Shown: positions 1-64,000 of the stretch, piece after piece
Layout: each line of letters begins with the position of its first letter
Position numbering within the stretch: the stretch's first letter is position 1
NCBI GenBank assembly: GCA_038257245.1
Contig: JBBSJL010000003.1
Coordinates: 2,074-66,073 of the forward strand
Direction: 5' to 3'
DNA from: Candidatus Saccharimonadales bacterium
GTDB taxonomy: Bacteria; Patescibacteriota; Saccharimonadia; Saccharimonadales; JACQNP01
Length of the DNA stretch: 64,000 nucleotides
The notes under the pieces: model-generated
What the model was told of the DNA's origin: nothing
The model's database searches: none
Seen by the model: the letters and a program-made list of their open reading frames with translations, nothing else
Program-made: the position numbers and the translations under genes

Positions 1-1787
1 TTATATTCGTATTTCTATGGGTTGTGGGCAACTCACTCTATTCATCTCAAAATATATTTATTTATCGTGATCCCGCAATATATGCAGTACAAGGGCAACA
101 CTTAATTAATAACAACAATTTTGAAATTCAAGGTTCCAATGTATTTGGTAACGATAAGGAGATAGTTAGCCATGCAGTTTCATTTTTACCCATAAAAGAT
201 CAGGATAAAGATCCAGATAGACTATACATGCATGGCATGCAAATGCTCCCCGTATACTTAGGAATTGCGGGTAGACTTGTGGGGGGGTCGATGATGCTAC
301 ATTTAAACCCTCTCTTCGGTGGACTAGCCTTATTGGCACTTTACGGATTTGCTGTATTGTTTATAAAGCCAAAATGGGCACTACTATCAATATTATTATT
401 TGGTGTTACATTACCACTTATATATTTCTCCAGAGACAACTACACCGAACCATTAACGACCATATTTGTATTTTCTGGTCTCTCGATGTTTGTTGCTGCC
501 TCACAAAAAAATAGCAGAACACTATGGTTAGTTGCTGGGATTATTGCGGGCGCCAGCGCACTAACCAGGATAGATGCGTATCTTGTTATCGCTGGATTTA
601 TGGTAGCTTCTATTTTGCGGCTGGTATGGCTCAAGAACGACAATAAACAATTAAAAAGCACAATTGTATATTTAATTTCGTGTCTATTGGTAATGAGTAT
701 TGGCTATACAGCTCTTACATCAATCAGTGCCAGATATTACTCAGATCTGAGGAGTGGTTTTATGCAACAATTAGCATTACTTGTGGCCGCAGTTGTATCG
801 TGCTTCATCTTTGTCATGTTGATACCATGGTTGAAAAAAATATTTCCTAGAACTAGGAATGGCTTATTAGAAAGTCGAGCAATTATTCTACAGGTTATGG
901 CTTTCTTTTCGGTAATAATATTGGCTTCTAGACCTTTTTGGTACGTTGGGAAGGATATAAAGCAAAATCCATTAGTTGCAATTTTACAGAATGCAGAAGG
1001 AAAAATGATAGAGCCACGAAATTACTCAGAACAAACTTTGAATTGGCTTTGGTGGTATATAGGGCCAATTGCAGCTATTTTAGCTTTATATGCATTTCTT
1101 TACGTACTTGGTAAGGTAACTTTCCGTAAACACATAAAATACATTCCAATTATGTGTATTTTTATTATTACGACTACAGTTTATTTATTAAAGCCAGCAA
1201 TTACACCAGATCAAATTTGGGCAGCTCGAAGATTCTTACCGGTTACGATACCATTTTTAGCATTTTTTACCGCCATGGGACTAGGAATTATTGTTAGTAA
1301 ACTGAATTTAACAAATGATAAGTATAGAATTCATAAAAAATTCAGCGTTGCCCTATTAATTATTATGATATTTTTGGGTCCTCTATTTATAACTCAGCCA
1401 TTTATTACAACTAGAGTATATGCAGGACAATTAGCTCAGATTAAAACTATATGTAACTCGTTGCCAGAAAACCCAGCATTATTAATGGTGGGTACAAATG
1501 GCTACAATCTCATGCAGCCCTTACGTACCTATTGCAATATACCTGCAGAACTATTGATTGCGCCGAAGAGCAATAAGCAAATTGAACAAGCAATAAATGA
1601 AGCTGAAGCCAAAGGATACAGCCCCGTTATTGTAGTTGATGGGCACGAGTTGGCACTTGTAGAAACAGAAAAATATACATTGAGATATATTAGTAGTGGG
1701 ATAGACGAAGATCTAGTAAAGAATCTCTATAATCCGCCACGTAACACTATTACAGAGGAAAGAAATATATATTTCTTCACTAAATAA
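1..1787 (+). CDS. GT-C-type (ArnT/PMT-like) integral-membrane glycosyltransferase; 5' end probably outside the window
   Basis: The frame is open to the window edge (no stop from nt 3), and the track start at 24 is a GTG. The protein has more than 10 hydrophobic helices followed by a ~110-aa soluble C-terminus. The family call rests on topology and the glycan-cluster context only. Confidence 0.55.
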   Translation, partial: IFVFLWVVGNSLYSSQNIFIYRDPAIYAVQGQHLINNNNFEIQGSNVFGNDKEIVSHAVSFLPIKDQDKDPDRLYMHGMQMLPVYLGIAGRLVGGSMMLHLNPLFGGLALLALYGFAVLFIKPKWALLSILLFGVTLPLIYFSRDNYTEPLTTIFVFSGLSMFVAASQKNSRTLWLVAGIIAGASALTRIDAYLVIAGFMVASILRLVWLKNDNKQLKSTIVYLISCLLVMSIGYTALTSISARYYSDLRSGFMQQLALLVAAVVSCFIFVMLIPWLKKIFPRTRNGLLESRAIILQVMAFFSVIILASRPFWYVGKDIKQNPLVAILQNAEGKMIEPRNYSEQTLNWLWWYIGPIAAILALYAFLYVLGKVTFRKHIKYIPIMCIFIITTTVYLLKPAITPDQIWAARRFLPVTIPFLAFFTAMGLGIIVSKLNLTNDKYRIHKKFSVALLIIMIFLGPLFITQPFITTRVYAGQLAQIKTICNSLPENPALLMVGTNGYNLMQPLRTYCNIPAELLIAPKSNKQIEQAINEAEAKGYSPVIVVDGHELALVETEKYTLRYISSGIDEDLVKNLYNPPRNTITEERNIYFFTK

Positions 1788-1795
1788 ATTGGAAG

Positions 1796-2497
1796 CTAGA
1801 TCTTCTTATAAACATAGAAATCTGCAAAAGATTCGTCTATTTCGTTCGATTCTACTTTAAATTTATTTTCTACGGAAGTTACTAGCTTCCAGTTTTTTTG
1901 ATTCATTTTCACCCAGTCTGTAAATTTTCTATGTCTTACATGTTGCGCCTGTACTTTCTTATTGTCGTTTGTGTTAGATGCGTAAATTATTACGAATTTA
2001 TTAGACATAGCAAACATATCTTTCATATATTTTTCAAATACGTTGTCTTCAACGAGATGATAAATTACGTCTAAAGACATCGATAAGTCTACTTTAAAAA
2101 TTTTATGATTATCTCTAAAGTACTCTGGATCGTAAAGGAAGAAAGATTTTGTTTTATCTTTGTCATAAATTTTTAAACATAGGTCAATACTACTTTTAGA
2201 AACATCAAAGCCGATATAATTCTTGAAATCAAACAGTTTAAGCTGACTACCGTCGCCACTACCCAGCTCTAAAACGTTATTAATTTTATTCTTTTTTGCA
2301 AAATCATTCAAATATTGAGCTTTAAACTTGGCTAATCTTCCATAAGAACCTGCACCAGAATTTCCACCTTTTTTATATCTTGACTCCCAATAATTTTTTG
2401 AACTAAATGAGCGACTTCTTTTTAGCGTATGGTAAACGGGTAAACCTGCTTTTTTAACTATTATATTCTGGTAAAGTTTTTTCTTAATATTGCTCAC
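1796..2497 (-). CDS. Class I SAM-dependent methyltransferase
   Basis: Motif I VLELGSGDGSQ, followed by an acidic residue after beta-2 (GFDVS) and a post-I LDVIYHL block. Confidence 0.75.
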   Translation of the reverse strand: MSNIKKKLYQNIIVKKAGLPVYHTLKRSRSFSSKNYWESRYKKGGNSGAGSYGRLAKFKAQYLNDFAKKNKINNVLELGSGDGSQLKLFDFKNYIGFDVSKSSIDLCLKIYDKDKTKSFFLYDPEYFRDNHKIFKVDLSMSLDVIYHLVEDNVFEKYMKDMFAMSNKFVIIYASNTNDNKKVQAQHVRHRKFTDWVKMNQKNWKLVTSVENKFKVESNEIDESFADFYVYKKI

Positions 2498-2575
2498 GAA
2501 TACTCCCGGTTAAATATGTGATTTTAGTAATACTGAAGTATAATACATTAAAATGTACATAAATATAAGGTGTAA

Positions 2576-3775
2576 ATGAAAAAAAACTGTATAGTAATTT
2601 TAGCTTCAACATTCCCGCGCTGGAAGAACGACTCTGTCCCTACATTTGTGTACGATCACGCAATAAACATGAAAGAGTATTTCGAAAAAGTTATAGTTAT
2701 AGCTCCCCATTATAAAGGTGCAAAAAAAAATGAGGCATGGGACGGGTTAACTATTAAGAGATTCAGATACTTCTGGCCAGCGAGTGGGGAGAATATAGCG
2801 TATGGAAACTTTAAGTCCAATAATGGTTTTGTCTCAAAAATAAAATCTATCTACTATATCTTCTCCCAGGTGGCATTTACACTAGTTTATACATTAAAAT
2901 TTAAGCCAGAAATTATCAATGCTCATTGGATAATACCTCAAGGTTTTTCAGGTGTATTGGTAGGCAGACTAACTAAGACTAAAGTAATATCTTCAGTTCA
3001 TGGGGGTGATGTATTCACACTTAACGGTAGGTTCATAAACAAGTTTAAGAAATACGTATTAAAATCATCAGATGCAGTAACTGTTAATAGTACTGTTACG
3101 GAACGTGCATGTAGGGTTATGTATAATCGTACATACAAAATTATTCCACCCATAGTAGATGTCGACATATTTAAAGGATTAAAAAAATTTGATTTAAACC
3201 TAAAAGACAAAATGCTAAATATACTTTTTGTAGGAAGAATTTCAGAAGAAAAGGGGATCATATACTTGTTAGAAGCAGTATATGAATTAGTGGAAATTAA
3301 AGGTATTAAAAAAATAAAAGTGTATATTGTTGGAGATGGTCCAGACAGACATAAACTAATAAAATGGGTTGAAGAGCATAGTTTAGAAAACACGATAACT
3401 TTTGAAGGGTGGAAACAAAGGAGCGAATTAATTAAATATTATGCACTAGCAGATGTATTTGTGGGACCCTCAATAAAGGCTGATAGTGGCTGGGTAGAAG
3501 CTTTTGGAATTGTATTTGCCGAGGCTTCTAGCGCAGGGATACCCATAATTACTACAAATACAGGGGGGATGGTTGATATAGTTAAAAACGGCAAAAACGG
3601 CTATTTAGTAAGTCAAAAAAATTCTGTGGAAATATCAGAAAAAATACAAATATTTTACAATGATAGGGTGAAACTAAATTCTTTCGGCAAAAACGGATCA
3701 AAATTTGTATCAAACAGATTCTCTAGCAAGGTAGTCAGCAAGAAGTTTAACTTATTAGTAGAAGAAATTATTTAG
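2576..3775 (+). CDS. Glycosyltransferase family 4 (GT-B fold)
   Basis: C-terminal EAFGIVFAEASSAGIPIITTNTGGMVDIVKNGKNGYLV (the E-x7-E region). An AAGGTG Shine-Dalgarno (SD) lies 4 nt upstream of the ATG. Confidence 0.85.
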   Translation: MKKNCIVILASTFPRWKNDSVPTFVYDHAINMKEYFEKVIVIAPHYKGAKKNEAWDGLTIKRFRYFWPASGENIAYGNFKSNNGFVSKIKSIYYIFSQVAFTLVYTLKFKPEIINAHWIIPQGFSGVLVGRLTKTKVISSVHGGDVFTLNGRFINKFKKYVLKSSDAVTVNSTVTERACRVMYNRTYKIIPPIVDVDIFKGLKKFDLNLKDKMLNILFVGRISEEKGIIYLLEAVYELVEIKGIKKIKVYIVGDGPDRHKLIKWVEEHSLENTITFEGWKQRSELIKYYALADVFVGPSIKADSGWVEAFGIVFAEASSAGIPIITTNTGGMVDIVKNGKNGYLVSQKNSVEISEKIQIFYNDRVKLNSFGKNGSKFVSNRFSSKVVSKKFNLLVEEII

Positions 3776-4292
3776 TAGCTTCAATATAGTAGCAGAAAGG
3801 AAACTCTCTTTTGCCCTTGTAGCTTAAATCAATATGCTTAAAAGTTTTAAGCAGTATTCTTAAGCTGTGTTCAGTAAATCTCCAATAATCAGCTGGCTCG
3901 TCGTGTAGTGGATAGTACATGGGTAGGGCAATAATGACTGTCCCATCTTTTTTTAAAGCATTGTAAATATTTTTTACAGCTGTATTGTATTCAAACACAT
4001 GTTCTAAGACGTTCATGCAAAGAATTACATCATACTTATTTGAGTCTCTCATTTTTGTAACATCTAATATCCTATGACCAAAATCTTTTATTATGTCAGT
4101 TTGAATGAATTCATTATCGTTTAAAAATAAATGTTTTGCAGAGTAAGAGTGTCTATCCTTTACTTTTTTACCACTACCGATTTCAAGAATTTTTAATCCC
4201 TTTTTATTTTTAGCAAATTCTGCCACTTTATTGAATTGATACTTGCGGGCCCCAGTTATGTTGTGTATAAAAAATCTTGCAGCTCTCTTCAT
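3768..4292 (-). CDS. Class I SAM-dependent methyltransferase (type 11-like)
   Basis: ILEIGSGKK motif I and DVILCMNVLEHVFE. The gene is coupled to the downstream gene by a 4-nt overlap. Confidence 0.75.
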   Translation of the reverse strand: MKRAARFFIHNITGARKYQFNKVAEFAKNKKGLKILEIGSGKKVKDRHSYSAKHLFLNDNEFIQTDIIKDFGHRILDVTKMRDSNKYDVILCMNVLEHVFEYNTAVKNIYNALKKDGTVIIALPMYYPLHDEPADYWRFTEHSLRILLKTFKHIDLSYKGKREFPFCYYIEATK

Positions 4293-5212
4293 CCTTTTTT
4301 ATCCTCCATCGTGTTAGTGCTTCCAATATAATTGTTCTTATTATTTTTCACGGCAAATGCAACTGGTGTTATTATTGCAAATGTGACAAAAAGTAATAAT
4401 CTTTCAAGTGTAGATGCAATAACTATATCATTTATTCCGATGCCCATTCTACTTGACGCCAATAGTAATAGCCCTTCACGTATGCCGACAGCTCCAGGTG
4501 TTATTGCAAAGGCAAGCGAAAATTGTCCAATTGCGGTATAAATTAGTAAGCCTTTAATATCAATATTTGCTCCAATTGCATGTAGTGAAATACCGTACAC
4601 AAGTAAGCTCCCAATAATCTGTATAACATTAATTAAGGAGATATTTTTAATGTTATATTTTTTGAGGGAATTATATTTTTTGAGATAACTGATTTTATCG
4701 ACTATGAGAGATACTGTACCTTGATACAATACCGGTGCACAAAGCAACATTATAATTATGATAATCAGAAACGCATTATCGGTCGATAAAAATACAGAAA
4801 CAATTATAAGGATAAAAGAAATGTAAAATAAGCTCAGGTATTGTATTATCGTAAAACCAAAAAAACTTTTATAGCTAATAGACTGTTTAGTTTTTACAAA
4901 AACCGCCCTTATGCCAACCCCTCCTTGCAAGAAACCAAAAAAATTTACGAGCGATGAATAGGCAGTAACTTTAAGCAATTCTACCAATTTAGAATTTTTG
5001 TTGTTCTGGACAATAACTTCTCTCAGTATAAGAGCTGCCGAAAATAATATGGTTAGCTGACCAGTTATAATTAGAAAAATATCAAATAAACCTATCTGCG
5101 TTAACCTATTAAATTCAGACCGATTATTGTATGCGTAAAAAGAAAACAAAAATAATACCAAAACAAAAGCTAATATTTGAATTAACTTTTTATATTTTTT
5201 AACGTAACTCAA
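4289..5212 (-). CDS. Flippase-like polytopic membrane protein (lysyl-PG synthase TM-region / UPF0104-like)
   Basis: About 8 hydrophobic helices and a GAVGIREG motif near the C-terminus. The gene overlaps the upstream GT2 gene. Confidence 0.5.
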   Translation of the reverse strand: MSYVKKYKKLIQILAFVLVLFLFSFYAYNNRSEFNRLTQIGLFDIFLIITGQLTILFSAALILREVIVQNNKNSKLVELLKVTAYSSLVNFFGFLQGGVGIRAVFVKTKQSISYKSFFGFTIIQYLSLFYISFILIIVSVFLSTDNAFLIIIIIMLLCAPVLYQGTVSLIVDKISYLKKYNSLKKYNIKNISLINVIQIIGSLLVYGISLHAIGANIDIKGLLIYTAIGQFSLAFAITPGAVGIREGLLLLASSRMGIGINDIVIASTLERLLLFVTFAIITPVAFAVKNNKNNYIGSTNTMEDKKG

Positions 5213-6140
5213 GTCTTTTTGTTCTCTCTAAATCGTTCTCGGTAATAATACGGTTTGTCTTAATCAAATCTGCTATCACCCCCAGTACGCAGAATAATAA
5301 ACCTGCAGTAAATAGGGCTACGCCGAGAAGTAGTGATTGTACATGCTGCCCAGGGTCAGAAGACCCAATAGTTAGTGCGAGGTATCTTACAAAAGGTACG
5401 GTACTTAGCACTAATAGAGACACACCAGGGATGACAAAGACTTTCAACGGCTCGTGCATAAAGTAACTCTTGGCAATTACCCGCCCGGTCATATACATGT
5501 GCTGCCATATGTTTTTAAACAGTCTAGATTTGCGTGTTGGTGGATTTGTAGTGACTGGAACTGACGAGATCGCCATGCGTTTCCTGCCCGCATGAATTAT
5601 GCTTTCTGTGCAGTAGCTGAATGAGTTAACGATGTGCATTTTTATTGCTGCTTCCCGTGAGTACGCCCTAAACCCACTAACAGTATCTGGTACATTCGTT
5701 TTCGCTGCTTTATTTACTATCCAAGATCCAAATCTTTGCATAGTTTTCTTGAAGAGCCCAAAATGGGCAATTGTATCGGTCTGACGATCACCAATTACAA
5801 TATCCGCACTCCCGTCTAATATAGGCACAACTAGTTTAGGAATGTCTGCTTGGGGGTATTGGTTGTCACCGTCGGTATTTACAATGACGTCTGCACCATG
5901 CGCAAGACAGTAGTCTAATCCGTCCGTGAATGAACGGGCTAGACCCTGATTGGTTCTGTGTGTGACGAAATGCTTAACACCAAAGTTCTTAGCTACTTCT
6001 ACTGTTTTATCCGTAGACCCATCATTAATAATTAGTATCTCTACAGACTTAAAGCCCTCAACCTTTTTAGGTATAGTCTTTAGGACGTCTCGTAAGGTAT
6101 TTTCTTCGTTCAGGCACGGAATTTGCACAAATAGTTTCAT
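5199..6140 (-). CDS. GT2 polyprenyl-phosphate sugar synthase (DPM1/ArnC/GtrB-like) with C-terminal TM helices
   Basis: N-terminal IPCLNEE...ILIINDGSTDKT and a TDGDNQY (DxD) motif. Two C-terminal hydrophobic helices. Confidence 0.8.
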   Translation of the reverse strand: MKLFVQIPCLNEENTLRDVLKTIPKKVEGFKSVEILIINDGSTDKTVEVAKNFGVKHFVTHRTNQGLARSFTDGLDYCLAHGADVIVNTDGDNQYPQADIPKLVVPILDGSADIVIGDRQTDTIAHFGLFKKTMQRFGSWIVNKAAKTNVPDTVSGFRAYSREAAIKMHIVNSFSYCTESIIHAGRKRMAISSVPVTTNPPTRKSRLFKNIWQHMYMTGRVIAKSYFMHEPLKVFVIPGVSLLVLSTVPFVRYLALTIGSSDPGQHVQSLLLGVALFTAGLLFCVLGVIADLIKTNRIITENDLERTKRLELR

Positions 6141-7492
6141 TATTTTCCTCTTCCTACTCCGATGTAGTTTAGCCCAAAACCACCAATAACTGAAGGGTCT
6201 AGAATGTTAACTGCATCAATTATAAGATTTCCCGACATTAGGTCTGCGATTTCTTTAAAATTTAGTTTCTTAAATTCTTCCCATTCCGTTGCTATTAATA
6301 TTGCATCTACTCCAGTAACTGCATCTCTAAGGGAAGACTTAACCACAACTGAGCTTCTGAGATCTCCGCCAGCTTCTATATTTGCATGCGGATCAAATGC
6401 AGTAACCTTTGCTCCAGATTTGTCTAATATATTTGCTAATTTTACTCCAGGAGATTTTCGGGAATCGCTTGTGCCCGCCTTGAAGGCAAGCCCAAGTACT
6501 GCTACTTTTTTGTTCTCGAGAGTCTCAAGTTCCCCCTGAGCTTTATTAGCAATATATCCAGGCATACTTTCGTTAATATCGGTCACAGCAATCATAATAG
6601 GCATATCAACACCGTACTCTGAGGCGCTTGCGATTAAGCCGCTTACATCCTTTGGGAAGCAGCCACCACCATAACCACGCCCAGCATTTAAAAATGCTCT
6701 ACCAATACGGTTATCTGCGCCTACTGCATCCATAACATCAACTACATCAGCTCCAGATTCGTCCGCAAGTTTAGCAATAGAATTAGCAAAAGATATTTTA
6801 AGTGCTAGGAAGGCGTTTGCAGTAACTTTAATTAGTTCTGCACTATTACGGTTTGTTCTAATATATTTCCCCGATGGTTTATTGATAGGCTCCACGTTAA
6901 TTATTTTTGCAATTTTATCTTTATTTTTTTCTAGTTGCTCATATATAGACATTACTTTAGTTATTGCTGAATCGTTATTGCTACCGACCACAACTCTGTC
7001 AAACCATAGACTATCTAGTATAGCTGTTCCTTCGCGGAGAAATTCCGGATTTGAAACATAGGCTATTTTCCTCTGCTCTTTTTTAAACAATAATTCTATA
7101 TTTTCACCAGTACCTACTGGAACCGTACTTTTCTGTACGAATACAGCAACATCGTTTGCATTTTCACTAATAGTTTTTGCAACTGAATAAATATAACTTA
7201 GGTTCGAGCTGCCATCTGGGTTATCAGGAGTACCCACACAGGAAAATATGACCTCGCTATTTTTAATTACAGCTGGCTGATCAGTTATAGAGAGGTTTTT
7301 TTGTCTCAACGCTTCTTGTAGTAACTCATCAATACCTTGCTCATAGAAAAAAGATTTACCAGATCTTAATATTTTCAATCTCTTGGGGTCGTTTTCTATT
7401 AAGTTGACCTTAAACCCAGAATTAGCAAACAGCACAGCGGATGTTAGGCCAACATATCCAGCACCAAAAATCGAAATATTACCTTTTACCAT
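6140..7492 (-). CDS. UDP-glucose/GDP-mannose dehydrogenase family (likely UDP-glucose 6-dehydrogenase)
   Basis: N-terminal Rossmann motif ISIFGAGYVGL. Catalytic GGGCFPKD motif. Length 450 aa. Confidence 0.85.
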   Translation of the reverse strand: MVKGNISIFGAGYVGLTSAVLFANSGFKVNLIENDPKRLKILRSGKSFFYEQGIDELLQEALRQKNLSITDQPAVIKNSEVIFSCVGTPDNPDGSSNLSYIYSVAKTISENANDVAVFVQKSTVPVGTGENIELLFKKEQRKIAYVSNPEFLREGTAILDSLWFDRVVVGSNNDSAITKVMSIYEQLEKNKDKIAKIINVEPINKPSGKYIRTNRNSAELIKVTANAFLALKISFANSIAKLADESGADVVDVMDAVGADNRIGRAFLNAGRGYGGGCFPKDVSGLIASASEYGVDMPIMIAVTDINESMPGYIANKAQGELETLENKKVAVLGLAFKAGTSDSRKSPGVKLANILDKSGAKVTAFDPHANIEAGGDLRSSVVVKSSLRDAVTGVDAILIATEWEEFKKLNFKEIADLMSGNLIIDAVNILDPSVIGGFGLNYIGVGRGK

Positions 7493-7567
7493 TTACTCAA
7501 TTATACATTGTATTGCGTTGTTTTTTTTAAATGGCCAATACCAGTTATAAAAGTTATCATTATAGCT

Positions 7568-8620
7568 ATGATTGTATGTATTATTGCCGGAGGTAGTGGC
7601 ACTAGACTGTGGCCCTTATCTACGCCTGATTACCCTAAGCATCTATTGCATGTCAATGGGAGCAAAAGGTCTTTGTTGCAGAATACTTATGACAGAGCAA
7701 AGAAAATTGGTAGTGAAGTTTATGTAATTACAGAAAAAGGGCATGCGCATCACGTTAAAGAGCAATTACCTGAACTTTCTAACGATAATTTTGTTATTGA
7801 ACCAGGCAGGAGAGGCACCGCGAGCTGTATAGTCGCAGCTTTAGCCCACGTATCAAAAAGACATGATGATAAAGAACCGGTTGCTGTCTTATCTGCAGAT
7901 CATTTTATTCGTGACACAGTAGGATTTGAGCATAGTTTTAGGGTTGCTGGGGAGTTGTCAGAAAAAGAAGGAAGAATTGTCTTAGTAGGCGTAGAGCCAG
8001 ATCATCCAGCAACGGGCTTTGGTTATATCCAAAAAGATAAAGTCTACAAAAATGGAGGCTTTGCATACGAAGTCCACGCATTTAAAGAAAAACCAGATTA
8101 TGATAAAGCGCTTGAGTACGTAAAAAGCGGTCAATATTTATGGAACTGTGGCTATTTTGTTGGCTCCGTAAACACTTTCACAAAACACATGTCAGATAAG
8201 GCGGTTGGATTATTTGAAAATTTCAACAAACTTAAAAATTCTAAATCTAATGAAGAATTCAATAAAATCTACTTAGGGTTTGAAAATGACACCATTGATT
8301 ACGCACTTATCGAGAAGGTTAATGATTTACTGGTAGTTCCTGCTAGCTTTGACTGGATGGACCTGGGATCATTCAGCGATCTTCACCTTGCAGTCGGTGC
8401 GGATGAGTCCGGAAACTTTATTAGTAAAAGTGACAAAATAGAGATTGACGGAGTCGAGAATTCATATATTGAAAACCAAGAAGATAAACCGGTGGCGGTT
8501 ATTGGTCTTGATAACGTGGTAGTTATAAATACTAAAGATGGATTATTGGTTACAAGAAAAGATTTAGGACAAAAAGTCGGAGAAGTTGCCAAGAGAATAA
8601 TTAAAAAACAGGAGAAATAA
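7568..8620 (+). CDS. Mannose-1-phosphate guanylyltransferase-type sugar nucleotidyltransferase
   Basis: MIVCIIAGGSGTRLWPLS at the proposed ATG (7568). The track start at 7508 is a TTG that adds 20 non-homologous residues. Confidence 0.8.
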   Translation: MIVCIIAGGSGTRLWPLSTPDYPKHLLHVNGSKRSLLQNTYDRAKKIGSEVYVITEKGHAHHVKEQLPELSNDNFVIEPGRRGTASCIVAALAHVSKRHDDKEPVAVLSADHFIRDTVGFEHSFRVAGELSEKEGRIVLVGVEPDHPATGFGYIQKDKVYKNGGFAYEVHAFKEKPDYDKALEYVKSGQYLWNCGYFVGSVNTFTKHMSDKAVGLFENFNKLKNSKSNEEFNKIYLGFENDTIDYALIEKVNDLLVVPASFDWMDLGSFSDLHLAVGADESGNFISKSDKIEIDGVENSYIENQEDKPVAVIGLDNVVVINTKDGLLVTRKDLGQKVGEVAKRIIKKQEK

Positions 8621-8621
8621 T

Positions 8622-9374
8622 ATGAAAAAAGTGATTGCTTTTGATCTAGATGACACTCTAGCAGTAACAAAATCTTCAATATCTGACAAAATGGCAGAGC
8701 TATTGTCTCAATTATTAGAAACTCACCAAGTGTGCATAATATCTGGTGGTTGGTTGCCTCAGTTTGAGAAGCAGGTAGTAAATAATCTACACGTTGAGCA
8801 TCATTTTCTACAAAATTTACATTTAATGCCCACATGTGGCACCAGATACTACAGATTCGACGATATAAACAAAAAATGGAAAATGATCTACTCAGAGGAT
8901 ATTCCTAAAGAGGATAGAAAGCGTATTATAGATGCATTGACCAAGGCTGCTATAGAAGCGGGTTATTTAGAAAAAAATCCCTATGGTGAGCTTGCCCAAG
9001 ATAGATTTAGTCAGATTACTTTTTCCGCACTTGGGCAAGACGCCCCAGCAGAAAAAAAATACGAGTGGGACCCAGATACTAAGAAAAGACAAAAAATGAG
9101 AGCAATTGTAGTCGAAGAACTATCTGACTATGAGGTACGCATAGGTGGTACGACTTCTATTGATGTTACAAGGCCGGGGATCGATAAGGCTTATGGCATG
9201 GAAAAACTTATGAAAGAGCTTGAGATTGGTAAGGAAGATATTTTGTTTATTGGGGACAAACTTGATGAAGGTGGCAACGATTATCCTGTAAAAGCTCTGG
9301 GCATAGATACTATCGCAGTTGAGGGTTGGGAAGACACTGCTCTAATCATTGAGACAATCAACAAACTATCTTAA
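8622..9374 (+). CDS. HAD-IIB hydrolase, eukaryote-type phosphomannomutase-like
   Basis: FDLDDTLA nucleophile motif followed by a PMM-like cap region, then C-terminal GDKLDEGGND. Confidence 0.55.
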   Translation: MKKVIAFDLDDTLAVTKSSISDKMAELLSQLLETHQVCIISGGWLPQFEKQVVNNLHVEHHFLQNLHLMPTCGTRYYRFDDINKKWKMIYSEDIPKEDRKRIIDALTKAAIEAGYLEKNPYGELAQDRFSQITFSALGQDAPAEKKYEWDPDTKKRQKMRAIVVEELSDYEVRIGGTTSIDVTRPGIDKAYGMEKLMKELEIGKEDILFIGDKLDEGGNDYPVKALGIDTIAVEGWEDTALIIETINKLS

Positions 9375-9375
9375 C

Positions 9376-11205
9376 TCACTCAACAGTAACAGATTTGGCG
9401 AGGTTACGGGGTTTATCGACGTCTAGTTTTTTTATTACCGCGACATTGTAGGCGAATAACTGCATTACTACCGCTACCAGCAGTGGCTGAAGTTGTTCAA
9501 GTGTTTTAGGTATGTAAATAACATCATCAGATACTCTCTCAATAGATTTATTGCCCTTAGTTGCAATAGAAACTATTGGGCCACCACGAGCCTTTATCTC
9601 CTCTAAGTTTGACAGTGTCTTATCAATAAATAGATTATCTGGAGCAATTGCAAAAGTAGGGAAGTCGGAGTCTATTAATGCTAACGGACCATGCTTCATT
9701 TCACCAGCCGCATATCCCTCAGCATGTATATAGGATACTTCCTTCAGTTTTAAAGCGCCTTCTAATGCGCATGGGTACAAATTATTGCGACCAAGAAATA
9801 TAAAATCCCTATTCTTCGAATATTTAGTAGCTATCTTTTCAATCTTAGGCGCATCTTTTAGTATTTCTTTAATTTTGTTTGGCATTTGGAGCAATTCATC
9901 CAGTACTGGCTTATATAAGGGGCTATTGCCGTTAGATAGGTGTAGGGCTATTTCTGCGAGGATTGTAACCTGGGCAACAAAGGCTTTTGTACTAGCAACT
10001 GACTTTTCCGGGCCAGCATGACAATAAACACCCGCATCAGTCATCCTAGCAATTGTTGAGCCAACAGAATTGATCAGACCTAATCTAAGTACTCCGTAAT
10101 TCTCTACTTTTTTAAGTGCGGCAATAGTGTCGGCGGTTTCACCTGACTGCGAGATTGCTAGTAAGGCTGTGCTTCTAGAAAATGGTTCTTTGCGATACTT
10201 GAACTCCGATGCTAACTGGACCTCAACAGGAATGCCAGCTATTTCCTCAATTAAATACTCACCAACTAACCCGGCATAATAAGAAGTTCCACAGGCAACT
10301 ATTACGATCCTGTCGATGTATTGTAATTGGTCAGCAACAGAATCCAGACCTCCTAATTTAACAGTGTTAGTTTCGGGTTTCAGACGACCTAAAGTAGCAG
10401 ATTGTACGGTTTGTGGAGCTTCAAATATTTCTTTAAGCATATAGTGTGAGTACCCATCTAATCCTGAATCCGTTTCAGTGTTACTTATTTGCTCCGTAGA
10501 TTTTAGAATATCCTGAGACTCTTTGTAATTGTGAATTTTAACCGAATCATTTTTTACTACTGCTAACTCATAGTCATCCAAAAACATAACTTTATTTGTG
10601 TGTCCACTAATAGCACTAATGTCAGAAGCAATAATATTTGATTTTTTTCCGATACCAATTACTAATGGACTGGATAATTTTGCTACGTAAATTATTTCAG
10701 GATTATCACTATCAAGCACACCAATAGCGTAAGCACCTTGGAGTTCAAGCAGTGTTGTCTTAAGTGCAGTCAGGAAGTCCTTGCTTCGTTTCAAGTTATA
10801 ATCAATCAGATTCGGTATTACTTCTGTATCTGTATCAGAGTAAAATTTGTAATCTTTACTGATAAGGAAATCTTTTAACTCCTGATAATTTTCGATGATT
10901 CCGTTGTGAACAACATGGATTTTCTGATTATTACTACTATGAGGGTGAGCATTGATCTGCGAGGGTGGACCGTGCGTGGCCCACCGGGTATGACCAATAG
11001 CGATTTTGGCATTAAGATCCCCATTTAAGGATATCTCGTTTTGAAGTGACTCAACACGACCAGCAGTTTTTATAGTTTTTGTACCAGCTTTGGATATTGA
11101 GGTGATTCCAGCCGAGTCGTAACCCCGATATTCTAGTGACTTTAAGCCGTTAATTACGGGAGTAATAGCAGATTTGTTTCCGATAAAACCGACAATTCCG
11201 CACAT
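9376..11205 (-). CDS. glmS: Glutamine--fructose-6-phosphate aminotransferase
   Basis: MCGIVG N-terminal nucleophile, two SIS domains, and a C-terminal ...KSVTVE. Length 609 aa. Confidence 0.95.
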   Translation of the reverse strand: MCGIVGFIGNKSAITPVINGLKSLEYRGYDSAGITSISKAGTKTIKTAGRVESLQNEISLNGDLNAKIAIGHTRWATHGPPSQINAHPHSSNNQKIHVVHNGIIENYQELKDFLISKDYKFYSDTDTEVIPNLIDYNLKRSKDFLTALKTTLLELQGAYAIGVLDSDNPEIIYVAKLSSPLVIGIGKKSNIIASDISAISGHTNKVMFLDDYELAVVKNDSVKIHNYKESQDILKSTEQISNTETDSGLDGYSHYMLKEIFEAPQTVQSATLGRLKPETNTVKLGGLDSVADQLQYIDRIVIVACGTSYYAGLVGEYLIEEIAGIPVEVQLASEFKYRKEPFSRSTALLAISQSGETADTIAALKKVENYGVLRLGLINSVGSTIARMTDAGVYCHAGPEKSVASTKAFVAQVTILAEIALHLSNGNSPLYKPVLDELLQMPNKIKEILKDAPKIEKIATKYSKNRDFIFLGRNNLYPCALEGALKLKEVSYIHAEGYAAGEMKHGPLALIDSDFPTFAIAPDNLFIDKTLSNLEEIKARGGPIVSIATKGNKSIERVSDDVIYIPKTLEQLQPLLVAVVMQLFAYNVAVIKKLDVDKPRNLAKSVTVE

Positions 11206-11238
11206 AGACCGCCTTTCGTTAGTTTATTGCGTGTAGGG

Positions 11239-12363
11239 CTATTCTATTACTGCACTTACCCTTTCAAGCAAAGATTTCTGGAAGTTTTTTACAGAAAACT
11301 TCTGAGAATAGTGTTTTATATCATTAGGTGAATATTTTTCCACTTGAAATTTACTAAGAACGGCGCAAAGTGATTGAACGGTTTGCTCTTCAAAAAACTC
11401 ACCGGTCTTTCCTGGGACCACGTAGTCTAGAGCACCCCCAGCTTTATAAGCGATTACCGGTACGCCGCAGGCTAACGCTTCAACTGGTGCGATGCCAAAA
11501 TCATCAAGGCCAGGGAATATAAATGCCTTGGCGTTTTGCAGATGTTCAACCACCTCATTATCTGGGGGGTTAATAACAAAATTAATACTAGGGCCAGCCA
11601 TTTCCTGGAGTCTACTATTCTCTGGCCCATCGCCTATTACAGTTAACGCTAAATTTAATTTCGTACAAGCCATAACCGCCAGATCAATGCGTTTATATGG
11701 AGTTTGCCGTCCGGTTACAACAAAGTTTGGATTTTTTACTGAGTTGGATGATTTAGCTTGGAATCTTTCTAGATTTACCGGCGGGAAGGTGATTTGGCTA
11801 TCTCGTTTATAGTACTTTTTAATCTCTTTTTGTATGTGAGTTGATATTGCGACTAACTTTGTGGGCCGTTGTGCGGCCTTGTAGTCCCATTTTCGGAGTG
11901 GGCCAACTAAGACCCTCAAACTTATCCGAGCTAGCCAATTAAACGCTCCAAATCCAGGTTCACCTACATATTGTTCGTAGCGACTCCAGTAATAATGAGT
12001 AGGTGCATTACAAATACAAATATGTTTAGTATTTGGACCAAATTTTACACCCTTAGCTTCGGCTCCGGTTTCGGAAATAATAATGTCATATTCACTCAGG
12101 TCAAGCCTAGAGAAATACCAAGCACGAAGTACGGGTATAAATTTCTTTAGACCTCTAGGCAATTTTTGTAACCACCCAGTTCGTACGTCAGCACTACTAA
12201 ACCAGTCAATTTTGTCTGGGCTATATTGAGAAGTGTAAATTGGAGCATCAGGAAACATTTTGTGTAATTCCAATACGACTCGCTCGGCACCACCTATCCC
12301 AGTTAACCAATCACAAACAATAGCAATTTTTTTGCCTTGCAGATTATTCAAAGCTGGCTTCAC
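11239..12363 (-). CDS. Glycosyltransferase family 4 (GT-B)
   Basis: GGAERV near the N-terminus and DDFGIAPVEALACGVPVIAYKAGGALDYVVPGKTGEF near the C-terminus. Confidence 0.8.
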   Translation of the reverse strand: MKPALNNLQGKKIAIVCDWLTGIGGAERVVLELHKMFPDAPIYTSQYSPDKIDWFSSADVRTGWLQKLPRGLKKFIPVLRAWYFSRLDLSEYDIIISETGAEAKGVKFGPNTKHICICNAPTHYYWSRYEQYVGEPGFGAFNWLARISLRVLVGPLRKWDYKAAQRPTKLVAISTHIQKEIKKYYKRDSQITFPPVNLERFQAKSSNSVKNPNFVVTGRQTPYKRIDLAVMACTKLNLALTVIGDGPENSRLQEMAGPSINFVINPPDNEVVEHLQNAKAFIFPGLDDFGIAPVEALACGVPVIAYKAGGALDYVVPGKTGEFFEEQTVQSLCAVLSKFQVEKYSPNDIKHYSQKFSVKNFQKSLLERVSAVIE

Positions 12364-13808
12364 TATTTTGCTCCAGAACCCGTAATGACCACTCGTAAGG
12401 TACGTATAAGGATTGTAATATCCATCCAGAAACTCCAGTTCTGAACATAATAAACATCTAATTTGCGGCGTTCTTCGAAACTTATGTCCTCACGCCCCGA
12501 TATTTGGGCTAACCCTGTAATTCCAGCTTTAACACTCAAGATATCGTGCTTTCGCGCATAAGTATCTAACTCGGCTGCAATCAGGGTTCGCGGCCCAACA
12601 AGACTCAGATCACCTAGAATGACGTTGAATAATTGAGGTAGTTCGTCCAGGCTGGTCTTTCTTAGGAAGTTCCCGACTTTACTAACTCTGGGATCACGAT
12701 TGAGCATATAGCCTTGTTGCTTATATTTTTCATATAGCTTTGGTTTTCCCAGCTTTTCAAACGCCTCTTTGTCGCTTAGCCCGCTAATGTCAGCCCGATG
12801 CGTTCGGAATTTATAGACTCTGAATTCTCTGTTGAATCTAGTTAATCTGGTTTGGCGAAAAAAGACCGGAGCTTTAGAATCGGATAACTTCAATACGAGG
12901 GAGATTGCCAAAATTATAGGTGAAGTTACAACAATAACAAGTGACGCACCGGTAAGATCGAATAATCGTTTTACAACTTTGCCCCAGCCAATTAGCGCTG
13001 TTTGGTGGACGGCAATAACAGGTCGGTCGGCAAATAATTCAACATCTATATTACCGACAAACATATCACTGTTACCCGGTATGAATCTATAAGAGATGTG
13101 GTGTAGCTGACAGTGCCTTACAATTGCATTATTTTCGTCCTGGTTCTTGTAGAGTTCTGTTTGTACAAGCCCATGTGGTTTGTCGGTAATTTTCTGCAAT
13201 GCCTCTTCGAACGAATTGTAACTGGGTATTTTATGAACTCTTCTACCAACAGTACCAACAACCTTAATACCAGTTACATTTGTAGCACTCATACTGTGGG
13301 CGATACTTGTTGTTGCATCAGTATCTCCGATTAGCAAAATATTACTTACGCCAATGTTGTATCTGAATAACGTATGGCGAATAAACCTAGCGAGGGTTCT
13401 AAATATAAGCAAAAAGGCGAGACTTAGGAGTAATCCATATATTGGTACTAGCCTTGCTGGGAACAGAGACTGTTCGCTCACAAAGTCGTAACCTATGAAG
13501 ACCAACACACCTAAAAACGAACTTACAATTAATCTACCCACTTCTGCGAAACGCTTTTCGTAGACATACTGGTTATATAGACCTAGTAATGCATTGATAA
13601 GTATCCAAATTGGTATTATGGCTAAAAAGGCGTAGAGAAAGGTTGTGGCAGGAATTTGTGCTAGAAGTGGCCTAGGATCAAGCTTTACACGTAAAACATA
13701 AGCTGAAGTAAACGCTCCGACTAGCGCCAGGAAGTCACCAACAATTAAAAACAGTGCATATACGAGTGAAGAATTGTTTTTCATATTAAACTTACAATAT
13801 TGTATCAC
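12363..13808 (-). CDS. Polyprenyl glycosylphosphotransferase (WbaP/EpsB-type initiating sugar transferase)
   Basis: N-terminal TM bundle, then a KRLFDL...PVFFRQTR...YKFRT...PQLFNVILGDLSLVGPR bacterial sugar-transferase domain. Confidence 0.85.
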   Translation of the reverse strand: MIQYCKFNMKNNSSLVYALFLIVGDFLALVGAFTSAYVLRVKLDPRPLLAQIPATTFLYAFLAIIPIWILINALLGLYNQYVYEKRFAEVGRLIVSSFLGVLVFIGYDFVSEQSLFPARLVPIYGLLLSLAFLLIFRTLARFIRHTLFRYNIGVSNILLIGDTDATTSIAHSMSATNVTGIKVVGTVGRRVHKIPSYNSFEEALQKITDKPHGLVQTELYKNQDENNAIVRHCQLHHISYRFIPGNSDMFVGNIDVELFADRPVIAVHQTALIGWGKVVKRLFDLTGASLVIVVTSPIILAISLVLKLSDSKAPVFFRQTRLTRFNREFRVYKFRTHRADISGLSDKEAFEKLGKPKLYEKYKQQGYMLNRDPRVSKVGNFLRKTSLDELPQLFNVILGDLSLVGPRTLIAAELDTYARKHDILSVKAGITGLAQISGREDISFEERRKLDVYYVQNWSFWMDITILIRTLRVVITGSGAK

Positions 13809-13854
13809 TTTGATTGGTGTACAGTGTTATACTGAACGAAAAGCGATCATGATT

Positions 13855-14289
13855 ATGGCTAAAAAGAAATCATCTAAACAAAAAACTGAACTGCTAACAA
13901 TCGTCCAATATTTGGTCAGTGGTGGGGTATATTTCTGGTCTGGATACTTAATGTTTTTTGCTCTGGACAAAGGCTTAGGCCTAAGCCTTTGGTGGGCTAA
14001 ACTTTTAGCAAACATAACGGGCTGGACAATTAACTATGTTTTACAGAGGTATTGGGTATTCAATAAACCCAAGCTCAAGAGCCAAAATATTGATATATCG
14101 TTTCGATACGGTGTGATTACCATAGCTGACTTCATTATTGATTTCTTTATAGTGGCCGGCTTGAAAAATATCGGTATCACACCTTATATTGGGCAATTTA
14201 TTTCCTCAGGCTTCTTTACAGTATGGAATTATCTCTGGTACAAAACGTGGGTTTTTGCGGGTAAAAAACCAAAGAAGGGTAAAAAATGA
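13855..14289 (+). CDS. GtrA-family membrane protein
   Basis: Four helices with YLVSGG..., NYVLQRYWVF and WNYLWYKTWVF motifs. The start was moved to the ATG at 13855 (13849 is also possible), because the track start overlaps the divergent gene. Confidence 0.7.
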   Translation: MAKKKSSKQKTELLTIVQYLVSGGVYFWSGYLMFFALDKGLGLSLWWAKLLANITGWTINYVLQRYWVFNKPKLKSQNIDISFRYGVITIADFIIDFFIVAGLKNIGITPYIGQFISSGFFTVWNYLWYKTWVFAGKKPKKGKK

Positions 14290-14738
14290 CAGACGAGCCT
14301 ATTCGTCCAACCAAAAAACAAAAAGAACTACTAAGTTTTATCGAGGAGTTTATTAATGAACATGGCTATAGTCCAAGCTATAGAGAGATCATGAGAGCTT
14401 TGAACTACAACTCTGTGGCAACGGTAGCGTTGCATGTTGGCAATTTGATCAAAAGAGGTCATCTGCGCAAACGTGATCGTTCAGCAAGATCAATCGAGGT
14501 TATTAATACTCCAACTAAGACAGCCATAAAAAGCAATACAGTAAAACCTAATGAAGAAAAATGGCTTATCGAAAAAGTCGAGTATTTTTTTCGCGAACAG
14601 GAGTCTGCTTCGAGTGCCGAATCCAGTAAGGTCGACGAGCTATACGTGCTTATAGGTGCATTAAAGGTTTTAGGGTTAGAAGGCGCGGCTCAATCTTTTA
14701 TGCCAAGACTCAGTGCAATTAAGAAAAGATCAAAATGA
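14286..14738 (+). CDS. LexA-type winged-helix DNA-binding domain protein lacking the S24 peptidase domain
   Basis: KKQKELLSFIEEFINEHGYSPSYREIMRALNYNSVATVALHVGNLIKRGHLRK matches the LexA N-terminal domain. No Ser/Lys peptidase domain follows. ATGA overlaps on both sides. Confidence 0.55.
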   Translation: MTDEPIRPTKKQKELLSFIEEFINEHGYSPSYREIMRALNYNSVATVALHVGNLIKRGHLRKRDRSARSIEVINTPTKTAIKSNTVKPNEEKWLIEKVEYFFREQESASSAESSKVDELYVLIGALKVLGLEGAAQSFMPRLSAIKKRSK

Positions 14739-15529
14739 GCATAATAGAAGCAATAATTCTAGGAATTATCCAGGGCATTACGGAGTTTTTGCCCATATCT
14801 AGTTCGGGGCATTTGCTCTATGCTCATAACATTCTCGGGATTACGGATACCGGCTTATCTTTTGATGTGGCGTTACATATTGGGACTTTCGTTGCACTTA
14901 TAGTATTTTTCCATAAAGACTTATATGGATTGTTCCTGGGTATCTTGGGTAAAAATGACCAAAAACGCATGGCTTGGCTACTAGCATTCGCAACAATACC
15001 GGCCGTGCTTGGTGGTTTAGTATTGCAAGGATTGGCCGAGTCGACATTTAGGTCGCCAATATTAGTTAGTCTTAATCTAATTTGGGTTGCGATAATGATG
15101 ATCTTAGCCGAACAATATGCTAAAAAACACACCAAAAAAACCAAACTAGCATCAATATCTAACAAACAAGGTTTGTTCGTGGGTTTGGTACAGGTTTTGG
15201 CGCTTATCCCGGGTGTTTCACGTTCAGGGAGCACGATAACCGCTGGAATATTTGCAGGCATAGATAGAGTAAGTGCCACAAGATTTTCATTCCTTCTGGC
15301 TATACCGATCACCTTCGGGGCAATTATAAAAATACTTTCTGACCCTGGTACATTAACTCAAATGAGTTCAGAAAAAGGTGTATTCATTGCTGGCATTATG
15401 TCTGCACTTGTCAGTGGTGTATTTGCCATCAAGTTCCTTATTAAATATCTCAGCAAACACACCTTAAATATTTTTGCTTATTATAGAATTACGGTCGGGA
15501 TTATCGCTTTACTTATCTTGGTTCGTTGA
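14735..15529 (+). CDS. uppP: Undecaprenyl-diphosphate phosphatase
   Basis: GIIQGITEFLPISSSGHL and PGVSRSGSTI motifs. Eight helices, 264 aa. Confidence 0.9.
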   Translation: MSIIEAIILGIIQGITEFLPISSSGHLLYAHNILGITDTGLSFDVALHIGTFVALIVFFHKDLYGLFLGILGKNDQKRMAWLLAFATIPAVLGGLVLQGLAESTFRSPILVSLNLIWVAIMMILAEQYAKKHTKKTKLASISNKQGLFVGLVQVLALIPGVSRSGSTITAGIFAGIDRVSATRFSFLLAIPITFGAIIKILSDPGTLTQMSSEKGVFIAGIMSALVSGVFAIKFLIKYLSKHTLNIFAYYRITVGIIALLILVR

Positions 15530-15561
15530 CGGGCCGTTAAATAGAACGTATTATATTGGTT

Positions 15562-16290
15562 ATGGCAAAAGAATCAGAGGAAGAGACAAAAACCGCTTCT
15601 ATAAAAAAGACAAAAACCCGAAGAGGTTGGAAAATTGCTAAGAGGTTATTAGTTACGCTTATAGTAATTGGCTCCTTAGCATTCGGCGGCTATTTTTATA
15701 AACAGTACAATGATCTAAAGAAAAATCCCCAATCTGCTGAAGAAGCCCAAAAGCAAGAAAATAATAGAATAATTGCAAGCGTAAGCAAGCTTTATTCTCT
15801 ACCTACTGATGAGGAACCGACCATCTTTTTCGTTAGTGATAAAGAAAAACTCAGTGATGAGTATAAAAATCAGGAATTCTTTCAAAAAGCCGAAAATGGA
15901 GACTACATATTGATTTATGAAAATGGCAAAGTCGCTCTTCTATATAGACCTAAGGAAGATCGTTTAGTAGATGTGCGGCCGTATACGGTGCAAAGCAGTC
16001 TGTCGGTAGCAATACTCGGCCCAGAAGCACTACGTAATGCATCAGAAAAAGCAGTAAAGTTGGCTTTTGATAAAGAGATTACTATAAAAAGTAAAGACGA
16101 CGCCAAAACTTCAGTTAATGGTGTTATTGTTGTTGATACGTCTGGTAAATATGCAGACCAAGCCAAGAAGATTGCCGATACCCTTAAGGGTAAGGTTGGG
16201 GCACTTCCTGCTGGTGAGACCAAACCTGACGGCGCAGATATAGTAATCCTTGTTGGCGAAGCCGAACCAACACCTCCACCAGCACAATAG
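15562..16290 (+). CDS. Membrane-anchored protein with a LytR_C-like C-terminal domain
   Basis: Basic N-terminus, one TM helix, and a C-terminal V-x-V-L-N/G...DIVILVG pattern. The ATG at 15562 is preferred over the TTG at 15556. Confidence 0.45.
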   Translation: MAKESEEETKTASIKKTKTRRGWKIAKRLLVTLIVIGSLAFGGYFYKQYNDLKKNPQSAEEAQKQENNRIIASVSKLYSLPTDEEPTIFFVSDKEKLSDEYKNQEFFQKAENGDYILIYENGKVALLYRPKEDRLVDVRPYTVQSSLSVAILGPEALRNASEKAVKLAFDKEITIKSKDDAKTSVNGVIVVDTSGKYADQAKKIADTLKGKVGALPAGETKPDGADIVILVGEAEPTPPPAQ

Positions 16291-16304
16291 CAAAAAATAC
16301 TACA

Positions 16305-16491
16305 TATAGTGTTTGGGTTGCGTAGTATACTACTAGTATTCACAATTAAATTTCCGGAATCAGGTGTAAATCCTGGGCTGTGCCGCAACTGTAAAGTAAG
16401 TAATTACTAAGCCAGACACGGAGTAAGACTCTCGAGCAGGAGCAATTACGATTCGTTTCGTGGCCTGCTTAGAGATAAGCAGGTATTTTTT
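16305..16491 (+). promoter_or_regulatory. Cobalamin (B12) riboswitch-like leader with a terminator expression platform
   Basis: Core at 16356-16395, GGAATCAGGTGTAAATCCTGGGCTGTGCCGCAACTGTAA, fits the cobalamin-riboswitch consensus (GGAA..GGTG.AA.TCC....C.G..CCGC.ACTGTAA). A small hairpin AGTAA/TTACT and a B12-box-like AAGCCAGACAC (16409-16419) follow. GAGCAGG (16434-16440) can compete with the terminator stem. Confidence 0.65.
16464..16491 (+). terminator. Intrinsic terminator abutting the start codon (riboswitch expression platform)
   Basis: CCTGCTT agagat AAGCAGG followed by TATTTTTT. The run ends at the ATG (16492), and the only SD-like purines (AGCAGG) lie inside the stem. Confidence 0.6.
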
Positions 16492-17973
16492 ATGGAAAAA
16501 TCGACAAACCTAGAAGTTATTGATCGGCCTGAACATCAGGGTATTATTGAAGCTTCGGAAATTGTCGATAGGCTAGGCATAGAACAACTTGCCTGCGAGC
16601 TAATCGAAAACAGAGATAAAATCGAAAATGTGGCTGTTCCTCGTCAAGAGCGTGAAGATAATGCACGTACGGCACTTATGGAGGCGCTAACTGCGTCAGG
16701 GCACCTCTCTAGAGTTGAATTAACGGGTAGCTTAGAGGAAATTAATGCTCAAGTACTGTCGCGATTGCTAAATGGTTGGAGTGACAACCTAAACCCTCAC
16801 GAAAAACAAAGGCGTTTTGTTGAGCTTTGTAATGAACTAACAATCCAAGAGGTGCATAGATGCATTGAAGCAGGCATGTTACCAGAATCTGTAGAACTAA
16901 CGGAGATTTCTGACTACCCAATGGCATTATCTGACAAGCAAGCGGAAAGATTGGGTTATCGACCAGAAAATAAAAAAGGCATGGTACGTACAACAGGACT
17001 CGTAAAGAACAGTGGCGGTACATACACAAGAGTTATCGAACAGGTTAGCAGAAGCAGTGCTGATTCCAGTAGTACATTTGAATTTATGCAATCAGCCGAC
17101 CTAGATGGTAGCTCCGCTCAGCTACTTGATGTAGAAGCACTGGGCAGGCCGCTACTAACCAGCACAGTAGATTACGCAGATGGAGTTATTGATATTCAAA
17201 GAAGGCTGGATAAACATTCGGGTGGTCATATATATGGTGAAAAACCAGGCCCAAACCAAATTCCATATGAGGATTTACGCGAAGAGTCTTTTAGAAGAGA
17301 GCGACGTATTGAATTTTATACAACTAACCTAGCAGATTTTGAAACAAGACTAGACCAAGCATACATAGGCGGGCTTATATCCAAAAAAGAGAAGGACAAT
17401 CAGTTCAAACAAGAAGTTAGGGCAATATTAGAAGCTATTTGTACGTTAACCCCAGAATATGCAGAGGATTGTTTTGGTGGGAAAGCTGCTGCAACTTTTT
17501 TTGAGGCATCAAATCTAGCTGCAGCCGGGCAACTAGAAATGGCCAGGCAACTTATTCATGATAACCGCGACCTGCAGAAACCAATAGTTTTTTGTGGGAT
17601 GTCTATTTCACCAGAAAAAGCCAAGGAATTAGGGCTAAATATAAGTGAAACAGGTGATTTGATTTCCGAAGGGAAAGAAAAGATGAAGTTTAAACCTGGG
17701 GTTTGTAGAATTAAGTCTTGCGCCAAGAAAACAGACGTGGGGCCTTGTAGCATATGTCGCAATTGCCAGTCTAGGTTTGATAAAGGCGACGACCCAACTT
17801 TAGATATTGTTAGTTCTTCAAAGACGACTCAAGAAGATCCAGGCACCAAAACGTTAGATGCAATATTTCACTATAGTGATGTCGATAAAGAACCACACGA
17901 CATTATCGAACAAGAACGAGTGGATGCCAATACTTCAAAAGAAGAAACATATAAAACACCAGTGGCTGTATAA
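16492..17973 (+). CDS. Hypothetical soluble 493-aa protein with a C-terminal Cys4 zinc-ribbon-like motif
   Basis: Long clean ORF with no TM segment. CRIKSC-x9-CSICRNC near the C-terminus. I recognise no family. Confidence 0.75.
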   Translation: MEKSTNLEVIDRPEHQGIIEASEIVDRLGIEQLACELIENRDKIENVAVPRQEREDNARTALMEALTASGHLSRVELTGSLEEINAQVLSRLLNGWSDNLNPHEKQRRFVELCNELTIQEVHRCIEAGMLPESVELTEISDYPMALSDKQAERLGYRPENKKGMVRTTGLVKNSGGTYTRVIEQVSRSSADSSSTFEFMQSADLDGSSAQLLDVEALGRPLLTSTVDYADGVIDIQRRLDKHSGGHIYGEKPGPNQIPYEDLREESFRRERRIEFYTTNLADFETRLDQAYIGGLISKKEKDNQFKQEVRAILEAICTLTPEYAEDCFGGKAAATFFEASNLAAAGQLEMARQLIHDNRDLQKPIVFCGMSISPEKAKELGLNISETGDLISEGKEKMKFKPGVCRIKSCAKKTDVGPCSICRNCQSRFDKGDDPTLDIVSSSKTTQEDPGTKTLDAIFHYSDVDKEPHDIIEQERVDANTSKEETYKTPVAV

Positions 17974-17981
17974 TCATACGA

Positions 17982-18587
17982 ATGAAGGTAGGTATTTACT
18001 CCGGGACGTTCGATCCTGTACATGAAGGTCACATAGCTTTTGCTCGCCAAGCAATCAGGGAATTTGATTTAGATAAAGTGTTTTTACTGCCCGAGCCCAG
18101 GCCAAGACGTAAACAGGGTATTAAAGCCTTCGAGCACCGGGTAAACATGCTCAAAATAGCTACCAAAAAAGATAAGAAACTGGGTGTAATAATCTTAGAA
18201 CAACCCAGGTTTACGCCTCATGAAACATTGCCATTACTAAACGAGCGATTTAAGGGCGCTAAAATATATATGTTGATGGGTGATGATTTACTCGATCATT
18301 TTACAGATACAAACTGGCCCCAACTAAATACACTCCTAGAATCTCTTGAATTCATTATAGGTCTCAGGAAATACGACACAGACCAAGTTAAAAAAATAGC
18401 TAATATAATCAACGAGACAAACGGGACGGTATTTTCTTACCAAGTTCTCCAAATTAATGCTAACGAAGTTAGTTCCCAAAAAATAAAAGAAAAAATAAAA
18501 AAACATAATACTTATCTTGGTTTAGAACGAAGCGTTGTGAAATATATCAAAGACAACAGGCTTTATTCAGGGAACGTCCAGTCATAA
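17982..18587 (+). CDS. nadD: Nicotinate-nucleotide adenylyltransferase-like (HxGH nucleotidyltransferase)
   Basis: GIYSGTFDPVHEGHI at the N-terminus, ~200 aa, and an ISS/SxxxxK-like motif (EVSSQKIKEKI) near the C-terminus. Confidence 0.7.
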   Translation: MKVGIYSGTFDPVHEGHIAFARQAIREFDLDKVFLLPEPRPRRKQGIKAFEHRVNMLKIATKKDKKLGVIILEQPRFTPHETLPLLNERFKGAKIYMLMGDDLLDHFTDTNWPQLNTLLESLEFIIGLRKYDTDQVKKIANIINETNGTVFSYQVLQINANEVSSQKIKEKIKKHNTYLGLERSVVKYIKDNRLYSGNVQS

Positions 18588-20254
18588 TGTTCTTTTAGAT
18601 AAGAAATATGCTTATCTTTCAATTGTTTAAACTCACTTTTCTTAAGGTCGCTTTTTTTAATCATAGAGCTAATTTTTTCACTACCAATATAATGGGGCAT
18701 CATTACATAAGATGCGCCTATTTCATAAAGATCTTCTGCTTGTACAGCTGTTTCGGCATGCATTATTGTCACTGCTCCAGGATTAATTTTCTCTATCAGT
18801 TTAAGTAAGAAAACATTAGTCTCATAGTCACTGATAGTAGAGACAATCAGCTTTGCTTTATCTAATCCAATCTCTTCCAAAAGCTCAATATCCAGGGCAT
18901 CACCGTAAATATAATGTGCTTTATGGTGATCAAGTATATCCAGGGCATCAGGATCGTAGTCTACTATGACGTATTTTTTCTTAAGTTGTTTGAAAACCTT
19001 TAAAAACTCATGACCACCTTTTTGGTAGCCAAATAACACTAGTTGGTAAGCATTTTTTGAATTTGTCTCGAAGTGAAGACCTTTTTTCCTTTCAAAGATG
19101 CCAAGGTACTTCTCAATAAAGTCATAGAGCTGGTCGGAGTAGATAATGAAGTATGAAGAAATCGCTATTGTTATAATCCCCACTATAGTAACTAAAGAGA
19201 CAACGGACTGACTTACATGGCCGTTTCGTAGTCCAAGCAGGATAAATATCAGAGAGAATTCACTTATTTGAGCAACTGTAAGCCCGGCCTTGAAGCTGGT
19301 TTTTTTGGTGTAGCTCAACAGCCCCATCAGGACCATGACGATGATAGGGTTTCCAATCAGGACAAAAGCAGATAATCCAATGGCTTGCCAGAACACTGGA
19401 CCTATTCCAAATATATCTAACTGTGCACCTAAGGCGACAAAGAAGACAACAATGAAAAAATCTCTAAGTGGTCTTAGTCTTGAGCTGACTTCCTGAGCAT
19501 AGGGCATAGTCGACAGTGCCACGCCTGCAAATAAAGCTCCAATTTCTAATGAAAAACCACCTTCAAGCGTGATGGCTGCAATACCGAATCCCCAGGCAAT
19601 TGCAAATAAGAAAAGCATTTCTTGGGACCTAGAGAGGAAGTTGGTCATTGGTTTCAGAATGAACTTCACTACAATAACCATACCTACGACTACACCAAAG
19701 CCTTTCAAGGCTAGAGCGACTAGATCTCCTACCTCTAAGCCCCCAGAGCCACTAGCAGAGGCAACTAGTAGTGCAAAAGTAGCTATTATATCCTGGACTA
19801 ATAAAAACCCGATGGCGATTCTGCCGAATAATTTATTGTGCTCTTTTTTGTCAGTTAATAGTTTTAAGATGATGATCGTACTACTAAAAGTCAAAGCAAT
19901 GCTTATATATATAGCTTCAGTTTGAGAATAACCGAGGGCGATAACTATCAGGAACCCTATGAAAGAAGTAAATATTACCTGTCCTAGGCCGGTGATTATC
20001 GAAACCTTACCAACTTCCTTTATCTCTTTCGGATTTAAGCCTAACCCAACGATAAATAAAAGCAGCGCAATTCCAAAGTTGGCGAATACCTCTATTGTTT
20101 CAACAGAGTGGACTAAATTAAGTACGGTTGGCCCAACGAGGATACCTGTAATGATATGACCAATTATCAAAGGTTGCCGCAAAAATCGCATTAGCATTGC
20201 AATCAGAGTCGCTACGACTATAACAATACTAAGTTCTGTAAAAGCCGAATGCAT
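18563..20254 (-). CDS. CPA2-family cation:proton antiporter with a C-terminal RCK/TrkA-N domain (Kef-like)
   Basis: About 12 helices with Na_H_exchanger-like spacing, then a GYQKGGHEF Rossmann-like RCK domain. Confidence 0.85.
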   Translation of the reverse strand: MHSAFTELSIVIVVATLIAMLMRFLRQPLIIGHIITGILVGPTVLNLVHSVETIEVFANFGIALLLFIVGLGLNPKEIKEVGKVSIITGLGQVIFTSFIGFLIVIALGYSQTEAIYISIALTFSSTIIILKLLTDKKEHNKLFGRIAIGFLLVQDIIATFALLVASASGSGGLEVGDLVALALKGFGVVVGMVIVVKFILKPMTNFLSRSQEMLFLFAIAWGFGIAAITLEGGFSLEIGALFAGVALSTMPYAQEVSSRLRPLRDFFIVVFFVALGAQLDIFGIGPVFWQAIGLSAFVLIGNPIIVMVLMGLLSYTKKTSFKAGLTVAQISEFSLIFILLGLRNGHVSQSVVSLVTIVGIITIAISSYFIIYSDQLYDFIEKYLGIFERKKGLHFETNSKNAYQLVLFGYQKGGHEFLKVFKQLKKKYVIVDYDPDALDILDHHKAHYIYGDALDIELLEEIGLDKAKLIVSTISDYETNVFLLKLIEKINPGAVTIMHAETAVQAEDLYEIGASYVMMPHYIGSEKISSMIKKSDLKKSEFKQLKDKHISYLKEHYDWTFPE

Positions 20255-20326
20255 TTATTTATTCTCCAATATGATACTAATTATTGTACAATAAGATAAG
20301 CGTAACCCAAATTACAGATTATATTT

Positions 20327-20812
20327 ATGAAAGAAAAGTTTCGAATAGTAGCCAACAGAATTTCGTACATAACAGGCACGGCAACCATGTTTCTTTTCGC
20401 GATCAGTATTGTTGTGTTGTGGGCAGTGACCGGACCAATGTTTGATTATTCTAATACATGGCAACTAGTAATCAATACCGGCACAACTATAATTACATTT
20501 CTGATGGTTTTCTTGATTCAAAACACCCAAAACAGAGACGGTAAAGCCATGCAGCTAAAACTAGATGAGTTAATACGTTCAACCAAAGCCAGGGACAGTT
20601 TCATGGTTATCGAAGATTTAAGTGATGATGATCTCGCTGCACTCGATAAGGAGTTTAAAATGCTCCACGAAAAACAAATTTCTACTCAGCCACTACACAA
20701 ACTTCACGAAAAAATAGAGAAAGAACACAAACGTCGCCAAAGTATGAGAGGCCAAGCAGAAGACATGATCAATAAGTTAAATCCTCTACATACTGATAAT
20801 AAGCACAAATAG
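20327..20812 (+). CDS. Low-affinity iron permease family protein
   Basis: TWQLVINTGTTIITFLMVFLIQNTQNRDGKAMQLKLDELIR is the family signature. Confidence 0.65.
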   Translation: MKEKFRIVANRISYITGTATMFLFAISIVVLWAVTGPMFDYSNTWQLVINTGTTIITFLMVFLIQNTQNRDGKAMQLKLDELIRSTKARDSFMVIEDLSDDDLAALDKEFKMLHEKQISTQPLHKLHEKIEKEHKRRQSMRGQAEDMINKLNPLHTDNKHK

Positions 20813-20895
20813 TTTGCATCATTAGCCAGAAATTGGTAATATTTAGTAACACTTCTTTTGATACTGACAGTATCGATGAAGACAAAAACAACAAA

Positions 20896-20920
20896 CAAAA
20901 AACGACCAGATTTTCTGGTT
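20896..20920 (-). terminator. Minus-strand intrinsic terminator about 150 nt downstream of the DsbA-like gene
   Basis: On the minus strand, ACCAGA aaa TCTGGT followed by CGTTTTTTG. Confidence 0.45.
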
Positions 20921-21066
20921 ATGTTCATGGGGAGGCGAAATGCCAATAAATGTTAAAGTCATGACTTCAGAGGATTTTCTGATAGAAGTCAAAATACGAC
21001 GACCTAGCTGGCAGCAGTACCTAAGCTACTAGTGCTAGAACAGGTCACTACAGATACGAGCGGAAC

Positions 21067-21702
21067 TTATTGTCCGCTTTTCTGTTTTTCTGCTATGGCA
21101 GCATCGATTAGCTGGCTAAAGTATTCGACCCTATCCTGAGGTTCTTCTAGTTTTTTTCCATCAAGCGTAAATGTTGGTGTGCTGTTATATCCTTGGCTTT
21201 TAGCTTCTCCAAGGTCGGCTTGTACAGAACGGTTAGATTCTTCGCCGGCCATGTCGGTTTTAAACCTTTCTGTGTCTAAATTAAGCTCGGTAGCAAACTG
21301 TACGAAGAATGTTGATGGATCGCTAGCTCGGGCCCAAGATTGTTGATTTTCGTAGAGTTTGTCGTGCATCTCCCAGAATTTGTCTTGATTTGATGCAGCT
21401 TCCGCAGCCCGCGAAGCAATTAGGGCATTTTGATGAATCTCAACTAACGGAAAGTGTTTGAACTGGATGGTTATATCTTCTTTGTATATTTCCTTGATTT
21501 GTGCCAAAACTGGGTAAAACCTAAGACATGCTGGGCATTCAAAGTCGCCGTATTCTACTAAAACAACACCGGTTTTGCCCTCGCCATATGTGTGATTAGT
21601 TAACTGACCTTGTTGTACAGGGTTCTCTTTTTTATTGAAAAATAGAATTCCAAAAAATCCGATAACAATTGCCGCCAATATGAGTAGAAACCGATTATTC
21701 AT
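21067..21702 (-). CDS. DsbA-family thiol:disulfide oxidoreductase, membrane-anchored
   Basis: N-terminal anchor helix, CPAC active site, and thioredoxin-fold length. Confidence 0.8.
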   Translation of the reverse strand: MNNRFLLILAAIVIGFFGILFFNKKENPVQQGQLTNHTYGEGKTGVVLVEYGDFECPACLRFYPVLAQIKEIYKEDITIQFKHFPLVEIHQNALIASRAAEAASNQDKFWEMHDKLYENQQSWARASDPSTFFVQFATELNLDTERFKTDMAGEESNRSVQADLGEAKSQGYNSTPTFTLDGKKLEEPQDRVEYFSQLIDAAIAEKQKSGQ

Positions 21703-21792
21703 GTATAAATAACTCCCCTAATTAGTATTATCAGTACCCATAATATCATTTATAACTTTGAATTTACTTAGATTCGGTCGTAATATTGGTAT

Positions 21793-22869
21793 GTGACTAT
21801 AATCATAAACATTATTTTGGCCAGCATTGCTTTACTAGCCATTAGTTTGGAACGAACATATAGACGGGTCCCCGCCAAAGAGCTAAAGCGCCGAGCACGT
21901 GCAGGCGATGATATGGCCAATATGCTTTATAGAGCGGTCAGCTATGGCCCAAGCCTAAAGGTTGTTCTATGGGCCCTTATAGCTGTAACCAACGCTATCT
22001 TTTTCGTTTATCTTACTAACACATCTCCACTTTGGTTCGCAGTTGCCGGGATTGTTGCTGTGATTTGGTTTGGATTTTTGTGGCTACCCGCAAGAGATGT
22101 TACTAAATATGGTGCATGGTTTGCGGCCAAGACTGCACCGGTGATTGGTTGGTTTCTAGAGTACATTCACCCTTTCGTTGATCGTATAGGCACTTTTATC
22201 GAAAAGCATCGGCCGCTTAGCCTACATACTGGTTTATATGAAAAGGATGACTTGATTGACCTAATTGACAACCAAAAAGTTCAAGTAGAAAACCGGATTG
22301 ATCAGGCAGAGCTAGAAATGGTCAAACAAGTTCTCAAGTTTGGAGATAAGTATGTCGCCGACTATCTTATCCCGCGTCGCACAGTAAAAAGTGTTTCTAT
22401 CGATGACACCATTGGCCCAGTACTTATGGGTGAACTACACAAAAGCGGACATTCTAGGTTCCCAGTTTATGATGATGACAAAGAAAATATTGTTGGGTTG
22501 ATACATCTTAGAGATTTGTTGGGCCAGGAAGAGGGAGGCCCGGTCAAAAAGTTAGTGCGTAAAGGCGTGGTTTATATTCACGAAGAACAGTCATTATATG
22601 ACGTACTACAAGCAGCTATAAAAGTTCGCCAGCATCTGTTCATTGTAGTTAACTCATTCGAAGAATACGTAGGGATCATTAGCATAGAAGACGTGCTAGA
22701 GCAGATAATTGGGATGCCAATTGTTGACGAGTTTGATCAGTACGATGACCTCCGCGCTGTCGCGGCAAAACTAGCCAAAACCGAGCACAAAGAACACAAA
22801 AGCACTGTTCAACCCGATGAAGTGATTGACATCCCAGATGAAAAAGATGTCGAAACTGAGGTGAAATAG
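21793..22869 (+). CDS. CNNM/DUF21 transmembrane domain + CBS-pair protein (HlyC/CorC family)
   Basis: Four N-terminal helices, then two CBS motifs (RFPVYDDDKENIVGLIHLRDLL and GIISIEDVLEQIIG). GTG start. Confidence 0.8.
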   Translation: MTIIINIILASIALLAISLERTYRRVPAKELKRRARAGDDMANMLYRAVSYGPSLKVVLWALIAVTNAIFFVYLTNTSPLWFAVAGIVAVIWFGFLWLPARDVTKYGAWFAAKTAPVIGWFLEYIHPFVDRIGTFIEKHRPLSLHTGLYEKDDLIDLIDNQKVQVENRIDQAELEMVKQVLKFGDKYVADYLIPRRTVKSVSIDDTIGPVLMGELHKSGHSRFPVYDDDKENIVGLIHLRDLLGQEEGGPVKKLVRKGVVYIHEEQSLYDVLQAAIKVRQHLFIVVNSFEEYVGIISIEDVLEQIIGMPIVDEFDQYDDLRAVAAKLAKTEHKEHKSTVQPDEVIDIPDEKDVETEVK

Positions 22870-23008
22870 GTTATAATAACTCTTATAATGATAAGTTTTT
22901 TCGTTTCAGATAATAATATTAGGACAAAGGCGTAGTTCAGGCGACTACTACCTTTCTAGTCCTATTCCAGTCTGACAACAGTAAACTTATAGATCGAAGG
23001 AGATTCCA

Positions 23009-24331
23009 ATGAGAGTTTTAAGCAGAGATGTCAGTAAACACATCGGTAAAAAAATAGAGATTAGTGGTTGGTTGCACAAAAAGCGCATGTTAGGTGGCCT
23101 GACGTTTATAAATATCAGGGATCGTTCAGGGCTAATTCAGGTATTAATTGAGGACAAGGATGAAGTCGAGAAACTTCGCGGTATGCAAATCGGTACAGTT
23201 CTCAAAATCGAAGGTAATGCAGTAGAAGAAGAGCGTGCACCTGGTGGTGCCGAACTCCATGAACCAGTAGTTACTGTAGAAGTACCAGTTACGGATGAGC
23301 CGCCTATAGAAATAGACAAACCATTAGGGCACAAATCAGAAAACCTAGAAACACTTTTTGATAATCGTAGCGTAGGGCTCCGCAATCTTCAGGAACAGGC
23401 AATTTTTAAGACCAAAGACATAGTTTGTCAGTCCGTTAGAAGTTATTTTCAAGAAAATGAATTTACAGAAATCCACACCCCTAAACTTTTAGCCGAACCT
23501 ACAGAAGGTGGCGCCGAAGTTTTTCAACTAGACTATTTTGGTAAAACTGCAACATTAGCTCAATCAGCTCAATTTTATAAGCAGATCATGGTTGGTGTGT
23601 TTGAGCGGGTTTTTGAAATGGGTTCCACATATAGAGCCGAGCCTAGCGCTACAACTAGGCATATGAGTGAGTTTATTACCATTGATGCAGAAATGGGATT
23701 CATTACATTTGACGAGCTAATCAACACGGTAGGTAGCTTAATAACCAAGGTTGTAAATGACACCTGGGAACAGTGTGAAGATAATTTCAAAAAATGGAAC
23801 GTAACTAAGGCCAAACTCCCAGAAAAAGTAGAAGATATACCTCGCATAAATATTGATGAAATTCATGAAATGTTCCTGAAAGCTACCAAAGAAGATCACA
23901 CGGGCGAAGGAGACCTTGCTCCTGCAGAAGAACGTTGGATTTGCGAATGGGCAAAGAAAAACAAAGGTAGCGATATTGTGTTTGTGACTGGTTGGTCTGC
24001 AAAAGACAAAACATTTAAGTTTTATCATAAAGCTAGTGCAGCAAATCCAGACGTCGCTGATCGAGCTGACTTATTGTTCCGAGGAATAGAAATTACTACT
24101 CTGAGTATGCGTGAAAACAATTACCAACAACTTGTTACTCAGCTTAAAGCCCTAGGTGGTGATCCAGAAGACCCAGGATTTGCGTCCTACATGAGTGCAT
24201 TCAAATACGGAATGCCAGTACATGGCGGTTTTGGTATGGGTCTAGAAAGAGTTGTAGAAAAGCTCTTCAACCTCGCCAACATTAAAGAAGCAGCCTTGTT
24301 CCCACGTGATATTAACAGACTAGCGCCGTAA
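23009..24331 (+). CDS. aspS: Aspartate--tRNA ligase, archaeal/eukaryal type (class IIb, ~440 aa)
   Basis: OB-fold N-terminus, FRAEPSATTRHMSEF (motif 2), GGFGMGLERV (motif 3), and a C-terminal FPRDINRLAP. A GAAGGAG SD is present. Confidence 0.85.
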   Translation: MRVLSRDVSKHIGKKIEISGWLHKKRMLGGLTFINIRDRSGLIQVLIEDKDEVEKLRGMQIGTVLKIEGNAVEEERAPGGAELHEPVVTVEVPVTDEPPIEIDKPLGHKSENLETLFDNRSVGLRNLQEQAIFKTKDIVCQSVRSYFQENEFTEIHTPKLLAEPTEGGAEVFQLDYFGKTATLAQSAQFYKQIMVGVFERVFEMGSTYRAEPSATTRHMSEFITIDAEMGFITFDELINTVGSLITKVVNDTWEQCEDNFKKWNVTKAKLPEKVEDIPRINIDEIHEMFLKATKEDHTGEGDLAPAEERWICEWAKKNKGSDIVFVTGWSAKDKTFKFYHKASAANPDVADRADLLFRGIEITTLSMRENNYQQLVTQLKALGGDPEDPGFASYMSAFKYGMPVHGGFGMGLERVVEKLFNLANIKEAALFPRDINRLAP

Positions 24332-24335
24332 TAAT

Positions 24336-25451
24336 ATGAGTGAGCAATATTCCCAGGCAGAGTTAGAAAGAATCAATCGAGGCATTGCTGATAGATCGGA
24401 TGTCTTTTACTGGCAAACCGATCGAGCCGTTGAACCAGAAGAAGCAGGTCATATCTGGGCAGATCGCCATCGATATTTCACTGATGAAGAGCTACTAGGT
24501 AGAGTTAATGGCGCACTAGGGGTTGATAAGCTGGCCTCCGTACAGCCGCTAGACCTTGATGCTCAAACGAACTTAGGCAATGTCAGCTCGGTGCGAGTAG
24601 GTACATTAGAAAATGGTGAAGAAGTAGTTATGCGTTGCTTTCCTAAGGGCATATTGAATGGCTACTTCCATGTTGAAGCAGCTGCAGCCGATAAAGTTCT
24701 ATCGGCTGGGTTACCGACTTACAAGACGCTTGCTATTCACGATTTTGAGGGTGGCGATGATTTTGCCTTTCATGTTTTAGAGAAGCTTACGGGTACGGCT
24801 ATAAAGGTGTGGCTAGATGCTCATACCGATGATGAAACCAAACTTGTAACCCGTGTTGGAGCTATGATGGCGCGATTGCACGAGGTTGAAGTCGAAGGTT
24901 TTGGGCCATTTGATAATGAACGCGCCAAAAACGGTGAGCTAGTTGGGTTACACAAGACCTACGGTGAAGCGGTACGAGCAGGGTTGCCCTTTAACCTCGG
25001 AGTACTTACAAAAGAGGGCATATTTACTGAATCACAAAGTCAAGCAATTGCCGAGTTGTTCACTGACCAAAACCCGTTACTGCAAACCGACAAAGCGGTA
25101 TTAGTGCATAATGACTTTGCCGATTGGAACCTCCTGACTGACGGTAATGATGTCACTGGTATTCTTGACTATGATGAGTGTGTTGGCGGAGATTACGTCT
25201 CTGATCTAGCTTGTTGGAGTACCTTCTTTGATCCAAAGCGTATGGATCCATTCCTCACTGGGTACTGGGGAGACAGACAAAAGCCTGCGGATTTTGAAGC
25301 TAAGTTTGAACTTCTCCGACTACGTTACCTTGTGTCCAAGATGACCTTACGAACTAGAGTATATAGCTGGAAGTCGGATGAAGGTGTAAAAAAGCGTATT
25401 GAAAATGGCAAAGCTCACCTTGCCGAGTCACTTAAATACTTTGGATTGTAG
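24336..25451 (+). CDS. Aminoglycoside-phosphotransferase-fold (APH/ChoK-like) kinase
   Basis: LVHNDFADWNLL catalytic loop and an ILDYDE metal-binding motif. Confidence 0.7.
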   Translation: MSEQYSQAELERINRGIADRSDVFYWQTDRAVEPEEAGHIWADRHRYFTDEELLGRVNGALGVDKLASVQPLDLDAQTNLGNVSSVRVGTLENGEEVVMRCFPKGILNGYFHVEAAAADKVLSAGLPTYKTLAIHDFEGGDDFAFHVLEKLTGTAIKVWLDAHTDDETKLVTRVGAMMARLHEVEVEGFGPFDNERAKNGELVGLHKTYGEAVRAGLPFNLGVLTKEGIFTESQSQAIAELFTDQNPLLQTDKAVLVHNDFADWNLLTDGNDVTGILDYDECVGGDYVSDLACWSTFFDPKRMDPFLTGYWGDRQKPADFEAKFELLRLRYLVSKMTLRTRVYSWKSDEGVKKRIENGKAHLAESLKYFGL

Positions 25452-25454
25452 CCG

Positions 25455-25760
25455 ATGGATATTAACGATTATCAGATGAAGGCGTTGGAATCCTTGGCAA
25501 TCAAGGACAAGTCTTTGGCTGCCCTTGCGCATAGGTCGCTGGGTCTAGCGGGCGAAGCTGCCAGTGCAGTTAAGAAGGTAATTCGGGATCGTGCTGGCGA
25601 GCCGTCGGCTGATGATATACAGAAAATTTCGGAAAAACTAGGTGATTCTATGTACTATGTGGCGGTTTTGGCCGAATATTTTGACATAAATTTACAAACT
25701 GTTGCAGAACAAAATCTATCTAAATCCCAAAAATTCAAAAAAGAACGAAAAAACAAATGA
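25455..25760 (+). CDS. MazG-like nucleotide pyrophosphohydrolase domain protein
   Basis: LGLAGEAA...KLGDSMYYVAVLA pattern (E-x-x-E / D). It is a paralogue of 41585-41917. Confidence 0.6.
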   Translation: MDINDYQMKALESLAIKDKSLAALAHRSLGLAGEAASAVKKVIRDRAGEPSADDIQKISEKLGDSMYYVAVLAEYFDINLQTVAEQNLSKSQKFKKERKNK

Positions 25761-26335
25761 AAAACGCAATATTAATACCTGGCCGACCTGACAAGGACGA
25801 GCATTATGACAAAAATCGTCCCAGTAATAGCGAAGATCACTGGTTTAGTTGGCTCAAACGACAGCTTATTATTAGGGATATTCATGCAGTTTCAATAGAA
25901 CCGCCCTTTCCTTTCCGGCCTCGATATGATGATTGGAAAAAAGAGTTCGAAAGGTTTGACATTACACCCGAAACGATACTGGTTGGTCACAGTTGTGGTG
26001 GTGGCTTTCTTGCGCGCTACCTAAGTGAAGACAAGGATCTAAAAGTTGGTAAAGTAGTTCTCGTTGCTCCATGGATAAATCCTGATAATAATCCTATTTC
26101 TGATACTGCTGATTTTTTTGACTTTAAAATTGATCCAGATTTTCCAACTCGAACAAAGGGCGTGTCTGTCTTTATTTCATGCGATGACGAATTAAGCGTA
26201 TTGAAAACAGTTGAGATTTTGAAAGAAAAAGTTAGCAATGTTGTTTATCACGAATTTACTGATAAAAAGCATTTTTGTTTAGAAGAATTAGGTACGCAAG
26301 AATTCCCAGAGCTACTTGATGAGCTACTGAAATGA
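25757..26335 (+). CDS. YdeN/RBBP9-type serine hydrolase (alpha/beta fold)
   Basis: GHSCGG nucleophile elbow, ~190 aa, ATGA coupling. It is a paralogue of 53654-54205. Confidence 0.65.
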   Translation: MKNAILIPGRPDKDEHYDKNRPSNSEDHWFSWLKRQLIIRDIHAVSIEPPFPFRPRYDDWKKEFERFDITPETILVGHSCGGGFLARYLSEDKDLKVGKVVLVAPWINPDNNPISDTADFFDFKIDPDFPTRTKGVSVFISCDDELSVLKTVEILKEKVSNVVYHEFTDKKHFCLEELGTQEFPELLDELLK

Positions 26336-27066
26336 GCATTGTAAAAACTAAGAGTTTTGAATTAGATGTATATGAAAAGGGTGACCCAAATGCTGAAAAG
26401 CTAGCTTTGGTTTTACCGGGTAGGTTAGACACGAAAGACTATGCTCATATGACAAGTCTGGTCGATAGATTAGCAGAAGAGGGCTATTTCGCAGTCTCAT
26501 TTGATCCGCCAGGAACGTGGGGTAGTGGTGAAGATATAAATCAGTACACAACAAAAAACTATTTAAAGGCAATACAGGAACTTATTGAACTCTATGGTCG
26601 TAAGCCAACTCTCACAATTGGTCACAGTAGGGGTGGCAGTATGGCACTTCTTGCTGCTGTAAAGTGTGATGAAGTTATCAGTTGCGTGGCAATTATGTCA
26701 AACTATGCTGCAAGTTCACCAAAACTCGAGTCTATAGAAACAGGATTTGAAGACAGCGCCCGTGATTTAGCCCCTGGCACAGAACGCACAGCTCAAAAGA
26801 AAAGGTTTAAACTACCAATTTCTTACTTTGAAGATGGAGACATGTTTGATCTAAAAGAACTGGCAGCATGCACCAAACCAAAGTTATTTTTCTGGGGCAA
26901 CCAAGACCAAATTCTTGGTAAAGACCAAATTCTGAGAGGCTTCAATGCGGCTTCTGAACCAAAGAAGCTCATAGAGTTAAACACAGAACACGATTATCGT
27001 TTGCATTCAGATGTAGGGGAACTTGTAAACAACAATGTCATTAAGTTTTTGAAAGAATACAATTAA
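26332..27066 (+). CDS. Alpha/beta hydrolase
   Basis: GHSRGG nucleophile elbow and a C-terminal HDY histidine region. Confidence 0.7.
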   Translation: MSIVKTKSFELDVYEKGDPNAEKLALVLPGRLDTKDYAHMTSLVDRLAEEGYFAVSFDPPGTWGSGEDINQYTTKNYLKAIQELIELYGRKPTLTIGHSRGGSMALLAAVKCDEVISCVAIMSNYAASSPKLESIETGFEDSARDLAPGTERTAQKKRFKLPISYFEDGDMFDLKELAACTKPKLFFWGNQDQILGKDQILRGFNAASEPKKLIELNTEHDYRLHSDVGELVNNNVIKFLKEYN

Positions 27067-27713
27067 TGAGAGTTGCGATAACTGGAGCCGAAGGCAAAGT
27101 TGGGCAGGCGTTGATTGGTCAACTAGATTCCGGGATGTTTGATATCATGACACTTGATTTGCCCGAACACGATTCAAGCAACTTTGAAGATCTAGTTTCA
27201 GCTACAAAAGACCATGACGCAATAATTCATTTGGCGTGGAAGGATCTCAGAACAGACGCAGTCGATCCATTAAATGGAGTAATGTATGAAAACGTTTACC
27301 GGGCTGCTGTTGCTAACAACATTGGTCTGGTGATAATGGGTAGCTCAAATCACGCACGAGACCACACAGAACGCGAGGACGATGGAATGATAAGATATAC
27401 TGGTCAACCCGAAACAGCGAATAATATTTACGGTGTAGAAAAACAAAAGATGGAAGCCATGGGCAGATATTTTGCCAAGAATAATGGTTTAAACGTCATT
27501 GCTCTACGCATTGGCAACATTAACCCAGAAGACAAGCCAAAACCTGACACGCCAACTCGCTGGATGAGCCACAGAGATTTTGGCAGCATGGTTTCGCTCG
27601 CGCTAACTCACGAATTTGAACCTGGTCATTTTGAAGTTGTTTACGGCGTGAGCCAGCAGCCTGTCTTTGATTGGGAAAATTCGTTTGGCTATGAACCACA
27701 GGACATTGCATAG
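27066..27713 (+). CDS. Short NAD(P)-binding epimerase/dehydratase-like protein
   Basis: ITGAEGKVGQAL Rossmann motif and a YGVEKQ (YxxxK) catalytic motif. Confidence 0.65.
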   Translation: MRVAITGAEGKVGQALIGQLDSGMFDIMTLDLPEHDSSNFEDLVSATKDHDAIIHLAWKDLRTDAVDPLNGVMYENVYRAAVANNIGLVIMGSSNHARDHTEREDDGMIRYTGQPETANNIYGVEKQKMEAMGRYFAKNNGLNVIALRIGNINPEDKPKPDTPTRWMSHRDFGSMVSLALTHEFEPGHFEVVYGVSQQPVFDWENSFGYEPQDIA

Positions 27714-28309
27714 TGAGTAAAGAAAAAATATTTCTTTTTGATGCAGACGGCGTTCTAACCTTGCCTGAAGAAGTATTTTCGGTAATATATGCAAGATCTC
27801 GCGGACTTGATATTGAACCATTTGACGAGTTTTTCAAAAAAGAGTGGGACAATTTTGTTACAGGCAAGAGTGACCTCAAAGACCATATTCGTGAAAATCC
27901 AGATTTATGGCAATGGGACGGAATGCCAGAAGAGCTCCTGACTTATTGGTTCAAAAGCGAAGATATCCGCAACGATGAAATGATTGAATCGGTTAGCTCA
28001 ATACGTGCAAAAGGCACTCCGTGCTATCTTGCGACAGAACAAGAAAAATACCGTGGTAGCTATATGCGCGACATCATGTTTAAAGACCTATTCGATGGTT
28101 ATTTCATTACTGCCGACATTGGTCTAAAGAAGTCTAACCCTGCTTTCTTTGAACATATTGTAAAAGAGCTTAGCGCCAAACATAGTCTTGATTCACCAGC
28201 AGATATAGTTTTTATTGATGATAGTCAGGCCAAAGTCGATGCGGCAATATCAGCAGGGCTAAGAGCCCATCTTTTTACTGGAGTAGATCAGTTTAAGGAG
28301 CAAATATGA
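27713..28309 (+). CDS. HAD-superfamily hydrolase
   Basis: LFDADGVL nucleophile motif and C-terminal FIDDS. GTG start overlapping the previous stop by 1 nt. Confidence 0.7.
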   Translation: MSKEKIFLFDADGVLTLPEEVFSVIYARSRGLDIEPFDEFFKKEWDNFVTGKSDLKDHIRENPDLWQWDGMPEELLTYWFKSEDIRNDEMIESVSSIRAKGTPCYLATEQEKYRGSYMRDIMFKDLFDGYFITADIGLKKSNPAFFEHIVKELSAKHSLDSPADIVFIDDSQAKVDAAISAGLRAHLFTGVDQFKEQI

Positions 28310-28692
28310 AAGACAAAAAGCTGACTATTGTTATTAATAAGCCAATAAATGAAGTATTCAAGTTTACTATTAACCCAGACAATACACCTAAGTGGATAGA
28401 TGGTATAGCGGTCGAGGAAACTAACGAGACACCACCAAAACTGGGGACAATTTACAAGAACAAGGGAGAAAGTGGTAATTGGAACGAATACGAGATGACA
28501 TCTTTTGAACAAGATAAGACATTTGAACTAACTAGAATTAATGGAAGTTACCACGTCAGGTATACTTTTACGCCCATAGATGAAAATAGCTGTGAATTTG
28601 AGTACTATGAATGGGTAGACGATGGAGAATTAGACGATACTTTCTCTCAAAAGGTTTTAGAAAAATTAAAAAGGATAGTGGAACAGCAATGA
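28306..28692 (+). CDS. SRPBCC (START/Bet v1-like) ligand-binding protein
   Basis: 128 aa. N-terminal INKPINEVFKFTINPDNTPKW is typical of the fold family. Confidence 0.5.
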   Translation: MKDKKLTIVINKPINEVFKFTINPDNTPKWIDGIAVEETNETPPKLGTIYKNKGESGNWNEYEMTSFEQDKTFELTRINGSYHVRYTFTPIDENSCEFEYYEWVDDGELDDTFSQKVLEKLKRIVEQQ

Positions 28693-29660
28693 GCGAGAGG
28701 TTTATAGATAGATTAGACTTCACTGGTGACCTAGCCGAACCATTAAACGATGTTTGTCTGGCTTTTGGCCTAGGAAAGTATCTGGCTCAAGAACCTATAA
28801 CTATTGGATATGAAGACTTCAACACGCAGCTGGAAACGTCTGAAGGTAGTTACTTCGCCAAGATATTTACAAAAGACAGAACAGACGAGGAATGTGAAAG
28901 ATATGTTCGGGTGATGCAGGCCGTAGTTGATTCTGGCGTTAATCACCCTGGTTTAAAAATTGCAAAAAGCGGAGCAATTTATAGACCAAACGGCACTAAC
29001 CTGCGGGTTTCTGTAACTGAATGGCTAGAAAGTTCTCAGGACTTCCAAAGAGATAAGCCGAGTGATGAACAGCTAGCGGAACTCATCCGACAGACAGCCT
29101 TGATTAATCAACTAGACGTAGGCCTAACCGATGCAGACTTTATTTATGATAGTTGGGCAATTTCTAGTTTTGTTAATGAGTTTGAAAAGTGGCAACATGT
29201 GCTTGGCGATGACGACAAGAAACTAATAGACCCAGTTTTGGCTGAATACTGCGCAGTTGATGTCGATGGTCTACCAAAAGCATTTGTCCATGGTGATCTA
29301 ATAAGAACTAACGTTATGCAAACTGCCGTCGGATTATATGTTTATGATTTTGCAGTTGCCAATATTTATCCTAGAGTACAAGAATTAGCAGTACTGCTTT
29401 GTGATATGTTCTTTAGTCCAGAAAGTGAAGCAGAAACCTTTCGACTTTATGGTTTTTTACTTTCTGAGTATCAGGAATATGTTCCACTGACGGATAAAGA
29501 GATTGAAGCTTTGCCTGTGTTTGTTCGTGCTGCTCACGCAATGCATATTCTTGGTGGTGCGAGAGGAGAAAAGCAGGGTGATGGTGGTGAAGAAAATGAT
29601 CTCTGGTGGAATTTAGGCCGCGCTGGATTAAGAATGAATGCTTATTCGGAAAAACTATGA
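28689..29660 (+). CDS. APH-fold phosphotransferase (second copy in the operon)
   Basis: FVHGDLIRTNVM catalytic loop and a YVYDFA motif. The start was moved to the ATG at 28689 (ATGA overlap with the previous stop). Confidence 0.7.
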   Translation: MSERFIDRLDFTGDLAEPLNDVCLAFGLGKYLAQEPITIGYEDFNTQLETSEGSYFAKIFTKDRTDEECERYVRVMQAVVDSGVNHPGLKIAKSGAIYRPNGTNLRVSVTEWLESSQDFQRDKPSDEQLAELIRQTALINQLDVGLTDADFIYDSWAISSFVNEFEKWQHVLGDDDKKLIDPVLAEYCAVDVDGLPKAFVHGDLIRTNVMQTAVGLYVYDFAVANIYPRVQELAVLLCDMFFSPESEAETFRLYGFLLSEYQEYVPLTDKEIEALPVFVRAAHAMHILGGARGEKQGDGGEENDLWWNLGRAGLRMNAYSEKL

Positions 29661-30283
29661 AGCTGTACTTATCATCTTATAGAATTCCGACGCCAGAAGA
29701 TTTGTTTAAACTGGTTGGTAAAAATCCAGAAGATATCAAAGTTGCACATATTCCTAATGCCAAGGATTACTATGCTGAGAGGGCTCGTAACTTCAAGATA
29801 AATGTAGTAAGTAGCTTCATGCAGGAAGTTGGGCTTAAACCAGACGTGATTGATTTAAATATTTACAATCAAGAAAAACTGAAGTTAGAGTTACAAAAAT
29901 ACGATCTAATATGGGTTGCAGGTGGAAATACGTTTTGCTTGCGTGATGCGATGGAACGAAGTGGCTTTGACAGGCTTCTACCTGAGTTACTAGAAAGTGG
30001 CATAGTATACGGAGGAGACAGTGCGGGTGCTATTGTAGTTGGCCCTACGCTTAAAGGGACTGAGACGGCCGATGAACCTGAATTTAGTGAAAATATCATA
30101 TGGGAAGGTCTAGATATAATCCCAACCATAATTATCCCTCATGCTGATAACGAAAGCCTAAAGACTGCATTAATACCGATGCTGGAAATGTACAATGATA
30201 ATCCAGAAGCAATAGTTCTAAACGACAACCAGGCATATATTGTCGACGGCAGTAAAAAAATGGTAGTATCTTCTGGTGAGTAA
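29657..30283 (+). CDS. Peptidase S51 (dipeptidase E-like) / class I amidotransferase-like protein
   Basis: IWVAGGNTFCL...YGGDSAGA nucleophile region. The start was moved to the ATG at 29657 (ATGA overlap). Confidence 0.65.
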   Translation: MKLYLSSYRIPTPEDLFKLVGKNPEDIKVAHIPNAKDYYAERARNFKINVVSSFMQEVGLKPDVIDLNIYNQEKLKLELQKYDLIWVAGGNTFCLRDAMERSGFDRLLPELLESGIVYGGDSAGAIVVGPTLKGTETADEPEFSENIIWEGLDIIPTIIIPHADNESLKTALIPMLEMYNDNPEAIVLNDNQAYIVDGSKKMVVSSGE

Positions 30284-31259
30284 AGCTTTTGAAGTAAAAA
30301 ATGCTGGTATAACTTTCCCAGGCGGCATCAAAGCCCTGACTGATGTGACTCTAAGTGCTGAAAAGGGATCAATTTTTGGTTTGCTTGGACCTAATGGCGC
30401 AGGTAAAACTACTCTGGTACGTATGCTAAGTACTTTACTAAAACCTGATACTGGATCACTAAAAGTCCTAGGATTAGATGTTGTTAGTGAAGCAGACGAA
30501 GTGCGTAAGATAATCGGTCTCGCAGGTCAGTATGCAGCAGTTGATGAGTTTCTAACAGGACGTGAAAACCTTTACATGGTTGGGCGACTTTATCATTTAT
30601 CACACAAAGAAGCTAAACAACGTGCTGACGAAATATTAGGCCAATTTGACCTAGAGGATGCCTCTAATCGTCCGGTAAAAACATATTCTGGAGGTATGCG
30701 TCGACGACTTGACCTTGGAGCAAGTCTTGTAGGTACCCCAAAAATATTATTTCTGGATGAACCAACAACCGGCCTTGATCCACGTACACGCTTAGATTTA
30801 TGGGAAGTAATACGTGGACTGTCTAAAAGCGGTACAAGTATATTGCTGACAACTCAATACTTGGAAGAAGCAGATGAACTTGCTGATAAAATCGCTGTTA
30901 TTGATCACGGCAAGTTGATAGCAGAAGGCACCAGCGCGCAACTTAAGGCAAAGTTGGGCGGTGACGTCGTAGAATTTCGTGTCGCCAACATAAAGGATGT
31001 CGACAAGTCCGTAAAAGCTATAGAGAGCATAGCTTCAAAGAAGCCAACTATTGAACAAACTACTCTAACCGTACCGGTAAAAGATGGACCAAACGGCTTA
31101 TTATCAATCGTTAGAGCTCTAGACAAAGCGAATATAAAATTATTGGCAATATCTTTACATCAACCATCACTTGACGACGTATTCTTAGAGCTTACTGGCG
31201 AACGAGCCAAAGATCAGAATTTGAAGAAGGCTAAAACCCGGGAGAAAGTTAATGTATAA
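30276..31259 (+). CDS. ABC transporter ATP-binding protein (DrrA/ABC-2 type)
   Basis: Walker A GPNGAGKTT, signature YSGGMRRR, and Walker B ILFLDEPTTGLD. GTG start; an ATG at 30300 is an alternative. Confidence 0.9.
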   Translation: MSKAFEVKNAGITFPGGIKALTDVTLSAEKGSIFGLLGPNGAGKTTLVRMLSTLLKPDTGSLKVLGLDVVSEADEVRKIIGLAGQYAAVDEFLTGRENLYMVGRLYHLSHKEAKQRADEILGQFDLEDASNRPVKTYSGGMRRRLDLGASLVGTPKILFLDEPTTGLDPRTRLDLWEVIRGLSKSGTSILLTTQYLEEADELADKIAVIDHGKLIAEGTSAQLKAKLGGDVVEFRVANIKDVDKSVKAIESIASKKPTIEQTTLTVPVKDGPNGLLSIVRALDKANIKLLAISLHQPSLDDVFLELTGERAKDQNLKKAKTREKVNV

Positions 31260-32010
31260 CACCATTACTGATACTTGGGCAATAACTAAACGAAACCTAA
31301 TTCGTTACGTACGATTGCCTCAATTATTGTTTTTCTCATCGATTCAGCCAGTTATATTTTTAACATTATTCAACTTTGTTTTTGGCGGAGCAATTACTCA
31401 AAACTCAGGAGTAGCATACATAAATTACCTATTGCCCGGTATTTTGATACAGACTACCTTATTTGGAGCACTAAATACGGGTATTGGTCTAGCAGAAGAT
31501 ATGAACAAAGGCATAATAGATAGATTTAGGAGTCTCCCAATGAGTAGGGCGGCCGTAATGGCAGGACGTACATTCTCTGATATGATTCGCAATATTGCTG
31601 TGATGTTAATAATGTTTACTGTTGGTTCTTTGTATGGCTTTAGATTACAAGGTGGAATTTGGGCCGGTTTGGCGATGTTTGGCGCTGCATTAGTTTTTAG
31701 TTTTTCTGTATCTTGGGCCTCTGCATATATGGGTATGACAGTTAAGGATTCTGAGACGGCTCAGCTGGCAGGCTTTGTATTTATATTTCCACTGACTTTT
31801 GCTAGCTCGGCGTTTGTGCCAGTTACTTATATGCCTAGTTGGCTTCAGGCGTTCGCTAATAATCAACCAGTAACACATGCAGTAAATGCTGCTAGAAGTT
31901 TTGCACTTGGCACACCAATGAACGGTGCAGCTTTTAGTCTCATGCTTTGGGTAATCGGGATTTTGGCAGTATTTGTCCCTCTATCCATCTGGCGTTACCG
32001 CAAAAGCTAG
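31252..32010 (+). CDS. ABC-2 type transporter permease
   Basis: Six helices, 252 aa, overlapping the ATPase gene. Confidence 0.85.
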   Translation: MYNTITDTWAITKRNLIRYVRLPQLLFFSSIQPVIFLTLFNFVFGGAITQNSGVAYINYLLPGILIQTTLFGALNTGIGLAEDMNKGIIDRFRSLPMSRAAVMAGRTFSDMIRNIAVMLIMFTVGSLYGFRLQGGIWAGLAMFGAALVFSFSVSWASAYMGMTVKDSETAQLAGFVFIFPLTFASSAFVPVTYMPSWLQAFANNQPVTHAVNAARSFALGTPMNGAAFSLMLWVIGILAVFVPLSIWRYRKS

Positions 32011-32104
32011 TTTAAAAGTACACTAGATATCTATATAAATCATAGTTGGAAAAGTTTGATAATAGGCCTATAGTTTTAAGTAAGAACTAATAAGGGGTGA
32101 ATCT

Positions 32105-34081
32105 ATGGTAGAGGATGAATCTAAAAAACTAGAAGACGATGATGAAATAATAATGATGTCAGATTTTGATGAGGATGCAGACGAAACTGAAGAAAATTCT
32201 GAAGAGTCTGACGGCGAAAATGTAGTAGAAGACGACGATGCCTCTACGGGTGAAGATACCGAAACAGACTCAGAGCCAGACGCTGAACAGGTGGCCCAAA
32301 AAGAAGTCACCGAAAAGACCGTAACTAAAGAGTCTAAAGAAAAGAAATCAAAAAAAGGTAAAAAAGATACCTCGAAAGATGATAAGCCTAAGGACTCAGA
32401 AATTGAAAAAGCCGCTAGCGATAAACCAGACGGTAAGCTCAAGAAGCTATGGCGCAAGATAGTAAACAACAAAAAACGTTCAATCCCAATAATAATCGCA
32501 CTATTACTATTGGTTGTGATCGCGTTACCCCAAACGCGCTACACAGTGCTGGGGTTCTTTATTAAGAAAAACGTCACCGTTCGGGTTGTCGATACCAAAA
32601 CCAACAAACCGGTCAGTGAATCCAATGTAGAAATTGCCGGTAAATCAGCAAAAACTGATGGCAATGGCGTGGCTACTGTAAACAGTGTGCTAGTAGGTAG
32701 AAACAAAGTGAAAATTGAAAAAACGCACTATAAAACTTATGAAGAAAACGTCTTAGTACCAATTACTAAAAAAGCAGATATTAATGTTTCGCTCGAATCA
32801 ACCGGGAGGCAAGTGCCAATTACAATTACCAACACAATTGACGGTAGTTTTGTAAAAGGCGCCGTAATAACATCTGGAGACAGTAGTGCATCAACAGATA
32901 ATAGAGGACAAACAACACTAGTATTGCCACCAAATAGCCAATCAGAAATGGCAACGATAAAAATTGACAACTATAATGATAAAGAAGTAAATGTTACGGT
33001 AACAGACTCTGAAGTTGATGAAAACAAGTTCACAATCACGCCGAAAGGAAGGGTTTATTTTCTATCTAAGCTCTCTGGGAAGTTAGACGTGGTTAGAACA
33101 AACTTAGACGGAAGCGATAGGCAAACTGTGCTAGCTGGTACGGGGAATGAAGATGATTTCGGCACTATGCTGGTTGGTTCACGTGATTGGCGATACCTGG
33201 CACTGAATGCTAAGAGGGATGATAAGAATAAGCTCTACCTAATTGATACTTCTGACGACAGTCTGTCTGTCATCGACGAAGGTGACGCTAGCTTTAGCCC
33301 AATGGGCTGGTATAACGAATACTTTGTATTTACCCTAGTTAGAAATAATGTTCAGTACTGGCAGTCAAAGAAGAGTGCACTGAAATCGTTCAGTGCCGAG
33401 TCAAAAAAATTGAGCACTTTAGACGAGACTCTCGGAGAGGGTAGTTCGGATATAGACTATGCGTCTGAACAGCTTTTCGATGCGGTGATTCTTAACAACG
33501 AAGTTCTCTATATAAAGACCTGGCAATCCGATTACTATTCTGGAGGTAAGATAATTGGGAAAAAGAACACGATCAACTCTATCAAACCAAATGGCAGCGA
33601 CCGTAAGGTTATTCGTGAGTTTGAGATTACTGACGGCAATCGAGCATTTATCGTGGCTAATAAACACAAACCCCAAGAAGTGTACTTTAGTGTTAACGAT
33701 GTGTCAGGAGATAGGTTCTATGTGTATGAAAACGGTAGATTGTCTGAGGATTCAAAACTTAGATTAGAAGACGTGCAAAGTCCATATCCCGTATATGCGA
33801 TTTCACCGTCAGGTGTAAAAACGTTGTGGTATGAAAACCGAGACGGAAAGAATGCAATACTAGTTGGGAACAGAGACGCTGACGACAGCCGACAGATTAT
33901 AGATAAATCTGAATACACAGTAATCGGTTGGTTTACCGATGAGTATATTCTGTTATCAAAAAACGGCAGCGAACTATACATTGCGTCACTAAGTGCGCCA
34001 GAAAATGTGTTAAAGATATCCGATTACCACCAGACTAGAAACAGTGACATTGGTGGTGGCTACAGCTACGTAGTCAAATAA
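32105..34081 (+). CDS. Large single-pass surface protein: acidic disordered N-terminus, TM helix, CarboxypepD_reg-like Ig domains, TolB/PD40-like beta-propeller
   Basis: D/E-rich residues 1-60 then a K-rich stretch. TM helix IPIIIALLLLVVIALP. VTVRVVDTKTNKPV...TDGNGVA domains. DGSDRQTVLAGTGNEDD propeller-type repeats. It is a paralogue of 34668-36962. Confidence 0.6.
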   Translation: MVEDESKKLEDDDEIIMMSDFDEDADETEENSEESDGENVVEDDDASTGEDTETDSEPDAEQVAQKEVTEKTVTKESKEKKSKKGKKDTSKDDKPKDSEIEKAASDKPDGKLKKLWRKIVNNKKRSIPIIIALLLLVVIALPQTRYTVLGFFIKKNVTVRVVDTKTNKPVSESNVEIAGKSAKTDGNGVATVNSVLVGRNKVKIEKTHYKTYEENVLVPITKKADINVSLESTGRQVPITITNTIDGSFVKGAVITSGDSSASTDNRGQTTLVLPPNSQSEMATIKIDNYNDKEVNVTVTDSEVDENKFTITPKGRVYFLSKLSGKLDVVRTNLDGSDRQTVLAGTGNEDDFGTMLVGSRDWRYLALNAKRDDKNKLYLIDTSDDSLSVIDEGDASFSPMGWYNEYFVFTLVRNNVQYWQSKKSALKSFSAESKKLSTLDETLGEGSSDIDYASEQLFDAVILNNEVLYIKTWQSDYYSGGKIIGKKNTINSIKPNGSDRKVIREFEITDGNRAFIVANKHKPQEVYFSVNDVSGDRFYVYENGRLSEDSKLRLEDVQSPYPVYAISPSGVKTLWYENRDGKNAILVGNRDADDSRQIIDKSEYTVIGWFTDEYILLSKNGSELYIASLSAPENVLKISDYHQTRNSDIGGGYSYVVK

Positions 34082-34161
34082 TACAGGTCAATATATTGGG
34101 GTCGTCAAGATACCGATTAGTCTATATAATTAAGTATAAGCTTTAATAAGTTTATATTCTT

Positions 34162-34668
34162 ATGCAAGAGTCATATCAATCACAAACAGGACAGGTGGCG
34201 CCACCCGCGCAAAACCCACAAAACAATTCACTGCAGCCGTATCAACAGCAGTCAGGTGAAGGTTTACAAACAAGCACCAACGATGTTCTGCAAGGGCAGT
34301 CAGGTGTTAGGTTAGTGTTGCCAGACGGTGAATCTTTTATTGCTCCAAGCGGCACGACTCAAGTCGGTTCGGCCCAAACAAACACTTCCTCGAATAACAT
34401 ACTAATGGTATTTCCTGCCATGTTAACAATTGCCGCGGTAGTTATCTTTGTATTTTTAATAAAATCTATATTGAAAAAGGAAGACAATTTGTCTGAACAA
34501 GAAACCACAGAACCGGATGATAGTATAAAACCTATCGTAGTGATTGATGCATCAGAGGAGAATATACCAGAAAAACCACTCGAATCTGATAGTATTAATG
34601 TACCGAGTAAAAAACCGACCAAGAAGTCCAAAAAACGCAAAAGTAAAAAGAAGAAATCAACTAAATAA
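34162..34668 (+). CDS. Small single-pass membrane protein with a Q-rich N-terminus and a lysine-rich C-terminus
   Basis: Q/P-rich residues 1-70, TM helix VFPAMLTIAAVVIFVFLI, then an acidic segment and a KKSKKRKSKKKK tail. 1-nt overlap with the next gene. Confidence 0.5.
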   Translation: MQESYQSQTGQVAPPAQNPQNNSLQPYQQQSGEGLQTSTNDVLQGQSGVRLVLPDGESFIAPSGTTQVGSAQTNTSSNNILMVFPAMLTIAAVVIFVFLIKSILKKEDNLSEQETTEPDDSIKPIVVIDASEENIPEKPLESDSINVPSKKPTKKSKKRKSKKKKSTK

Positions 34669-36962
34669 TGGGTAAAAAAAAGCAACCAGAAGAACGCAGA
34701 CCAGACCTTAGCATCCCTGATCAAGAGGTGCTGGAGGAGAAGGTTGCAGCCATGCTAGAAATAGATGCAAAACCCCCAAAAACCCCCAAGGTTGAAGATA
34801 AAGATCCAAAGACAGAGGTTAAAGCTCCAGAAGACCCTAAGCAATCAGAGCAACCAGAAGAAACACCAGCTAGTACCGACGAACCTGTAGAAGAGATAAT
34901 TACGTCCGCTCCAGAATTGCCTTCAGACGAAAAGTCCCCAGAATCTGAGGAAGATCCAGAAGATCCAGAAGAGCTAGAAAAACTAGAAGACGGTGATGAC
35001 GACGAAGTCGACGTAGAAGAAATCGAAGACCCAGAAGACCCAGAAGAAAAAATATTAGATCTGGATTCAGCACCTAAAGAAGCGGCGATTGTTGGCGAAA
35101 TCGAAGACGAAAAAGCTAATCCTAAAGAAGAGCCAGACGTTGAACCCGAAAAAGAGGTTGAACTAGACGAGCCACTTTTAGAAGACGAGGGAGCTCCTGA
35201 ACCCGGCACATCCGACAAGACCAAAAAAACCGAACCGGTTAAATCAAAGCTGGATAGTGTCATCGAAGATACTAAAACTGGTCGTGCCGTAGAAGACATC
35301 ATTGCAAAAGATGCAGACGAAATCCTCGAAATCGAAGACGAAAAAGTTAAAAAACAATCTACCAAAGATACTAAAAAGCCGCTGGGCAAAAAAATTACTG
35401 GATTTTTCAAGGCATGGTGGAATAATCCAAAAGCCAGATGGTCTACGATAATTATTTTGCTTACACTAATTATCGCAGTACTAGCTATCCCAACTAGCAG
35501 ATATTATTTGCTCAACACAGTCGGAGTACGTGCCAAGGCCTCTATTGTAATTGTTGATGAGAGTACGGGTCAGCCACTAAAAAACGTACAAGTTGCCATT
35601 GGAGAAGTTAGCACAAAGACCGATACCCAGGGTAATGCCAATCTTGAAGAAGTAAAGCTAGGGGCACAAATATTATTGGTTCAAAAGCGAGCGTTTGCAG
35701 AGTCAAAACAGCAGACAACTATCACGTTCGGTAATAATAAACTGCAAAAACAAAGTCTTAAGCCGACGGGAGTGCAATATTCATTTGTCGTTCGTGATTA
35801 TTTGAGTGACAAACCGGTTGAAAATGTAGAAGCAATTAGTGGCGAGGCCAGTGCCTTGTCAGATAGCAACGGCAAAATAAAGCTCACAGTTGATGATACC
35901 CAAAATTTGGATAAGTTTGATGTTAGTTTCGTAAAAGAGTTCTTTCGCGAGGACAAAATAAGTATAGATACGACCAATAAAATAGAACAAACAGTATATG
36001 TTGTGCCCGCTCGTAAGCATGTTTTTGTTTCCAACAGAACCGGCAAATATGATGTTTACTCAGTTGATATCGATGGAGCTAATGAAAAACAGTTACTAGC
36101 CGGGACGGGTAACGAGAGAGATGATGTTTACCTTGCAATACATCCTGGATCAAGTGTCGCTTCATTTGTTTCAACGCGTACTGGCGACACAAACGAAGAC
36201 GGATTTAAACTAAGCACCCTTACTATTATTGATGCTCAGTCAGGGAGCAATACAGAAGTTACTAGTTCTGAGAGGATTCAGGTAATTGGCTGGATCGGCG
36301 ATAATTTGGTTTTTGTTCAGGCTACTTCTGGAGCTAGTGCTGACAAACCAGACCGACATAAGTTATTTTCATATAACTACAAATCTCAAAAGTCCACAGA
36401 GATTGCAAAGAGTAACTACTTTAATGACGTAGTAATAGCTAATGATATGATATATTTTGCACCATCTGGTGCACTACAGCCAGAAGAAGCCAAATTGTAC
36501 ATGGCTAAAGCCGAAGGCGGAGAAAAAACAGAAGTTGCGCCCCAAGAGGTCTACAAGATTTTCAGAGCAGATTATGACAACTTAATTCTATCTGCAAACC
36601 AAAGCTGGCTGAATTTGCGTATTGGAGAACAAAAAGCGACCTCGACTAGTGCTCAACCAACCAACCCAAAATCTCGAACATATATTGATAGCAAAGATAA
36701 TAAAAACAGTCTTTGGGTGGATAATCGTGATGGCAAAGGCGTGCTAATCAGTTATGAGCCAGAATCACGTAATGAACTGACACTTAAGAGCGAGAATGGT
36801 CTAAGCTACCCTGTGTATTGGTTAAGCAATAGAACAATAATCTACAGAGTTACAAATCAACAACAAACCGCAGATTATATCATTAGTTTAGATGGTGGTG
36901 AACCTAAGAAAATTACTGACGTAACCAACGCAGACGCTGTAGACGGCTGGTATTATTATTAA
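34668..36962 (+). CDS. Large single-pass surface protein, paralogue of 32105-34081
   Basis: A ~250-aa E/D/P/K-rich disordered N-terminus. TM helix WSTIIILLTLIIAVLAIP. ASIVIVDESTGQPL...TDTQGNA domains. DGANEKQLLAGTGNERDD propeller repeats. Confidence 0.6.
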   Translation: MGKKKQPEERRPDLSIPDQEVLEEKVAAMLEIDAKPPKTPKVEDKDPKTEVKAPEDPKQSEQPEETPASTDEPVEEIITSAPELPSDEKSPESEEDPEDPEELEKLEDGDDDEVDVEEIEDPEDPEEKILDLDSAPKEAAIVGEIEDEKANPKEEPDVEPEKEVELDEPLLEDEGAPEPGTSDKTKKTEPVKSKLDSVIEDTKTGRAVEDIIAKDADEILEIEDEKVKKQSTKDTKKPLGKKITGFFKAWWNNPKARWSTIIILLTLIIAVLAIPTSRYYLLNTVGVRAKASIVIVDESTGQPLKNVQVAIGEVSTKTDTQGNANLEEVKLGAQILLVQKRAFAESKQQTTITFGNNKLQKQSLKPTGVQYSFVVRDYLSDKPVENVEAISGEASALSDSNGKIKLTVDDTQNLDKFDVSFVKEFFREDKISIDTTNKIEQTVYVVPARKHVFVSNRTGKYDVYSVDIDGANEKQLLAGTGNERDDVYLAIHPGSSVASFVSTRTGDTNEDGFKLSTLTIIDAQSGSNTEVTSSERIQVIGWIGDNLVFVQATSGASADKPDRHKLFSYNYKSQKSTEIAKSNYFNDVVIANDMIYFAPSGALQPEEAKLYMAKAEGGEKTEVAPQEVYKIFRADYDNLILSANQSWLNLRIGEQKATSTSAQPTNPKSRTYIDSKDNKNSLWVDNRDGKGVLISYEPESRNELTLKSENGLSYPVYWLSNRTIIYRVTNQQQTADYIISLDGGEPKKITDVTNADAVDGWYYY

Positions 36963-36966
36963 AGAC

Positions 36967-37191
36967 ATGTGGAAAGAAGAAAACAGCGTAATTACTAGGG
37001 AGTTCAACTTCGATGATTTTAAATCTGCTCTAGAATTTGTTAACAAAGTTGGGGCAATTGCCGAGAAGGCCAATCACCATCCTGACATTGAACTGGGTTG
37101 GGGGAGAGTTAAGGTTAGCTTATCTACACATAGCGAGGGCAAAGTAACAAATAAAGACAGAAGTCTTGCTAGCGAAATCGATAACTTATGA
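36967..37191 (+). CDS. Pterin-4-alpha-carbinolamine dehydratase (PCD/DCoH) family
   Basis: F.F.DF..A..F...V...AE..NHHPD......V.V.L.TH pattern (ANHHPDIELGWGRVKVSLSTH). Confidence 0.8.
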   Translation: MWKEENSVITREFNFDDFKSALEFVNKVGAIAEKANHHPDIELGWGRVKVSLSTHSEGKVTNKDRSLASEIDNL

Positions 37192-37412
37192 AAAAGACGT
37201 CAAATAAATGGTTTAAAAAGGTCAGATGGAGCTACTTACCGATAAGTTGGCAAGGTTGGTTAATTCACGCGATATTTTTAGTGTTTCTTCTAACCGTTTT
37301 GCAGGCGGCAATTCGTGGTGAGCACTCGGTAAGTGATGTATTTTATGTAATTTTCCCACAATGGGTATCTGCAGCGGTTGTAATGACATGGCTGGCGAGC
37401 AATAAGTCATAA
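37188..37412 (+). CDS. Small two-helix membrane protein
   Basis: ATGA coupling to the PCD gene and two hydrophobic helices. Confidence 0.5.
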   Translation: MKKTSNKWFKKVRWSYLPISWQGWLIHAIFLVFLLTVLQAAIRGEHSVSDVFYVIFPQWVSAAVVMTWLASNKS

Positions 37413-37469
37413 GCAAGAAGTATTGATTACAACAAGCTTATGGTAAAATAAGTTCCAAGGAGAGTAAAC

Positions 37470-38165
37470 ATGAAAAGAATTATTGGGCTGGTATTGGTAG
37501 CATTCTTAGTTTTATCATTTGTACCTAGTATTAAAACGTTCGCAAATGAAGAATCGACAGATACTACAACTACCGAAAACACGAATAGCGAAGATGTTAC
37601 GAAAAACGAATACGAATTAGCTGACAAAAATGCAACAGACTACATGGCTAAACTAGAGGAAAGGATTGCCGCAAGAAAAAGTGCCCAAACGGCGAAGCTT
37701 ACTACGGCAAAACAGAATCGAATTAAAACACGATGTAAGGCGGGGCAAGATTTAGTTAATAAAGTTTCCGAGACAGCCTCAGAGACTAAAACCAATAGAT
37801 ATGCAATTTACGATAAAGTTATAGGCCATGCCACAAAACTTAGCGACCGCTTAAAAGAAAACGATCAAGATACTATAAAACTAGACGAGAGCATTACCGA
37901 ACTAACAGCCTTGGTAGATCAATTCAAGAAAGATTTATTAGACTTGCGACAAACAGGACAAGACATAGTAGCTATGGACTGTGCGGCTGATCCAAGTGGG
38001 TTCGCAGCATCACTAGAATCACTAAGAACAGCCAGGAACGCGTTGGTTACTAATTCCGAGGCCATTAGGGCCTACGTCAAAGATTCTCTGAAACCTGTAC
38101 TGCAGGATATTAGAACCAGTATAGGTGAAGCTAAGAAAGAGGAGACAAAAGATGGATCCCAATAA
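37470..38165 (+). CDS. Secreted alpha-helical protein with two conserved Cys (module 1, gene a)
   Basis: AAGGAGAG SD and a signal peptide ending FA-NE. Coiled-coil-like composition. It is a paralogue of 38913-39518. Confidence 0.6.
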   Translation: MKRIIGLVLVAFLVLSFVPSIKTFANEESTDTTTTENTNSEDVTKNEYELADKNATDYMAKLEERIAARKSAQTAKLTTAKQNRIKTRCKAGQDLVNKVSETASETKTNRYAIYDKVIGHATKLSDRLKENDQDTIKLDESITELTALVDQFKKDLLDLRQTGQDIVAMDCAADPSGFAASLESLRTARNALVTNSEAIRAYVKDSLKPVLQDIRTSIGEAKKEETKDGSQ

Positions 38166-38910
38166 AGAATCAGTGGATAGCCCAACTCCAAACCAAGAAG
38201 ATTCTGGCCCAACACAGATTGTTATAAATAGCGAAGACGGTAGCATAGAAACAAAATCAATGTCTGGCAGTACAGAAGCAGCGAGGGCTGATATGGGTAA
38301 CAGTGATAGTCCTTCTACTGATGAAACTACTGTACCGACACCGGAACAAGAAAAAGCGCCCGAACCCAGTCCTAGTGATGATAATATGGCTGAAACAACA
38401 GAAGGAACAGAGTCTTCTTCAAACACTTCAGAGGTGGATGAGCCTATAAATGACTCACCAGAAGCTCAAGAAGTACCAGTAGACGAAACAACCAGTGATA
38501 GTGATTCAACAACAGATCAGGCAGAAACCGAAATTCCTGCATCTACTCCATCAGAACCAAATGTTGAGGAAGCAACACCAACCGTAGGTAACGAAAATAA
38601 CCCGATGGCTATTCCGCCGCAACCCCCAAAAAAGGCGGGAGCACCTAAAGTAGCAGTCGCGGTGGCAGTCATAATTGCAATCTCGCTAATGGTGGTTACA
38701 GTGTTTGCGTTTCTAATGTCACAAAAGTCAGACACTAACAACGCCACTACGAGTGAGGTTACTCAACCAGAACAACCTGCTCCAGAGCCCGTAACAGGTG
38801 CAGAAATAGACAAAATAGCTGATGAAATTGATACAGAAATTGATAAAACAACAGAGGATAAAGACATCCCATCGACTGATAGTGTAAGTGATCAAGGATT
38901 AAATCTATAA
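38152..38910 (+). CDS. Single-pass membrane protein with a disordered N-terminus (module 1, gene b)
   Basis: The start was moved to the ATG at 38152 (MDPNKE..), matching MDPNNQ.. of its paralogue at 39519. TM helix VAVAVAVIIAISLMVVTVFAFLM and an acidic C-terminal tail. Confidence 0.55.
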   Translation: MDPNKESVDSPTPNQEDSGPTQIVINSEDGSIETKSMSGSTEAARADMGNSDSPSTDETTVPTPEQEKAPEPSPSDDNMAETTEGTESSSNTSEVDEPINDSPEAQEVPVDETTSDSDSTTDQAETEIPASTPSEPNVEEATPTVGNENNPMAIPPQPPKKAGAPKVAVAVAVIIAISLMVVTVFAFLMSQKSDTNNATTSEVTQPEQPAPEPVTGAEIDKIADEIDTEIDKTTEDKDIPSTDSVSDQGLNL

Positions 38911-38912
38911 AT

Positions 38913-39518
38913 ATGATAAATATTTTTAAAAAAATACCAGTACTAATATTTCTGAGCATCTTAGCATTCCCAACAATAGTGAGTGCTCTACCGGCTAATC
39001 CTCCGAATGGAAGCACTTTAGAACAACGGGCAAAGCTACGTACAGACGAACAGAGAGTTAAATTAACAGAAAAAGAGATAACCAGATACAAAACCCGTTG
39101 TATAAAAACTCAGAACACTGTTAGAGAGATTCAGAATAAACTAGCCCCAATAATCACCAAAAGACAATTGGTTTACAAAAAAGTCGATGCAAAACTGTGG
39201 ATTACTATTGGTCAGCTCAAACTTGCTGGTAAAGATACTTTTACATTGGAAGCAGAGCGGGCTGAATTTGCAAAGAGGGTAGACGTATACAATAATATTC
39301 TCAATCAGTACAACCAGACTTTGGATGATATTGTGGTAATGAACTGCGAAGCAGACTTGAATGCATTTATAGCAAGGGTTAAGACAGCACGTGAATATCA
39401 CCAAGCCTTGAGGACACAGTCAGAAGATATCAAAACTCACATAGTCGACAACGTTAAAAGTACATTGTCAGATTTTGCAACTTCCTTGCAACCAAAAGCA
39501 TCAACGGAGAAAGAATAA
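38913..39518 (+). CDS. Secreted alpha-helical protein with two conserved Cys (module 2, gene a)
   Basis: Signal peptide ...VSALPA. RYKTRC and VVMNCEADLNAF align with RIKTRC and VAMDCAADPSGF of the 37470 protein. Confidence 0.6.
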   Translation: MINIFKKIPVLIFLSILAFPTIVSALPANPPNGSTLEQRAKLRTDEQRVKLTEKEITRYKTRCIKTQNTVREIQNKLAPIITKRQLVYKKVDAKLWITIGQLKLAGKDTFTLEAERAEFAKRVDVYNNILNQYNQTLDDIVVMNCEADLNAFIARVKTAREYHQALRTQSEDIKTHIVDNVKSTLSDFATSLQPKASTEKE

Positions 39519-40058
39519 ATGGATCCTAATAATCAACAACCCGTGCAACCAAACCAGAATACTATTCCTACCCCAACGTCGGGGCAGCCTAGTAACACCG
39601 CTCAGCCTCCAGCCACTGTGGCTGGACAACAGATTATACCCCAGTCAGACGTAACATCACCGCAACCTATTGCCCCAGACACACAAACAATGCAATCTAC
39701 TATGCCTGGCCCGCAGAGTCAAAACTCTATTACTCCACCTATGCCAAGCAATGGCCAGCAGCCAGTTGTAACAAGCGGTGGCCCCAAAAAACCGAAGCTG
39801 TTAATTATCGTTATTGGTTCTGTACTTTTACTTGGGCTAATTACAGTTTTAGCTTTAATTTTTGCATCACCTAATAAATCCACAACCGATACAACCGACA
39901 CTACCCAAGAACAAACACTCGAAAATGTAGGTCCACAACCAGCAGAAGCTATCGATGTAGAACAATCAAACAGTGCTATCAACCAAGATATCAGTGAATT
40001 GAATACTGACAACGACTATCCGGCAACACAGCTCGACGACAAAGAACTAGGGCTTTAA
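39519..40058 (+). CDS. Single-pass membrane protein with a disordered Q/P-rich N-terminus (module 2, gene b)
   Basis: MDPNN start directly after the previous stop. TM helix LLIIVIGSVLLLGLITVLALIFA. The acidic tail ends ..KELGL (compare ..DQGLNL in the paralogue). Confidence 0.55.
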   Translation: MDPNNQQPVQPNQNTIPTPTSGQPSNTAQPPATVAGQQIIPQSDVTSPQPIAPDTQTMQSTMPGPQSQNSITPPMPSNGQQPVVTSGGPKKPKLLIIVIGSVLLLGLITVLALIFASPNKSTTDTTDTTQEQTLENVGPQPAEAIDVEQSNSAINQDISELNTDNDYPATQLDDKELGL

Positions 40059-40077
40059 ACTTAAGCCACGAGACGAG

Positions 40078-40959
40078 TTATTTCTTCGGCTTATTGACTA
40101 CAACTTGAGGGAACGGGATTTCTATATTGTTTTTGTCGAAGGCTTTCTTGAGCCGTTTGCGGAGTTCACCATTTACATCCCATTGCTTGCCCGCAGCCAC
40201 TTTGCCATTGATTAAAACTTCAATGGAACTATCGTTGAATTCGGTAATTCTACTGAATTTTGGCACTTCTTTGATGTTCTTTTTATAGTCTGCATCAGCA
40301 GCAAGTTCTTCACCAACATGATTGATGACGTGTTCTAGCCGATCAATATCCGTGTCGTATGCTACACCGATCTTGAGAAAAACACTTGAATAGTCCTGGG
40401 TTTTATTGGTCGACACATTGATTTGCCCATTAGGTATATAGTGAACGTGACCCTCAAAATCTCTAAGTATTGTTATTCTCATGGTTACATCTTCGACAGT
40501 TCCGTCAACATCAGATAATGTAACAACGTCACCGACACGGTATTGGTTCTCTAATATAATAAAAAACCCGGTTACGAAATCTTTAACTAATGACTGGGCA
40601 CCAAAGCCCAAAGCTACTCCAACTATTCCAGCACTTGCCAATAACGGTGCTGTATTAACACCGAGCTCGGTGATTATCATCATTGCTGCAATTACCCAAA
40701 CTGCTACTTTTACAACGCCAGTTACTAGTGAGTCTAGAGTTTTCAATCGCTTCTTACGGTCAGTCTCCGTAGGGTACATATCTGGTCGGATCGTTTTGGA
40801 TAATAGTTTAACACTGATTGCTGTGAGAATTCTTCGGGCTACAAGAGTGAAACCGATAATTACCAAGATGCTAATCATATGCAAATCTATCCATGTTCCA
40901 ACTGCTTCTCCAAAACTAACAATATTTCTGGCAATAACTTGTGACAAATCTTCGATCAT
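40078..40959 (-). CDS. Small-conductance mechanosensitive channel (MscS family)
   Basis: Three TM helices, then GAQSLVKDFVTGFFIILENQYRVGDVV, the MscS beta-domain signature. Confidence 0.85.
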   Translation of the reverse strand: MIEDLSQVIARNIVSFGEAVGTWIDLHMISILVIIGFTLVARRILTAISVKLLSKTIRPDMYPTETDRKKRLKTLDSLVTGVVKVAVWVIAAMMIITELGVNTAPLLASAGIVGVALGFGAQSLVKDFVTGFFIILENQYRVGDVVTLSDVDGTVEDVTMRITILRDFEGHVHYIPNGQINVSTNKTQDYSSVFLKIGVAYDTDIDRLEHVINHVGEELAADADYKKNIKEVPKFSRITEFNDSSIEVLINGKVAAGKQWDVNGELRKRLKKAFDKNNIEIPFPQVVVNKPKK

Positions 40960-41000
40960 TACTGATAGTATATATAAGAAGTTAGGAGATTGGAATAAGC

Positions 41001-41588
41001 ATGAGCGAAATAGTGGATATTAATAGCCCAGAATTAGTAACCAACCTGCTTAATGGTGGGGTAGGAGTTCTGCCTACAGATACACTTTATGGAATTGCTT
41101 GCCTAGCATCGGATGAAAAGGCAGTTGCAAGACTCTATAGTCTCAAATCTAGGGAGAACAAGCCGGGGACGATAATAGCAGCTTCGGTCGATCAACTAGT
41201 CGAGCTTGGGTTGAAGCGCCGATACTTAAAACCAGTCGAACACTATTGGCCGGGAGCAATCAGTATTGAAATTCCTCACCAGATTAACTATCTAAACCAA
41301 AGTACAGGTAGGCAAGCTTTTCGTATTGCCAAAGACACGCATCTGGTAAAAATACTTGAAAAAACTGGTCCACTTCTAACGAGTAGTGCTAATTTGCCAG
41401 GTGAACCAGAAGCGAACAATATTGGAGAAGCTAGAGACTATTTTGGTAACAAAGTAGATTTTTATGTTGATGGTGGCGACTTATCAGGTCGAAAAGGCTC
41501 GACAATTATTAGGATTGTAGATGACGCTGTAGAGATTTTACGGCAAGGAGCTGTTAAAATAAACGAAGCAGGAGAAATTATTAGATGA
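41001..41588 (+). CDS. tsaC: L-threonylcarbamoyladenylate synthase (YrdC/TsaC domain)
   Basis: LPTDTLYGIAC, K..R...KP and LTSSANLPGEP motifs. A TAGGAG SD is present. Confidence 0.85.
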   Translation: MSEIVDINSPELVTNLLNGGVGVLPTDTLYGIACLASDEKAVARLYSLKSRENKPGTIIAASVDQLVELGLKRRYLKPVEHYWPGAISIEIPHQINYLNQSTGRQAFRIAKDTHLVKILEKTGPLLTSSANLPGEPEANNIGEARDYFGNKVDFYVDGGDLSGRKGSTIIRIVDDAVEILRQGAVKINEAGEIIR

Positions 41589-41917
41589 CATTTGATGAAT
41601 ACCAAAAGCAGGCCCTAACCACGGCAATAACTAACCCAGACCCACTAATGGACAAAACAATTTGGGCTATGGGTATATCTGGTGAGGCTGGTGAAGTTCT
41701 GGAAAAATGGAAGAAGATTGTCGCTTACAAAAAGGGTGTGGTTTCTGATGAGGACCTCGGTGAAATCAAAAAAGAACTTGGCGATGTTGTTTGGTATGTA
41801 GCACTCATGGCACACAGTTTAGATTTGTCATTTGATGAAGTAATGGATTTGAATCTTAAAAAGCTGGCTGACCGCAAAAAACGTAATACCCAAAAGGGCG
41901 CTGGAGACAATAGATAG
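41585..41917 (+). CDS. MazG-like nucleotide pyrophosphohydrolase
   Basis: MGISGEAGEVLEKWKK...ELGDVVWYVALMA. ATGA coupling. Confidence 0.7.
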   Translation: MTFDEYQKQALTTAITNPDPLMDKTIWAMGISGEAGEVLEKWKKIVAYKKGVVSDEDLGEIKKELGDVVWYVALMAHSLDLSFDEVMDLNLKKLADRKKRNTQKGAGDNR

Positions 41918-42354
41918 TGTTTGATACGGCCACTCCTTACATAGCAGCATTTGTTGTTTTGCGAAAAGATAACAAAATTGCCTTTGTACTACGTGAAAAC
42001 GTTTCTTGGATGAAGGGTTTCTATGGCTTGCCATCAGGTAAGGTAGAAAAGAACGAATCATTCTCGGCTGGGGCTATCAGGGAAGGGCTCGAAGAAGTTG
42101 GGGTCAAGCTTGCCCTAGAAGACTTGCAATACGTTCATACTATGCACAGACATGGAGATGATATGGATTGGGTTGATATATATTTTGAAGCCACTAAGTG
42201 GCAGGGTGAAATCATAAATGCCGAACCACACGTACACAGCGAAGTTGACTGGCTTGATTTAGACAATTTGCCAGAAAACGTTATCCCACCCGTGGTTGCA
42301 GCTCTGCAGTCAATTGCCAAAGGCGAAAAATACAGCGAATACGGCTGGAATTAG
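41917..42354 (+). CDS. NUDIX hydrolase
   Basis: Nudix box GKVEKNESFSAGAIREGLEEVG. GTG start overlapping the previous stop. Confidence 0.8.
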   Translation: MFDTATPYIAAFVVLRKDNKIAFVLRENVSWMKGFYGLPSGKVEKNESFSAGAIREGLEEVGVKLALEDLQYVHTMHRHGDDMDWVDIYFEATKWQGEIINAEPHVHSEVDWLDLDNLPENVIPPVVAALQSIAKGEKYSEYGWN

Positions 42355-42388
42355 ATATACAAAAGGTTGTCGTTGTCTATAGATTTTT

Positions 42389-43693
42389 TCAACCAACAAA
42401 CCCTTTGCGGAGCCATTCATCTAGGCTTTGGCCCCCACCAGCTGTAAGACAAAGCACCAGGTCGCCACTTTCTGCGTGGCCAGAAATAGTAGCTTTTAGG
42501 TCATCGTCTAGTTGCTTTGGTGTAGCTTTTTCGGGCTGAGAAGTTAATGCAACTAGTTTTTCGGGTGTTAATAGTTCTAAGCTCTTGTCTTCGCGGGCCA
42601 GGTAACTGGGCACAATGTATAGTTGCTTAGCGCTATCGAAAAGATGTGACAATTCTTCCTTAATAAAATGCTGGCGAGTGTTATGTAACCCCTCATAAAC
42701 GATTACTAGGTTATCTGCTGCTTTTTCTTGGGCAATTTGGATAGCTCCACGAATTTTTTCTGGTGTATGAGCATAGTCGCTATAAACATTTGGTGCTATT
42801 TCTTCGAACCGTCTAGACAGACCAGGGAAGCGGTTCATATGCGTAATCAATTCCTCATCAGATACATCGGTTAAACCCTTAACTGCTTCAATTGCTAGTG
42901 CAGCATCGCGGCGGTTAACCTCTCCGAGTAAACTTAACTTGTTAACGGTTAACGTGCTAAGCGATTCATCTGATGTTGGTTCTGGCATTATTGTCACGGA
43001 ATCGTTGGCTTCTATGGCTAGTTTTTGGGCATCTTTTTGCCATAATATAGTTTGCTTGGCTTGGCCAATATAATCTCGAAATGCTTGTTCATATTCTTCC
43101 CGTGTTGGATAAATATCTGGATGATCGTAATCAATGCCGCTAATTAAGCTAATTTGTGGATGAAATGCCATAAAATTATGATCGAACTCATCCGCTTCGT
43201 AAACAAAATACTGAGATTCTGGGTTAAAGTGTCCCATATGACCAAAACTGATTTTGGCTCCAAGCGAATAGCTTATAGGTATACCGACTTGCTTCATAAG
43301 CCAAATCATCATGGCTGTAGTGGTCGTTTTACCATGTGTACCGGCAATTGTGATCAAGTTTAACTTCTTTTGTTCCAAAAAGTAATTAATAAAATCATCG
43401 CGCTTACTACTGTTTATATTGTTGTCCTTACAAAATTTTAATTCAGGAAAGTCTGGGTTTTCCATTACCACAGCGCTGGAATAAACGTACCAATCTATAG
43501 GATTTGTAGTATGAACTGCTTGTATAGATTCATAATCTTGTCCAACTTGGACGGATATTCCTCTGTCTTTTAGATAATGAACATACTGAGAATCTTGTTT
43601 GTCTGATCCAGTGACCTGAAAGCCAGCTTCTTGGGCAATTATCGCCAGAGGTCCGATGCCTGCTCCACCAATTCCAGAAAAGTATATGTGCAT
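42389..43693 (-). CDS. murC: Mur ligase, UDP-N-acetylmuramate--L-alanine ligase-like
   Basis: FSGIGGAGIGPLA N-terminal Rossmann motif and an AGTHGKTTTTAM P-loop. At 434 aa, Mpl cannot be excluded. Confidence 0.75.
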   Translation of the reverse strand: MHIYFSGIGGAGIGPLAIIAQEAGFQVTGSDKQDSQYVHYLKDRGISVQVGQDYESIQAVHTTNPIDWYVYSSAVVMENPDFPELKFCKDNNINSSKRDDFINYFLEQKKLNLITIAGTHGKTTTTAMMIWLMKQVGIPISYSLGAKISFGHMGHFNPESQYFVYEADEFDHNFMAFHPQISLISGIDYDHPDIYPTREEYEQAFRDYIGQAKQTILWQKDAQKLAIEANDSVTIMPEPTSDESLSTLTVNKLSLLGEVNRRDAALAIEAVKGLTDVSDEELITHMNRFPGLSRRFEEIAPNVYSDYAHTPEKIRGAIQIAQEKAADNLVIVYEGLHNTRQHFIKEELSHLFDSAKQLYIVPSYLAREDKSLELLTPEKLVALTSQPEKATPKQLDDDLKATISGHAESGDLVLCLTAGGGQSLDEWLRKGFVG

Positions 43694-43740
43694 ACAGATA
43701 GATTACAGCGAATACGGTTAATCGTCCAGAGAGGATATTC

Positions 43741-44991
43741 GTGGTAAAATTAGGCGAAAGTAAAAAACAAAAAATGCTACACAAAATTATTAACAGACTA
43801 TTAAGATCAAGACACCCTTGGCGTCAGATGAAGTTCGATGAACTCAGCGAGCTTTATATAAGTATGCTGTTTCGTGGTCTAGCTATAAGTATGACCGGAC
43901 TTTTCGTATCAATATATATGTTGAGATTGGGTTATGATATTGCCTCAATAATGCAAGTAGTGGCATGGTATTTTACTGCTAGAGTGCTTATCTTTGATAT
44001 AGGAGCAGCCTATACAGTCGCTCGAATAGGGCCCAAACACTCGATGCTTATTGGTTATGTGCTCCTGGGATGTAATACAGCAATGTTCTTGACGATAACT
44101 GCTTTTAACTGGCCCATATGGTTGCTTGGAATGGTTTGGGGTGGATCGGCCAGCTATTTCTTTATTCCGTTTCATGTGGATTTTTCTAAGGTTAAGCACA
44201 GTGCTCATGGAGGCAAAGAATTAGGCTACATACAAATAATGGAAAAATCAGGTGCTGCTTTGGGTCCATTAATCGGTGGAGTAGTTGCGACCATATTTGG
44301 AGCCCATTACTTATTCCTATTAGCTACGATCTTGATTATAGTCGGTCTTATACCGTTATTTTTGACTAGAGAGCCTACTAAGACCAGACAACAAATTAGT
44401 TTTAGGGGCTTGCCCTTCCGTCGGTTGAAACGGGACTATTTATCGATTGGCGCGCTTGGGGTTGAAAATACCCTAAGTATATTTTTGTGGCCTCTGTTTA
44501 TTGGGCTATTCATACTTGTAGATAACACAGTTTATGCTAAGCTTGGGCTTCTCAGCACAGTAGCAATCATTACAGGAGTATTTGCCGCTTACACCATTGG
44601 AAAGATTATTGATCATAGAAAGGGCCGAGCATTGCTTAGGAGTAATGCAGTTGTAAACGCGGTATTACAATTAGCAAGGCCATTTATTTCAACATATCCA
44701 GGGACCTTTTTGATTAGTATGGCCAACGAGGTTGTTACCACTGGATATCGAATGCCATACCAAAAGGGCTGGTTTGATGCGGCTGATGACTTACCGGGTT
44801 ACAGGATAGCCTATATTTCTTCCATGGAGTGGTTTAGTAGTGTATGCAAAGCTTCTGTTTGGTGGTTTTTGGTACTACTGACAAGTCTATTGTCTGATAG
44901 ATCAGTGCTGACTGTAGGTTTTGTAATTGCAGCGATTGCGTCTATGCTTATAATGACAGAAAAGTTTAAAGCCTTGAATGTGAAAAAATGA
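43741..44991 (+). CDS. MFS-type transporter
   Basis: About 12 helices. GTG start preceded by GAGAGGA; an ATG at 43774 is an alternative. Confidence 0.65.
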   Translation: MVKLGESKKQKMLHKIINRLLRSRHPWRQMKFDELSELYISMLFRGLAISMTGLFVSIYMLRLGYDIASIMQVVAWYFTARVLIFDIGAAYTVARIGPKHSMLIGYVLLGCNTAMFLTITAFNWPIWLLGMVWGGSASYFFIPFHVDFSKVKHSAHGGKELGYIQIMEKSGAALGPLIGGVVATIFGAHYLFLLATILIIVGLIPLFLTREPTKTRQQISFRGLPFRRLKRDYLSIGALGVENTLSIFLWPLFIGLFILVDNTVYAKLGLLSTVAIITGVFAAYTIGKIIDHRKGRALLRSNAVVNAVLQLARPFISTYPGTFLISMANEVVTTGYRMPYQKGWFDAADDLPGYRIAYISSMEWFSSVCKASVWWFLVLLTSLLSDRSVLTVGFVIAAIASMLIMTEKFKALNVKK

Positions 44992-45608
44992 TGGCGAACA
45001 AGCGAAAACTACATCACATATCAGTACAACTACGCTCATTTAGAACTATTTATATTATTATTGCTCTAATAATTTCTATTGTTATTACAGCCAACGCGTT
45101 AAGACAAAACAATCTAAAAGCAATTCAACTACGCGATGCCGTATTAACTTCTGATGAGAATAATGATGATGTCGAAGTGGCTCTCAAGGAATTGAGAAGC
45201 CATGTATACAATCATATGAATACTAATTTATCGGCTGGTGCTACGTCCATCCAGCACCCAGTACAATTGAAATTTACCTATGACAGGTTAGTAGAAGCTG
45301 AAAAAAATCGCGTATCAACAACGAACGAGAAAATATACGCTAATGCCCAAGCTGTTTGTGAAAAACAATTCCCAGTTGGGTTGTCTGGTAGTGGCAGGAT
45401 TCCTTGCATCGAAGACTACGTTGCAAAAAATGGTACAGAGGAGCAGCCCATACAGGACAGCTTGTATAAGTTTAACTTTACTTCTCCGTTCTGGTCGCCT
45501 GATTTGGCTGGTTTTGCCTTGGCTGTATCTCTATTACTGGGCATTATTCTTATCGCAAAGCTAAGCCTTGATAAGTGGATGAAAGGTCAACTTCACGATC
45601 ACTTATAA
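44988..45608 (+). CDS. Bitopic membrane protein, unknown function
   Basis: ATGA coupling, with N- and C-terminal hydrophobic helices flanking a ~130-aa domain that contains Cys residues. Confidence 0.55.
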   Translation: MMANKRKLHHISVQLRSFRTIYIIIALIISIVITANALRQNNLKAIQLRDAVLTSDENNDDVEVALKELRSHVYNHMNTNLSAGATSIQHPVQLKFTYDRLVEAEKNRVSTTNEKIYANAQAVCEKQFPVGLSGSGRIPCIEDYVAKNGTEEQPIQDSLYKFNFTSPFWSPDLAGFALAVSLLLGIILIAKLSLDKWMKGQLHDHL

Positions 45609-45610
45609 AT

Positions 45611-45638
45611 AAAAACACCCGTGAAAACGGGTGTTTTT
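45611..45638. terminator. Bidirectional intrinsic terminator between convergent genes
   Basis: AAAACACCCG tgaaaa CGGGTGTTTT is a perfect 10-bp stem flanked by an A-run and a T-run. Confidence 0.75.
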
Positions 45639-45664
45639 CGTAACCAAGCCCAGATTTACTGTAA

Positions 45665-46336
45665 CTAGTTGTTAGTACCACCAGTTCCTGTAGTTGGCTT
45701 TGTTGTGTCTGGAGCAGTCGTGTCTGCTGCGTCTGTACCACTACTTTGAGCATTTGTAGTCTGACACTTCTGACCTTCTGGATTTTCTTGGACGTATTTA
45801 GCCACAGCCTGTGCAACTTGACCGTCGTCTTTTAGATTCTCCCAGAATATAACCTGATCACTATTAATTACCATTTGATCTTGTGGCCCATGAAGTTCAC
45901 AACCAAGCTTGACTAGCTGAACATCACTGTTAGCGGTTTGACCATTTGGTTGTACTTGTTGGTTAACACGTAGGTAATATATGTCGTTTAGCTTAGTATA
46001 GTTAGAATTTACAGATGTAATCTTACCAAAGTAAACTTGCCCTCCATTTAAGAAGACAGCCTGATACTTAGTTGTATCAACATACTCACCTTGTTTGGTT
46101 ACTGATGGTTTAAATATAGCTAAATATGCAATAACAGATACAGCTAAAAGTGTAATCGTGAACAATAATGCAACTGAAGCTATTCGCCAGTTTCTGCCGT
46201 CACCATTATATTTTCTGTTTTTACCTGTAGGGGCTGCAGCAGCAGGTCTTGCAGTAGCTGGTGCACCAGTAGGAGCAGTTGTATTTGTTTGTGCGTTGTT
46301 TTGTGGAGAATTAGATCCACGGTTCATCCATTCCAT
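45665..46336 (-). CDS. Single-pass membrane protein with a disordered A/P/T-rich N-terminus and a Thr-rich C-terminus
   Basis: TM helix IASVALLFTITLLAVSVIAYLAIF and a ~130-aa ectodomain with 2 Cys. Confidence 0.6.
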   Translation of the reverse strand: MEWMNRGSNSPQNNAQTNTTAPTGAPATARPAAAAPTGKNRKYNGDGRNWRIASVALLFTITLLAVSVIAYLAIFKPSVTKQGEYVDTTKYQAVFLNGGQVYFGKITSVNSNYTKLNDIYYLRVNQQVQPNGQTANSDVQLVKLGCELHGPQDQMVINSDQVIFWENLKDDGQVAQAVAKYVQENPEGQKCQTTNAQSSGTDAADTTAPDTTKPTTGTGGTNN

Positions 46337-46471
46337 TGAAGAAAACCACCTTTGTTTACAATTTCTTTACAGATGTAAGTGTAATGCATAAGCGACATTT
46401 ATTGCAAGACAAAATTAAGTAGAACATGTGGACTATTTGTAATTTATGTATTTTTTACTTCGAAAATATTG

Positions 46472-46501
46472 TTGACAAGGTATTTATCTACAGAGTATGG
46501 T
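46472..46501 (+). promoter_or_regulatory. Sigma-70-type promoter
   Basis: TTGACA (46472-46477), an 18-nt spacer, then TATGGT (46496-46501). Confidence 0.45.
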
Positions 46502-46544
46502 AGGAGTACCATTAATAATTACAAGAGAGGGAGAGATTGTAACA

Positions 46545-46742
46545 ATGGCTTACAAGCACACAAACTCGAAGGGTGTAACATACTACCTAAATTCAAAGGA
46601 TGTCACATTACGTGGCGGTAAACTGCAAACAATTTATTACTTCAGTAAGGACGAACGACCAGAAGGCATTGCGGATGTACCTGCAGGCATGATGGTAAAC
46701 GAAAATCCACGAAACGGATTTCTTACTGTAAAGCGCAAATAG
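46545..46742 (+). CDS. Small (65 aa) basic protein, unknown function
   Basis: ATG at 46545 preceded by a GAGGGAGAG SD. The track start at 46497 lies inside the -10 box. Confidence 0.5.
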   Translation: MAYKHTNSKGVTYYLNSKDVTLRGGKLQTIYYFSKDERPEGIADVPAGMMVNENPRNGFLTVKRK

Positions 46743-46767
46743 TAGCTTAAAATAGAACAATAATTAT

Positions 46768-46797
46768 CGCTCAGGTTAATCCCTGGGCGGTTTTTTT
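46768..46797 (+). terminator. Intrinsic terminator
   Basis: CGCTCAGG ttaatc CCTGGGCG followed by GTTTTTTT. Confidence 0.65.
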
Positions 46798-46825
46798 ATT
46801 GTGGAAGATAAATGAAATTCAAATA

Positions 46826-47509
46826 TTATTCTTGTTCTTTTTTGTCACGACGCTTTTCGGTAATAAAAAGACCCATCAAAAACACACTGAAACCCAAACC
46901 AATGCCAAAGGGTACGTATAATCCAACACCCAGGTTAACACCGGCCCAGAATAGTAAAATAGCTAACCAACTGTAAGCACTAAGTCTTTTTACATCTGAT
47001 TTACCCCAAAATGTTTTGATGATGATTGCTGCTATAAAAGCACAAACAAACCACCCGGCGAAACTACGCAAGTGAATACCAAAGAACGAGCCAGGTGTTT
47101 CCCATTGCCAAAGGGTAAGTTTTGCCATTGCCGGCGCAAGTACGGTGTAGGTCAAAGTAGTAAACAATGCGGTGAATAAGGGAACCAAAAATCCAATACT
47201 AATTTTTCTGGCTAGCCAAAAAGCTCCAACTACAATTGGAGGATAGCTCAGGGCAATTATCCAGGGCGTAGAGCCAAATAGCCTGTAGTTTAAAATATCA
47301 TTGTAGCTAAATTTGCCGTAGGGGATCCCTGTTTTAACGGCTAAGGTCTCGAATCCAATTATAAGTAATCCCAACGCAAAGAATAGCAATACAGCTCTTA
47401 GAGGCCCACTTTGTTTTATGGCGCCAATAAGTGCAGGTAGAGCGAACAGGATTAATACTATGACAGAACCGAATAGAGCAACAGAACCAGTTATTTGTGT
47501 TAAATTCAT
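46826..47509 (-). CDS. Polytopic membrane protein, DUF422/carotenoid-biosynthesis-protein-like
   Basis: About 7 helices. GFETLAVKTGIPYGKFSY resembles the E....TG.P[FY]G.[YF].Y family motif. Confidence 0.45.
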   Translation of the reverse strand: MNLTQITGSVALFGSVIVLILFALPALIGAIKQSGPLRAVLLFFALGLLIIGFETLAVKTGIPYGKFSYNDILNYRLFGSTPWIIALSYPPIVVGAFWLARKISIGFLVPLFTALFTTLTYTVLAPAMAKLTLWQWETPGSFFGIHLRSFAGWFVCAFIAAIIIKTFWGKSDVKRLSAYSWLAILLFWAGVNLGVGLYVPFGIGLGFSVFLMGLFITEKRRDKKEQE

Positions 47510-47607
47510 GCAGAGTTTATTGTCTCACAAAACGACAAATTTATTGAGTGTATTTTAACAGGAAAGACGCCGTTGTAAATATTGACTATCTGTGGTATAA
47601 TATAGCA

Positions 47608-48162
47608 ATGAATTACAAAGAAGTTGATGGCGAAATATTACCATCCTACAGCCCAGATGGAAACGGCAACCAGCCATATTACCCAAAACCAGACACAGAA
47701 ATGCCTGATTCCTTTCATGGTGAATCAGCTGAAGTTGCTGATAGTGCCGAAGTAATTGATCTAACAGCCAGGAGAACAGCCGGAGAGGTTGCTGACTCGA
47801 AAGCTCGTCATCCTGGATTGCCTGACCAGTTACCAGGCATTGATATGACAGACACGCAGTCAACCATGCCAATTGGTAGTGTTGATGAAAAGTCATCTGC
47901 TAGAGGACGTCATCCAACAGCATTTGTGCCTGAACCTAAGGAGGAAGCGGGAGGTGATAATCCTAGAAAAAGAAAAAAGGTTGTAGAATTGCCAGGCCAA
48001 AGGAATAATGGCCGCACAAATGGACCAGGAACCCCTACGCGTGCTGAGATTCAAAAAGGTTTAAGTTTTGAAGAGATCAGAAGGCGTGATCGTAATAATA
48101 AGGCAGGTGCAGCTTTGGCAAGAGAAGCAATAAAGAATGCATTATCTACTGAAGAAGAGTAG
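47608..48162 (+). CDS. Disordered acidic/basic protein, unknown function (leaderless start)
   Basis: TGGTATAAT (47593-47601) lies 6 nt before the ATG at 47608. The track start at 47548 is an upstream GTG. Confidence 0.5.
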   Translation: MNYKEVDGEILPSYSPDGNGNQPYYPKPDTEMPDSFHGESAEVADSAEVIDLTARRTAGEVADSKARHPGLPDQLPGIDMTDTQSTMPIGSVDEKSSARGRHPTAFVPEPKEEAGGDNPRKRKKVVELPGQRNNGRTNGPGTPTRAEIQKGLSFEEIRRRDRNNKAGAALAREAIKNALSTEEE

Positions 48163-48200
48163 CGCCTCAGCCAAACTGTTTGTAATGATAAGGAGTTGAA

Positions 48201-49607
48201 TTGGTAGCTGATAGTACAAGTCAAGAGACCCTGTTTGTGGTTAGTGAACGAAGCGGACAGATTTACACTCCTGTTTCCCACGAGACTGATGTTGCGGCAG
48301 TTGATGTAGTAGAGCAAAAACTCCATCTTATTAATACCCTTGGCTACTTAGCAGGTGCCAGCATGAGGTCTGGACTTGTGCGTGCCGGACAAGATGTACT
48401 GAACGATAGATATGGCGATGAAGCGTCAAAGGTTGTTACGGGGGCAGAAAATCAAAGAGTCATCTTAATTAAAAAAGCGAAACATTCATTTGCGCGTGCA
48501 ACGGGGCATTTTACTCTTGTTGATTCTGGGCTAACTACAGAGACTGATGCTAGACGTTTAACCACGGCGATGTTTTCAGATTTCTTAAAGAAGTATTATG
48601 GCCCTAGACACCATGAAGCTTTGCACGATTATCGATTACAACTAGAGTCAGAAGTCGACAGCTTGATAGCATCACATGATTCTGAATCAAGTATTTCAAT
48701 GTTTAATCGTCAAAACGGGGTGAGGAACCATCGCTCAGACAATTCGGTTCATGTAATCGTCGATTATGGCGAAGAACTAGAAGAACTTGGTACAAGAGGA
48801 CGTCTAGAAGCTATTTTAGGAGACCCAAGAGCAGGATTTATACCTACAACCAATAACGAAAAGAACCAGATAGTCAGTTGGCTTGATTACTTAGATGATC
48901 CAGAAAAGCCATTGGGGATAATAAATCAACTGAGAGAAGTATTTGTGCGAGCCCAAAGACCAAGTAAGAAAGGTCGTTCCCTTGGTGTTAAGTATGGCGT
49001 AAGGGCTGTAGAAAGCATTGCCTGGGAGGTTGGCGATTATTTACAAAGTGCATCATTGGATTTGGCTAACCTCCAAAGTTTAAGGACGTCTGTAGATCAA
49101 GACCAAAGACCGACACTAAGCCTTTATGATGATTTACATAAGTCGGGCTCAGACGAGCAAGGAGATTCCCCCGAAGAATTATTTGGTCAGGACACAAACG
49201 GTCTTTTAACTTATATTCAATGGCTAGATATAAAAGAATTCATGGAAAAGGGCAATTGGCCGGGGCCTGTAGCGAGCCCAATTGTGGGCACAGAAGATCC
49301 ACCACGTAGTTTACGCCCAAAATTTGACTCTAGCCCAGGTAAACGAAAAACTATATTTGACCAATACCATCGGCCTGACATAACCGAAGAATTCAAGGCA
49401 CATATTATAAGTAGAGCTAAAACCATAACTTTTCGGGATATTAGGAGTAATATAGACGATTGTATTTCTAACTCTGAAAGGCGTTTAGACTTTCATAATC
49501 GTAGGTTTACAGAACTTGCCGAATATGATGATGGTCCATCATCGCCAGTTAGAGAGGCTGTTAACACAATCCAAGAAAAACTAAAAAGTACGGATGCTGT
49601 AGCATAG
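48201..49607 (+). CDS. Hypothetical soluble 468-aa protein
   Basis: TTG start with an AAGGAG SD 5 nt upstream. Clean ORF with no family that I recognise. Confidence 0.65.
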   Translation: MVADSTSQETLFVVSERSGQIYTPVSHETDVAAVDVVEQKLHLINTLGYLAGASMRSGLVRAGQDVLNDRYGDEASKVVTGAENQRVILIKKAKHSFARATGHFTLVDSGLTTETDARRLTTAMFSDFLKKYYGPRHHEALHDYRLQLESEVDSLIASHDSESSISMFNRQNGVRNHRSDNSVHVIVDYGEELEELGTRGRLEAILGDPRAGFIPTTNNEKNQIVSWLDYLDDPEKPLGIINQLREVFVRAQRPSKKGRSLGVKYGVRAVESIAWEVGDYLQSASLDLANLQSLRTSVDQDQRPTLSLYDDLHKSGSDEQGDSPEELFGQDTNGLLTYIQWLDIKEFMEKGNWPGPVASPIVGTEDPPRSLRPKFDSSPGKRKTIFDQYHRPDITEEFKAHIISRAKTITFRDIRSNIDDCISNSERRLDFHNRRFTELAEYDDGPSSPVREAVNTIQEKLKSTDAVA

Positions 49608-49611
49608 TAAT

Positions 49612-50643
49612 ATGAATTATTTAGATAATCTGCCCAATCCTTTTTTTGTATTGGCGCCAATGGATGATGTGACTGATACGGTTTTTCGTCGTGTGGTTGA
49701 ATCATGTGCGCCTGCAGATTTGTATGTAACAGAGTTTGTAAATGTTGATGGTCTGCAGAGTGCTGGCAGACAGAAGCTGCTTAAGAGGTTGCTGTTCGCA
49801 CCCGAAGAAACAAAGCTAGTGGCCCAAATATGGGGTAAAATACCAGATAATTACTACAAAACAGCCAAACAAATTGTAGACGGAACATTTGCTAGAGAAA
49901 TGGGGCTGGCAAAAGGCGTTAACTTCGTTGGGATTGACATTAATATGGGCTGTCCAGATAAATCTATACTAAAGAACGGTTGCTGCGCAGCGCTTATCGA
50001 TAATAGGGAACTGGCAGGCCAGATCATTAAAGCTGTGCAAAGGGCAGTTAATGAGGTAAATCCGGACTTCCCTGTTAGTGTGAAAACACGAGTTGGCCAC
50101 AAAGTAGTTGATATGACATGGTTCGAATATTTGCTTCAATTCAAACTTAACATGCTAACTATCCATGGTAGAACAGCTAAACAAATGTCCAAAGTACCTG
50201 CAAATTGGGATTTGATTGGTGAGGCCCGCGAAATGCGTGACAAGCTCTCCCCCGACACATTGATTGTTGGCAACGGCGACGTTATGTCACGCCAGCAAGG
50301 ACTGGAATTAGTAGAAAAACACAAACTAGATGGCATTATGATAGGCCGTGGAATATTTCAAGATCCATATGTTTTTGCAGAAAAATATGAATGGGAAAAT
50401 AGTTCCAAAGAACATAGAATTGAACTATACGCCAAACACGTTCGATTATTTGGCGATACCTGGTCTTCAGAAAAACCAGCTAAAAACGAAATAGATATGG
50501 TCCGAAGTGTCAGAACTTTAAATAAATTTTGTAAGGTATACATTCAGAACTTTGATGGGGCCAAAGAACTTCGTGAACATCTAATGGCAGCCAATTCCAC
50601 CGACGAGTTGGTAACTATTCTAAACAAAAAACTACCTGTATAG
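49612..50643 (+). CDS. tRNA-dihydrouridine synthase
   Basis: LAPMDDVTD..., GIDINMGCP and a TIHGRT TIM-barrel Dus signature. Confidence 0.85.
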   Translation: MNYLDNLPNPFFVLAPMDDVTDTVFRRVVESCAPADLYVTEFVNVDGLQSAGRQKLLKRLLFAPEETKLVAQIWGKIPDNYYKTAKQIVDGTFAREMGLAKGVNFVGIDINMGCPDKSILKNGCCAALIDNRELAGQIIKAVQRAVNEVNPDFPVSVKTRVGHKVVDMTWFEYLLQFKLNMLTIHGRTAKQMSKVPANWDLIGEAREMRDKLSPDTLIVGNGDVMSRQQGLELVEKHKLDGIMIGRGIFQDPYVFAEKYEWENSSKEHRIELYAKHVRLFGDTWSSEKPAKNEIDMVRSVRTLNKFCKVYIQNFDGAKELREHLMAANSTDELVTILNKKLPV

Positions 50644-50650
50644 GTAGTTT

Positions 50651-50726
50651 TGGTGGGGGTGGCAGGAATTGAACCTGCGACCAATCGGTTATGAGCCGAG
50701 TGCTCTAACCCCTGAGCTACACCCCC
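50651..50726 (-). tRNA. tRNA-Met (anticodon CAU), elongator type; tRNA-Ile2(CAU) not excluded
   Basis: Reverse complement GGGGGTG TA GCTC AGGGGTTA GAGC A CTCGG CTCATAA CCGAT TGGTC GCAGG TTCAATT CCTGC CACCCCC A CCA. It has a G1:C72 pair and Y11:R24. Confidence 0.85.
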
Positions 50727-50799
50727 AAGATGTGAATGTTATGGTTAGCTAAGGTTAACAGATGAGAGTATACCAGCAAAGTGCTATAATTATCTAGTT

Positions 50800-51243
50800 A
50801 TGCTTGAAAAAATAAACAAATCTATCAAAGATCCACGCGTGCAACAGTTCAAGGACGTTCGCGTTATCAGTTTAGTGGTCTTTGGGGTGATTGTTTTGTT
50901 GGTTTCTTGGAGTAGTGTAAACGTAATCCAAACCAACTATGATTTACAAAAGCAGATCGCAAAACTGGAACAACAAAACGAAGTAAAGAGCCTAAAGAAT
51001 GAGAACCAAAAACTTCGCAACCAGTTTTACGACACGGACCAATTTCTAGAATTACAGGTTAGGCGAAACTTCGGCAAGGCTGCACCGGGCGAAACTTTAG
51101 TGTTAGTACCTAAAGATGTGGCTTTATCAAAAACTGTAGCAAAACCGGAGGAGCCAAAACAAAGTGAGACTCAAACACCAAACAAACCAACTTACCAAAG
51201 AAATTTTGAAACATGGGTGGATTTCTTCTTGCACAGAACCTAG
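50800..51243 (+). CDS. FtsB/DivIC-like septum formation initiator
   Basis: N-terminal TM helix followed by a leucine-zipper-like coiled coil (LQKQIAKLEQQNEVKSLKNENQKLRNQ). TGCTATAAT lies 9 nt before the ATG. Confidence 0.6.
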   Translation: MLEKINKSIKDPRVQQFKDVRVISLVVFGVIVLLVSWSSVNVIQTNYDLQKQIAKLEQQNEVKSLKNENQKLRNQFYDTDQFLELQVRRNFGKAAPGETLVLVPKDVALSKTVAKPEEPKQSETQTPNKPTYQRNFETWVDFFLHRT

Positions 51244-51284
51244 ACACGAAAAAGTCGAAGAGACGTTAATGTATAGTATCCCTT

Positions 51285-52511
51285 ATGACAGAGACTAAAA
51301 AGAATTTGTCCAAACGATTTCGACCATTGTACTTTTCGGCGTTTTTCCATGGTTTTGTTCTTTGGTACGCCATTGAAAAAATATTTATGAAAACTATAGG
51401 ATTTAATGACGTCACCATCGGGGTAATGATTGCTTTCTACTCTGCGATAGTGTTGGTTGCAGAAACACCGTCTGGCATATTAGCAGATAGGTGGAGCAGG
51501 AAAGGTGTCCTCATTATTGCTAGTATCTTCTTGTCGCTGAGTGCTCTTATTGGTGGATTGAGCCAGGGCGTATTGTCTTATTTAGTTGCTGCAGGTTTTT
51601 GGGGAGTATTCTTCGCATTGTATTCAGGGACTTACGAAACAATAGTTTATGACACTGTGCGCGAAGAAACTAAGTCCGGAGATTTATACGAACATTACTA
51701 TGGTAAAGTAACAATTTTTGATAGTTCAGCATTAGTTATTGGTTCAATAATAGGTGGGCTAGTCGCAAACTTTGCAGGATTAAATATGGCATACTTTTTA
51801 TCTGTACCGATGGGTATCGGCTCTATTGCGGCTCTAATGCAATTCAAAGAGCCTCAGCTACATAAAAACCACGCTCCAGTATCATTGCGAGAACAGGTCA
51901 GCGATACATTCAGATCTGTATTGCAAAAAGGAGACCTACCTCCCGTGTTAGTAGTATTAGTTGCAACCTCTGCATTAACATTTTTAATCTTTGAATTTAG
52001 TCAATTATGGACTATTGCGCTACTTATACCACTAATATGGTTTGGGCCGGTTAATGCCCTTCACTTGTCTTCGATAGGAATTGGAGGGGCACTCGTCTCC
52101 AGATTCAGGCTTAATAGGCAAGCAGCACTGATGGGGCTTTTGGTGGTACTTGTGGTTAGTTGTTTGGCTCTGACATTGTCTCGGAATAAGTTAGTAGTTG
52201 TCTTTGCTATATTTTTTGCCAGTATTTGCTTGATAAGCATAAGCATAATATTTAGTAAGCTTTTACATGATAGATTAGATTCAAAAGTTAGAGCAGGTGC
52301 GGCGTCAGCAATTAGTACACTGGGGCGAATGATTATTATTCCAGTCTCGATAGTATTCGGGTACATAAGTAGTAAAACCAGAGAACAGATCATTACCCCT
52401 CAATATATTGTAGATGTAATATATCCCGTCGCGAAAGCTGGTTCCAACATTTTCGGCAAATTTGGAGTTTGGGCTAAAAATCCAAATTATCTTGCAGTTA
52501 TAGAAAATTGA
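51285..52511 (+). CDS. MFS transporter
   Basis: About 12 helices with a GILADRWSRKG loop 2-3 motif. TATAGT lies 7 nt before the ATG. Confidence 0.75.
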   Translation: MTETKKNLSKRFRPLYFSAFFHGFVLWYAIEKIFMKTIGFNDVTIGVMIAFYSAIVLVAETPSGILADRWSRKGVLIIASIFLSLSALIGGLSQGVLSYLVAAGFWGVFFALYSGTYETIVYDTVREETKSGDLYEHYYGKVTIFDSSALVIGSIIGGLVANFAGLNMAYFLSVPMGIGSIAALMQFKEPQLHKNHAPVSLREQVSDTFRSVLQKGDLPPVLVVLVATSALTFLIFEFSQLWTIALLIPLIWFGPVNALHLSSIGIGGALVSRFRLNRQAALMGLLVVLVVSCLALTLSRNKLVVVFAIFFASICLISISIIFSKLLHDRLDSKVRAGAASAISTLGRMIIIPVSIVFGYISSKTREQIITPQYIVDVIYPVAKAGSNIFGKFGVWAKNPNYLAVIEN

Positions 52512-52540
52512 AAGCAAGAACGTAATGACGATTACAGTCG

Positions 52541-52569
52541 TTGACAATCTCACCTCTGTTTGCTACTAT
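52541..52569 (+). promoter_or_regulatory. Sigma-70-type promoter upstream of the tRNA-fMet leader
   Basis: TTGACA (52541-52546), a 17-nt spacer, then TACTAT (52564-52569). Confidence 0.5.
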
Positions 52570-52751
52570 TACCTGGCTAAACAGCGATGGAGGAACTTAC
52601 GGGTTCCTCCAAAAGCAAATTTGCAGTTTGTTTAAATATTGTGAGAGGGTTCACAATATTTGGAGGAGATGGCTTGGTGAGTTCGGCGCTGATGATCAGA
52701 AATTCATTTTGTGATCATCTAGGTGAACTAACCGTCACACATCGACGATGA

Positions 52752-52826
52752 CGCGGGGTAGAGCAGCGGCAGCTCGTCTGGCTCATAACCAGAAGGTCGC
52801 AGGTTCGAGTCCTGCCCCCGCTACCA
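52752..52826 (+). tRNA. Initiator tRNA-fMet (anticodon CAU)
   Basis: CGCGGGG TA GAGC AGCGGCA GCTC G TCTGG CTCATAA CCAGA AGGTC GCAGG TTCGAGT CCTGC CCCCGCT A CCA. It has a C1xU72 mismatch and A11:U24, and its acceptor and D-stem are nearly identical to E. coli tRNA-fMet. Confidence 0.9.
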
Positions 52827-52865
52827 AGCATAAGCATTATGACCTCTAGAAATAGAGGTCTTTTC
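52821..52865 (+). repeat. Junction repeat copy A (tail only; overlaps the last 6 nt of tRNA-fMet)
   Basis: CTACCAAGCATAAGCATTATGACCTCTAGAAATAGAGGTCTTTTC is identical to the tails of copies B and D. The hairpin spans 52841-52860, followed by a T-run. Confidence 0.9.
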
Positions 52866-52888
52866 ATTCGTTTTGTTATTATTAAGTT

Positions 52889-53491
52889 ATGAAGGTCAAC
52901 TATAGTCCAGAGCAAGTTGCTGCTCAGTTTCGTAATTGTGGCAGAAGGTGGTGGATTGCGGGAGGATGGGCAATAGACTACTACCTAGGGAAGGTCACTC
53001 GTGAACACGAGGATGTCGATGTAGCCATTTTAAAAAGTGACGAGAAGGCATTTCGTAGCTACATGCAAGACTGGGAAATATGGCCTGGATTAGGCGATAA
53101 CAAATTAGAAGATAAACCGATAAGGATCGATGAGGCACTTTCGGAAGAACGAGGTGTGCTATGGTGCCGTCCATCCCCTGCAGACGAATGGGCCTTTGAA
53201 CTGTTACTCAATCCAACCAAGGGTAGCGAGTGGGTGTTTAAGCGAGACGAGAGAATACGAAAACCGTTAGATAGACTCGGGTCTGTTACTGACGACGGTA
53301 TTCCATATCTAAATCCAGAAATTGTACTTTTATTTAAAGCCAAAAATAATCGGGAAAAAGATCAGCAAGATTTTGAAACTGTAATACCAATGCTTGGCGA
53401 AGACGCAAGAAGGTGGCTACGTCACTCAATACAGATTGTTCATCCTGATCACCCCTGGCTAACTGCGCTGTGTTCAACTCCTACTGCCTAG
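52889..53491 (+). CDS. ANT(2'')-like nucleotidyltransferase (aminoglycoside 2''-adenylyltransferase family fold)
   Basis: WWIAGGWAIDYYLGKVTREHEDVDVAI parallels the LWIGGGWAID..LGRVTRKHDDIDL motif of ANT(2'')-Ia as I recall it. The last ~7 codons run into repeat copy B. Confidence 0.65.
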   Translation: MKVNYSPEQVAAQFRNCGRRWWIAGGWAIDYYLGKVTREHEDVDVAILKSDEKAFRSYMQDWEIWPGLGDNKLEDKPIRIDEALSEERGVLWCRPSPADEWAFELLLNPTKGSEWVFKRDERIRKPLDRLGSVTDDGIPYLNPEIVLLFKAKNNREKDQQDFETVIPMLGEDARRWLRHSIQIVHPDHPWLTALCSTPTA

Positions 53492-53630
53492 ACCCTACAG
53501 GGGATTCCTCCCTAACCTCATTCACTATCTCCCACATACCTATCAGTTCTCGTTTAATAAGGTTCCATTTCGTCAAAGGCATGCCTACCAAGCATAAGCA
53601 TTATGACCTCTAGAAATAGAGGTCTTTTTT
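53471..53630 (+). repeat. Junction repeat copy B (full: head, body, tail)
   Basis: The last 111 nt differ from copy D at 1 position by manual alignment. The hairpin spans 53605-53624, followed by a T-run. Confidence 0.9.
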
Positions 53631-53653
53631 GTTGGCTTTGGTATGATGTCTTT

Positions 53654-54205
53654 ATGAAAAATGCAATTCTATTACATGGTTCTGGCGGAAGTAGCGTAGA
53701 CTACTTTTGGTTTGAAGATACTAAGAGGCACCTTGAATCATTAGGTTACGAAGTATGGTGGCCACTATTGCCGAATACTGATAGTCCAAAACTAATTGAG
53801 ACCCGTGACTATATAGAACAAAATATGCCCAGTATTGACGAACAAACAGTTATTATCGCTCATTCATCTGCATGCCCTTTAATTCTCCATATGATGCAAT
53901 ATTTTAAGGTTAGAGTACGGCAAGTCATTCTAGTATCAGGATATTACCAGTCTATATCTGGAGAATCGAATAACATGTTACCCGAAAGTTTCGATTGGGA
54001 CGAGATTAAGCAACATGCGGAAGAGATAATACTAATAAACTCCGATAATGACCCCTGGGGTTGTAATGACAAACAAGCACGACCTGCTGCGGAAAAACTA
54101 GGTGCGAAGTTTATATTCGCTAAAGAGCAGGGTCATATGGGCTCAGGGACATATAATCAACCTTATAGAAAGTTTGAGCTGCTTAATTCACTACTACCAA
54201 GTTAG
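53654..54205 (+). CDS. YdeN/RBBP9-type serine hydrolase
   Basis: MKNAILLHGSGGS start and an AHSSAC nucleophile region. TGGTATGAT lies 6 nt before the ATG at 53654. The track start at 53603 sits inside the repeat hairpin. Confidence 0.7.
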   Translation: MKNAILLHGSGGSSVDYFWFEDTKRHLESLGYEVWWPLLPNTDSPKLIETRDYIEQNMPSIDEQTVIIAHSSACPLILHMMQYFKVRVRQVILVSGYYQSISGESNNMLPESFDWDEIKQHAEEIILINSDNDPWGCNDKQARPAAEKLGAKFIFAKEQGHMGSGTYNQPYRKFELLNSLLPS

Positions 54206-54223
54206 TTTGTTATAATCCAAAAC

Positions 54224-55174
54224 ATGGATATCAAAGATACTAACGTTCATAATAGCGGCATGCTTGATGTGGGTGATGGACATAAGCTTTATTGGGAAGA
54301 TTGGGGCAATCCTAAATCAACACCAATTATGCACTTTCATGGTGGCCCAGGCGGCGGCTTTAGCGATAGTCATAAGTTAATGTTTAACGCTCAAAAACAC
54401 AGGGTAATTTTTTATGACCAAAGAGGTTCGGGTAAGAGCACGCCCTATGCGTCAACTAAAGATAATACAACGCAAAAACTAGTAGAAGATGCAGAGAAGC
54501 TACGTAAACACCTTAAGATAGATAAGATGCACCTTGTTGGTGGTTCTTGGGGCTCAACAATGACATTAGCGTATGCAATGGCTTACCCAGATAATGTTAA
54601 AGCCATGGTTATGTGGGGCATATATCTAACTAGGCAGTTTGAAAATGACTTAATTGCAGCTGGATATGCAAAATATAACTATCCTGAAGCATGGGAACGG
54701 TTTATATCGCTAGTACCTGAAGAGCATCGAAAAGACGGTGACTCTATAACAAGATACTATTCAGGCAAGATAAACTCTAAAAATACTAAAGAGGCAATTC
54801 AGTATGCTGATGAGTGGACACTATGGGAGTGCACATTACTGTCCGTAAACTATGATAAAGCTAAACTAGAACTCGATGTTATAAAAGGCGATGATAGTAA
54901 CCTAGCTATTGCAAGATTAGAAACACATTATTTTATTAACGATTGTTTTATGCCAGGAAACTATTTGTTAGATAACATAGGTAAAATAAAACACATTCCT
55001 AGTTATGTTGTTCAGGGTAGATTTGATAACTGCACACCTCCAATTACTGCGTATGAACTAAGTAAGTCATATGGCAAAAACATGACTTTGCAGTTTGTAA
55101 ATGGTGGCCATAGACGTAGTGACCCAGAAGTACTTGCTGCCTTAAGAGCAGCTGTAAACACGACCTTAGTCTAG
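54224..55174 (+). CDS. pip: Prolyl aminopeptidase (proline iminopeptidase, S33)
   Basis: HGGPGGG, YDQRGSGKS and GGSWGSTM motifs. TGTTATAAT lies 7 nt before the ATG. Confidence 0.85.
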   Translation: MDIKDTNVHNSGMLDVGDGHKLYWEDWGNPKSTPIMHFHGGPGGGFSDSHKLMFNAQKHRVIFYDQRGSGKSTPYASTKDNTTQKLVEDAEKLRKHLKIDKMHLVGGSWGSTMTLAYAMAYPDNVKAMVMWGIYLTRQFENDLIAAGYAKYNYPEAWERFISLVPEEHRKDGDSITRYYSGKINSKNTKEAIQYADEWTLWECTLLSVNYDKAKLELDVIKGDDSNLAIARLETHYFINDCFMPGNYLLDNIGKIKHIPSYVVQGRFDNCTPPITAYELSKSYGKNMTLQFVNGGHRRSDPEVLAALRAAVNTTLV

Positions 55175-55180
55175 TGCTTT

Positions 55181-55205
55181 AAGCTCTAGAAATGGAGGTC
55201 TTTTT
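55181..55205 (+). repeat. Junction repeat copy C (hairpin-only variant)
   Basis: AAGCTCTAGAAATGGAGGTCTTTTT, followed by the same TTTGTTATGATTAAGTTATGAA leader as after copy A. Confidence 0.75.
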
Positions 55206-55229
55206 ATTTGTGTTTGTTATGATTAAGTT

Positions 55230-55955
55230 ATGAAATCGAATAGTCATCCGGTTACACAGCAGTATCAGCCTACAAATACAACCTGTAGTCCAACAGCACT
55301 TTCGACACTACTTGGGCACTACGGGAATAAGATAAGTCCACTGGACGTTGAAGCGAAGGTTCCACAGTCTATAAATGATAAGGGTGAAAAGATAGGCACT
55401 ATAAATCAACAATTAGCTACATGGTGTTTAACTAGAGGATACAACGTGACACTCTATACTTTCGATTGTCAGATAATAGATCAATCATGGGGTAAGCTCG
55501 AGACAAATAAACTGATTGAACGTATGAAATTGCGAAAGAATGGGTGGGTCGTTCCGGGCATGGGCGAAGAGTGGACAAAACGATACACACAAGCTTATAT
55601 TGATTTTATTATTGCTGGCGGTAAATTACATATACAGCCTGCAGTAACAACCGTACTACTTTACGATCTATTGAAGACAGGCCCTTTCTTGCCATGTGTG
55701 AGCTACAGCACTTTATATGGTGAAGCTCGTTCGAGGAATATTGGGGAAATTGAAGTTGTTACTGATGATGTAAATGGTAGAGCAACTAACCACTCGATTG
55801 TCGTATATGGCAATGATGAGTCGGGTAATTTCGTGATTGCGGACTCTTGGAAGAAACCAGGCCTTCACACTATTGAGCCCGAGAGATTACTTGCGGCAAT
55901 AAGCACGGCACAGATTGAGTGTGATAACCTGCTATTCCAAATACAACCTAAGTAG
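55230..55955 (+). CDS. Peptidase C39-like (papain-fold) cysteine peptidase domain protein
   Basis: QQYQPTNTTCSPTALSTLLGHYG fits the Q...N.C.P.A....L..YG motif, and NHSIVVYG is a candidate His. TGTTATGAT lies 6 nt before the ATG. Confidence 0.55.
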   Translation: MKSNSHPVTQQYQPTNTTCSPTALSTLLGHYGNKISPLDVEAKVPQSINDKGEKIGTINQQLATWCLTRGYNVTLYTFDCQIIDQSWGKLETNKLIERMKLRKNGWVVPGMGEEWTKRYTQAYIDFIIAGGKLHIQPAVTTVLLYDLLKTGPFLPCVSYSTLYGEARSRNIGEIEVVTDDVNGRATNHSIVVYGNDESGNFVIADSWKKPGLHTIEPERLLAAISTAQIECDNLLFQIQPK

Positions 55956-55962
55956 AAGTATT

Positions 55963-56120
55963 GGTTCAAGTCCTACTGCTTAGACTGAAACAGGGCTTCC
56001 TTCCTAATATCATTCACTATCTCCCACATACCTATCAGTTCTCTTTTAATAAGGTTCCATTTCGTCAAAGGCATGCCTACCAAGCATAAGCATTATGACC
56101 TCTAGAAATAGAGGTCTTTT
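55963..56120 (+). repeat. Junction repeat copy D (full)
   Basis: Head GGTTCAAGTCCTACTGCTTAGAC, a body, and a tail identical to copy A. The hairpin spans 56097-56116. Confidence 0.9.
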
Positions 56121-56230
56121 CATTTTATAACTATTTGCCAGGGAGCTGCTACCTAGTTAACCGTTATCCTTTTAACAACATTGAGAGTATAATTGAAGGT
56201 ACACAAAGTGGAATAATCTAGGAGCTAAAT

Positions 56231-56638
56231 ATGACAGATATTAAACAAACCGTAACAGAGACCGAAGATAGTGGTAATAATGAAGTCGGAGCAGCTGTCC
56301 GGCAGAAAACTAAACAAATCCATACTGAATCAGCGGCAGACAGTAAAACAACTGCACAAAACATCGTTTGGTACATACTGGGTGTTTTGGAAGTCGTTTT
56401 GGCAATTAGATTTGTTCTCAAACTCCTAGGAGCAAACTCTGCGAACGCATTTGTTGATTTAACTTATTCTATTAGTGGAATTATTACTGCGCCCTTTGAT
56501 AGCATATTCGGCGTAACAAGCACCACTACAGGTGATACTAATTCTGTGTTTGAACCTTCAATAATTGTTGCCGGGTTAGTCTATATGTTGATAGCGTGGG
56601 GAGTCGTCAAGCTGATCACTATTAACCAAAAGCAGTAA
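56231..56638 (+). CDS. YggT-like two-helix membrane protein
   Basis: TAGGAG SD. The IRFVLKLLGAN....ITAPFDSIFG pattern resembles the YggT repeat. Confidence 0.45.
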   Translation: MTDIKQTVTETEDSGNNEVGAAVRQKTKQIHTESAADSKTTAQNIVWYILGVLEVVLAIRFVLKLLGANSANAFVDLTYSISGIITAPFDSIFGVTSTTTGDTNSVFEPSIIVAGLVYMLIAWGVVKLITINQKQ

Positions 56639-56660
56639 CTATAATAAGGTAAGGCGTCGA

Positions 56661-56888
56661 ATGAAATATTACAAAAAACGCATTGAAGATGTACTAAAAA
56701 GACCACGAAGTCTTATTTCAAAAGTTAACTTCCGTCGCTATCTTACAAACGTTAACGAGCCGGCAGAAAATATATCAGAATTACGGCTACCAGAATCAAA
56801 AATTCGAAAACACGACAAGATAGATTCTGCACGGCAAAGGGTTGGGATTCGTAAACTTGCTAAAAAACTAAGACTTAGAAGTAAGTAG
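56661..56888 (+). CDS. Small highly basic protein, unknown function
   Basis: 75 aa, K/R-rich, with a weak SD (TAAGG). Confidence 0.4.
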   Translation: MKYYKKRIEDVLKRPRSLISKVNFRRYLTNVNEPAENISELRLPESKIRKHDKIDSARQRVGIRKLAKKLRLRSK

Positions 56889-56941
56889 ATTAAAGCTAGA
56901 TGTTGATTATTATTTCATATATAGCTACCCGCATTAAATAG

Positions 56942-58651
56942 ATGAATTTTGTTAAAACAGCATTGTTGAATATACGACTAGTTCTGGTCCTACTTGGAGT
57001 AGTATTTTTAGGTTCTATAGCTTACAGCCAACTAAAAGGAAGCCAAGATTTTGCTGATATTATAAATGGGCATGACTGGACCCACTTTGCTGGAGCAACA
57101 CAAACCCAAAGTGGTATCCAAATATCTCCACTGAATAAAGAAATCATTCACCAAGACGGATCAAAAGCACAGCTAAATCCACCCTTAAACGTCCGTGGTC
57201 CTCATTTGGCAGTCTCTGGAAACTTTGAAGTTAAGGCTAACATGGATGGCATAGAAGACGGGGCTTCGTTACAATTTTACAGCCAACCGCCAGTTATATA
57301 TGACGAATGGCGACAAGAGCACCCAAGCATTAGAATTGATATATCTGCCAACAGCGTAGAAGCGCGTATATGGGACGGTAACTCATCAACACCAATGGAC
57401 ATTCGTAGTTTTAATGTGAACTTAAATGGGCCAACGAAGCTAGATCTTAAGCACGAAGACGGACAGATAGCTCTGGCAGTAAACAGCCACGAGCTTGGGT
57501 CTATGCCAGATCATAATATATTTGCTGGTGGGACGGTTTGGTTTGGGTTAGACGGAAACGATAAAGGGGATGGCTGGATACTACGTGACCTTAGGGCACA
57601 TCCTCTTGGTAAAGATAGCTTGGATGTTATAGCCGTAACTTCTCTAACTGTTGACCACAATGACGCAAACTTACTACGTAATCTAATTGATAAACAGTCT
57701 CGCAAAATACAAATTGGCGTGGCAGTGTCGGTAAACCCTCTATACACCGATGAAGCATACAAGAATATTGCCATGAGCCAGTTTAATTTAGTAACCACAG
57801 AGAGTAGTTTAAAGGCCCAATTTATTCATCCAGCACCTGATAAATATAACTTTACCGAAGCGGATAATATTATTGCTATGGCGGAGGCTAACGGCCAGGC
57901 AGTTCACGGGCATACTTTGATCTTTGCTAAGTCTAATCCATCGTGGATGACAGATACACCCGAAGACAAGTTGGCTGGCGTCATGACAGACCATACAACT
58001 AATGTTGTCAAACATTTTAAAGGTCGTATTGGTTCGTGGGATGTTGTTAATGAACCTATGTCCGAAAAGGACGAAGATTATACAAACGGGAATCTAGGCT
58101 TACGACAGCATTTTTGGTTCAAAGCTATGGGCGAACAATACATCGACAAAGCATTTAAAGCGGCACGAGCGGCTGACCCAACTGCAAAACTATATTTGAA
58201 TGATTACGGTATCGAGCATGATGGCATGCGATGGCAAGCATTCTACACACTCGTGCAACGTCTTCAAGCTCGTGGTGCCCCAATTGACGGTGTTGGGTTT
58301 GAATCTCATGTCTACCAGACCACGGACAAAATTGATCTGACAATATTAAGAGCGCATATAAAAGCAATTGCCGATTTGGGGCTAAGTGTCCGAATATCGG
58401 AAATAGATGTTTTGGGAGATGAACCACAATTTCAGAGCCAGCAGTACAGCGATGTATTGGCTGTTTGTTTAAGTGAACCTAGCTGCTCATCATATACCAC
58501 CTGGGGTGTATCGGACTTATATGGTTCTACAACTATTTCTGAACGATATCCACTATTGCTAGGTGATAGTTTACTGTGGGACAAGGATATGCAACCCAAA
58601 TCAGCTTTTTTTGAACTTCAGAAAGTGCTTAAGAACAACCAGGTGCAGTAA
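56942..58651 (+). CDS. Membrane-anchored glycoside hydrolase family 10 (endo-beta-1,4-xylanase-like) with an N-terminal beta-sandwich-like domain
   Basis: Signal-anchor helix, a ~200-aa unassigned domain, then a GH10 domain with GHTLIF, WDVVNEP (acid/base Glu) and ISEIDV (nucleophile Glu). Confidence 0.8.
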   Translation: MNFVKTALLNIRLVLVLLGVVFLGSIAYSQLKGSQDFADIINGHDWTHFAGATQTQSGIQISPLNKEIIHQDGSKAQLNPPLNVRGPHLAVSGNFEVKANMDGIEDGASLQFYSQPPVIYDEWRQEHPSIRIDISANSVEARIWDGNSSTPMDIRSFNVNLNGPTKLDLKHEDGQIALAVNSHELGSMPDHNIFAGGTVWFGLDGNDKGDGWILRDLRAHPLGKDSLDVIAVTSLTVDHNDANLLRNLIDKQSRKIQIGVAVSVNPLYTDEAYKNIAMSQFNLVTTESSLKAQFIHPAPDKYNFTEADNIIAMAEANGQAVHGHTLIFAKSNPSWMTDTPEDKLAGVMTDHTTNVVKHFKGRIGSWDVVNEPMSEKDEDYTNGNLGLRQHFWFKAMGEQYIDKAFKAARAADPTAKLYLNDYGIEHDGMRWQAFYTLVQRLQARGAPIDGVGFESHVYQTTDKIDLTILRAHIKAIADLGLSVRISEIDVLGDEPQFQSQQYSDVLAVCLSEPSCSSYTTWGVSDLYGSTTISERYPLLLGDSLLWDKDMQPKSAFFELQKVLKNNQVQ

Positions 58652-58660
58652 GAACAAACT

Positions 58661-58818
58661 GGTTCAACTACTACCGCCTAGGCTGCAACAGGGCTTCTCT
58701 CCTAACTTCATTCACTATCTCCCACATACCTATCAGTTCTCGTTTAATCTGGTTCCAATTCGTCAAAGGCATGCCTACCAAGCATAAGCACTAAGACCTC
58801 TGTAAAAAGAGGTCTTTT
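58661..58818 (+). repeat. Junction repeat copy E (full, diverged)
   Basis: About 8 mismatches to copy B over the last 111 nt. Hairpin variant GACCTCT gtaaaa AGAGGTC followed by TTTT. Confidence 0.85.
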
Positions 58819-58850
58819 ATATTTTGTTAGTAAAGACTACAAAATAAGTG

Positions 58851-58879
58851 TTGACATGCTATTTATGATTTGGTAAATT
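58851..58879 (+). promoter_or_regulatory. Sigma-70-type promoter of an apparently non-coding unit
   Basis: TTGACA (58851-58856), a 17-nt spacer, then TGG-TAAATT (58871-58879). Confidence 0.45.
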
Positions 58880-58885
58880 ATTTCT

Positions 58886-59028
58886 CGGAAGACCGAGTGA
58901 AACAGCACAAGTTCGTTAATATGTATCCGTTCAAGTTAGTAAAGTTCGAAGTTTGTTAGTTCGTAGGATACATCTGTGGGTGCTAGTCTTCCCCAGTACA
59001 AAGAGGCACAGAACGTGCCTCTTTTCAT
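58886..59028 (+). ncRNA. Candidate ~140-nt small RNA or cis-regulatory leader
   Basis: Bounded by the promoter above and the terminator AAGAGGCAC agaac GTGCCTCTT TTCATTT (59001-59030). An internal 7-bp stem TGTATCC/GGATACA (58922-58972) encloses AGTT(C/A/T)G repeats. No plausible ORF. Confidence 0.3.
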
Positions 59029-59185
59029 TTGGTTCTATTGCTCACAGGTGCTGCATCAAACACTAGTTTTCATCTGTTCGAATCTTCAAACAAAACGTTC
59101 CAATTCGACAAACCTAGATACTTATAAATACAGTCTACTTAATAGTTGGAGTAATTTGTCCTCATTTTTGGTATATTTGATTGAT

Positions 59186-59752
59186 ATGCAACATTTAGTT
59201 ATAGATTGTACAAAACCGAAGGATAAAGATTTCAATTCCCGACTATACAGGTACCTAGATATTATTGCTGACTACGACGTAGTTAATATTGAAGAGATAG
59301 GCGAGAGCACATTAGGTAAATATAAGACAATAATAATTACAGGTGTTCCAGTAACCTACCCGCTAGATTCCATATATGAAACAGCCAAAAGGTTAGAATG
59401 TATTAAAAGTGTGAATATCCCTGTGCTAGGAATATGTCTTGGTCATCAGGTAATAGGAGTACTATTTGGCTCTAAAATTTATGAGCACGGTGAAGCTGAG
59501 CATGGGGATAGAAAGGTCACCATAGTTAACGATGACAAAATATTCAAAGACATGTCGCATGAGTTTCATGCCCAAACACTTCATACGGCATCAGTAAGTT
59601 TGCCCCATTCGTTCAAACACTTAGCTAAATCCTATAGTTGTCATAATGAATCGATGAAACATAAAGAAAAGGATATTTATGGCTTTCAATTTCACCCAGA
59701 GTTTAAGGAATCATCCAGAGCAGTAATAAGAAACTTCATACTATTGAATTAG
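59186..59752 (+). CDS. Class I glutamine amidotransferase domain protein
   Basis: PVLGICLGHQ (Cys nucleophile) and FQFHPE (His/Glu). TGGTATATT lies 8 nt before the ATG at 59186. The track start at 58976 (GTG) reads through the terminator. Confidence 0.7.
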   Translation: MQHLVIDCTKPKDKDFNSRLYRYLDIIADYDVVNIEEIGESTLGKYKTIIITGVPVTYPLDSIYETAKRLECIKSVNIPVLGICLGHQVIGVLFGSKIYEHGEAEHGDRKVTIVNDDKIFKDMSHEFHAQTLHTASVSLPHSFKHLAKSYSCHNESMKHKEKDIYGFQFHPEFKESSRAVIRNFILLN

Positions 59753-59820
59753 AAACAGCTTTCCACCTTTCCACCTTCCCAACTCCTAAAGCAGTAAGAT
59801 CCAATTAGAATGTACTTGGG

Positions 59821-59885
59821 CTACCAAGCATATTCACTATGGATTATAATAAGGAAGGTGTTTTAGCCTAGCTTTGTTATGATTA
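59821..59885 (+). repeat. Junction repeat copy F (scrambled/degenerate)
   Basis: CTACCAAGCATA (tail start) is fused to TTCACTAT (a body fragment), and TTTGTTATGATTA (the leader) is at 59873-59885. CAACTCCTA, a head-like fragment, lies at 59780-59788. Confidence 0.55.
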
Positions 59886-59893
59886 TGTAGTAT

Positions 59894-60316
59894 ATGAAAA
59901 CCACAAAAAGAAACCAAAATCTGTGTAGTAAGTCAGGTTTTACAATTGTAGAAGTGATGATTGTCCTCGCTGTGGCAGGTCTAATTGTATTAATTCTTTT
60001 CTTTGCCATTCCTGCTTTACAGCGGATGACACGAAATACACGTCGTGATAATGATGTTCAATTAATAGTCGCAGCGATTAATGAATGCGTACTGAATAAT
60101 AACGGCCAAATTGACGGCTGTCAGGCTTTCGGCAATATCCCTATAGATGCGTCTAATTTAAGTATTTTCTCTGGTGCTCATTATGGTGTTGATGCGTCGG
60201 GTAATTCTGTCGCACCAACAGAAGAAGAGCCAAACTGGCTTTTTAATTTAAGGTGTAATAGTGATGGAACTTGGTTTTTGTCTGATAACCCACAAAGAGC
60301 TTTCGTCGTTACTTAA
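59894..60316 (+). CDS. Type IV pilin-like protein (prepilin N-terminal cleavage/methylation motif)
   Basis: KSG|FTIVEVMIVLAVAGLIVLILF has the G-F-T-x-x-E motif and a hydrophobic helix. Cys residues are present in the C-terminal domain. Confidence 0.7.
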   Translation: MKTTKRNQNLCSKSGFTIVEVMIVLAVAGLIVLILFFAIPALQRMTRNTRRDNDVQLIVAAINECVLNNNGQIDGCQAFGNIPIDASNLSIFSGAHYGVDASGNSVAPTEEEPNWLFNLRCNSDGTWFLSDNPQRAFVVT

Positions 60317-60420
60317 GAAAGAGAAGTTGGGTCATCAATACGAAACAAATGTATAGATGGATAATTGATACGATAGTTATGGTTTAGTACAAAATAGCAA
60401 ACTAAAACATTACGATTCAT

Positions 60421-60484
60421 GGTTAAATTCCTACTACCTAAACCCCAACAGGCTTTCTTCTTAGTATCATTCACTATCTCCCAC
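60421..60484 (+). repeat. Junction repeat copy G (head plus first part of the body only)
   Basis: GGTTAAATTCCTACTACCTAAACCCCAACAGGCTTTCTTCTTAGTATCATTCACTATCTCCCAC. Homology stops at 60484, and no tail or hairpin follows. Confidence 0.75.
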
Positions 60485-60510
60485 CCATTTTGATTTGATA
60501 TACTGCATTT

Positions 60511-61155
60511 ATGAGCACGGACTACGACAAACAACACGAAACTGCTACTGATTACTCAATGTTTGAAGTGTCCAAAGAACACTATTCATGGAATGAAGGT
60601 TTAAAGACTAGCTTATTGATAGTTTTGGCCATCGGTTCTTCGTTAGCAATGTTTGCATTAGCGAAATATTTCCTTAATGCTCCGGATTGGATAGGTGCTT
60701 TCATCGGTTTTATCTTTATTGCTGGCTTATGGATCTCAGTGATCTACGCTTTGCTCAGTTTGTACAAAAAACTTAAAATAAACAGACAAGTTATTAAAAA
60801 GTTTGCAGATGTAAATGGCTGGAAATATATTGCTAAACCAGGCAAACCAGAAAAGATTGAGTTAAAAGCAGACTTAAGCTACGCAATAGATTTCTATATT
60901 CGATTCACTGTTGAAGGAAAAAAAGACGGTGTAAACTTTAAGTTATATCAGATAATGGAGGAGTCTCTATCTAGCAGACGAGGAAAAAGGCTTTACTCAA
61001 TTTATAATACGTTTCTGAGGGTAGAAAAAACATTTATAGCGGACCAAAATGATAAAGATACTAAGATAATCGAAGGAGCAAAATACAAATATATTAATTT
61101 GCAGGGCAATATAATATATCGCGATGATGCAATAAAACTGTTTGATTCAATATGA
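60511..61155 (+). CDS. Two-helix membrane protein with a C-terminal soluble domain, unknown function
   Basis: TGATATACT lies 6 nt before the ATG. There are two adjacent TM helices. Confidence 0.55.
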   Translation: MSTDYDKQHETATDYSMFEVSKEHYSWNEGLKTSLLIVLAIGSSLAMFALAKYFLNAPDWIGAFIGFIFIAGLWISVIYALLSLYKKLKINRQVIKKFADVNGWKYIAKPGKPEKIELKADLSYAIDFYIRFTVEGKKDGVNFKLYQIMEESLSSRRGKRLYSIYNTFLRVEKTFIADQNDKDTKIIEGAKYKYINLQGNIIYRDDAIKLFDSI

Positions 61156-61212
61156 CTTCGCTAACTACATTTTCAACCCCTAATTCTTGAACTATTTGGT
61201 ATCATCTAGTCA

Positions 61213-61773
61213 ATGGAAACTCTACTTTACTCCCTTATATTATTCTTTGGCATCGCTTCTTACATTATTGGCCTAAAGGAAATGCTAGTAGGCAAGTACT
61301 CACCTAGTGTGTTTAGCAGAGTGGTTTGGTTGCTTCTTGCCATCATTAGCACGGCCAGTGTTGTAGCAAGCCATAGTACCTCAGCATCAGTGATACTGGC
61401 ATTTGTATTCTTGCTTGGAAATGCGAGTATATGTATTGCAAGTTTTTGGAAGGGCACTAAGGAAACAGGTAAGTTAGAGTATATCTGTCTAGGCATATTA
61501 GTAGTAAGCAGCATGGTTTGGATAGTCTTCAATGCTCCTCTTGTCAGTTTAGTCATTAGTCTGTTAGCACATTTTGTTGGAGCAGTACCAACTTACAAAA
61601 GAGTATGGATAAGGCCGAGCAGTGAAAGTACTGGCTTCTGGTCTCTATTCTTTGTAGCTAGCTTGCTTAGTATTTTTGCTAGCTGGGGGCAGCCTCTGAG
61701 CCTAATCATTTTCCCAATATACTTCGCTTTGTTTGACGGGAGTATGACTTTCTTGTCTATGAGAAAAACATAA
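61213..61773 (+). CDS. Polytopic (about 6 helices) membrane protein, unknown function
   Basis: TGGTATCAT lies 7 nt before the ATG. The protein is hydrophobic throughout. Confidence 0.55.
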   Translation: METLLYSLILFFGIASYIIGLKEMLVGKYSPSVFSRVVWLLLAIISTASVVASHSTSASVILAFVFLLGNASICIASFWKGTKETGKLEYICLGILVVSSMVWIVFNAPLVSLVISLLAHFVGAVPTYKRVWIRPSSESTGFWSLFFVASLLSIFASWGQPLSLIIFPIYFALFDGSMTFLSMRKT

Positions 61774-61851
61774 GTTGCGAACACGAAGCTTGCGGAAACG
61801 CCGAAGTCGCTGTACTGAGCTCACCACCTCTATGATAAAATAACCAAAGCA

Positions 61852-62232
61852 ATGAATAATTTCTTAAACAAAGAAATTATTCTTCCCAAAAAGCTGAATA
61901 TATTTCTCTTTAATGTATATCCATTATTATTTTTGTTAATTACATATTTGAGTGCAATTTTATCTCTGTCGCTTTTGTTGTGGGTGCTTAGTGGAATATT
62001 TAACAAAGGTTTTATTAACAGTCCATTTGGAGCAGCGTACTTATTGATATTTATTGGTATATTAATCTTTACACCATTGGTTCTAATAGGTTTTGTTAGT
62101 TTGAAAAGAACATTCACACACAGCGACTATAATCGTTCAAATACTCAAAGACATATTGTAATCACAATGAATGGGTTATTCGTTATTTCATCCCTTGTTC
62201 TAACAATTATTAAAATCATTAACCTTGTTTAG
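61852..62232 (+). CDS. Small membrane protein (3-4 helices), unknown function
   Basis: Very AT-rich ORF. The opposite-strand ORF 61830-62117 is less hydrophobic-periodic. Confidence 0.4.
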   Translation: MNNFLNKEIILPKKLNIFLFNVYPLLFLLITYLSAILSLSLLLWVLSGIFNKGFINSPFGAAYLLIFIGILIFTPLVLIGFVSLKRTFTHSDYNRSNTQRHIVITMNGLFVISSLVLTIIKIINLV

Positions 62233-62315
62233 AATATGGATAGCGCCATTTATTTGGCCTAGCCGATGTATTTCTTAGGATGTTGTGATTAAACAAATTT
62301 GCTATAATTTGTAAC

Positions 62316-62672
62316 ATGTCATTACTTAAATTTAAAGTAACGAAAAACACACTGGTTTATATTTGGGCTATCTTAGTTTTCATATTCAGTTTAGTTTCAT
62401 ACGTATCTAATTTAGACAGTCCTGCCAGCCTGAACAAGTGGGAAGCGTATGTTGCTATTGGAATATTCTTATTTTTCGTGGGCTATGCATTAATATACTC
62501 TATCGATTTCATCATTCTCTTGCTTAAAAAGATTTTGAATCCCTCTAAATCTAGCGAGACTACCACCAGGTCAATAAATAATTATAAAAAGTTAATCTTA
62601 TTAATACTGGGTGGAGTAGCTTTATATTGGATAATTTTCGGGATTGCATTGCTGACAGGTATGGCTAATTAG
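62316..62672 (+). CDS. Small membrane protein (3 helices), unknown function
   Basis: TGCTATAAT lies 7 nt before the ATG. Confidence 0.45.
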   Translation: MSLLKFKVTKNTLVYIWAILVFIFSLVSYVSNLDSPASLNKWEAYVAIGIFLFFVGYALIYSIDFIILLLKKILNPSKSSETTTRSINNYKKLILLILGGVALYWIIFGIALLTGMAN

Positions 62673-62752
62673 CCAAAAGCGTAAATAGACTATTTTCATG
62701 AAGTAGCTTGATCAATAAAGGCCAAGTTGTACAAACCTACTCTTACTCCTAC

Positions 62753-62786
62753 GCTTATATTACCTCTAGAAATGGAGGTCTTTTTT
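62753..62786 (+). repeat. Junction repeat copy H (tail/hairpin variant)
   Basis: GCTTATATTACCTCTAGAAATGGAGGTCTTTTTT carries the same TGGAGGTC variant arm as copy C. Confidence 0.75.
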
Positions 62787-62842
62787 ATTTGCCACTTGCT
62801 CCTTTAAGGCTTATGCTTAATCTAACTAATACAAGGAATATT

Positions 62843-63634
62843 ATGAAAAAACTAAACACTAAAGGCTTCGGAGTAGTAGAATTAATTCTAATTATTGTTA
62901 TCTTCGGGCTAATAGGTGGCGTAGGTTACTACGTATACAACTCACAGAAGGAAACGAATACTTTATCTGGTAATAGTGATAGCGATAATGCAAAAAAATC
63001 TGACGAAAACTCCAATATAAAGTTATATGCGGACGAATATGCTGGGTACACCATTGAGTATCCAGTTAGTTGGCAAGTTGAAACCTCAAGTGAATATTCA
63101 GAAATTGGACAATCAGAAGTATCAACAACAAAACTTACTTCAGCAACTGGGCTCACACTTACATTTGAACACAACTTTGGTGGTAGAGGCGGTGATTGTC
63201 CTCCCGGTCCAAATGATAGCCCCCACGCTCCAGGAAACATATGCCAAACAAGCGAAATTATATTTGTAGAAAAAACTGGGAATACAGTCCTTGGTATTGA
63301 TGCTACCGTAGATGCACAATCACAAGGACGCTTCAAAGACTATGACCTCTACCTAGTTCGAGAAAAATATACAGACCCTGGCGCCTCTAACCCCAACACT
63401 GTCTACTTTAGCGGTCTATCAGTTGATACTTATTCAGATGTGGTAAAAGTATCGGAACCGAAAATGGGTCTATTTGTGCCATTCAGTATAATTTCGCAAT
63501 TTAGTTCACCGTCAGTATCAACAGGATATTACGTTGATATTAAGATGTCTCCAAAAGGCAATAGCGAGGAATTCTTTAACCAAGAGGATGTTAAACAAGC
63601 TGAAGCGATCTTAAAGAGTTTTCGCTTTAACTAG
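62843..63634 (+). CDS. Type IV pilin-like/pseudopilin-like protein with a large C-terminal domain
   Basis: The ATG at 62843 has an AAGGAA SD. KG|FGVVELILIIVIFGLIGGVGYY has the G-F-x-x-x-E motif. The track start at 62708 reads through repeat H. Confidence 0.6.
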   Translation: MKKLNTKGFGVVELILIIVIFGLIGGVGYYVYNSQKETNTLSGNSDSDNAKKSDENSNIKLYADEYAGYTIEYPVSWQVETSSEYSEIGQSEVSTTKLTSATGLTLTFEHNFGGRGGDCPPGPNDSPHAPGNICQTSEIIFVEKTGNTVLGIDATVDAQSQGRFKDYDLYLVREKYTDPGASNPNTVYFSGLSVDTYSDVVKVSEPKMGLFVPFSIISQFSSPSVSTGYYVDIKMSPKGNSEEFFNQEDVKQAEAILKSFRFN

Positions 63635-63693
63635 CTTAATGCCACTGGCATATTCATGATAAGATGTAATAGAAACTAAAAGGAAGGTTAATC

Positions 63694-64000
63694 GTGATAG
63701 ATAAGATTATAAATGAAGCAACAGGTGCAGTAAGTGCAGCTATAAAAGGAACTGGAGATATCGTAGGGGCAGTTACTACGACAGTTAAAGATCAGGTTAT
63801 AAATGTTATTGGTGGTACAGGAGAAGTTGCAGTTAAAACCGTAGAAGCAGTAGCTTCAGTAACCAATGGTTCTGTAAAAGCTGCTGGAAGTGTTGGATCA
63901 TCACTAACAGAGACTATTACTGGTACTATGAGTGGTGCAATAAAGGGAGTGTCCTCAGTTGGCGGAGATGTCGCAGAAGCAATATTTGGTGCAGCACAAG
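63694..64000 (+). CDS. A/G/V/T-rich repetitive protein, 3' end outside the window
   Basis: GTG at 63694 preceded by an AAGGAAGG SD. The frame is open to the window end. The translation VIDKIINEATGAVSAAIKGTGDIVGAVTTTVKDQVINVIGGTGEVAVKTVEAVAS... shows loose ~11-residue periodicity. Confidence 0.45.
   Translation, partial: MIDKIINEATGAVSAAIKGTGDIVGAVTTTVKDQVINVIGGTGEVAVKTVEAVASVTNGSVKAAGSVGSSLTETITGTMSGAIKGVSSVGGDVAEAIFGAAQ

What the first reader, a model, noticed from the sequence alone, without database searches (positions are those of the whole stretch)
52821..52865. The repeat tail is a duplicate of the last 6 nt of tRNA-fMet plus the tRNA's own terminator
The 45-nt string CTACCAAGCATAAGCATTATGACCTCTAGAAATAGAGGTCTTTTC starts at tRNA position 71 (CTACCA is the end of the mature tRNA) and runs through the tRNA's intrinsic terminator. 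The same string recurs at 53586-53628 and 56078-56120; copy B diverges only at the last base (T for C). It recurs with about 5 changes at 58776-58818. In those copies it is preceded by AAAGGCATGC rather than tRNA sequence. Identity therefore begins exactly at the tRNA 3' terminus. That is the signature expected of an attB/attP identity block regenerated at every insertion. It is unusual because the shared segment extends downstream of the tRNA rather than into its T-arm.
Basis: seen in the sequence. Interest (0 to 1): 0.75.

Follow-up and report, generated by a model that had tools for sequence, protein, structure and literature searches.

The report
Serine-integrase insertion scars at initiator tRNA
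The repeated 45-base "tail" marks places where small mobile DNA elements, moved by a large serine recombinase, have inserted at the very end of the initiator tRNA gene of a Saccharibacteria genome, leaving a stack of gene cassettes that no longer carry the enzyme.

Summary
CTACCA plus a hairpin terminator occurs at 52821-52865 directly on tRNA-fMet, and again at 53585, 56077 and 58775. A decayed copy lies at 59821.

It is an attachment-site scar, not just a popular terminator. In every downstream copy, the DNA left of CTACCA is the orphaned 3' end of a large serine recombinase (LSR) gene, read antisense.

Related Saccharibacteria genomes carry full LSR genes abutting tRNA-fMet at the same nucleotide. 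Their last 15 codons are antisense tRNA.

Twelve database LSRs instead end in the peptide encoded by the repeat. Two of them sit on assembled 8.4-kb and 9.8-kb circles. So attP lies inside the LSR gene, and integration swaps the enzyme's C-terminus.

Across genomes the shared core is only CWACCA(AG). The 39-nt terminator is a site arm, not the crossover block.

The GGTTC motif lies 19 nt from the core in the tRNA and 24 nt from it in the element arm. That is the 5-bp attB/attP register shift known for serine integrases.

The window holds four junctions plus relics, five cargo blocks and no recombinase. How this enzyme-less array grew remains inferred: serial insertion or homologous recombination.

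Verdict: a new variant of a known kind.

The parts
52752..52826 (+). Initiator-type tRNA-Met(CAT) with encoded CCA. It is the bacterial half (B arm) of the attachment site.
   Evidence: ARAGORN and Rfam. The C1:U72 mismatch is read directly from the sequence.
52821..52865 (+). Tail A: core CTACCA(AG) plus right arm, with hairpin terminator at 52841-52860.
52889..53491 (+). Cargo block 1: aminoglycoside-2''-nucleotidyltransferase-like gene.
   Evidence: Pfam PF10706, 1.3e-11.
53472..53629 (+). Junction B: the 157-nt repeat. It comprises the orphan LSR 3' end (left arm of attP), core 53585-53590 and tail.
   Evidence: Repeat family D1. It aligns with the 3' end of the L082 LSR gene.
53484..53600 (-). 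Antisense reading frame of junction B: LVGMPLTKWNLIKRELIGMWEIVNEVREESPVGSRQ*, an LSR C-terminal tail remnant.
   Evidence: HMM of 12 attP-form LSR tails, E = 1.1e-8. Translation.
53654..55955 (+). Cargo block 2: Ser_hydrolase (53654-54205), alpha/beta hydrolase (54224-55174) and C39-like peptidase (55230-55955).
   Evidence: Pfam.
55181..55204 (+). Terminator-only copy without CTACCA or left arm. It is followed by a leader 82% identical to the leader after tail A.
   Evidence: repeat families D6 and D7.
55964..56121 (+). Junction C: 157-nt repeat with core 56077-56082. Its tail is identical to tail A. Antisense LSR tail at 55976-56092.
   Evidence: HMM E = 6.2e-8.
56231..58651 (+). Cargo block 3: YGGT-like gene (56231-56638), a 75-aa ORF (56661-56888) and a GH10 xylanase-like gene (56942-58651).
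   Evidence: Pfam. YGGT and the 75-aa ORF are also linked near tRNA-fMet in L046.
58662..58819 (+). Junction D: 157-nt repeat, 86% identical to B, with core 58775-58780. Antisense LSR tail at 58674-58790.
   Evidence: HMM E = 7.2e-9.
58976..59752 (+). Cargo block 4: class-I glutamine amidotransferase gene.
   Evidence: Pfam PF00117, 4.7e-27.
59789..59865 (+). Junction E: decayed junction of a different lineage. Its left arm CCAATTAGAATGTACTTGGG differs by 1 nt from attP of the 8.4-kb circle L084. Core at 59821-59826, with a diverged tail.
   Evidence: HMM E = 2.5e-5 on minus strand 59833-59789. Comparison with L084.
59894..60316 (+). Cargo block 5: pilin-like gene with an N-terminal methylation motif.
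   Evidence: Pfam PF07963.
60420..60484 (+). Relic F: only the distal half of the 157-nt repeat, with no core and no tail.
   Evidence: Repeat family D5 at 91%; sequence.
62761..62784 (+). Terminator-only copy ahead of a PsbP-like gene. It is homologous to the tail-plus-gene arrangement in L015.
   Evidence: Sequences compared by eye.

Best explanation
The tail is the core, CTACCA(AG), plus the right arm of an attachment site. The site is used by a family of large-serine-recombinase (LSR) integrative elements that target the CCA end of the initiator tRNA gene in Saccharibacteria.

Shown:
- The autonomous elements are small circles of 8.4 and 9.8 kb. Their attP lies about 100 nt inside the 3' end of their own LSR gene.
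- After integration the LSR gene reads through the junction into the tRNA on the opposite strand. It ends with 15 codons of antisense tRNA.
- Its original last ~34 codons are left as an orphan at the far junction.
- Each 157-nt repeat in the window is such an orphan LSR 3' end, fused to CTACCA and a hairpin terminator.
- The window carries four of these junctions plus truncated relics. They separate five blocks of unrelated accessory genes. No recombinase gene is present.

Inferred:
- Crossover occurs at or near the CC of CCA, so the tRNA body is never altered. Only the last bases and the trailer are exchanged.
- The arm brought in carries a terminator, so the tRNA and each preceding cassette stay properly terminated.
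- The array grew by repeated insertion at the tRNA end, newest cassette nearest the tRNA. Each event pushed the previous trailer downstream. The enzyme was supplied in trans or later lost.
For: 1. Related loci carry the same junction. In the 19 related loci where a pattern search finds both the tRNA-fMet 3' end and the arm motif, GGTTCCAATTCG-N12-CWACCA occurs 26 times. It always lies downstream of and co-oriented with the tRNA, and its W always equals the resident tRNA's nt 72.

2. Full LSR genes sit at the site. L022 and L021 have 539-aa and 528-aa proteins with Resolvase, Recombinase and (L022 only) Zn_ribbon domains directly abutting tRNA-fMet. Their ORFs run 44 nt into the tRNA antisense.

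3. The arm is coding sequence. Its antisense encodes a conserved peptide, LVxxVxSNWNxIxxELxRWK.

4. Both protein forms exist. Of 120 LSR homologues, 109 end in the tRNA-antisense peptide, either complete (LVAGxG(L/F)EPxTxWL or a close variant, 101) or cut short after ...EPxT (8). Twelve end in the arm-encoded peptide instead. One of these, P0101, ends ...LVGAAESHWNQIKRQLVIMWQIVNEIRKEAPVGV, matching the window's variant.

5. The HMM is specific. A model of those 12 tails hits the six-frame window only at junctions D, B, C and E (7e-9 to 2.5e-5). The next best hit has E = 0.18.

6. DNA alignment agrees. The 3' end of the L082 LSR gene aligns with the whole repeat, through CCTACCAA and into a hairpin plus T-run.

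7. Circles exist. L084, L085 and L086 come from three samples and are exact rotations of one 8432-bp circle with 0 mismatches. L083 also closes on itself.

8. Site geometry fits. GGTTC starts 19 nt before the core in 44 tRNAs and 24 nt before it in 36 of 37 arms. This is the 5-bp attB/attP register shift described for serine integrases (PMC3783163).

9. Mirror motifs are present. In L022 and L084, TTCGA/TCGAA and TTCCA/TGGAA lie symmetrically about the CC of CCA (read).

10. The shared core is short. Identity between the tRNA flank and the junctions is only CWACCA(AG) in L002, L006, L021 and L022.

11. The site is often occupied. About 21 of roughly 50 tRNA-fMet loci carry at least one orphan. 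L090 carries at least eight.
Against: - The window contains no LSR or other recombinase, so activity in this genome is not shown.
- Canonical serine integrases recombine only attP with attB (PMC3783163). Repeated insertion next to an already occupied tRNA would need a relaxed right half-site, or an incoming arm that mimics the native trailer. Neither is demonstrated.
- Half-site symmetry could not be found convincingly in the window's own tail or in the L082 attP.
- Tails A, B and C are nearly identical and the repeats are 86-92% alike. Recent local copying or homologous recombination would also produce this.
- In L046, the YGGT gene, the 75-aa ORF and the PsbP-like gene are contiguous. Part of the window's 'cargo' may therefore be ancestral flank rearranged, not inserted.
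Confidence: 0.75

Rival explanations
1. One site-specific insertion, or a few, created a junction. The array then grew and was reshuffled by RecA-type homologous recombination, or by uptake of foreign DNA recombining through the 157-nt-plus-tail homology. The serine recombinase played no further part.
For: - Tails A and C are identical over 48 nt, B differs at one base, and repeats B, C and D are 86-92% identical.
- The window has no recombinase.
- Canonical LSR site selectivity forbids attP x attL.
- Truncated relics at 60420-60484 in the window and inside the L084 circle show non-site-specific rearrangement of these sequences.
Against: - Cargo is unrelated in every block.
- Junction E has a left arm of a different lineage, 1 nt from the L084 attP.
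- Arrays in L090, L021, L006 and L099 have heterogeneous tails at successive junctions. Homogenising recombination does not predict this.
Confidence: 0.18
2. The tail is simply a favoured terminator, spread downstream of unrelated genes by gene conversion or duplication. Its overlap with the last 6 nt of the tRNA is incidental.
For: Two copies of the hairpin, at 55181 and 62761, lack CTACCA and the left arm. The terminator and its downstream leader are duplicated together (families D6 and D7).
Against: - In four window copies, and in 26 junctions found by the arm motif in 19 loci (the window among them), the tail is attached to CWACCA. It is preceded by a conserved 24-nt arm at fixed spacing that encodes an LSR C-terminus.
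- In relatives the tail sequence differs between junctions while CWACCA and the arm stay.
- No copy occurs in the other 52 kb of the window.
Confidence: 0.04
3. A classical tRNA-gene island made by a tyrosine integrase, with displaced tRNA 3' fragments marking island ends.
For: The tRNA is intact and co-oriented pseudo-3' ends lie downstream. The left arm contains a T-loop-like GGTTCCAATTCG.
Against: - No tyrosine recombinase was found in the window or in the occupied relatives examined.
- Only 6 nt of the tRNA are repeated.
- The T-loop-like motif is LSR coding sequence (S-N-W-N) and sits 5 nt out of register with the tRNA.
Confidence: 0.02

Closest known systems
Serine-integrase (large serine recombinase) integrative elements, such as mycobacterial AICEs that insert into tRNA-Leu, and phage phiRSM (a small serine recombinase) at the 3' end of tRNA-Ser
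   Same: - Resolvase, Recombinase and Zn-ribbon enzyme.
- Short att sites with little identity.
- A 5-bp attB/attP register shift.
- A circular excised form.
- A small FtsK/SpoIIIE-like ATPase on one circle, as in actinomycete elements.
   Different: - The host phylum is Saccharibacteria.
- The target is the CCA end of the initiator tRNA.
- attP lies inside the recombinase gene.
- Enzyme-less cassettes are stacked in arrays.
- Serine recombinases at tRNA genes are called rare or unknown in the literature read.
SSV-type 'suicidal' tyrosine integrases of archaeal viruses and plasmids
   Same: attP lies within the integrase ORF. Integration into a tRNA gene separates the gene into two parts at the two ends of the element.
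   Different: - Those are tyrosine recombinases. The review read states they occur only in archaea.
- They are split into inactive halves.
- Here the enzyme is a bacterial serine recombinase.
- Only the last ~34 residues are exchanged, for 15 tRNA-antisense-encoded residues. All catalytic and DNA-binding domains stay intact.
Integration-dependent immunity of mycobacteriophage BPs
   Same: attP lies inside a coding gene, so the integrated and free forms make proteins with different C-termini.
   Different: There the gene is the repressor, and the longer form carries a degradation tag. Here the gene is the recombinase itself. Any functional consequence of the C-terminal swap is untested.
CIMEs and accretion of non-autonomous elements beside ICEs; tandem tRNA-gene islands
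   Same: Units bounded by att sites lack recombination genes and sit in tandem at a site used by related autonomous elements.
   Different: - Known cases rest on tyrosine integrases with long identical cores.
- Here the units are single to few genes of 0.7-2.7 kb.
- The left att arm is a fossil of the recombinase gene.
Integron cassette arrays
   Same: Co-oriented small gene cassettes, each ending in a recombination-site-like repeat, stacked at one fixed entry point.
   Different: - No IntI tyrosine recombinase, attI or Pc promoter.
- The repeat is not an attC hairpin.
- Cassettes appear to carry their own -10-like sequences.

Membership tests
Large-serine-recombinase integrative element (att junctions) | A cognate LSR (Resolvase N-terminal, Recombinase and Zn-ribbon domains) encoded next to the att site | tested here: inconclusive
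   Met in relatives L022 and L021 and on circles L082-L086. Not met in the window itself: no LSR by tblastn, by LSR HMM or by Pfam.
Large-serine-recombinase integrative element (att junctions) | The ZD-binding motif lies 5 bp closer to the centre in attB than in attP | tested here: met
   GGTTC starts 19 nt before the core in 44 tRNAs and 24 nt before it in 36 of 37 element arms. Reference: PMC3783163. Right half-sites show the mirror motif only in the L022/L084 lineage (read).
Large-serine-recombinase integrative element (att junctions) | A short common core, with attL and attR as hybrids of attP and attB arms | tested here: met
   attP of the L084 circle is arm + CTACCAAG + AGAAAGACTTTTCAGG.... 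In L022, the tRNA carries that right arm and the distal junction carries that left arm.
Large-serine-recombinase integrative element (att junctions) | An excised circular form carrying an intact attP | tested here: met
   An 8432-bp circle was recovered as three exact rotations from three samples. A 9815-bp circle was also found. No circle was found for the window's own lineage; L082 is a linear 3.6-kb contig.
Large-serine-recombinase integrative element (att junctions) | Recombination activity of the enzyme on these sites | not testable with these tools
   Needs an in vitro or in vivo assay.
Tyrosine-integrase tRNA-gene island (Islander type) | A tyrosine integrase on the island | tested here: not met
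   No Phage_integrase hit in the window ORFs scanned or in the L004, L021 and L022 islands.
Tyrosine-integrase tRNA-gene island (Islander type) | A displaced tRNA fragment reaching the T-stem or anticodon region | tested here: not met
   Only CTACCA (6 nt) of the tRNA is repeated.
Integron | An IntI tyrosine recombinase with adjacent attI and Pc | tested here: not met
   Upstream of the tRNA lie Dus, tRNA-Met, DivIC and MFS genes, with no integrase.
Integron | attC sites: imperfect inverted repeats that fold as single-stranded hairpins | not tested
   The 157-nt unit was not folded as a whole. Only its terminal terminator hairpin was folded. The unit is explained instead as LSR coding remnant.
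SSV-type self-splitting integrase | attP inside the integrase ORF | tested here: met
   CTACCA lies about 100 nt upstream of the LSR stop codon on circles and on L082.
SSV-type self-splitting integrase | A tyrosine recombinase split into non-functional halves | tested here: not met
   The enzyme is a serine recombinase. Integrated forms keep 521-540 aa with all Pfam domains.
CIME-like non-autonomous element | Flanked by att sites, with no recombination or transfer genes, and a related autonomous element uses the same site | tested here: met
   The window's cargo blocks are bounded by junctions and lack such genes. The related autonomous LSR is P0101 on L082.
CIME-like non-autonomous element | Mobilisation in trans by the autonomous element | not testable with these tools
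   Needs experiments or strain-level population data.

The most novel reading that the evidence does not exclude
Saccharibacteria carry a gene-cassette acquisition platform run by a serine integrase. Enzyme-less cassettes have an attP made of a fossil recombinase 3' end plus a self-supplied terminator. They are inserted one after another at the CCA end of the initiator tRNA by an LSR acting in trans. This is possible because the incoming right arm recreates a usable target. That behaviour lies outside the canonical 'attP x attB only' rule for serine integrases and is functionally analogous to an integron. In addition, the swap of the LSR C-terminus on integration acts as a built-in switch of recombinase activity or direction.
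Probability: 0.3. Interest if true: 0.8.

Novelty: new variant of a known kind. Interest (0 to 1): 0.66.

Why it matters
- It identifies a widespread insertion hot spot. About 40% of the tRNA-fMet loci sampled are occupied. It also identifies the enzyme family behind that hot spot, in a phylum of ultra-small symbionts whose mobile elements are barely described.
- The cargo includes defence genes: CBASS-like SMODS, an OLD-like nuclease and a restriction-modification system. It also includes hydrolases and an aminoglycoside nucleotidyltransferase-like gene.
- The system combines features rarely or never reported together. These are a serine integrase aimed at a tRNA gene, attP embedded in the recombinase's own 3' end so that the free and integrated enzymes differ, and a terminator encoded antisense within conserved recombinase codons.
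- The enzyme-less arrays pose a concrete, testable question about serine-integrase site selectivity.
- Dozens of natural attP, attB, attL and attR sets are now available for a compact integrase family that may be useful for genome engineering.

Tried and rejected
- **Exact-protein look-ups.** The first cargo protein and the MFS protein are not on record. The abhydrolase gave only a 1.9-kb contig with the same gene order. No strain-level empty site could be obtained.
- **First metagenome scan.** A scan with the repeat core CATTCACTATCTCCCACATACC found nothing.
- **Rfam.** It finds only the two tRNAs in the window. The 157-nt unit is not a known RNA family.
- **tRNA-like RNA element.** I first read GGTTCAAGTCC and GGTTCCATTTCG in the repeat as degenerate T-arms of a tRNA-like RNA element or a displaced tRNA fragment. 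I rejected this once the antisense strand proved to encode a conserved LSR C-terminus.
- **Native or element-borne tail.** I tried to decide by half-site symmetry whether the window's tail is a native (B') or element (P') arm. Symmetry is clear for the L022/L084 lineage. It is not clear for the window tail or for the L082 attP, so the question is left open.
- **Internal second att site on circles.** The extra hit in L084 is only a truncated distal relic.
- **Recombinase in the window.** Searches for a tyrosine integrase or transposase in the window were negative.
- **Literature.** Searches for this system in Saccharibacteria or Patescibacteria found no description.

Full report
**1. The observation**

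The window encodes tRNA-Met(CAT) at 52752-52826 on the + strand, with the CCA encoded. Its acceptor ends form a C1:U72 mismatch, read directly from the sequence. From my own knowledge, this is the mark of a bacterial initiator tRNA.

- The 45-mer that starts at C71 (52821-52865) recurs at 53585-53629 with one mismatch, at the last base.
- It recurs at 56077-56121 with no mismatch. No match is expected by chance.
- It recurs at 58775-58819 with six mismatches.
- A fifth, decayed copy at 59821-59865 shares the first 12 nt.
- The hairpin GACCTCTAGAAATAGAGGTC plus T-run is terminator-like.
- Two hairpin-only copies, at 55181 and 62761, lack CTACCA.

All of these lie between 52.8 and 62.8 kb. None lies in the other 52 kb.

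**2. What lies to the left of CTACCA**

Copies B, C and D are the ends of a 157-nt repeat that is 86-92% identical between copies. Read on the minus strand, in the frame set by (N)TG GTA G, each repeat is an open frame. It encodes LVGMPLTKWNLIKRELIGMWEIVN... and runs to a stop at the repeat's left edge.

The organism is a Saccharibacterium. The best match to its Dus protein, among one genome per species, is 72% identical.

In related loci a motif GGTTCCAATTCG-N12-CWACCA lies 0.3-6.6 kb downstream of tRNA-fMet and is always co-oriented with it. Its antisense encodes a conserved peptide, LVxxVxSNWNxIxxELxRWK.

**3. The enzyme**

In L022 and L021, a 539-aa and a 528-aa protein directly abut tRNA-fMet on the opposite strand. 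They carry Resolvase and Recombinase domains, and L022 also has a Zn_ribbon_recom domain. Both ORFs run 44 nt into the tRNA. They end ...LVAG(G/A)GLEP(P/A)T(L/S)WL*, and the stop codon lies over the anticodon.

I joined the L022 enzyme to the peptide encoded at its distal junction and searched the protein database with the composite. This returned 120 homologues of 401-557 aa, all but three between 521 and 557 aa. By my count from the C-termini printed:

- 109 end with the tRNA-antisense peptide. In 101 it is complete, as LVAGxG(L/F)EPxTxWL or a close variant. In 8 it stops short after ...EPxT.
- 12 end with the arm-encoded peptide.
- One of these 12, P0101, ends ...LVGAAESHWNQIKRQLVIMWQIVNEIRKEAPVGV. 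This matches the variant encoded by the window's repeat.

A profile of the 12 tails hits the six-frame translation of the window at exactly four places:

| Minus-strand position | Junction | E-value |
|---|---|---|
| 58790-58674 | D | 7e-9 |
| 53600-53484 | B | 1e-8 |
| 56092-55976 | C | 6e-8 |
| 59833-59789 | E | 2.5e-5 |

The next best hit has E = 0.18. At the DNA level, the 3' end of the P0101 gene on L082 aligns with the whole repeat, through CCTACCAA and into a hairpin plus T-run.

**4. Free and integrated forms**

P0088 is a tail-bearing LSR found on 8462-nt contigs from three samples. Each contig has a 30-nt terminal overlap. All three are exact rotations of one 8432-bp circle, with no mismatch. 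The P0085 contig closes in the same way, to 9815 bp.

On the 8.4-kb circle, in tRNA orientation, the site reads:

GGTTCCAATTCGAATGTACTTGGG-CTACCA-AGAAAGACTTTTCAGGATCTGGAAGGTCTTTTTTAG

- Its right arm is the trailer now attached to tRNA-fMet in L022 and L062.
- Its left-arm type is the one at the distal junction in L002 and L022.
- With one mismatch, that left arm is also at the window's junction E.

So attP lies about 100 nt inside the LSR gene. Integration exchanges the last ~34 residues for 15 residues encoded by antisense tRNA. The circle also carries an FtsK/SpoIIIE-like ATPase and no capsid genes.

**5. Site geometry**

GGTTC starts 19 nt before CWACCA in 44 tRNA-fMet genes. It starts 24 nt before CWACCA in 36 of 37 element arms. 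A recognition motif displaced by 5 bp between attB and attP is what was proposed for serine integrases from the LI integrase-attP half-site structure (PMC3783163).

In the L022/L084 lineage, two mirror pairs place the centre at the CC of CCA:

- TTCGA at -21..-17 mirrors TCGAA at +17..+21 (tRNA plus distal trailer).
- TTCCA at -26..-22 mirrors TGGAA at +22..+26 (circle).

This is my reading. It is an inference, not an assay. If it is right, the tRNA body is never altered, and only the final CA and the trailer are exchanged.

**6. The true core and the tail**

Across genomes, the tRNA flank and the downstream junctions often share only CWACCA or CWACCAAG. This holds in L002, L006, L021 and L022. 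The 39-nt identity downstream of CTACCA in this window is therefore an arm shared by the copies, not a crossover block.

The second metagenome scan targeted the tRNA end plus AGCATA. It returned 13 loci. All 13 share the first ~10 nt of the tail, AGCATAAGCA or a one-base variant. Most continue into a GACCTC-type hairpin. Some continue into a different hairpin built on GCACT. Most of these loci have LSR-tail orphans downstream. One contig, L090, carries at least eight.

A census of junctions gave the following:

| Left side | Tail type | Count |
|---|---|---|
| tRNA arm | I (the window's type) | 18 |
| element arm | I | 10 |
| element arm | II (ACAGATAGAGATTGG...) | 9 |
| tRNA arm | II | 2 |

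In six to eight single-cassette loci the order is tRNA-core-type I ... arm-core-type II. This is the pattern expected if type I is brought in by the element. Type I also has the same layout as the LSR's own right arm. There, conserved codons KKD(L/S)xExxKSF are the antisense of a hairpin plus T-run.

Three loci, however, have a type-I tail and no orphan within 3-18 kb. L090 has a type-II tail at an internal junction. Whether the tail is native or element-borne therefore remains open.

**7. The window's array**

After the tRNA and tail A, the layout is:

- ANT(2'')-like gene, then junction B.
- Two hydrolases, a hairpin-only copy and a C39-like peptidase, then junction C.
- YGGT-like gene, a 75-aa ORF and a GH10 gene, then junction D.
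- Glutamine amidotransferase, then junction E, which belongs to a different arm lineage.
- Pilin-like gene, then truncated relic F.
- Further small genes and a hairpin-only copy ahead of a PsbP-like gene.

All genes are on the + strand, so each junction's hairpin also terminates the block before it.

There is no LSR in the window. A full-length LSR profile hits only the tRNA antisense, at E = 0.008. No integrase or transposase domain appears in the ORFs scanned.

**8. How the array arose (inferred)**

The simplest account is repeated insertion at the tRNA end. Each event displaces the previous trailer to the new distal junction. Supporting this:

- Cargo blocks are unrelated to one another.
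- At least two arm lineages are present.
- Arrays elsewhere have heterogeneous tails.

Two facts are unexplained by simple serial insertion:

- The right boundary of the repeat is the same in A-D (the T-run), and the LSR body is absent everywhere. This suggests the units spread as enzyme-less cassettes, not through four independent deletions.
- Canonical serine integrases do not recombine attP with attL.

This leaves three routes: the right half-site is relaxed, the incoming arm recreates a target, or the array was built by homologous recombination through the ~200-nt homology. The last is the main rival (confidence 0.18).

Synteny adds a caution. In L046, the YGGT gene, the 75-aa ORF and the PsbP-like gene are contiguous. 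Some of the window's 'cargo' may therefore be old flank.

**9. Comparison with known systems**

- The enzyme and site geometry place the autonomous relatives among serine-integrase integrative elements.
- Serine recombinases at tRNA genes are described as unknown in the Islander paper. Ghinet et al. 2011 call them rare, citing mycobacterial AICEs at tRNA-Leu and phiRSM at tRNA-Ser.
- Recombinases whose attP lies in their own gene are said to occur only in archaea, as SSV-type tyrosine integrases. Here a bacterial serine recombinase has that layout but loses only its C-terminal tail.
- Mycobacteriophage BPs has attP inside its repressor gene, with a C-terminal change on integration.
- The enzyme-less units resemble CIMEs. 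By layout only, they also resemble integron cassettes.
- No paper describing this system in Saccharibacteria or Patescibacteria was found in the library.

**10. Verdict**

The att-site reading is right in substance but needs revision in mechanism. The element in the window is a recombinase-less array of LSR attachment scars: a new variant of a known kind, of moderate to high interest.

Noticed in passing
L007, L009, L016, L031, L043, L046 (2961-3145), L047, L070, L074, L077, L088, L091, L092, L094, L095, L097 (3127-3338), L098: In 17 related loci, tRNA-fMet and its terminator are followed by a 140-276-nt segment of 51-61% GC. The segment ends in a second copy of the last 16-20 nt of the tRNA (..GTCCTGCCCCCGCWACCA). 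It contains a GGTTCGG motif and a hairpin, CAG-stem-loop-stem-GAGCA, whose stem changes in a compensatory way between genomes (GGAGC/GCTCC, GGTGC/GCACC, GAAGC/GCTTC, AAAGC/GCTTT). No Rfam family matches it. In several loci the type-I tail follows this second copy, not the tRNA itself.
   Followed up: partly
L090 1-12774: A 12.8-kb metagenome contig with no tRNA gene on it carries at least eight orphan LSR tails and seven arm-CWACCA junctions with varied tails. It is a much longer array than the window's.
   Followed up: partly
LSR proteins P0001-P0120; DNA in L022 14172-14215 and L084 6745-6785: The conserved LSR motif KKD(L/S)xExxKSF, just before the core, is encoded antisense to a hairpin plus T-run. 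The recombinase's own codons therefore supply a terminator for the tRNA after integration.
   Followed up: partly
L004 14537-16664; L022 16035-17690; L083 3137-4982: Cargo of related elements includes defence genes. These are SMODS plus AGS_C (CBASS-like) with DUF6602, an OLD-like ATPase/TOPRIM nuclease, and a DNA methylase with an NgoPII-type restriction enzyme.
   Followed up: no
L022 19938-20058 (-): A LOOT RNA (RF03000, 60.7 bits, above its gathering score) lies inside the island between the LSR and the distal junction.
   Followed up: no
window 52861-52893, 53626-53658, 55202-55234; also 54205-54223: The sequence right after several terminators is itself repeated, at up to 82% identity. 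It places a -10-like TGTTATTAT, TGTTATGAT or TGTTATAAT only 6-10 nt before the ATG. This suggests leaderless or near-leaderless cassette transcripts.
   Followed up: no
window 24336-30283: A second run of co-oriented accessory-type genes: two APH-family kinases, a Ser_hydrolase next to an alpha/beta hydrolase (the same pairing as at 53654-55174), an epimerase, a HAD hydrolase and a peptidase S51. It has none of the repeats.
   Followed up: no
L084 8290-8352: The 8.4-kb circular element carries a second, truncated copy of the distal part of its own LSR tail, about 1.4 kb beyond the gene. It is comparable to relic F in the window (60420-60484).
   Followed up: partly
window 50651-50726 (-) and 52752-52826 (+): Two different tRNA-Met(CAT) genes flank the DivIC and MFS genes in opposite orientation. 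In most relatives DivIC lies directly upstream of tRNA-fMet, so the MFS gene at 51285-52511 is an extra gene in this genome.
   Followed up: partly

Follow-up and report, generated by a model that had tools for sequence, protein, structure and literature searches.

The window, that is the whole 64,000-nucleotide stretch of DNA analysed here, derives from a member of the Saccharimonadia (Saccharibacteria/CPR) and carries an array of 13 genes that starts at the CCA end of an initiator tRNA-Met(CAT). In our reading of the sequence this tRNA, CGCGGGG...CCCCGCTACCA, has a C1-U72 mismatch. The tRNA, the junctions and the copies of the repeat D1 are arranged as follows:

52752..52826 (+), tRNA-Met(CAT) of initiator type, identified by ARAGORN and Rfam
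52827..52864 (+), junction J0, terminator-like: conserved trailer AGCATAAGCATTAT, hairpin GACCTCTAGAAATAGAGGTC (52841-52860) and T-run
53472..53628 (+), D1 copy a, 157 nt: T-arm-like start, invariant block GGTTCCATTTCG, CTACCA, trailer and terminator hairpin
55181..55204 (+), junction J2: trailer in degenerate form, then a hairpin and its T-run
55964..56120 (+), D1 copy b, trailer and terminator included, not followed by a leaderless box
58662..58818 (+), D1 copy c, likewise including trailer and terminator
59096..59107 (+), CGTTCCAATTCG, what remains of a degenerate D1 block ahead of box 5
60440..60484 (+), incomplete D1 (copy d) next to box 6, which it abuts
62762..62784 (+), junction J7, consisting of just a hairpin and a T-run, followed by TTATGCTTAA and a gene at 62843 led by a Shine-Dalgarno (SD) motif

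CTACCA plus trailer recurs at 53585, 56077, 58775 and 59821. Folded as RNA, the array hairpins reach -13 to -15 kcal/mol (z -3 to -4.5; J0: -13.4 kcal/mol, z = -3.9), while that of J2 is weaker than at the other junctions. The T-runs behind the hairpins are short (4-6 T), so that some read-through is possible.

An earlier note on this DNA had placed a box of the TGnTAnnnT class 6-8 nt before the ATG of eight array genes, and all eight are found in the sequence exactly as claimed. They are given below together with two boxes at a longer spacing (N6 denotes a spacer of six nucleotides between box and start codon, and so on):

52874..52882 (+), box 1, TGTTATTAT, N6 to ATG 52889; ANT(2'')-like nucleotidyltransferase gene 52889-53491
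53639..53647 (+), box 2, TGGTATGAT, N6 to ATG 53654; Ser_hydrolase gene 53654-54205
54208..54216 (+), box 3, TGTTATAAT, N7 to ATG 54224; alpha/beta hydrolase gene 54224-55174
55215..55223 (+), box 4, TGTTATGAT, N6 to ATG 55230; C39-like peptidase gene 55230-55955
59169..59177 (+), box 5, TGGTATATT, N8 to ATG 59186; class-I glutamine amidotransferase gene 59186-59752
60496..60504 (+), box 6, TGATATACT, N6 to ATG 60511; gene 60511-61155
61197..61205 (+), box 7, TGGTATCAT, N7 to ATG 61213; membrane protein gene 61213-61773
62300..62308 (+), box 8, TGCTATAAT, N7 to ATG 62316; gene 62316-62672
59875..59883 (+), extra box, TGTTATGAT, N10 to ATG 59894; pilin-like gene
61833..61841 (+), extra box, TGATAAAAT, N10 to ATG 61852

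The products of the array cassettes include a resistance-like nucleotidyltransferase, hydrolases and a peptidase. The start codon is ATG at all eight boxes, the base at -1 is T or C at seven of them, and GGAG, GAGG and AGGA are absent from the 6-8-nt spacers. The proposed start codons of the box genes are credible; in five of the eight, the Pfam domain starts only a few residues from the proposed N-terminus, and the alternatives, longer ORFs at 53603 and 58976, would cross terminator hairpins. The extra box at 59875 is paralogous to boxes 1 and 4 and has a spacer longer by 4 nt; the leader would then measure about 3-4 nt. The statement that the array uses the box almost exclusively was too strong, as 8 of its 13 genes have TGnTAnnnT at N6-8, or 10 of 13 if N10 is counted. 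A clear SD together with a leader of roughly 30 nt is seen at one gene of the array. The gene at 56231, next after D1 copy b, has TATAAT at 56188-56193 and the SD TAGGAG.

The same note had described the junctions as back-to-back terminator, promoter and ATG, which holds for the genes at 52889, 53654 and 55230, whose boxes directly follow a repeat hairpin and T-run, but not for the other five. The gap between hairpin and box at these three sites is 13-14 nt, and not 15-25 nt as had been claimed. Box 3 begins 3 nt past the preceding stop codon and has no hairpin before it, 59186 and 60511 have degenerate repeat remnants and no hairpin upstream, and 61213 and 62316 have neither repeat nor hairpin. 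The repeat at 52861, 53626, 55202 and 59868 itself includes the box plus ATGAA, so that among the eight boxes three or four are paralogues of one another and do not count as independent events.

Sites of the same kind lie outside the array, the first three of which had been listed before at exactly these spacings, while the others were absent from that list:

47593..47601 (+), TGGTATAAT, N6 to ATG 47608
50782..50790 (+), TGCTATAAT, N9 to ATG 50800; DivIC-like gene
51272..51277 (+), TATAGT, N7 to ATG 51285; MFS transporter gene
7500..7505 (-), TATAAT, N7 to ATG 7492
17969-17974 (+), 40967-40972 (-) and 43700-43705 (-), further sites like that at 7500..7505

The genes cited as SD-led (23009, 48201 and 56231) are likewise exact, the start at 48201 being TTG. 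There are divergent gene pairs whose start codons stand only 41-47 nt apart, which leaves no room for two leaders. Over all genes of the window the spacing peaks at N6 (six) and N7 (three), most other distances having none or one, and a box at N6-8 precedes 8 of 13 array genes compared to 2 of 58 in the rest of the window (Fisher p = 5e-6). The earlier note had allowed that the spacing between motif and ATG might not exceed background. Enrichment was found: when the 60-nt upstream region of each of the 13 array genes was permuted, 0.10 boxes were expected by chance, with a maximum of three in 5000 shuffles, against eight observed.

A survey of the lineage covered 1.22 Mb from 80 genomes, that is 80 loci of one syntenic region and not whole genomes, with heuristic gene calls (longest ORF, first ATG). 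The spacing of TGnTAnnnT upstream of the first ATG in long ORFs of these relatives peaks sharply at N6 (105), followed by N7 (36), N8 (26) and N9 (27), over a background of about 3.5, and the 203 box matches are spread over 117 protein families. The view of the box as an organism-wide option is thus borne out, and extends to the whole lineage. For the 190 related genes that carry TAnnnT at N6, numbered from the A of ATG as +1, the frequencies are 58% for T at -15 and for G at -14, about 40% for each base of TTG at -35/-34/-33 and 79% for a pyrimidine at -1; the positions of TG, TTG and the -1 pyrimidine are the canonical layout of a sigma-70 promoter and its transcription start site. The box precedes 12% of the genes lying 15 nt or less behind a gene on the same strand and 33-50% of those with larger gaps or divergent neighbours, while SD motifs show the reverse (32% at gaps of 15 nt or less versus 3-15% in the others). 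The genes of the window agree, with boxes before first genes and SD motifs before operon-internal ones. Starts after the box are ATG in 177 cases, GTG in 13 and TTG in 5, compared to 98, 14 and 13 after GGAG. In 100 kb of E. coli taken as control no box was seen at N2-15, and the SD peak was normal. Among 23 metagenome contigs sharing the array trailer the spacing counts are N6 19, N7 2 and N8 1, and at least 12 junctions in trailer-bearing contigs have a hairpin and then TGnTAnnnT-N6/7-ATG-ORF. A 35%-identical homologue of the box-4 peptidase (locus L089) has a matching trailer, hairpin and TGATATGAT-N6-ATG.

It is likely that the boxes are real sigma-70-type extended -10 promoters giving leaderless mRNAs. 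Promoters of this class need no -35 element, and the weak -35 at the array boxes (1-4 of 6 positions of TTGACA, like random positions) is therefore as expected; a scan for full promoters gave 28 sites versus 36 expected. RNA polymerase would begin with the A of the ATG or 1-2 nt ahead of it, and the mRNAs would have neither 5' UTR nor SD and be translated from a 5'-terminal AUG, which is unpaired in all four predicted 5' ends that were folded. At the N7 and N8 sites there may be leaders of 1-2 nt rather than none. DivIC orthologues keep TATAAT 9-15 nt upstream, and this spacing implies that short SD-less leaders exist too. In the Saccharimonadia the box is a general habit, found on about one third of the genes that are first in their unit, with operon-internal genes using SD or coupling, and the array is probably box-rich because it is built of small units of one to three genes. 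Several units share a junction that runs from a tRNA-like CCA end through the conserved trailer and the hairpin of a predicted terminator to the extended -10, N6 and ATG, in which the terminator would shield each unit from the tRNA and the upstream unit and a signal of about 15 nt would then restart expression. Start sites, terminator efficiency and leaderless translation are what we infer from these features. The leaderless proposal of the earlier note is thus supported as far as sequence can tell, with each prediction examined (geometry, first-gene bias, ATG bias) holding.

Some of the boxes lie in the repeated junction (52874, 53639, 55215, 59875 and perhaps 60496), and these might be kept as a recombination or attachment site, their likeness to promoters being incidental. 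At J0, J1, J2 and J5 the repeat runs through the box to ATGAA, and TGTTAT(T/G)ATTAAG..ATG is common to unrelated ORFs of other contigs. We consider this very unlikely, as the boxes at 54208, 59169, 61197 and 62300 are outside the repeats, different contigs have different boxes and spacers after the shared hairpin yet still obey TGnTAnnnT-N6-ATG, and the rule is also true of 117 unrelated families away from repeats. The two roles are not mutually exclusive, and with three or four of the eight boxes in repeated DNA their conservation could partly serve recombination.

Alternatively, the AT-rich box could act in translation, as a non-SD signal (S1-binding or unstructured enhancer) on longer leadered or polycistronic read-through transcripts. 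The distance of 6-8 nt is indeed RBS-like, as noted for M. tuberculosis (PMC6028130), the T-runs are short, and the gene at 54224 follows just 18 nt behind the previous one. An RBS would be expected to show the opposite of the observed distribution, in which the box is rare inside operons and common at first genes, while TG at -15/-14, TTG at -35 and the pyrimidine at -1 are features of a promoter, not of an RBS, and stable hairpins with T-runs stand ahead of three boxes; we therefore hold such a role to be very improbable. Chance occurrence in AT-rich intergenic DNA deserves practically no weight, for although TAnnnT is frequent in a window of 39% G+C (3052 copies on both strands), it is refuted by the shuffles, by the sharp N6-N7 peak over a flat background and by the E. 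coli control without a peak.

Judged by its sequence, the architecture of the array is the known leaderless 'group C' (GeneMarkS-2, TA-led) design, as described for Actinobacteria and Deinococcus-Thermus (PMC3160421, PMC6028130, PMC3898074, PMC4007540). The published criterion of a Pribnow box 6-8 nt ahead of the start codon in first genes (PMC6028130) applies here, with TAnnnT at this distance in both window and lineage, and the architecture also fits the criteria of PMC3160421. As in those phyla, first genes lack an SD between promoter and start while operon-internal genes keep theirs, starts are AUG or GUG (ATG in 8 of 8 here, mostly ATG in the lineage), about one quarter to one third of units are of this type, and the start site context is a pyrimidine at -1 and a purine at +1 (PMC3898074). 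In M. tuberculosis the accessory toxin-antitoxin modules are mostly leaderless, resembling the accessory cassettes here. The differences are that the host lineage is Saccharimonadia (CPR/Patescibacteria), for which our literature search found no report of the leaderless design, that the box is AT-rich with a TATAAT consensus, and that the TGn extension, present in 7% of cases in M. tuberculosis (PMC3898074), is found on about 55% of lineage boxes and about 90% of cassette boxes.

Extended -10 (TGn) promoters of the sigma-70 type include the Gram-positive '-16 TRTG' region. The boxes share with them the TG exactly one base 5' of the hexamer, the lack of a usable -35 and a T-rich stretch ahead of the TG (TTTGnTA), whereas here promoter and start codon are joined, so that nothing but the discriminator separates box and AUG.

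As a whole the array gives the impression of small integrase-free cassettes that were inserted at the CCA ends of tRNAs, each with a terminator and then a leaderless promoter. Like integron arrays, it consists of serial small, mostly one-gene accessory cassettes without internal recombinase, separated by a repeated junction element. In contrast to integrons, D1 folds into no attC-like long imperfect hairpin (ssDNA fold z = -1.4, only the short terminator hairpin being conserved), the cassettes bring their own promoters and terminators and do not depend on Pc, and the location is the CCA end of a tRNA; neither IntI nor attI nor Pc was seen, the array head being the tRNA gene, and a scan of the array ORFs plus five upstream genes gave no recombinase domain. 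A further comparison is with the Islander-type islands, which are integrated at tRNA genes by a tyrosine integrase (PMC4383910). Here too insertion is at the tRNA 3' end and the displaced fragment (GCTACCA) recurs as a direct repeat, also at the far end. In relatives the native trailer lies beyond the last repeat and empty sites exist; in two of them (L092, L097) the D1 end plus CCA abuts a native trailer known from the empty sites in L009 and L003. Unlike such islands, the units are of 0.7-2.7 kb and without integrase gene (none in the array ORFs, none in ten ORFs of L092, L093 and L103), and no more than about 7 nt of the tRNA are duplicated.

With somewhat less than even confidence, we suggest that the array arose through a cassette system of Saccharimonadia, in which integrase-less units of 0.7-2.7 kb with two conserved ends insert precisely at tRNA CCA ends and leaderless expression allows a cassette to function at any landing site. 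No description of such a system was found in the literature search. The right end would be the D1 element (GGTTCCAWTTCG ... C[T/A]ACCA) and the left end a self-contained expression module, in which a replacement tRNA terminator is joined to an extended -10 with transcription beginning at the ATG. If this is true, the leaderless design amounts to a signal of about 15 nt that is independent of the host anti-SD. The same left-end module is found behind tRNA-fMet, tRNA-Gly(GCC) and tRNA-Lys(CTT), which would be the targets of the system, the first in this array and the other two in other contigs.

The extended -10 box TGnTAnnnT stands 6-8 nt (N6-8) before the ATG in 8 of the 13 genes of the array downstream of the initiator tRNA-Met gene, at 52889, 53654, 54224, 55230, 59186, 60511, 61213 and 62316 (boxes 1-8). 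Every coordinate was checked by reading 52.4-64 kb, and all eight boxes claimed in the earlier note are exact, as are its three box examples outside the array (47608, 50800 and 51285) and its three Shine-Dalgarno (SD) examples (23009, 48201 and 56231). The scan of motif-to-ATG spacing against a shuffled background, proposed in the same place, revealed clear enrichment in the array: 8 boxes vs 0.10 expected by chance, with a maximum of 3 in 5000 shuffles of each 60-nt upstream region. Only 2 of the 58 genes in the rest of the window have the box at N6-8 (Fisher p = 5e-6 against the array), and the spacing profile for all window genes is concentrated at N6 (6) and N7 (3), most other spacings counting 0-1. 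A chance origin of the boxes is ruled out by the shuffles and the spacing profiles. Array genes 59894 and 61852 carry the box at N10; it is found in 8-10 of the 13 genes, which makes "almost exclusively" an overstatement. A plain TAnnnT is present at N5-9 before eleven more non-array window genes, including 7492 (-), 17982, 40959 (-) and 43693 (-). In the divergent pairs 40959/41001 and 43693/43741 the start codons are only 41 and 47 nt apart; an SD precedes one partner and a -10 box at N5-7 its neighbour.

The boxed ATGs are the best starts, since the Pfam domain begins 2-17 residues from the proposed N-terminus in the nucleotidyltransferase, Ser_hydrolase, C39-like peptidase and GATase, about 30 residues, an extension usual for it, precede the domain of the alpha/beta hydrolase, longer mechanical ORFs (from 53603, 58976 and 47548) cross terminator hairpins or lack any signal, and the other three boxed ATGs are the first start codons of their ORFs. 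The result bears on gene-start calling in CPR metagenome-assembled genomes; these three longer ORF calls are wrongly extended upstream of a boxed ATG.

Canonical -35/-10 promoters at the array boxes are ruled out, as no -35 is present: the -35 scores resemble those of random positions, and a conventional two-hexamer scan gave 28 sites vs 36 in shuffles, that is no excess. These results fit the extended -10 class. The base at -1 is T or C at seven of the eight. The 5' AUG was unpaired in all four predicted 5' ends that were folded, which is weak evidence. Both the sequence and the comparison with relatives support the prediction that the array genes are leaderless. A second recurrent promoter-like motif, TTATGCTTAA (-10 = TATGCT), occurs downstream of the junction hairpin at 62811-62820 of the window and in related loci and metagenome contigs (L082, L085 near 880, L101, L102, L014 near 16560, and L092), either 6-9 nt or, together with an AAGGA SD, about 25 nt upstream of genes beginning MNK/MKK.

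The signal extends to the lineage. Eighty loci (1.22 Mb), nearly all from Saccharibacteria/Saccharimonadales metagenome-assembled genomes, were retrieved with the Dus protein of the window (best match 72% identical), and for ORFs of at least 100 aa the spacing between TGnTAnnnT and their first ATG was measured. Counts were 105 at N6, 36 at N7, 26 at N8, 27 at N9 and 12 at N10, on a background of about 3.5. The 203 matches at N6-9 represent 117 protein families, of which 93 are singletons, and the peak is therefore not caused by a few orthologues counted many times. A method artefact is ruled out by an E. coli control of 100 kb, in which the SD peak was normal and no box occurred at N2-15. Among all related genes with TAnnnT at N6 (n = 190, numbered with the ATG's A as +1), -15 is T and -14 is G in 58% each, the hexamer is TATAAT-like, -35 is T (40%), -34 is T (39%) and -33 is G (43%), and a pyrimidine occupies -1 in 79%. 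These positions are those of a canonical sigma-70 promoter and its start site. Starts following the box are ATG 177, GTG 13 and TTG 5, and those following GGAG are ATG 98, GTG 14 and TTG 13. The frequencies of the two signals by gene context were as follows.

Box and SD frequencies in the relatives according to the position of the gene
Gene at most 15 nt behind a same-strand gene: TAnnnT at N6-8 in 12%, 4-nt SD core in 32%
Gene with a larger gap or a divergent neighbour: TAnnnT at N6-8 in 33-50%, 4-nt SD core in 3-15%

Judged from sequence, the box acts as a promoter rather than as a ribosome binding site. DivIC orthologues from 53 loci (window 50782-50800) have TATAAT 9-15 nt upstream of the ATG and lack an SD, so that the lineage also has very short SD-less leaders (about 2-8 nt) besides true leaderless starts.

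Saccharibacteria are ultrasmall episymbionts with reduced ribosomes. In the literature searched, no report connects Saccharibacteria, TM7, CPR or Patescibacteria with leaderless mRNA. The leaderless signature of GeneMarkS-2 group C (PMC6028130), a Pribnow box placed 6-8 nt ahead of the first genes of operons, has also been described as 'TA-led' genes (PMC3160421). In M. tuberculosis (PMC3898074) and in Deinococcus deserti (PMC4007540) it was validated by mapping transcription start sites (TSS). The box position equals this published signature and the finding is therefore of a known kind. The -1 pyrimidine layout in the relatives likewise matches the measured TSS context of M. tuberculosis, a purine preceded by a pyrimidine at -1 (PMC3898074). 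The hexamer in this lineage is, however, AT-rich compared with Actinobacteria, and TGn is found in about 55% of cases in the lineage and about 90% in the cassette contigs, whereas the M. tuberculosis figure is 7%. Should the prediction be borne out by TSS mapping, Saccharibacteria would rank with Actinobacteria and Deinococcus-Thermus among the leaderless-rich lineages. TTTGnTATaAT-N6-ATG may offer a portable 15-nt expression signal for new Saccharibacteria genetic systems. For TM7x, RNA-seq data exist, and a set of 188 TSSs has reportedly been published (PMID 35975994).

The array itself is built around repeats of a tRNA end. The tRNA at 52752-52826 is of the initiator tRNA-Met type. Its initiator marks, as read by us, are the CGCGGGG 5' end, a C1-U72 mismatch and the CCCCGCTACCA 3' end; of the run of three G-C pairs usual in the anticodon stem, only two are present. 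The tRNA end CTACCA with a 38-nt trailer and hairpin recurs at 53585, 56077 and 58775, and in degenerate form at 55161, 59821 and 62758. Three junctions contain a 157-nt repeat, D1, with partial copies at 60440 and 59096. Each junction is composed of a D1-like end, with the invariant GGTTCCAWTTCG ahead of C[T/A]ACCA, the trailer AGCATAAGCATTATGACCTC and the hairpin, in this order. T-runs stand downstream of the repeat hairpins (-13.4 to -14.7 kcal/mol, z -3 to -4.5), of which the copy at 55181 is weaker. The back-to-back arrangement of terminator, promoter and ATG described in the earlier note is found at three boxes but not at the other five. At array junctions J0, J1, J2 and J5 the repeat continues through the box as far as ATGAA, so that the N10 box at 59875 is a paralogue of boxes 1, 2 and 4; the eight sites cannot be counted as independent events. 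Boxes 3, 5, 7 and 8 are independent in sequence, and box 6 adjoins a D1 fragment.

D1 as an attC-like hairpin or structured RNA is ruled out, its folding being insignificant and covariation confined to the terminator. Known RNA families gave no match at 52.5-59.25 kb except the tRNA. A 33-codon minus-strand ORF in D1 (MPLTKWNLIKREL...; MPLTKWNLIKRELIGMWEIVNE...), at 53484-53582, 55976-56074 and 58674-58772 (-), probably represents not a gene but conserved DNA, as the similar translated stretches in L017, L038, L005, L033 and L002 are short open frames without start codons.

The gene order tRNA-Met(-), DivIC, tRNA-fMet(+) is kept in relatives, several of which have TGnTAnnnT-N6-ATG directly after the tRNA terminator. 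A 23-nt trailer pattern retrieved 23 metagenome contigs (77 kb), in which the trailer is preceded by the CCA of tRNA-Gly(GCC), tRNA-Lys(CTT) or tRNA-fMet, or by a D1-like end. At least 12 junctions continue with the hairpin and TGnTAnnnT-N6/7-ATG-ORF, and box spacing in these contigs is N6 19, N7 2 and N8 1. Cassette-like loci are the array (52826-62800), L092 1-4700 (-), which is a second array of the same anatomy, L097, L005 13640-15300, L014 15830-16540 and L085. The last D1...CTACCA in L092 and L097 adjoins the native tRNA-fMet trailer, and in L009 and L003 this trailer lies directly 3' of the tRNA, which makes this an occupied- versus empty-site comparison. The strict test among relatives (repeated tRNA 3' end plus 40 nt) was positive in L014 and L076 only. 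A phage origin of the junction is ruled out by the absence of the trailer and D1 patterns from viral contigs, and neither the array ORFs nor ten ORFs of L092, L093 and L103 showed a recombinase domain. The array looks like a series of small integrase-less cassettes, which would insert at the CCA end of tRNA genes, the left end of each supplying a terminator and, immediately after it, a leaderless promoter. Such a junction suggests a means by which these tiny genomes insulate and express single genes acquired horizontally, and this cassette system is a more novel lead than the leaderless feature.

Downstream of the native tRNA-fMet terminator many relatives conserve TTGGTCACGAGCCAAGATTCGGTTCTGGG... 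(L003 12860-12960, L009, L008, L092 at about 1400-1650 (-), and L097 190-300). It has no copy within the window; ARAGORN detected no tRNA or tmRNA in this region, nor did Rfam yield anything in L003 and L092. In the segment upstream of the tRNA-fMet gene (52541-52751), 180 nt separate this gene from a promoter (TTGACA, 17 nt, TACTAT with TG), and three hairpin-forming stretches, seen by eye, occupy the interval; the transcript may be a pre-tRNA with a long structured leader, or a small RNA of its own. The segment 58851-59032 holds a full promoter (TTGACA, 17 nt, TAAATT with TG) and, downstream of it, some 145 nt of non-coding DNA, which fold at -42.9 kcal/mol (z = -3.5) and end in a strong terminator (59000-59024). 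This is a candidate small RNA, for which Rfam gave no match. Finally, the 1868-nt Logan contig L104 from SRR19962009 encodes the alpha/beta hydrolase (54224-55174) exactly and shows 100% tblastn identity to both neighbouring array genes, which points to the presence of this organism in that sample.

Follow-up and report, generated by a model that had tools for sequence, protein, structure and literature searches.

A direct repeat recurs downstream of a tRNA-fMet gene in the 64-kb stretch of DNA analysed here (termed the window). The first 25 nt of the repeat, called the head, had been described in a first-pass annotation as a displaced 3′ fragment of a tRNA. Comparison with related loci points to a different origin. 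The head is very probably the outer end of the P arm of an integrative element, i.e., the final codons, the stop region and the 4–5 bases beyond of the element's own large serine recombinase (LSR) gene. The repeats are in all likelihood relics of attachment sites, left by a serine integrase that targets the CCA end of a tRNA and whose gene straddles attP. A family of LSR-using integrative elements in Saccharimonadales-type bacteria would, with high probability, account for head, repeat and array together.

Repeat units at the tRNA-fMet locus

The four heads reported at positions 53471, 55963, 58661 and 60421 are present in the sequence. All were said to begin with the T-loop-like motif GGTTCRANTCC, which is exact at 55963 but has one mismatch each at 53471, 58661 and 60421. 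With up to one mismatch, this motif is found 10 times in the window versus 4.96 ± 2.0 expected. Rather than being independent occurrences, the heads form the 5′ ends of a direct repeat whose homologous copies are located at 53472–53628, 55964–56120 and 58662–58818, with a truncated copy at 60421–60484. A full repeat consists of a 121-nt module that has the head at its start, followed by CTACCAAGCATAAGC and a terminator. The module terminates in ...GGCATGCCTACCAA, and its final 7 nt, CTACCAA, open a common stretch that continues GCATAAGCATTATGACCTCTAGAAATAGAGGTCTTTT. This stretch represents the last 6 nt of the resident tRNA-fMet (CTACCA) plus the 42 nt found 3′ of the tRNA, including an intrinsic terminator. 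The tRNA-derived part of the repeat is thus its tail and not its head, and contiguous identity with the tRNA is displayed by the tail only.

Two tRNA genes are found in the window, at 50651–50726 (minus strand) and 52752–52826 (plus strand), and both are tRNA-Met (ARAGORN; Rfam in gathering and E-value modes). The second is the tRNA-fMet with anticodon CAT (Rfam 64 bits), and its sequence displays the C1:U72 mismatch that is typical of initiator tRNA. The CCA end of this gene is the integration target and the B side of attL. The core CTACCA(A) and ~42 nt with the intrinsic terminator (hairpin 52841–52860) span 52821–52868 on the plus strand, as seen in the terminator scan and in repeat family D2, in which these 48 nt recur 3′ of each P arm. 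The segment is probably what remains of the attachment site on its P′ side, where the recombinase gene lies; its homology to P′ is suggested by the attP centre CCTACCAAA(N)TAGG at three related loci (L015, L016 and L018).

P-arm relics, each representing the last ~34 LSR codons, are encoded on the minus strand. Relic 1 (53471–53591) was detected by alignment and by tblastn with residues 518–547 of P0149, a 555-amino-acid LSR (E = 1.6e-6). Its open reading frame is at 53481–53591, and the head (53471–53495) contains the stop of this frame. Relic 2, the one originally flagged, spans 55963–56083 (P0149 residues 518–552, E = 9e-7), with an open reading frame at 55973–56083, a head at 55963–55987 and a TAG stop that is the complement of the CTA within CCTAC of the head. 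Relic 3 spans 58661–58781 (tblastn E = 1.2e-6 and alignment), with its open reading frame at 58671–58781 and head at 58661–58685. Plus-strand copies of the core and terminator accompany all three: copy 1 at 53585–53632 (a D2 copy, 94% identical, terminator at 53605–53624), copy 2 at 56077–56124 (100% identical to the sequence 3′ of tRNA-fMet) and copy 3 at 58775–58822 (repeat family D2 and terminator scan).

A diverged minus-strand P-arm relic without a head, termed type B, is found at 59753–59868 and is followed by the core CTACCAAGCATATTCAC (D2 copy at 59821). This class of relic is also present in L004, L008 and L010. Relic 4 (60421–60484, minus strand; nhmmer profile positions 3–70, E = 4e-10) is truncated: the head and 64 nt are kept, and the inner half-site and core are deleted. 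Terminator and leader modules without a P arm are found at a cassette boundary at 55161–55235 (plus strand; repeat families D2, D4 and D7) and at 62758–62792. The repeat module has no stable predicted fold (z = +0.4 to +1.7), and the repeat gives no Rfam match in gathering or E ≤ 10 modes. An attC-like hairpin or other structured RNA was considered for the repeat and ruled out (z > 0).

In overall layout, the intact tRNA-fMet is proximal and is followed by blocks that each close with a repeat. The same order of a tRNA and then repeat-ended blocks is found in L008, L010, L011 and L015. The suggestion that a tRNA-targeting integrase leaves footprints at the distal ends of blocks is therefore supported, but the comparisons made here do not support the head itself as a displaced tRNA 3′ fragment.

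Likeness of the head to tRNA

The co-linearity of the heads with the 3′ end of tRNA-fMet, on which the tRNA interpretation was built, is real but shallow. The head at 55963 shares 15 of its 25 bases with the tRNA, of which 10 fall in the 11 nt of the generic T-loop/T-stem and 5 in the remaining 14; the remark that the acceptor part does not fit tRNA-fMet was correct. Beyond the T-loop/T-stem, only 3–8 of 14 positions in the heads are identical to the target tRNA, no better than shuffles. Nineteen heads were set against 11 tRNA 3′ ends taken from the window and related loci, and for the window heads the 14 nt that follow the motif were scored against 9 such ends. In these comparisons, the window heads show no similarity beyond the generic motif (p = 0.07–0.69 ungapped versus shuffles), and gapped alignment to tRNA-fMet gives p = 0.33–0.85 against shuffles. 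Among the tRNAs compared, none matches beyond the motif and the scores are those of shuffled sequence, which goes against the tRNA-fragment claim as it was first worded. Chance resemblance was one of the origins proposed at the time; for the others, a different tRNA or a diverged copy, the window heads show no match beyond the motif among the tRNAs compared. A further observation, that no complementary 5′ strand precedes the heads, holds: a cloverleaf is detected at no head by ARAGORN or the Rfam tRNA model, and neither gives a partial tRNA match at any head, even at E ≤ 10.

The first 6–7 nt of the motif, (G)GTTC(T/A)A, are invariant in eight aligned module ends from five contigs, including three intact recombinase gene 3′ ends. 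A recognisable head starts at least 14 of 29 repeat copies (nine sources), and the similarity between these copies begins at GGTTC. The sequence 5′ of GGTTC is the variable end of a cargo gene, and shorter copies do not have the head. The invariance and the number of copies with a head indicate that the motif is a conserved feature and not noise. The chance probability of a T-loop-like 11-mer (up to one mismatch) in a 121-nt element is only ~0.01; together with the invariant (G)GTTC(T/A)A, this suggests that the resemblance may have a further cause. The head may have an ancient tRNA origin, or may represent a third recombinase-binding motif. The GGTTC(T/A)A motif is missing 3′ of the stop in a distant circular element, L019.

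Several other relationships to tRNA were considered and set aside. T-stem covariation between the head and the resident tRNA (CCTAC and CCTGC, respectively, in the window; CCTCC in both in the relatives) has weak statistics, and the heads vary across lineages (CCTAC, CCTAT, CCTGT and CCACT). A repeat formed from a tRNA 3′ segment split by insertion, or by internal duplication of the core-proximal region, was rejected by local alignment (p = 0.5–0.8). The tail of P0189, ...GAEPVG, was examined as an antisense T-loop, but the DNA is GAGCC and not GAACC. Read as a tRNA T-arm plus acceptor, the head would be ...CCTACTGCCTAGACCA or similar, i.e., from a tRNA ending ...GGTTCAAGTCCTACTGCYTAGACCA.

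A conserved minus-strand peptide and the recombinase tail

The minus strand of the module encodes ~34 amino acids, and these show constraint at the level of the protein. The ratio pN/pS is 0.42 in frame 0, the lowest of the six frames, and switches between AGG and CGA/CGG arginine codons are found in this frame. The peptide (M/L)VAELASKWNQVK.ELI.MWEIVNEVRKE..V.V*, or a close variant, is present in every lineage. A profile search of 1.84 billion representative proteins detected 107 clusters that match it. Nearly all are 29–60 amino acids in length and a few are up to 131; one repetitive 754-amino-acid match, P0071, is taken as a chance coiled-coil match. The cluster members examined all start with M(V/L/A)... 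(MV in most), and these first codons correspond to the tRNA-like TACCA(T/A) end in reverse complement. In P0023 and P0067, the peptide is fused in frame to ...LFP.G..Y.FETG.GT...LI.KI.....N.N(L/V)V. The segment ...LFP.G..Y.FETG... belongs to the C-terminal region of the LSR encoded at locus L014, and the same peptide forms the C-terminus of LSRs of 533–555 amino acids. On this comparison, the ~34-amino-acid peptide is the C-terminal tail of an LSR family. An earlier idea, which derived the micro-ORF from a tyrosine integrase, was dropped: a word-based search gave no long homologue, and the ORF proved to be an LSR tail.

A search with the L014 LSR revealed at least 640 relatives. Its gene encodes Resolvase and Recombinase domains and the end ...FPEGLVYDCETGFRTPVLNESYLLIKEIALAGDQNPNVVAATGIEPVTLGL*; the last codons are antisense to the overlapping tRNA-Met, whose anticodon loop supplies the stop. 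Antisense-tRNA residues (for example ATGIEPVTLGL, ATGIEPVTSSL, PTRIELVTSGL and ASGLEPLTPGL) terminate 108 of the 120 closest relatives. Five of the 120 are 20–40 amino acids longer and end in the peptide family, i.e., they have the long tail. P0149 has the clearest one, where ...NPTLVGMPLTKWSQVKQELIQMWQITSAISQKNWIEAKGLV compares with LVGMPLTKWNLIKRELIGMWEIV... in the window; the two are near-identical (LVGMPLTKWSQVKQELIQMWQI). When eight LSRs were searched against the window by tblastn, the sole match was P0149 residues 518–552 at the three full repeats (E ~1e-6), and no LSR body was detected in the window. No recombinase is found by Pfam among the open reading frames of 47–64 kb, and none is evident from the translations and the same tblastn search in 1–47 kb.

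The head as the probable end of a recombinase gene

The 121-nt modules of the window and the 3′ end of the intact L015 LSR gene are equal in length and align without gaps, with 80–82 of 121 positions identical. Relic 2 displays 82 identities, and its head alone displays 15 of 25 (p = 1.5e-4). At the head position, L015 has GGTTCTATACCAGCCCCTTAGC, the reverse complement of GCT AAG GGG CTG GTA TAG AACC, which reads ...A K G L V stop. On this reading, GGTTC represents the 5 nt that follow the recombinase stop, and the adjoining CTA is the stop codon. GTTCTA with CTA as a stop codon is also found in L018 (GTTCTAACC) and in the type B relics (GGTTCTAGTC), and in all three settings it breaks the purine-57 rule of the T-loop. 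In the window and its closest relatives, the T is changed to A (GGTTCAA). The recombinase stop is thereby lost and an upstream stop is used; the same change gives the head its T-loop look. This look thus appears to be a by-product of the ...TAG AACC gene end and not a tRNA remnant.

Related loci and hosts

Related loci were collected by one metagenome scan with the most conserved 21-mer, which gave five true relatives, and further contigs by protein look-ups. A repeat profile detects 29 copies in the window plus eight related metagenome and MAG contigs, in which the repeats follow tRNA(CAT) genes. Synteny with the window is seen in L008 and L010, where the array comes after DivIC and tRNA-fMet, and the L011 array sits behind a different tRNA(CAT). 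LSRs with Resolvase, Recombinase and zinc-ribbon domains are encoded at L014, L015, L016, L018 and L019.

At the L015 locus, a tilS-like gene is followed by a tRNA(CAT) with acceptor GGCGGCG/CGCCGCT, a 513-amino-acid LSR gene, cargo, a P arm with core and finally a 555-amino-acid LSR gene. The 513-amino-acid LSR reads into the tRNA(CAT), and the tail of the 555-amino-acid LSR is supplied by the P arm. This is the layout expected if a second element inserted at the tRNA ahead of an older one. In L016, the tRNA-proximal LSR has decayed to a 77-amino-acid C-terminal fragment. The contigs L019 and L020 represent one ~13.7-kb element in circularly permuted form; it has a long-tail LSR and no tRNA, and is probably the excised form.

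The host of the array appears to be a Saccharimonadales-like bacterium. The neighbouring MFS gene has a single relative on a genome contig, in a Candidatus Saccharimonadales MAG (42% identity, not syntenic), and its protein has no exact match on record. No relatives of the L014 LSR were found in viral contigs. An 18-mer match in viral contigs, L001, was judged to be chance. A viral-contig match to TTGGTTCCATTTCGAC (L030, the one inspected) lies in a coding region, VNWFHFDVR, taken as an endolysin-type peptidase motif, and the other short matches are assumed to be alike.

Attachment site and proposed mechanism

The centre of attP in L015, L016 and L018 is a small inverted repeat, CCTA-CCAAA(N)-TAGG, and the common att block is CTACCAA(A). 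The inverted repeat places the likely crossover at the tRNA CCA or 1–3 nt beyond, so that exchange would occur within CTACCAA(A). The candidate attP comprises ~60 bp around CCTACCAAAGTAGG. In every P arm, the distance from GTTCCA to the A of CCA is exactly 30 nt, and that from the T-loop GGTTCRA in the tRNAs is 25 nt. Structural work on a Listeria integrase bound to attP reportedly describes a 5-bp offset between serine-integrase attP and attB half-sites; GTTCCA may be the P-arm counterpart of the T-loop GGTTCRA, which would fit this offset. The integrated form and a tandem P-core-P′ junction are observed in L015, and no empty attB was recovered among the related loci. The P′ half-site of the window is degenerate (TAAG and not TAGG).

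It is proposed that the LSR gene spans attP, such that the crossover separates its last ~34 codons from the rest. The gene would be split when the element integrates at the CCA end of a tRNA(CAT) gene. The LSR body would stay beside the tRNA and would now end in ~13 antisense-tRNA codons, and the last 34 codons, the stop and the 4–5 bases beyond would be moved to the distal end of the element, ahead of the duplicated core. This stranded 121-nt piece would constitute the repeat, and its first 25 nt the head. Repeated insertion at the same tRNA would stack elements in tandem. In the window, the LSR genes would since have been lost, leaving cargo between five relics (three full, one truncated and one diverged), each of which is followed by a terminator in this account. 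The activity of these LSRs is itself a prediction.

Cargo blocks

Cargo genes between the relics are found at 52889–60316 on the plus strand (Pfam). They encode an ANT(2″)-like nucleotidyltransferase, a serine hydrolase, an S33-type hydrolase and a C39-like peptidase, and further cargo encodes a YGGT-like protein, a GH10 xylanase, a class I glutamine amidotransferase and a pilin-like protein. With 0.7–2.7 kb and one to three genes each, the blocks are unusually small. A ~65-nt terminator/leader, TTTGTTATGATTAAGTTATGAA, is located directly 5′ of the cargo ATG at 52861, 53626, 55202 and 59851 (families D4 and D6), and several LSR-less cassettes carry the same leader between core and start codon. 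The shared leader argues against simple independent decay or deletion of LSR genes as the explanation. It suggests that the blocks may spread as LSR-less cassettes, in trans or by homologous recombination.

Alternative explanations

The head might still be a true displaced or diverged tRNA 3′ fragment that was captured in the P arm from a tRNA-fMet or tRNA-Ile2-like gene. The family consensus GGTTCAACTCC agrees at every position with that of the T-loop/T-stem, the copies are homologous from GGTTC onwards, and the motif is rarely expected by chance in an element of this size. Two comparisons also reach low p values beyond the motif: the consensus head with the tRNA-fMet of relatives (9 of 14, p = 0.047, uncorrected and with heads that are not independent) and the L012 head (7090) with a tRNA-Ile2-like 3′ end (9 of 14, p = 0.005, uncorrected for the ~170 comparisons). 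Nevertheless, this origin is improbable, as the window heads score like shuffled sequence both ungapped and gapped, and the head corresponds in position, by homology, to LSR codons and a stop. Moreover, the GTTCTA of the intact L015 and L018 genes violates R57, the circular L019 has no such motif 3′ of its stop, no internal duplication links the head region with the core-proximal region, and the complement of the acceptor would begin with C or U, which is unusual. Even less probable is an independent ~34-amino-acid micro-protein gene located between cassettes, with the head as its stop and 3′ flank. The low pN/pS, the 107 clusters of short open reading frames, and an ATG or TTG start with AGAGG ~11 nt upstream are what such a gene would display. 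Against it, the peptide also terminates the 533–555-amino-acid LSRs, from whose genes the constraint can be inherited. In addition, tryptophan is changed to a stop in 2 of the 15 first copies, the window copies have a 1-nt frameshift in the last 8–10 codons relative to relatives, no promoter is evident, and the start codon is merely the reverse complement of the tRNA CCA end.

The blocks might not be decayed elements but non-autonomous, integron-like cassettes, each consisting of a P arm, core, ~65-nt leader and cargo and inserted singly by an LSR acting in trans. This is a minority possibility: the blocks are small, their boundaries are identical around unrelated cargo in the window, L004, L008 and L010, and the terminator and leader 5′ of the cargo ATG are common to them, which is not expected from independent LSR deletions. 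On the other hand, no cassette was recovered as a small circle, and none was seen in identical form at two positions. Equal boundaries could be spread by homologous recombination between repeats, L016 displays LSR decay beside the tRNA, and the window P′ half-site has degenerated. A more elaborate version is somewhat less probable: an integron-like array at tRNA(CAT) in Saccharimonadales-type bacteria, in which miniature LSR-less cassettes are shuffled in trans by a tRNA-CCA-targeting LSR whose tail, swapped on integration, senses the integrated or excised state. The miniature cassette proposed here consists of the 121-nt P arm, the CTACCAA core, the ~65-nt terminator/leader and one to three genes.

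Significance and comparison with known systems

The 121-nt repeat, or a ‘hypothetical 34-aa protein’ MVG..WNQIK.ELI.MW.. beside CTACCA, may serve as a marker of past serine-integrase insertion; mini-proteins mis-called in this way make up at least 107 clusters in public databases. The likeness of the head to a T-loop is not indicative of a tRNA remnant. A large LSR family, with at least 640 relatives, appears to target the 3′ CCA end of tRNA with an open reading frame that crosses attP. Serine integrases are used in genome engineering, where a state-dependent C-terminus and a conserved tRNA target could be useful. The array also represents an accessory-gene hot spot in the very small genomes of Saccharimonadales-type bacteria (candidate phyla radiation). 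A 2020 survey states that targeting of tRNA genes by serine integrases had not been known (PMC7192596), and the word tRNA is absent from the main text of a large LSR catalogue (PMC10083194). A literature search of incomplete coverage found no description of a tRNA-CCA-targeting LSR family with an attP-crossing open reading frame, nor of Saccharimonadales arrays.

The elements resemble those of the serine integrases phiC31, Bxb1 and A118 in their simple att sites with a short common core, in the small inverted repeat at the attP centre and in needing no arm-type sites, and the LSRs at related loci share the Resolvase, Recombinase and zinc-ribbon domains of that type. They differ in targeting tRNA(CAT) genes at the CCA end and in that the recombinase open reading frame crosses attP, which would give the enzyme different C-termini before and after integration. 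In archaeal integrases of the SSV1 type, attP also lies within the integrase gene, which is split on integration into a tRNA gene. These are tyrosine recombinases, the split is near the N-terminus and the gene is inactivated, whereas here the last 34 codons alone would be exchanged and a full-length enzyme would remain.

As in integrons, small promoter-poor cargo blocks are gathered at one locus with a repeated recombination-site module between them. Unlike in integrons, no IntI-type tyrosine recombinase is found (Pfam, 47–64 kb), and the repeat is without a hairpin and carries a terminator and leader. Tandem arrays of genomic islands form by successive insertions at one tRNA, with att relics in between (PMC7192596). 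CIMEs and tandem islands are alike in that elements lose recombination genes, but the relic described here consists of 6–7 nt of tRNA and 121 nt of recombinase gene end, and the blocks contain only one to three genes. A close parallel in gene arrangement is found in the mycobacteriophages BPs, Brujita and those of cluster P, where attP is inside an open reading frame, the viral and prophage C-termini differ and the switch occurs on integration at a tRNA gene (PMC3694055). In that integration-dependent immunity system, the split gene encodes the repressor, the integrase is a tyrosine recombinase and the removed tail is a degradation tag of demonstrated function; here, the split gene is that of the serine recombinase itself and the tail comprises 34 amino acids of the LSR.

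tRNA genes and array cargo

In the window, the genes for a DivIC-like protein and an MFS transporter are bracketed by an elongator-type tRNA-Met (50651-50726, minus strand) and the initiator tRNA-fMet (52752-52826, plus strand). The same pair of tRNAs is present in the related locus L008. Two window open reading frames upstream of the Dus gene, 47548-48162 (204 amino acids) and 48201-49607 (468 amino acids), have no match in Pfam.

Two pilin-like open reading frames lie within the array downstream of tRNA-fMet or just past its end. Both have a pilin-like hydrophobic N-terminus; that at 59894-60316 displays an N-terminal methylation motif by Pfam, and that at 62843-63634 was judged by eye only. 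The first cassette of L008 resembles them, also as judged by eye. Among the contents of the arrays in relatives (L010, 4071-5483; L012, 4608-6017) are a PIN-domain toxin gene preceded by a small open reading frame, pairs of the RelB/YafQ and MazE/PemK types, and an IS element with an rve transposase. L010 has in addition a second, unrelated large serine recombinase of 463 amino acids with a different C-terminus (12507-13898, minus strand); it is separated from tRNA-fMet by ~2 kb and lies on the opposite side from the array.

A conserved leader, TTTGTTATGATTAAGTTATGAA, comes after the terminators in the window (52861-52893, 53626-53658, 55202-55234 and 59851-59896); one copy, 55161-55235, is without a P arm. 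Because a -10-like TATGAT/TATTAT is situated merely 7-8 nt upstream of the cargo ATG and the window leader copies have no Shine-Dalgarno sequence before it, the cargo mRNAs may be leaderless.

Recombinase tails

The P-arm relics, which correspond to the last ~34 codons of a large serine recombinase gene, display minus-strand open reading frames at 53481-53591, 55973-56083 and 58671-58781. At least 107 clusters of 'hypothetical proteins' of 29-60 amino acids in public sets (P0001-P0109) share the pattern MVG..WNQIK.ELI.MW.IV..VR.. They are not independent genes but the C-terminal ends of serine-recombinase genes, left stranded.

The final ~13 residues, e.g. ATGIEPVTLGL, are antisense tRNA in 108 of the 120 recombinases closest to that of L014 (P0110-P0229); in L014 this end is at 17498-17574. 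The tails therefore tell which tRNA each element occupies. In the tRNA(CAT) targets inspected (L014 and L011), the anticodon loop CTCATAA supplies the recombinase stop codon TGA. The recombinase coding region contains, on the opposite strand, the terminator hairpin of the upstream tRNA (...LLIKEIALAGDQNP...), found at L014 17440-17490, L016 5450-5480 and L019 10790-10830.

Positions 1-13761 of L019 and 1-11303 of L020 represent one ~13.7-kb element, circularly permuted, probably in its excised or episomal state. Besides the recombinase with the long tail, the element encodes an HTH protein, an NTPase, thymidylate synthase, GTP cyclohydrolase II, OMP decarboxylase and guanylate kinase.

Spacing of GTTCCA and the T-loop motif

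In every P arm, the distance from GTTCCA to the A of CCA is exactly 30 nt (56053-56082 in the window, with counterparts in L015, L016, L018 and L019), whereas the target tRNAs have 25 nt from the T-loop GGTTCRA to that A, a 5-nt offset. The attP and attB half-sites of serine integrases are similarly offset from one another, and the displacement between P arm and tRNA resembles theirs.
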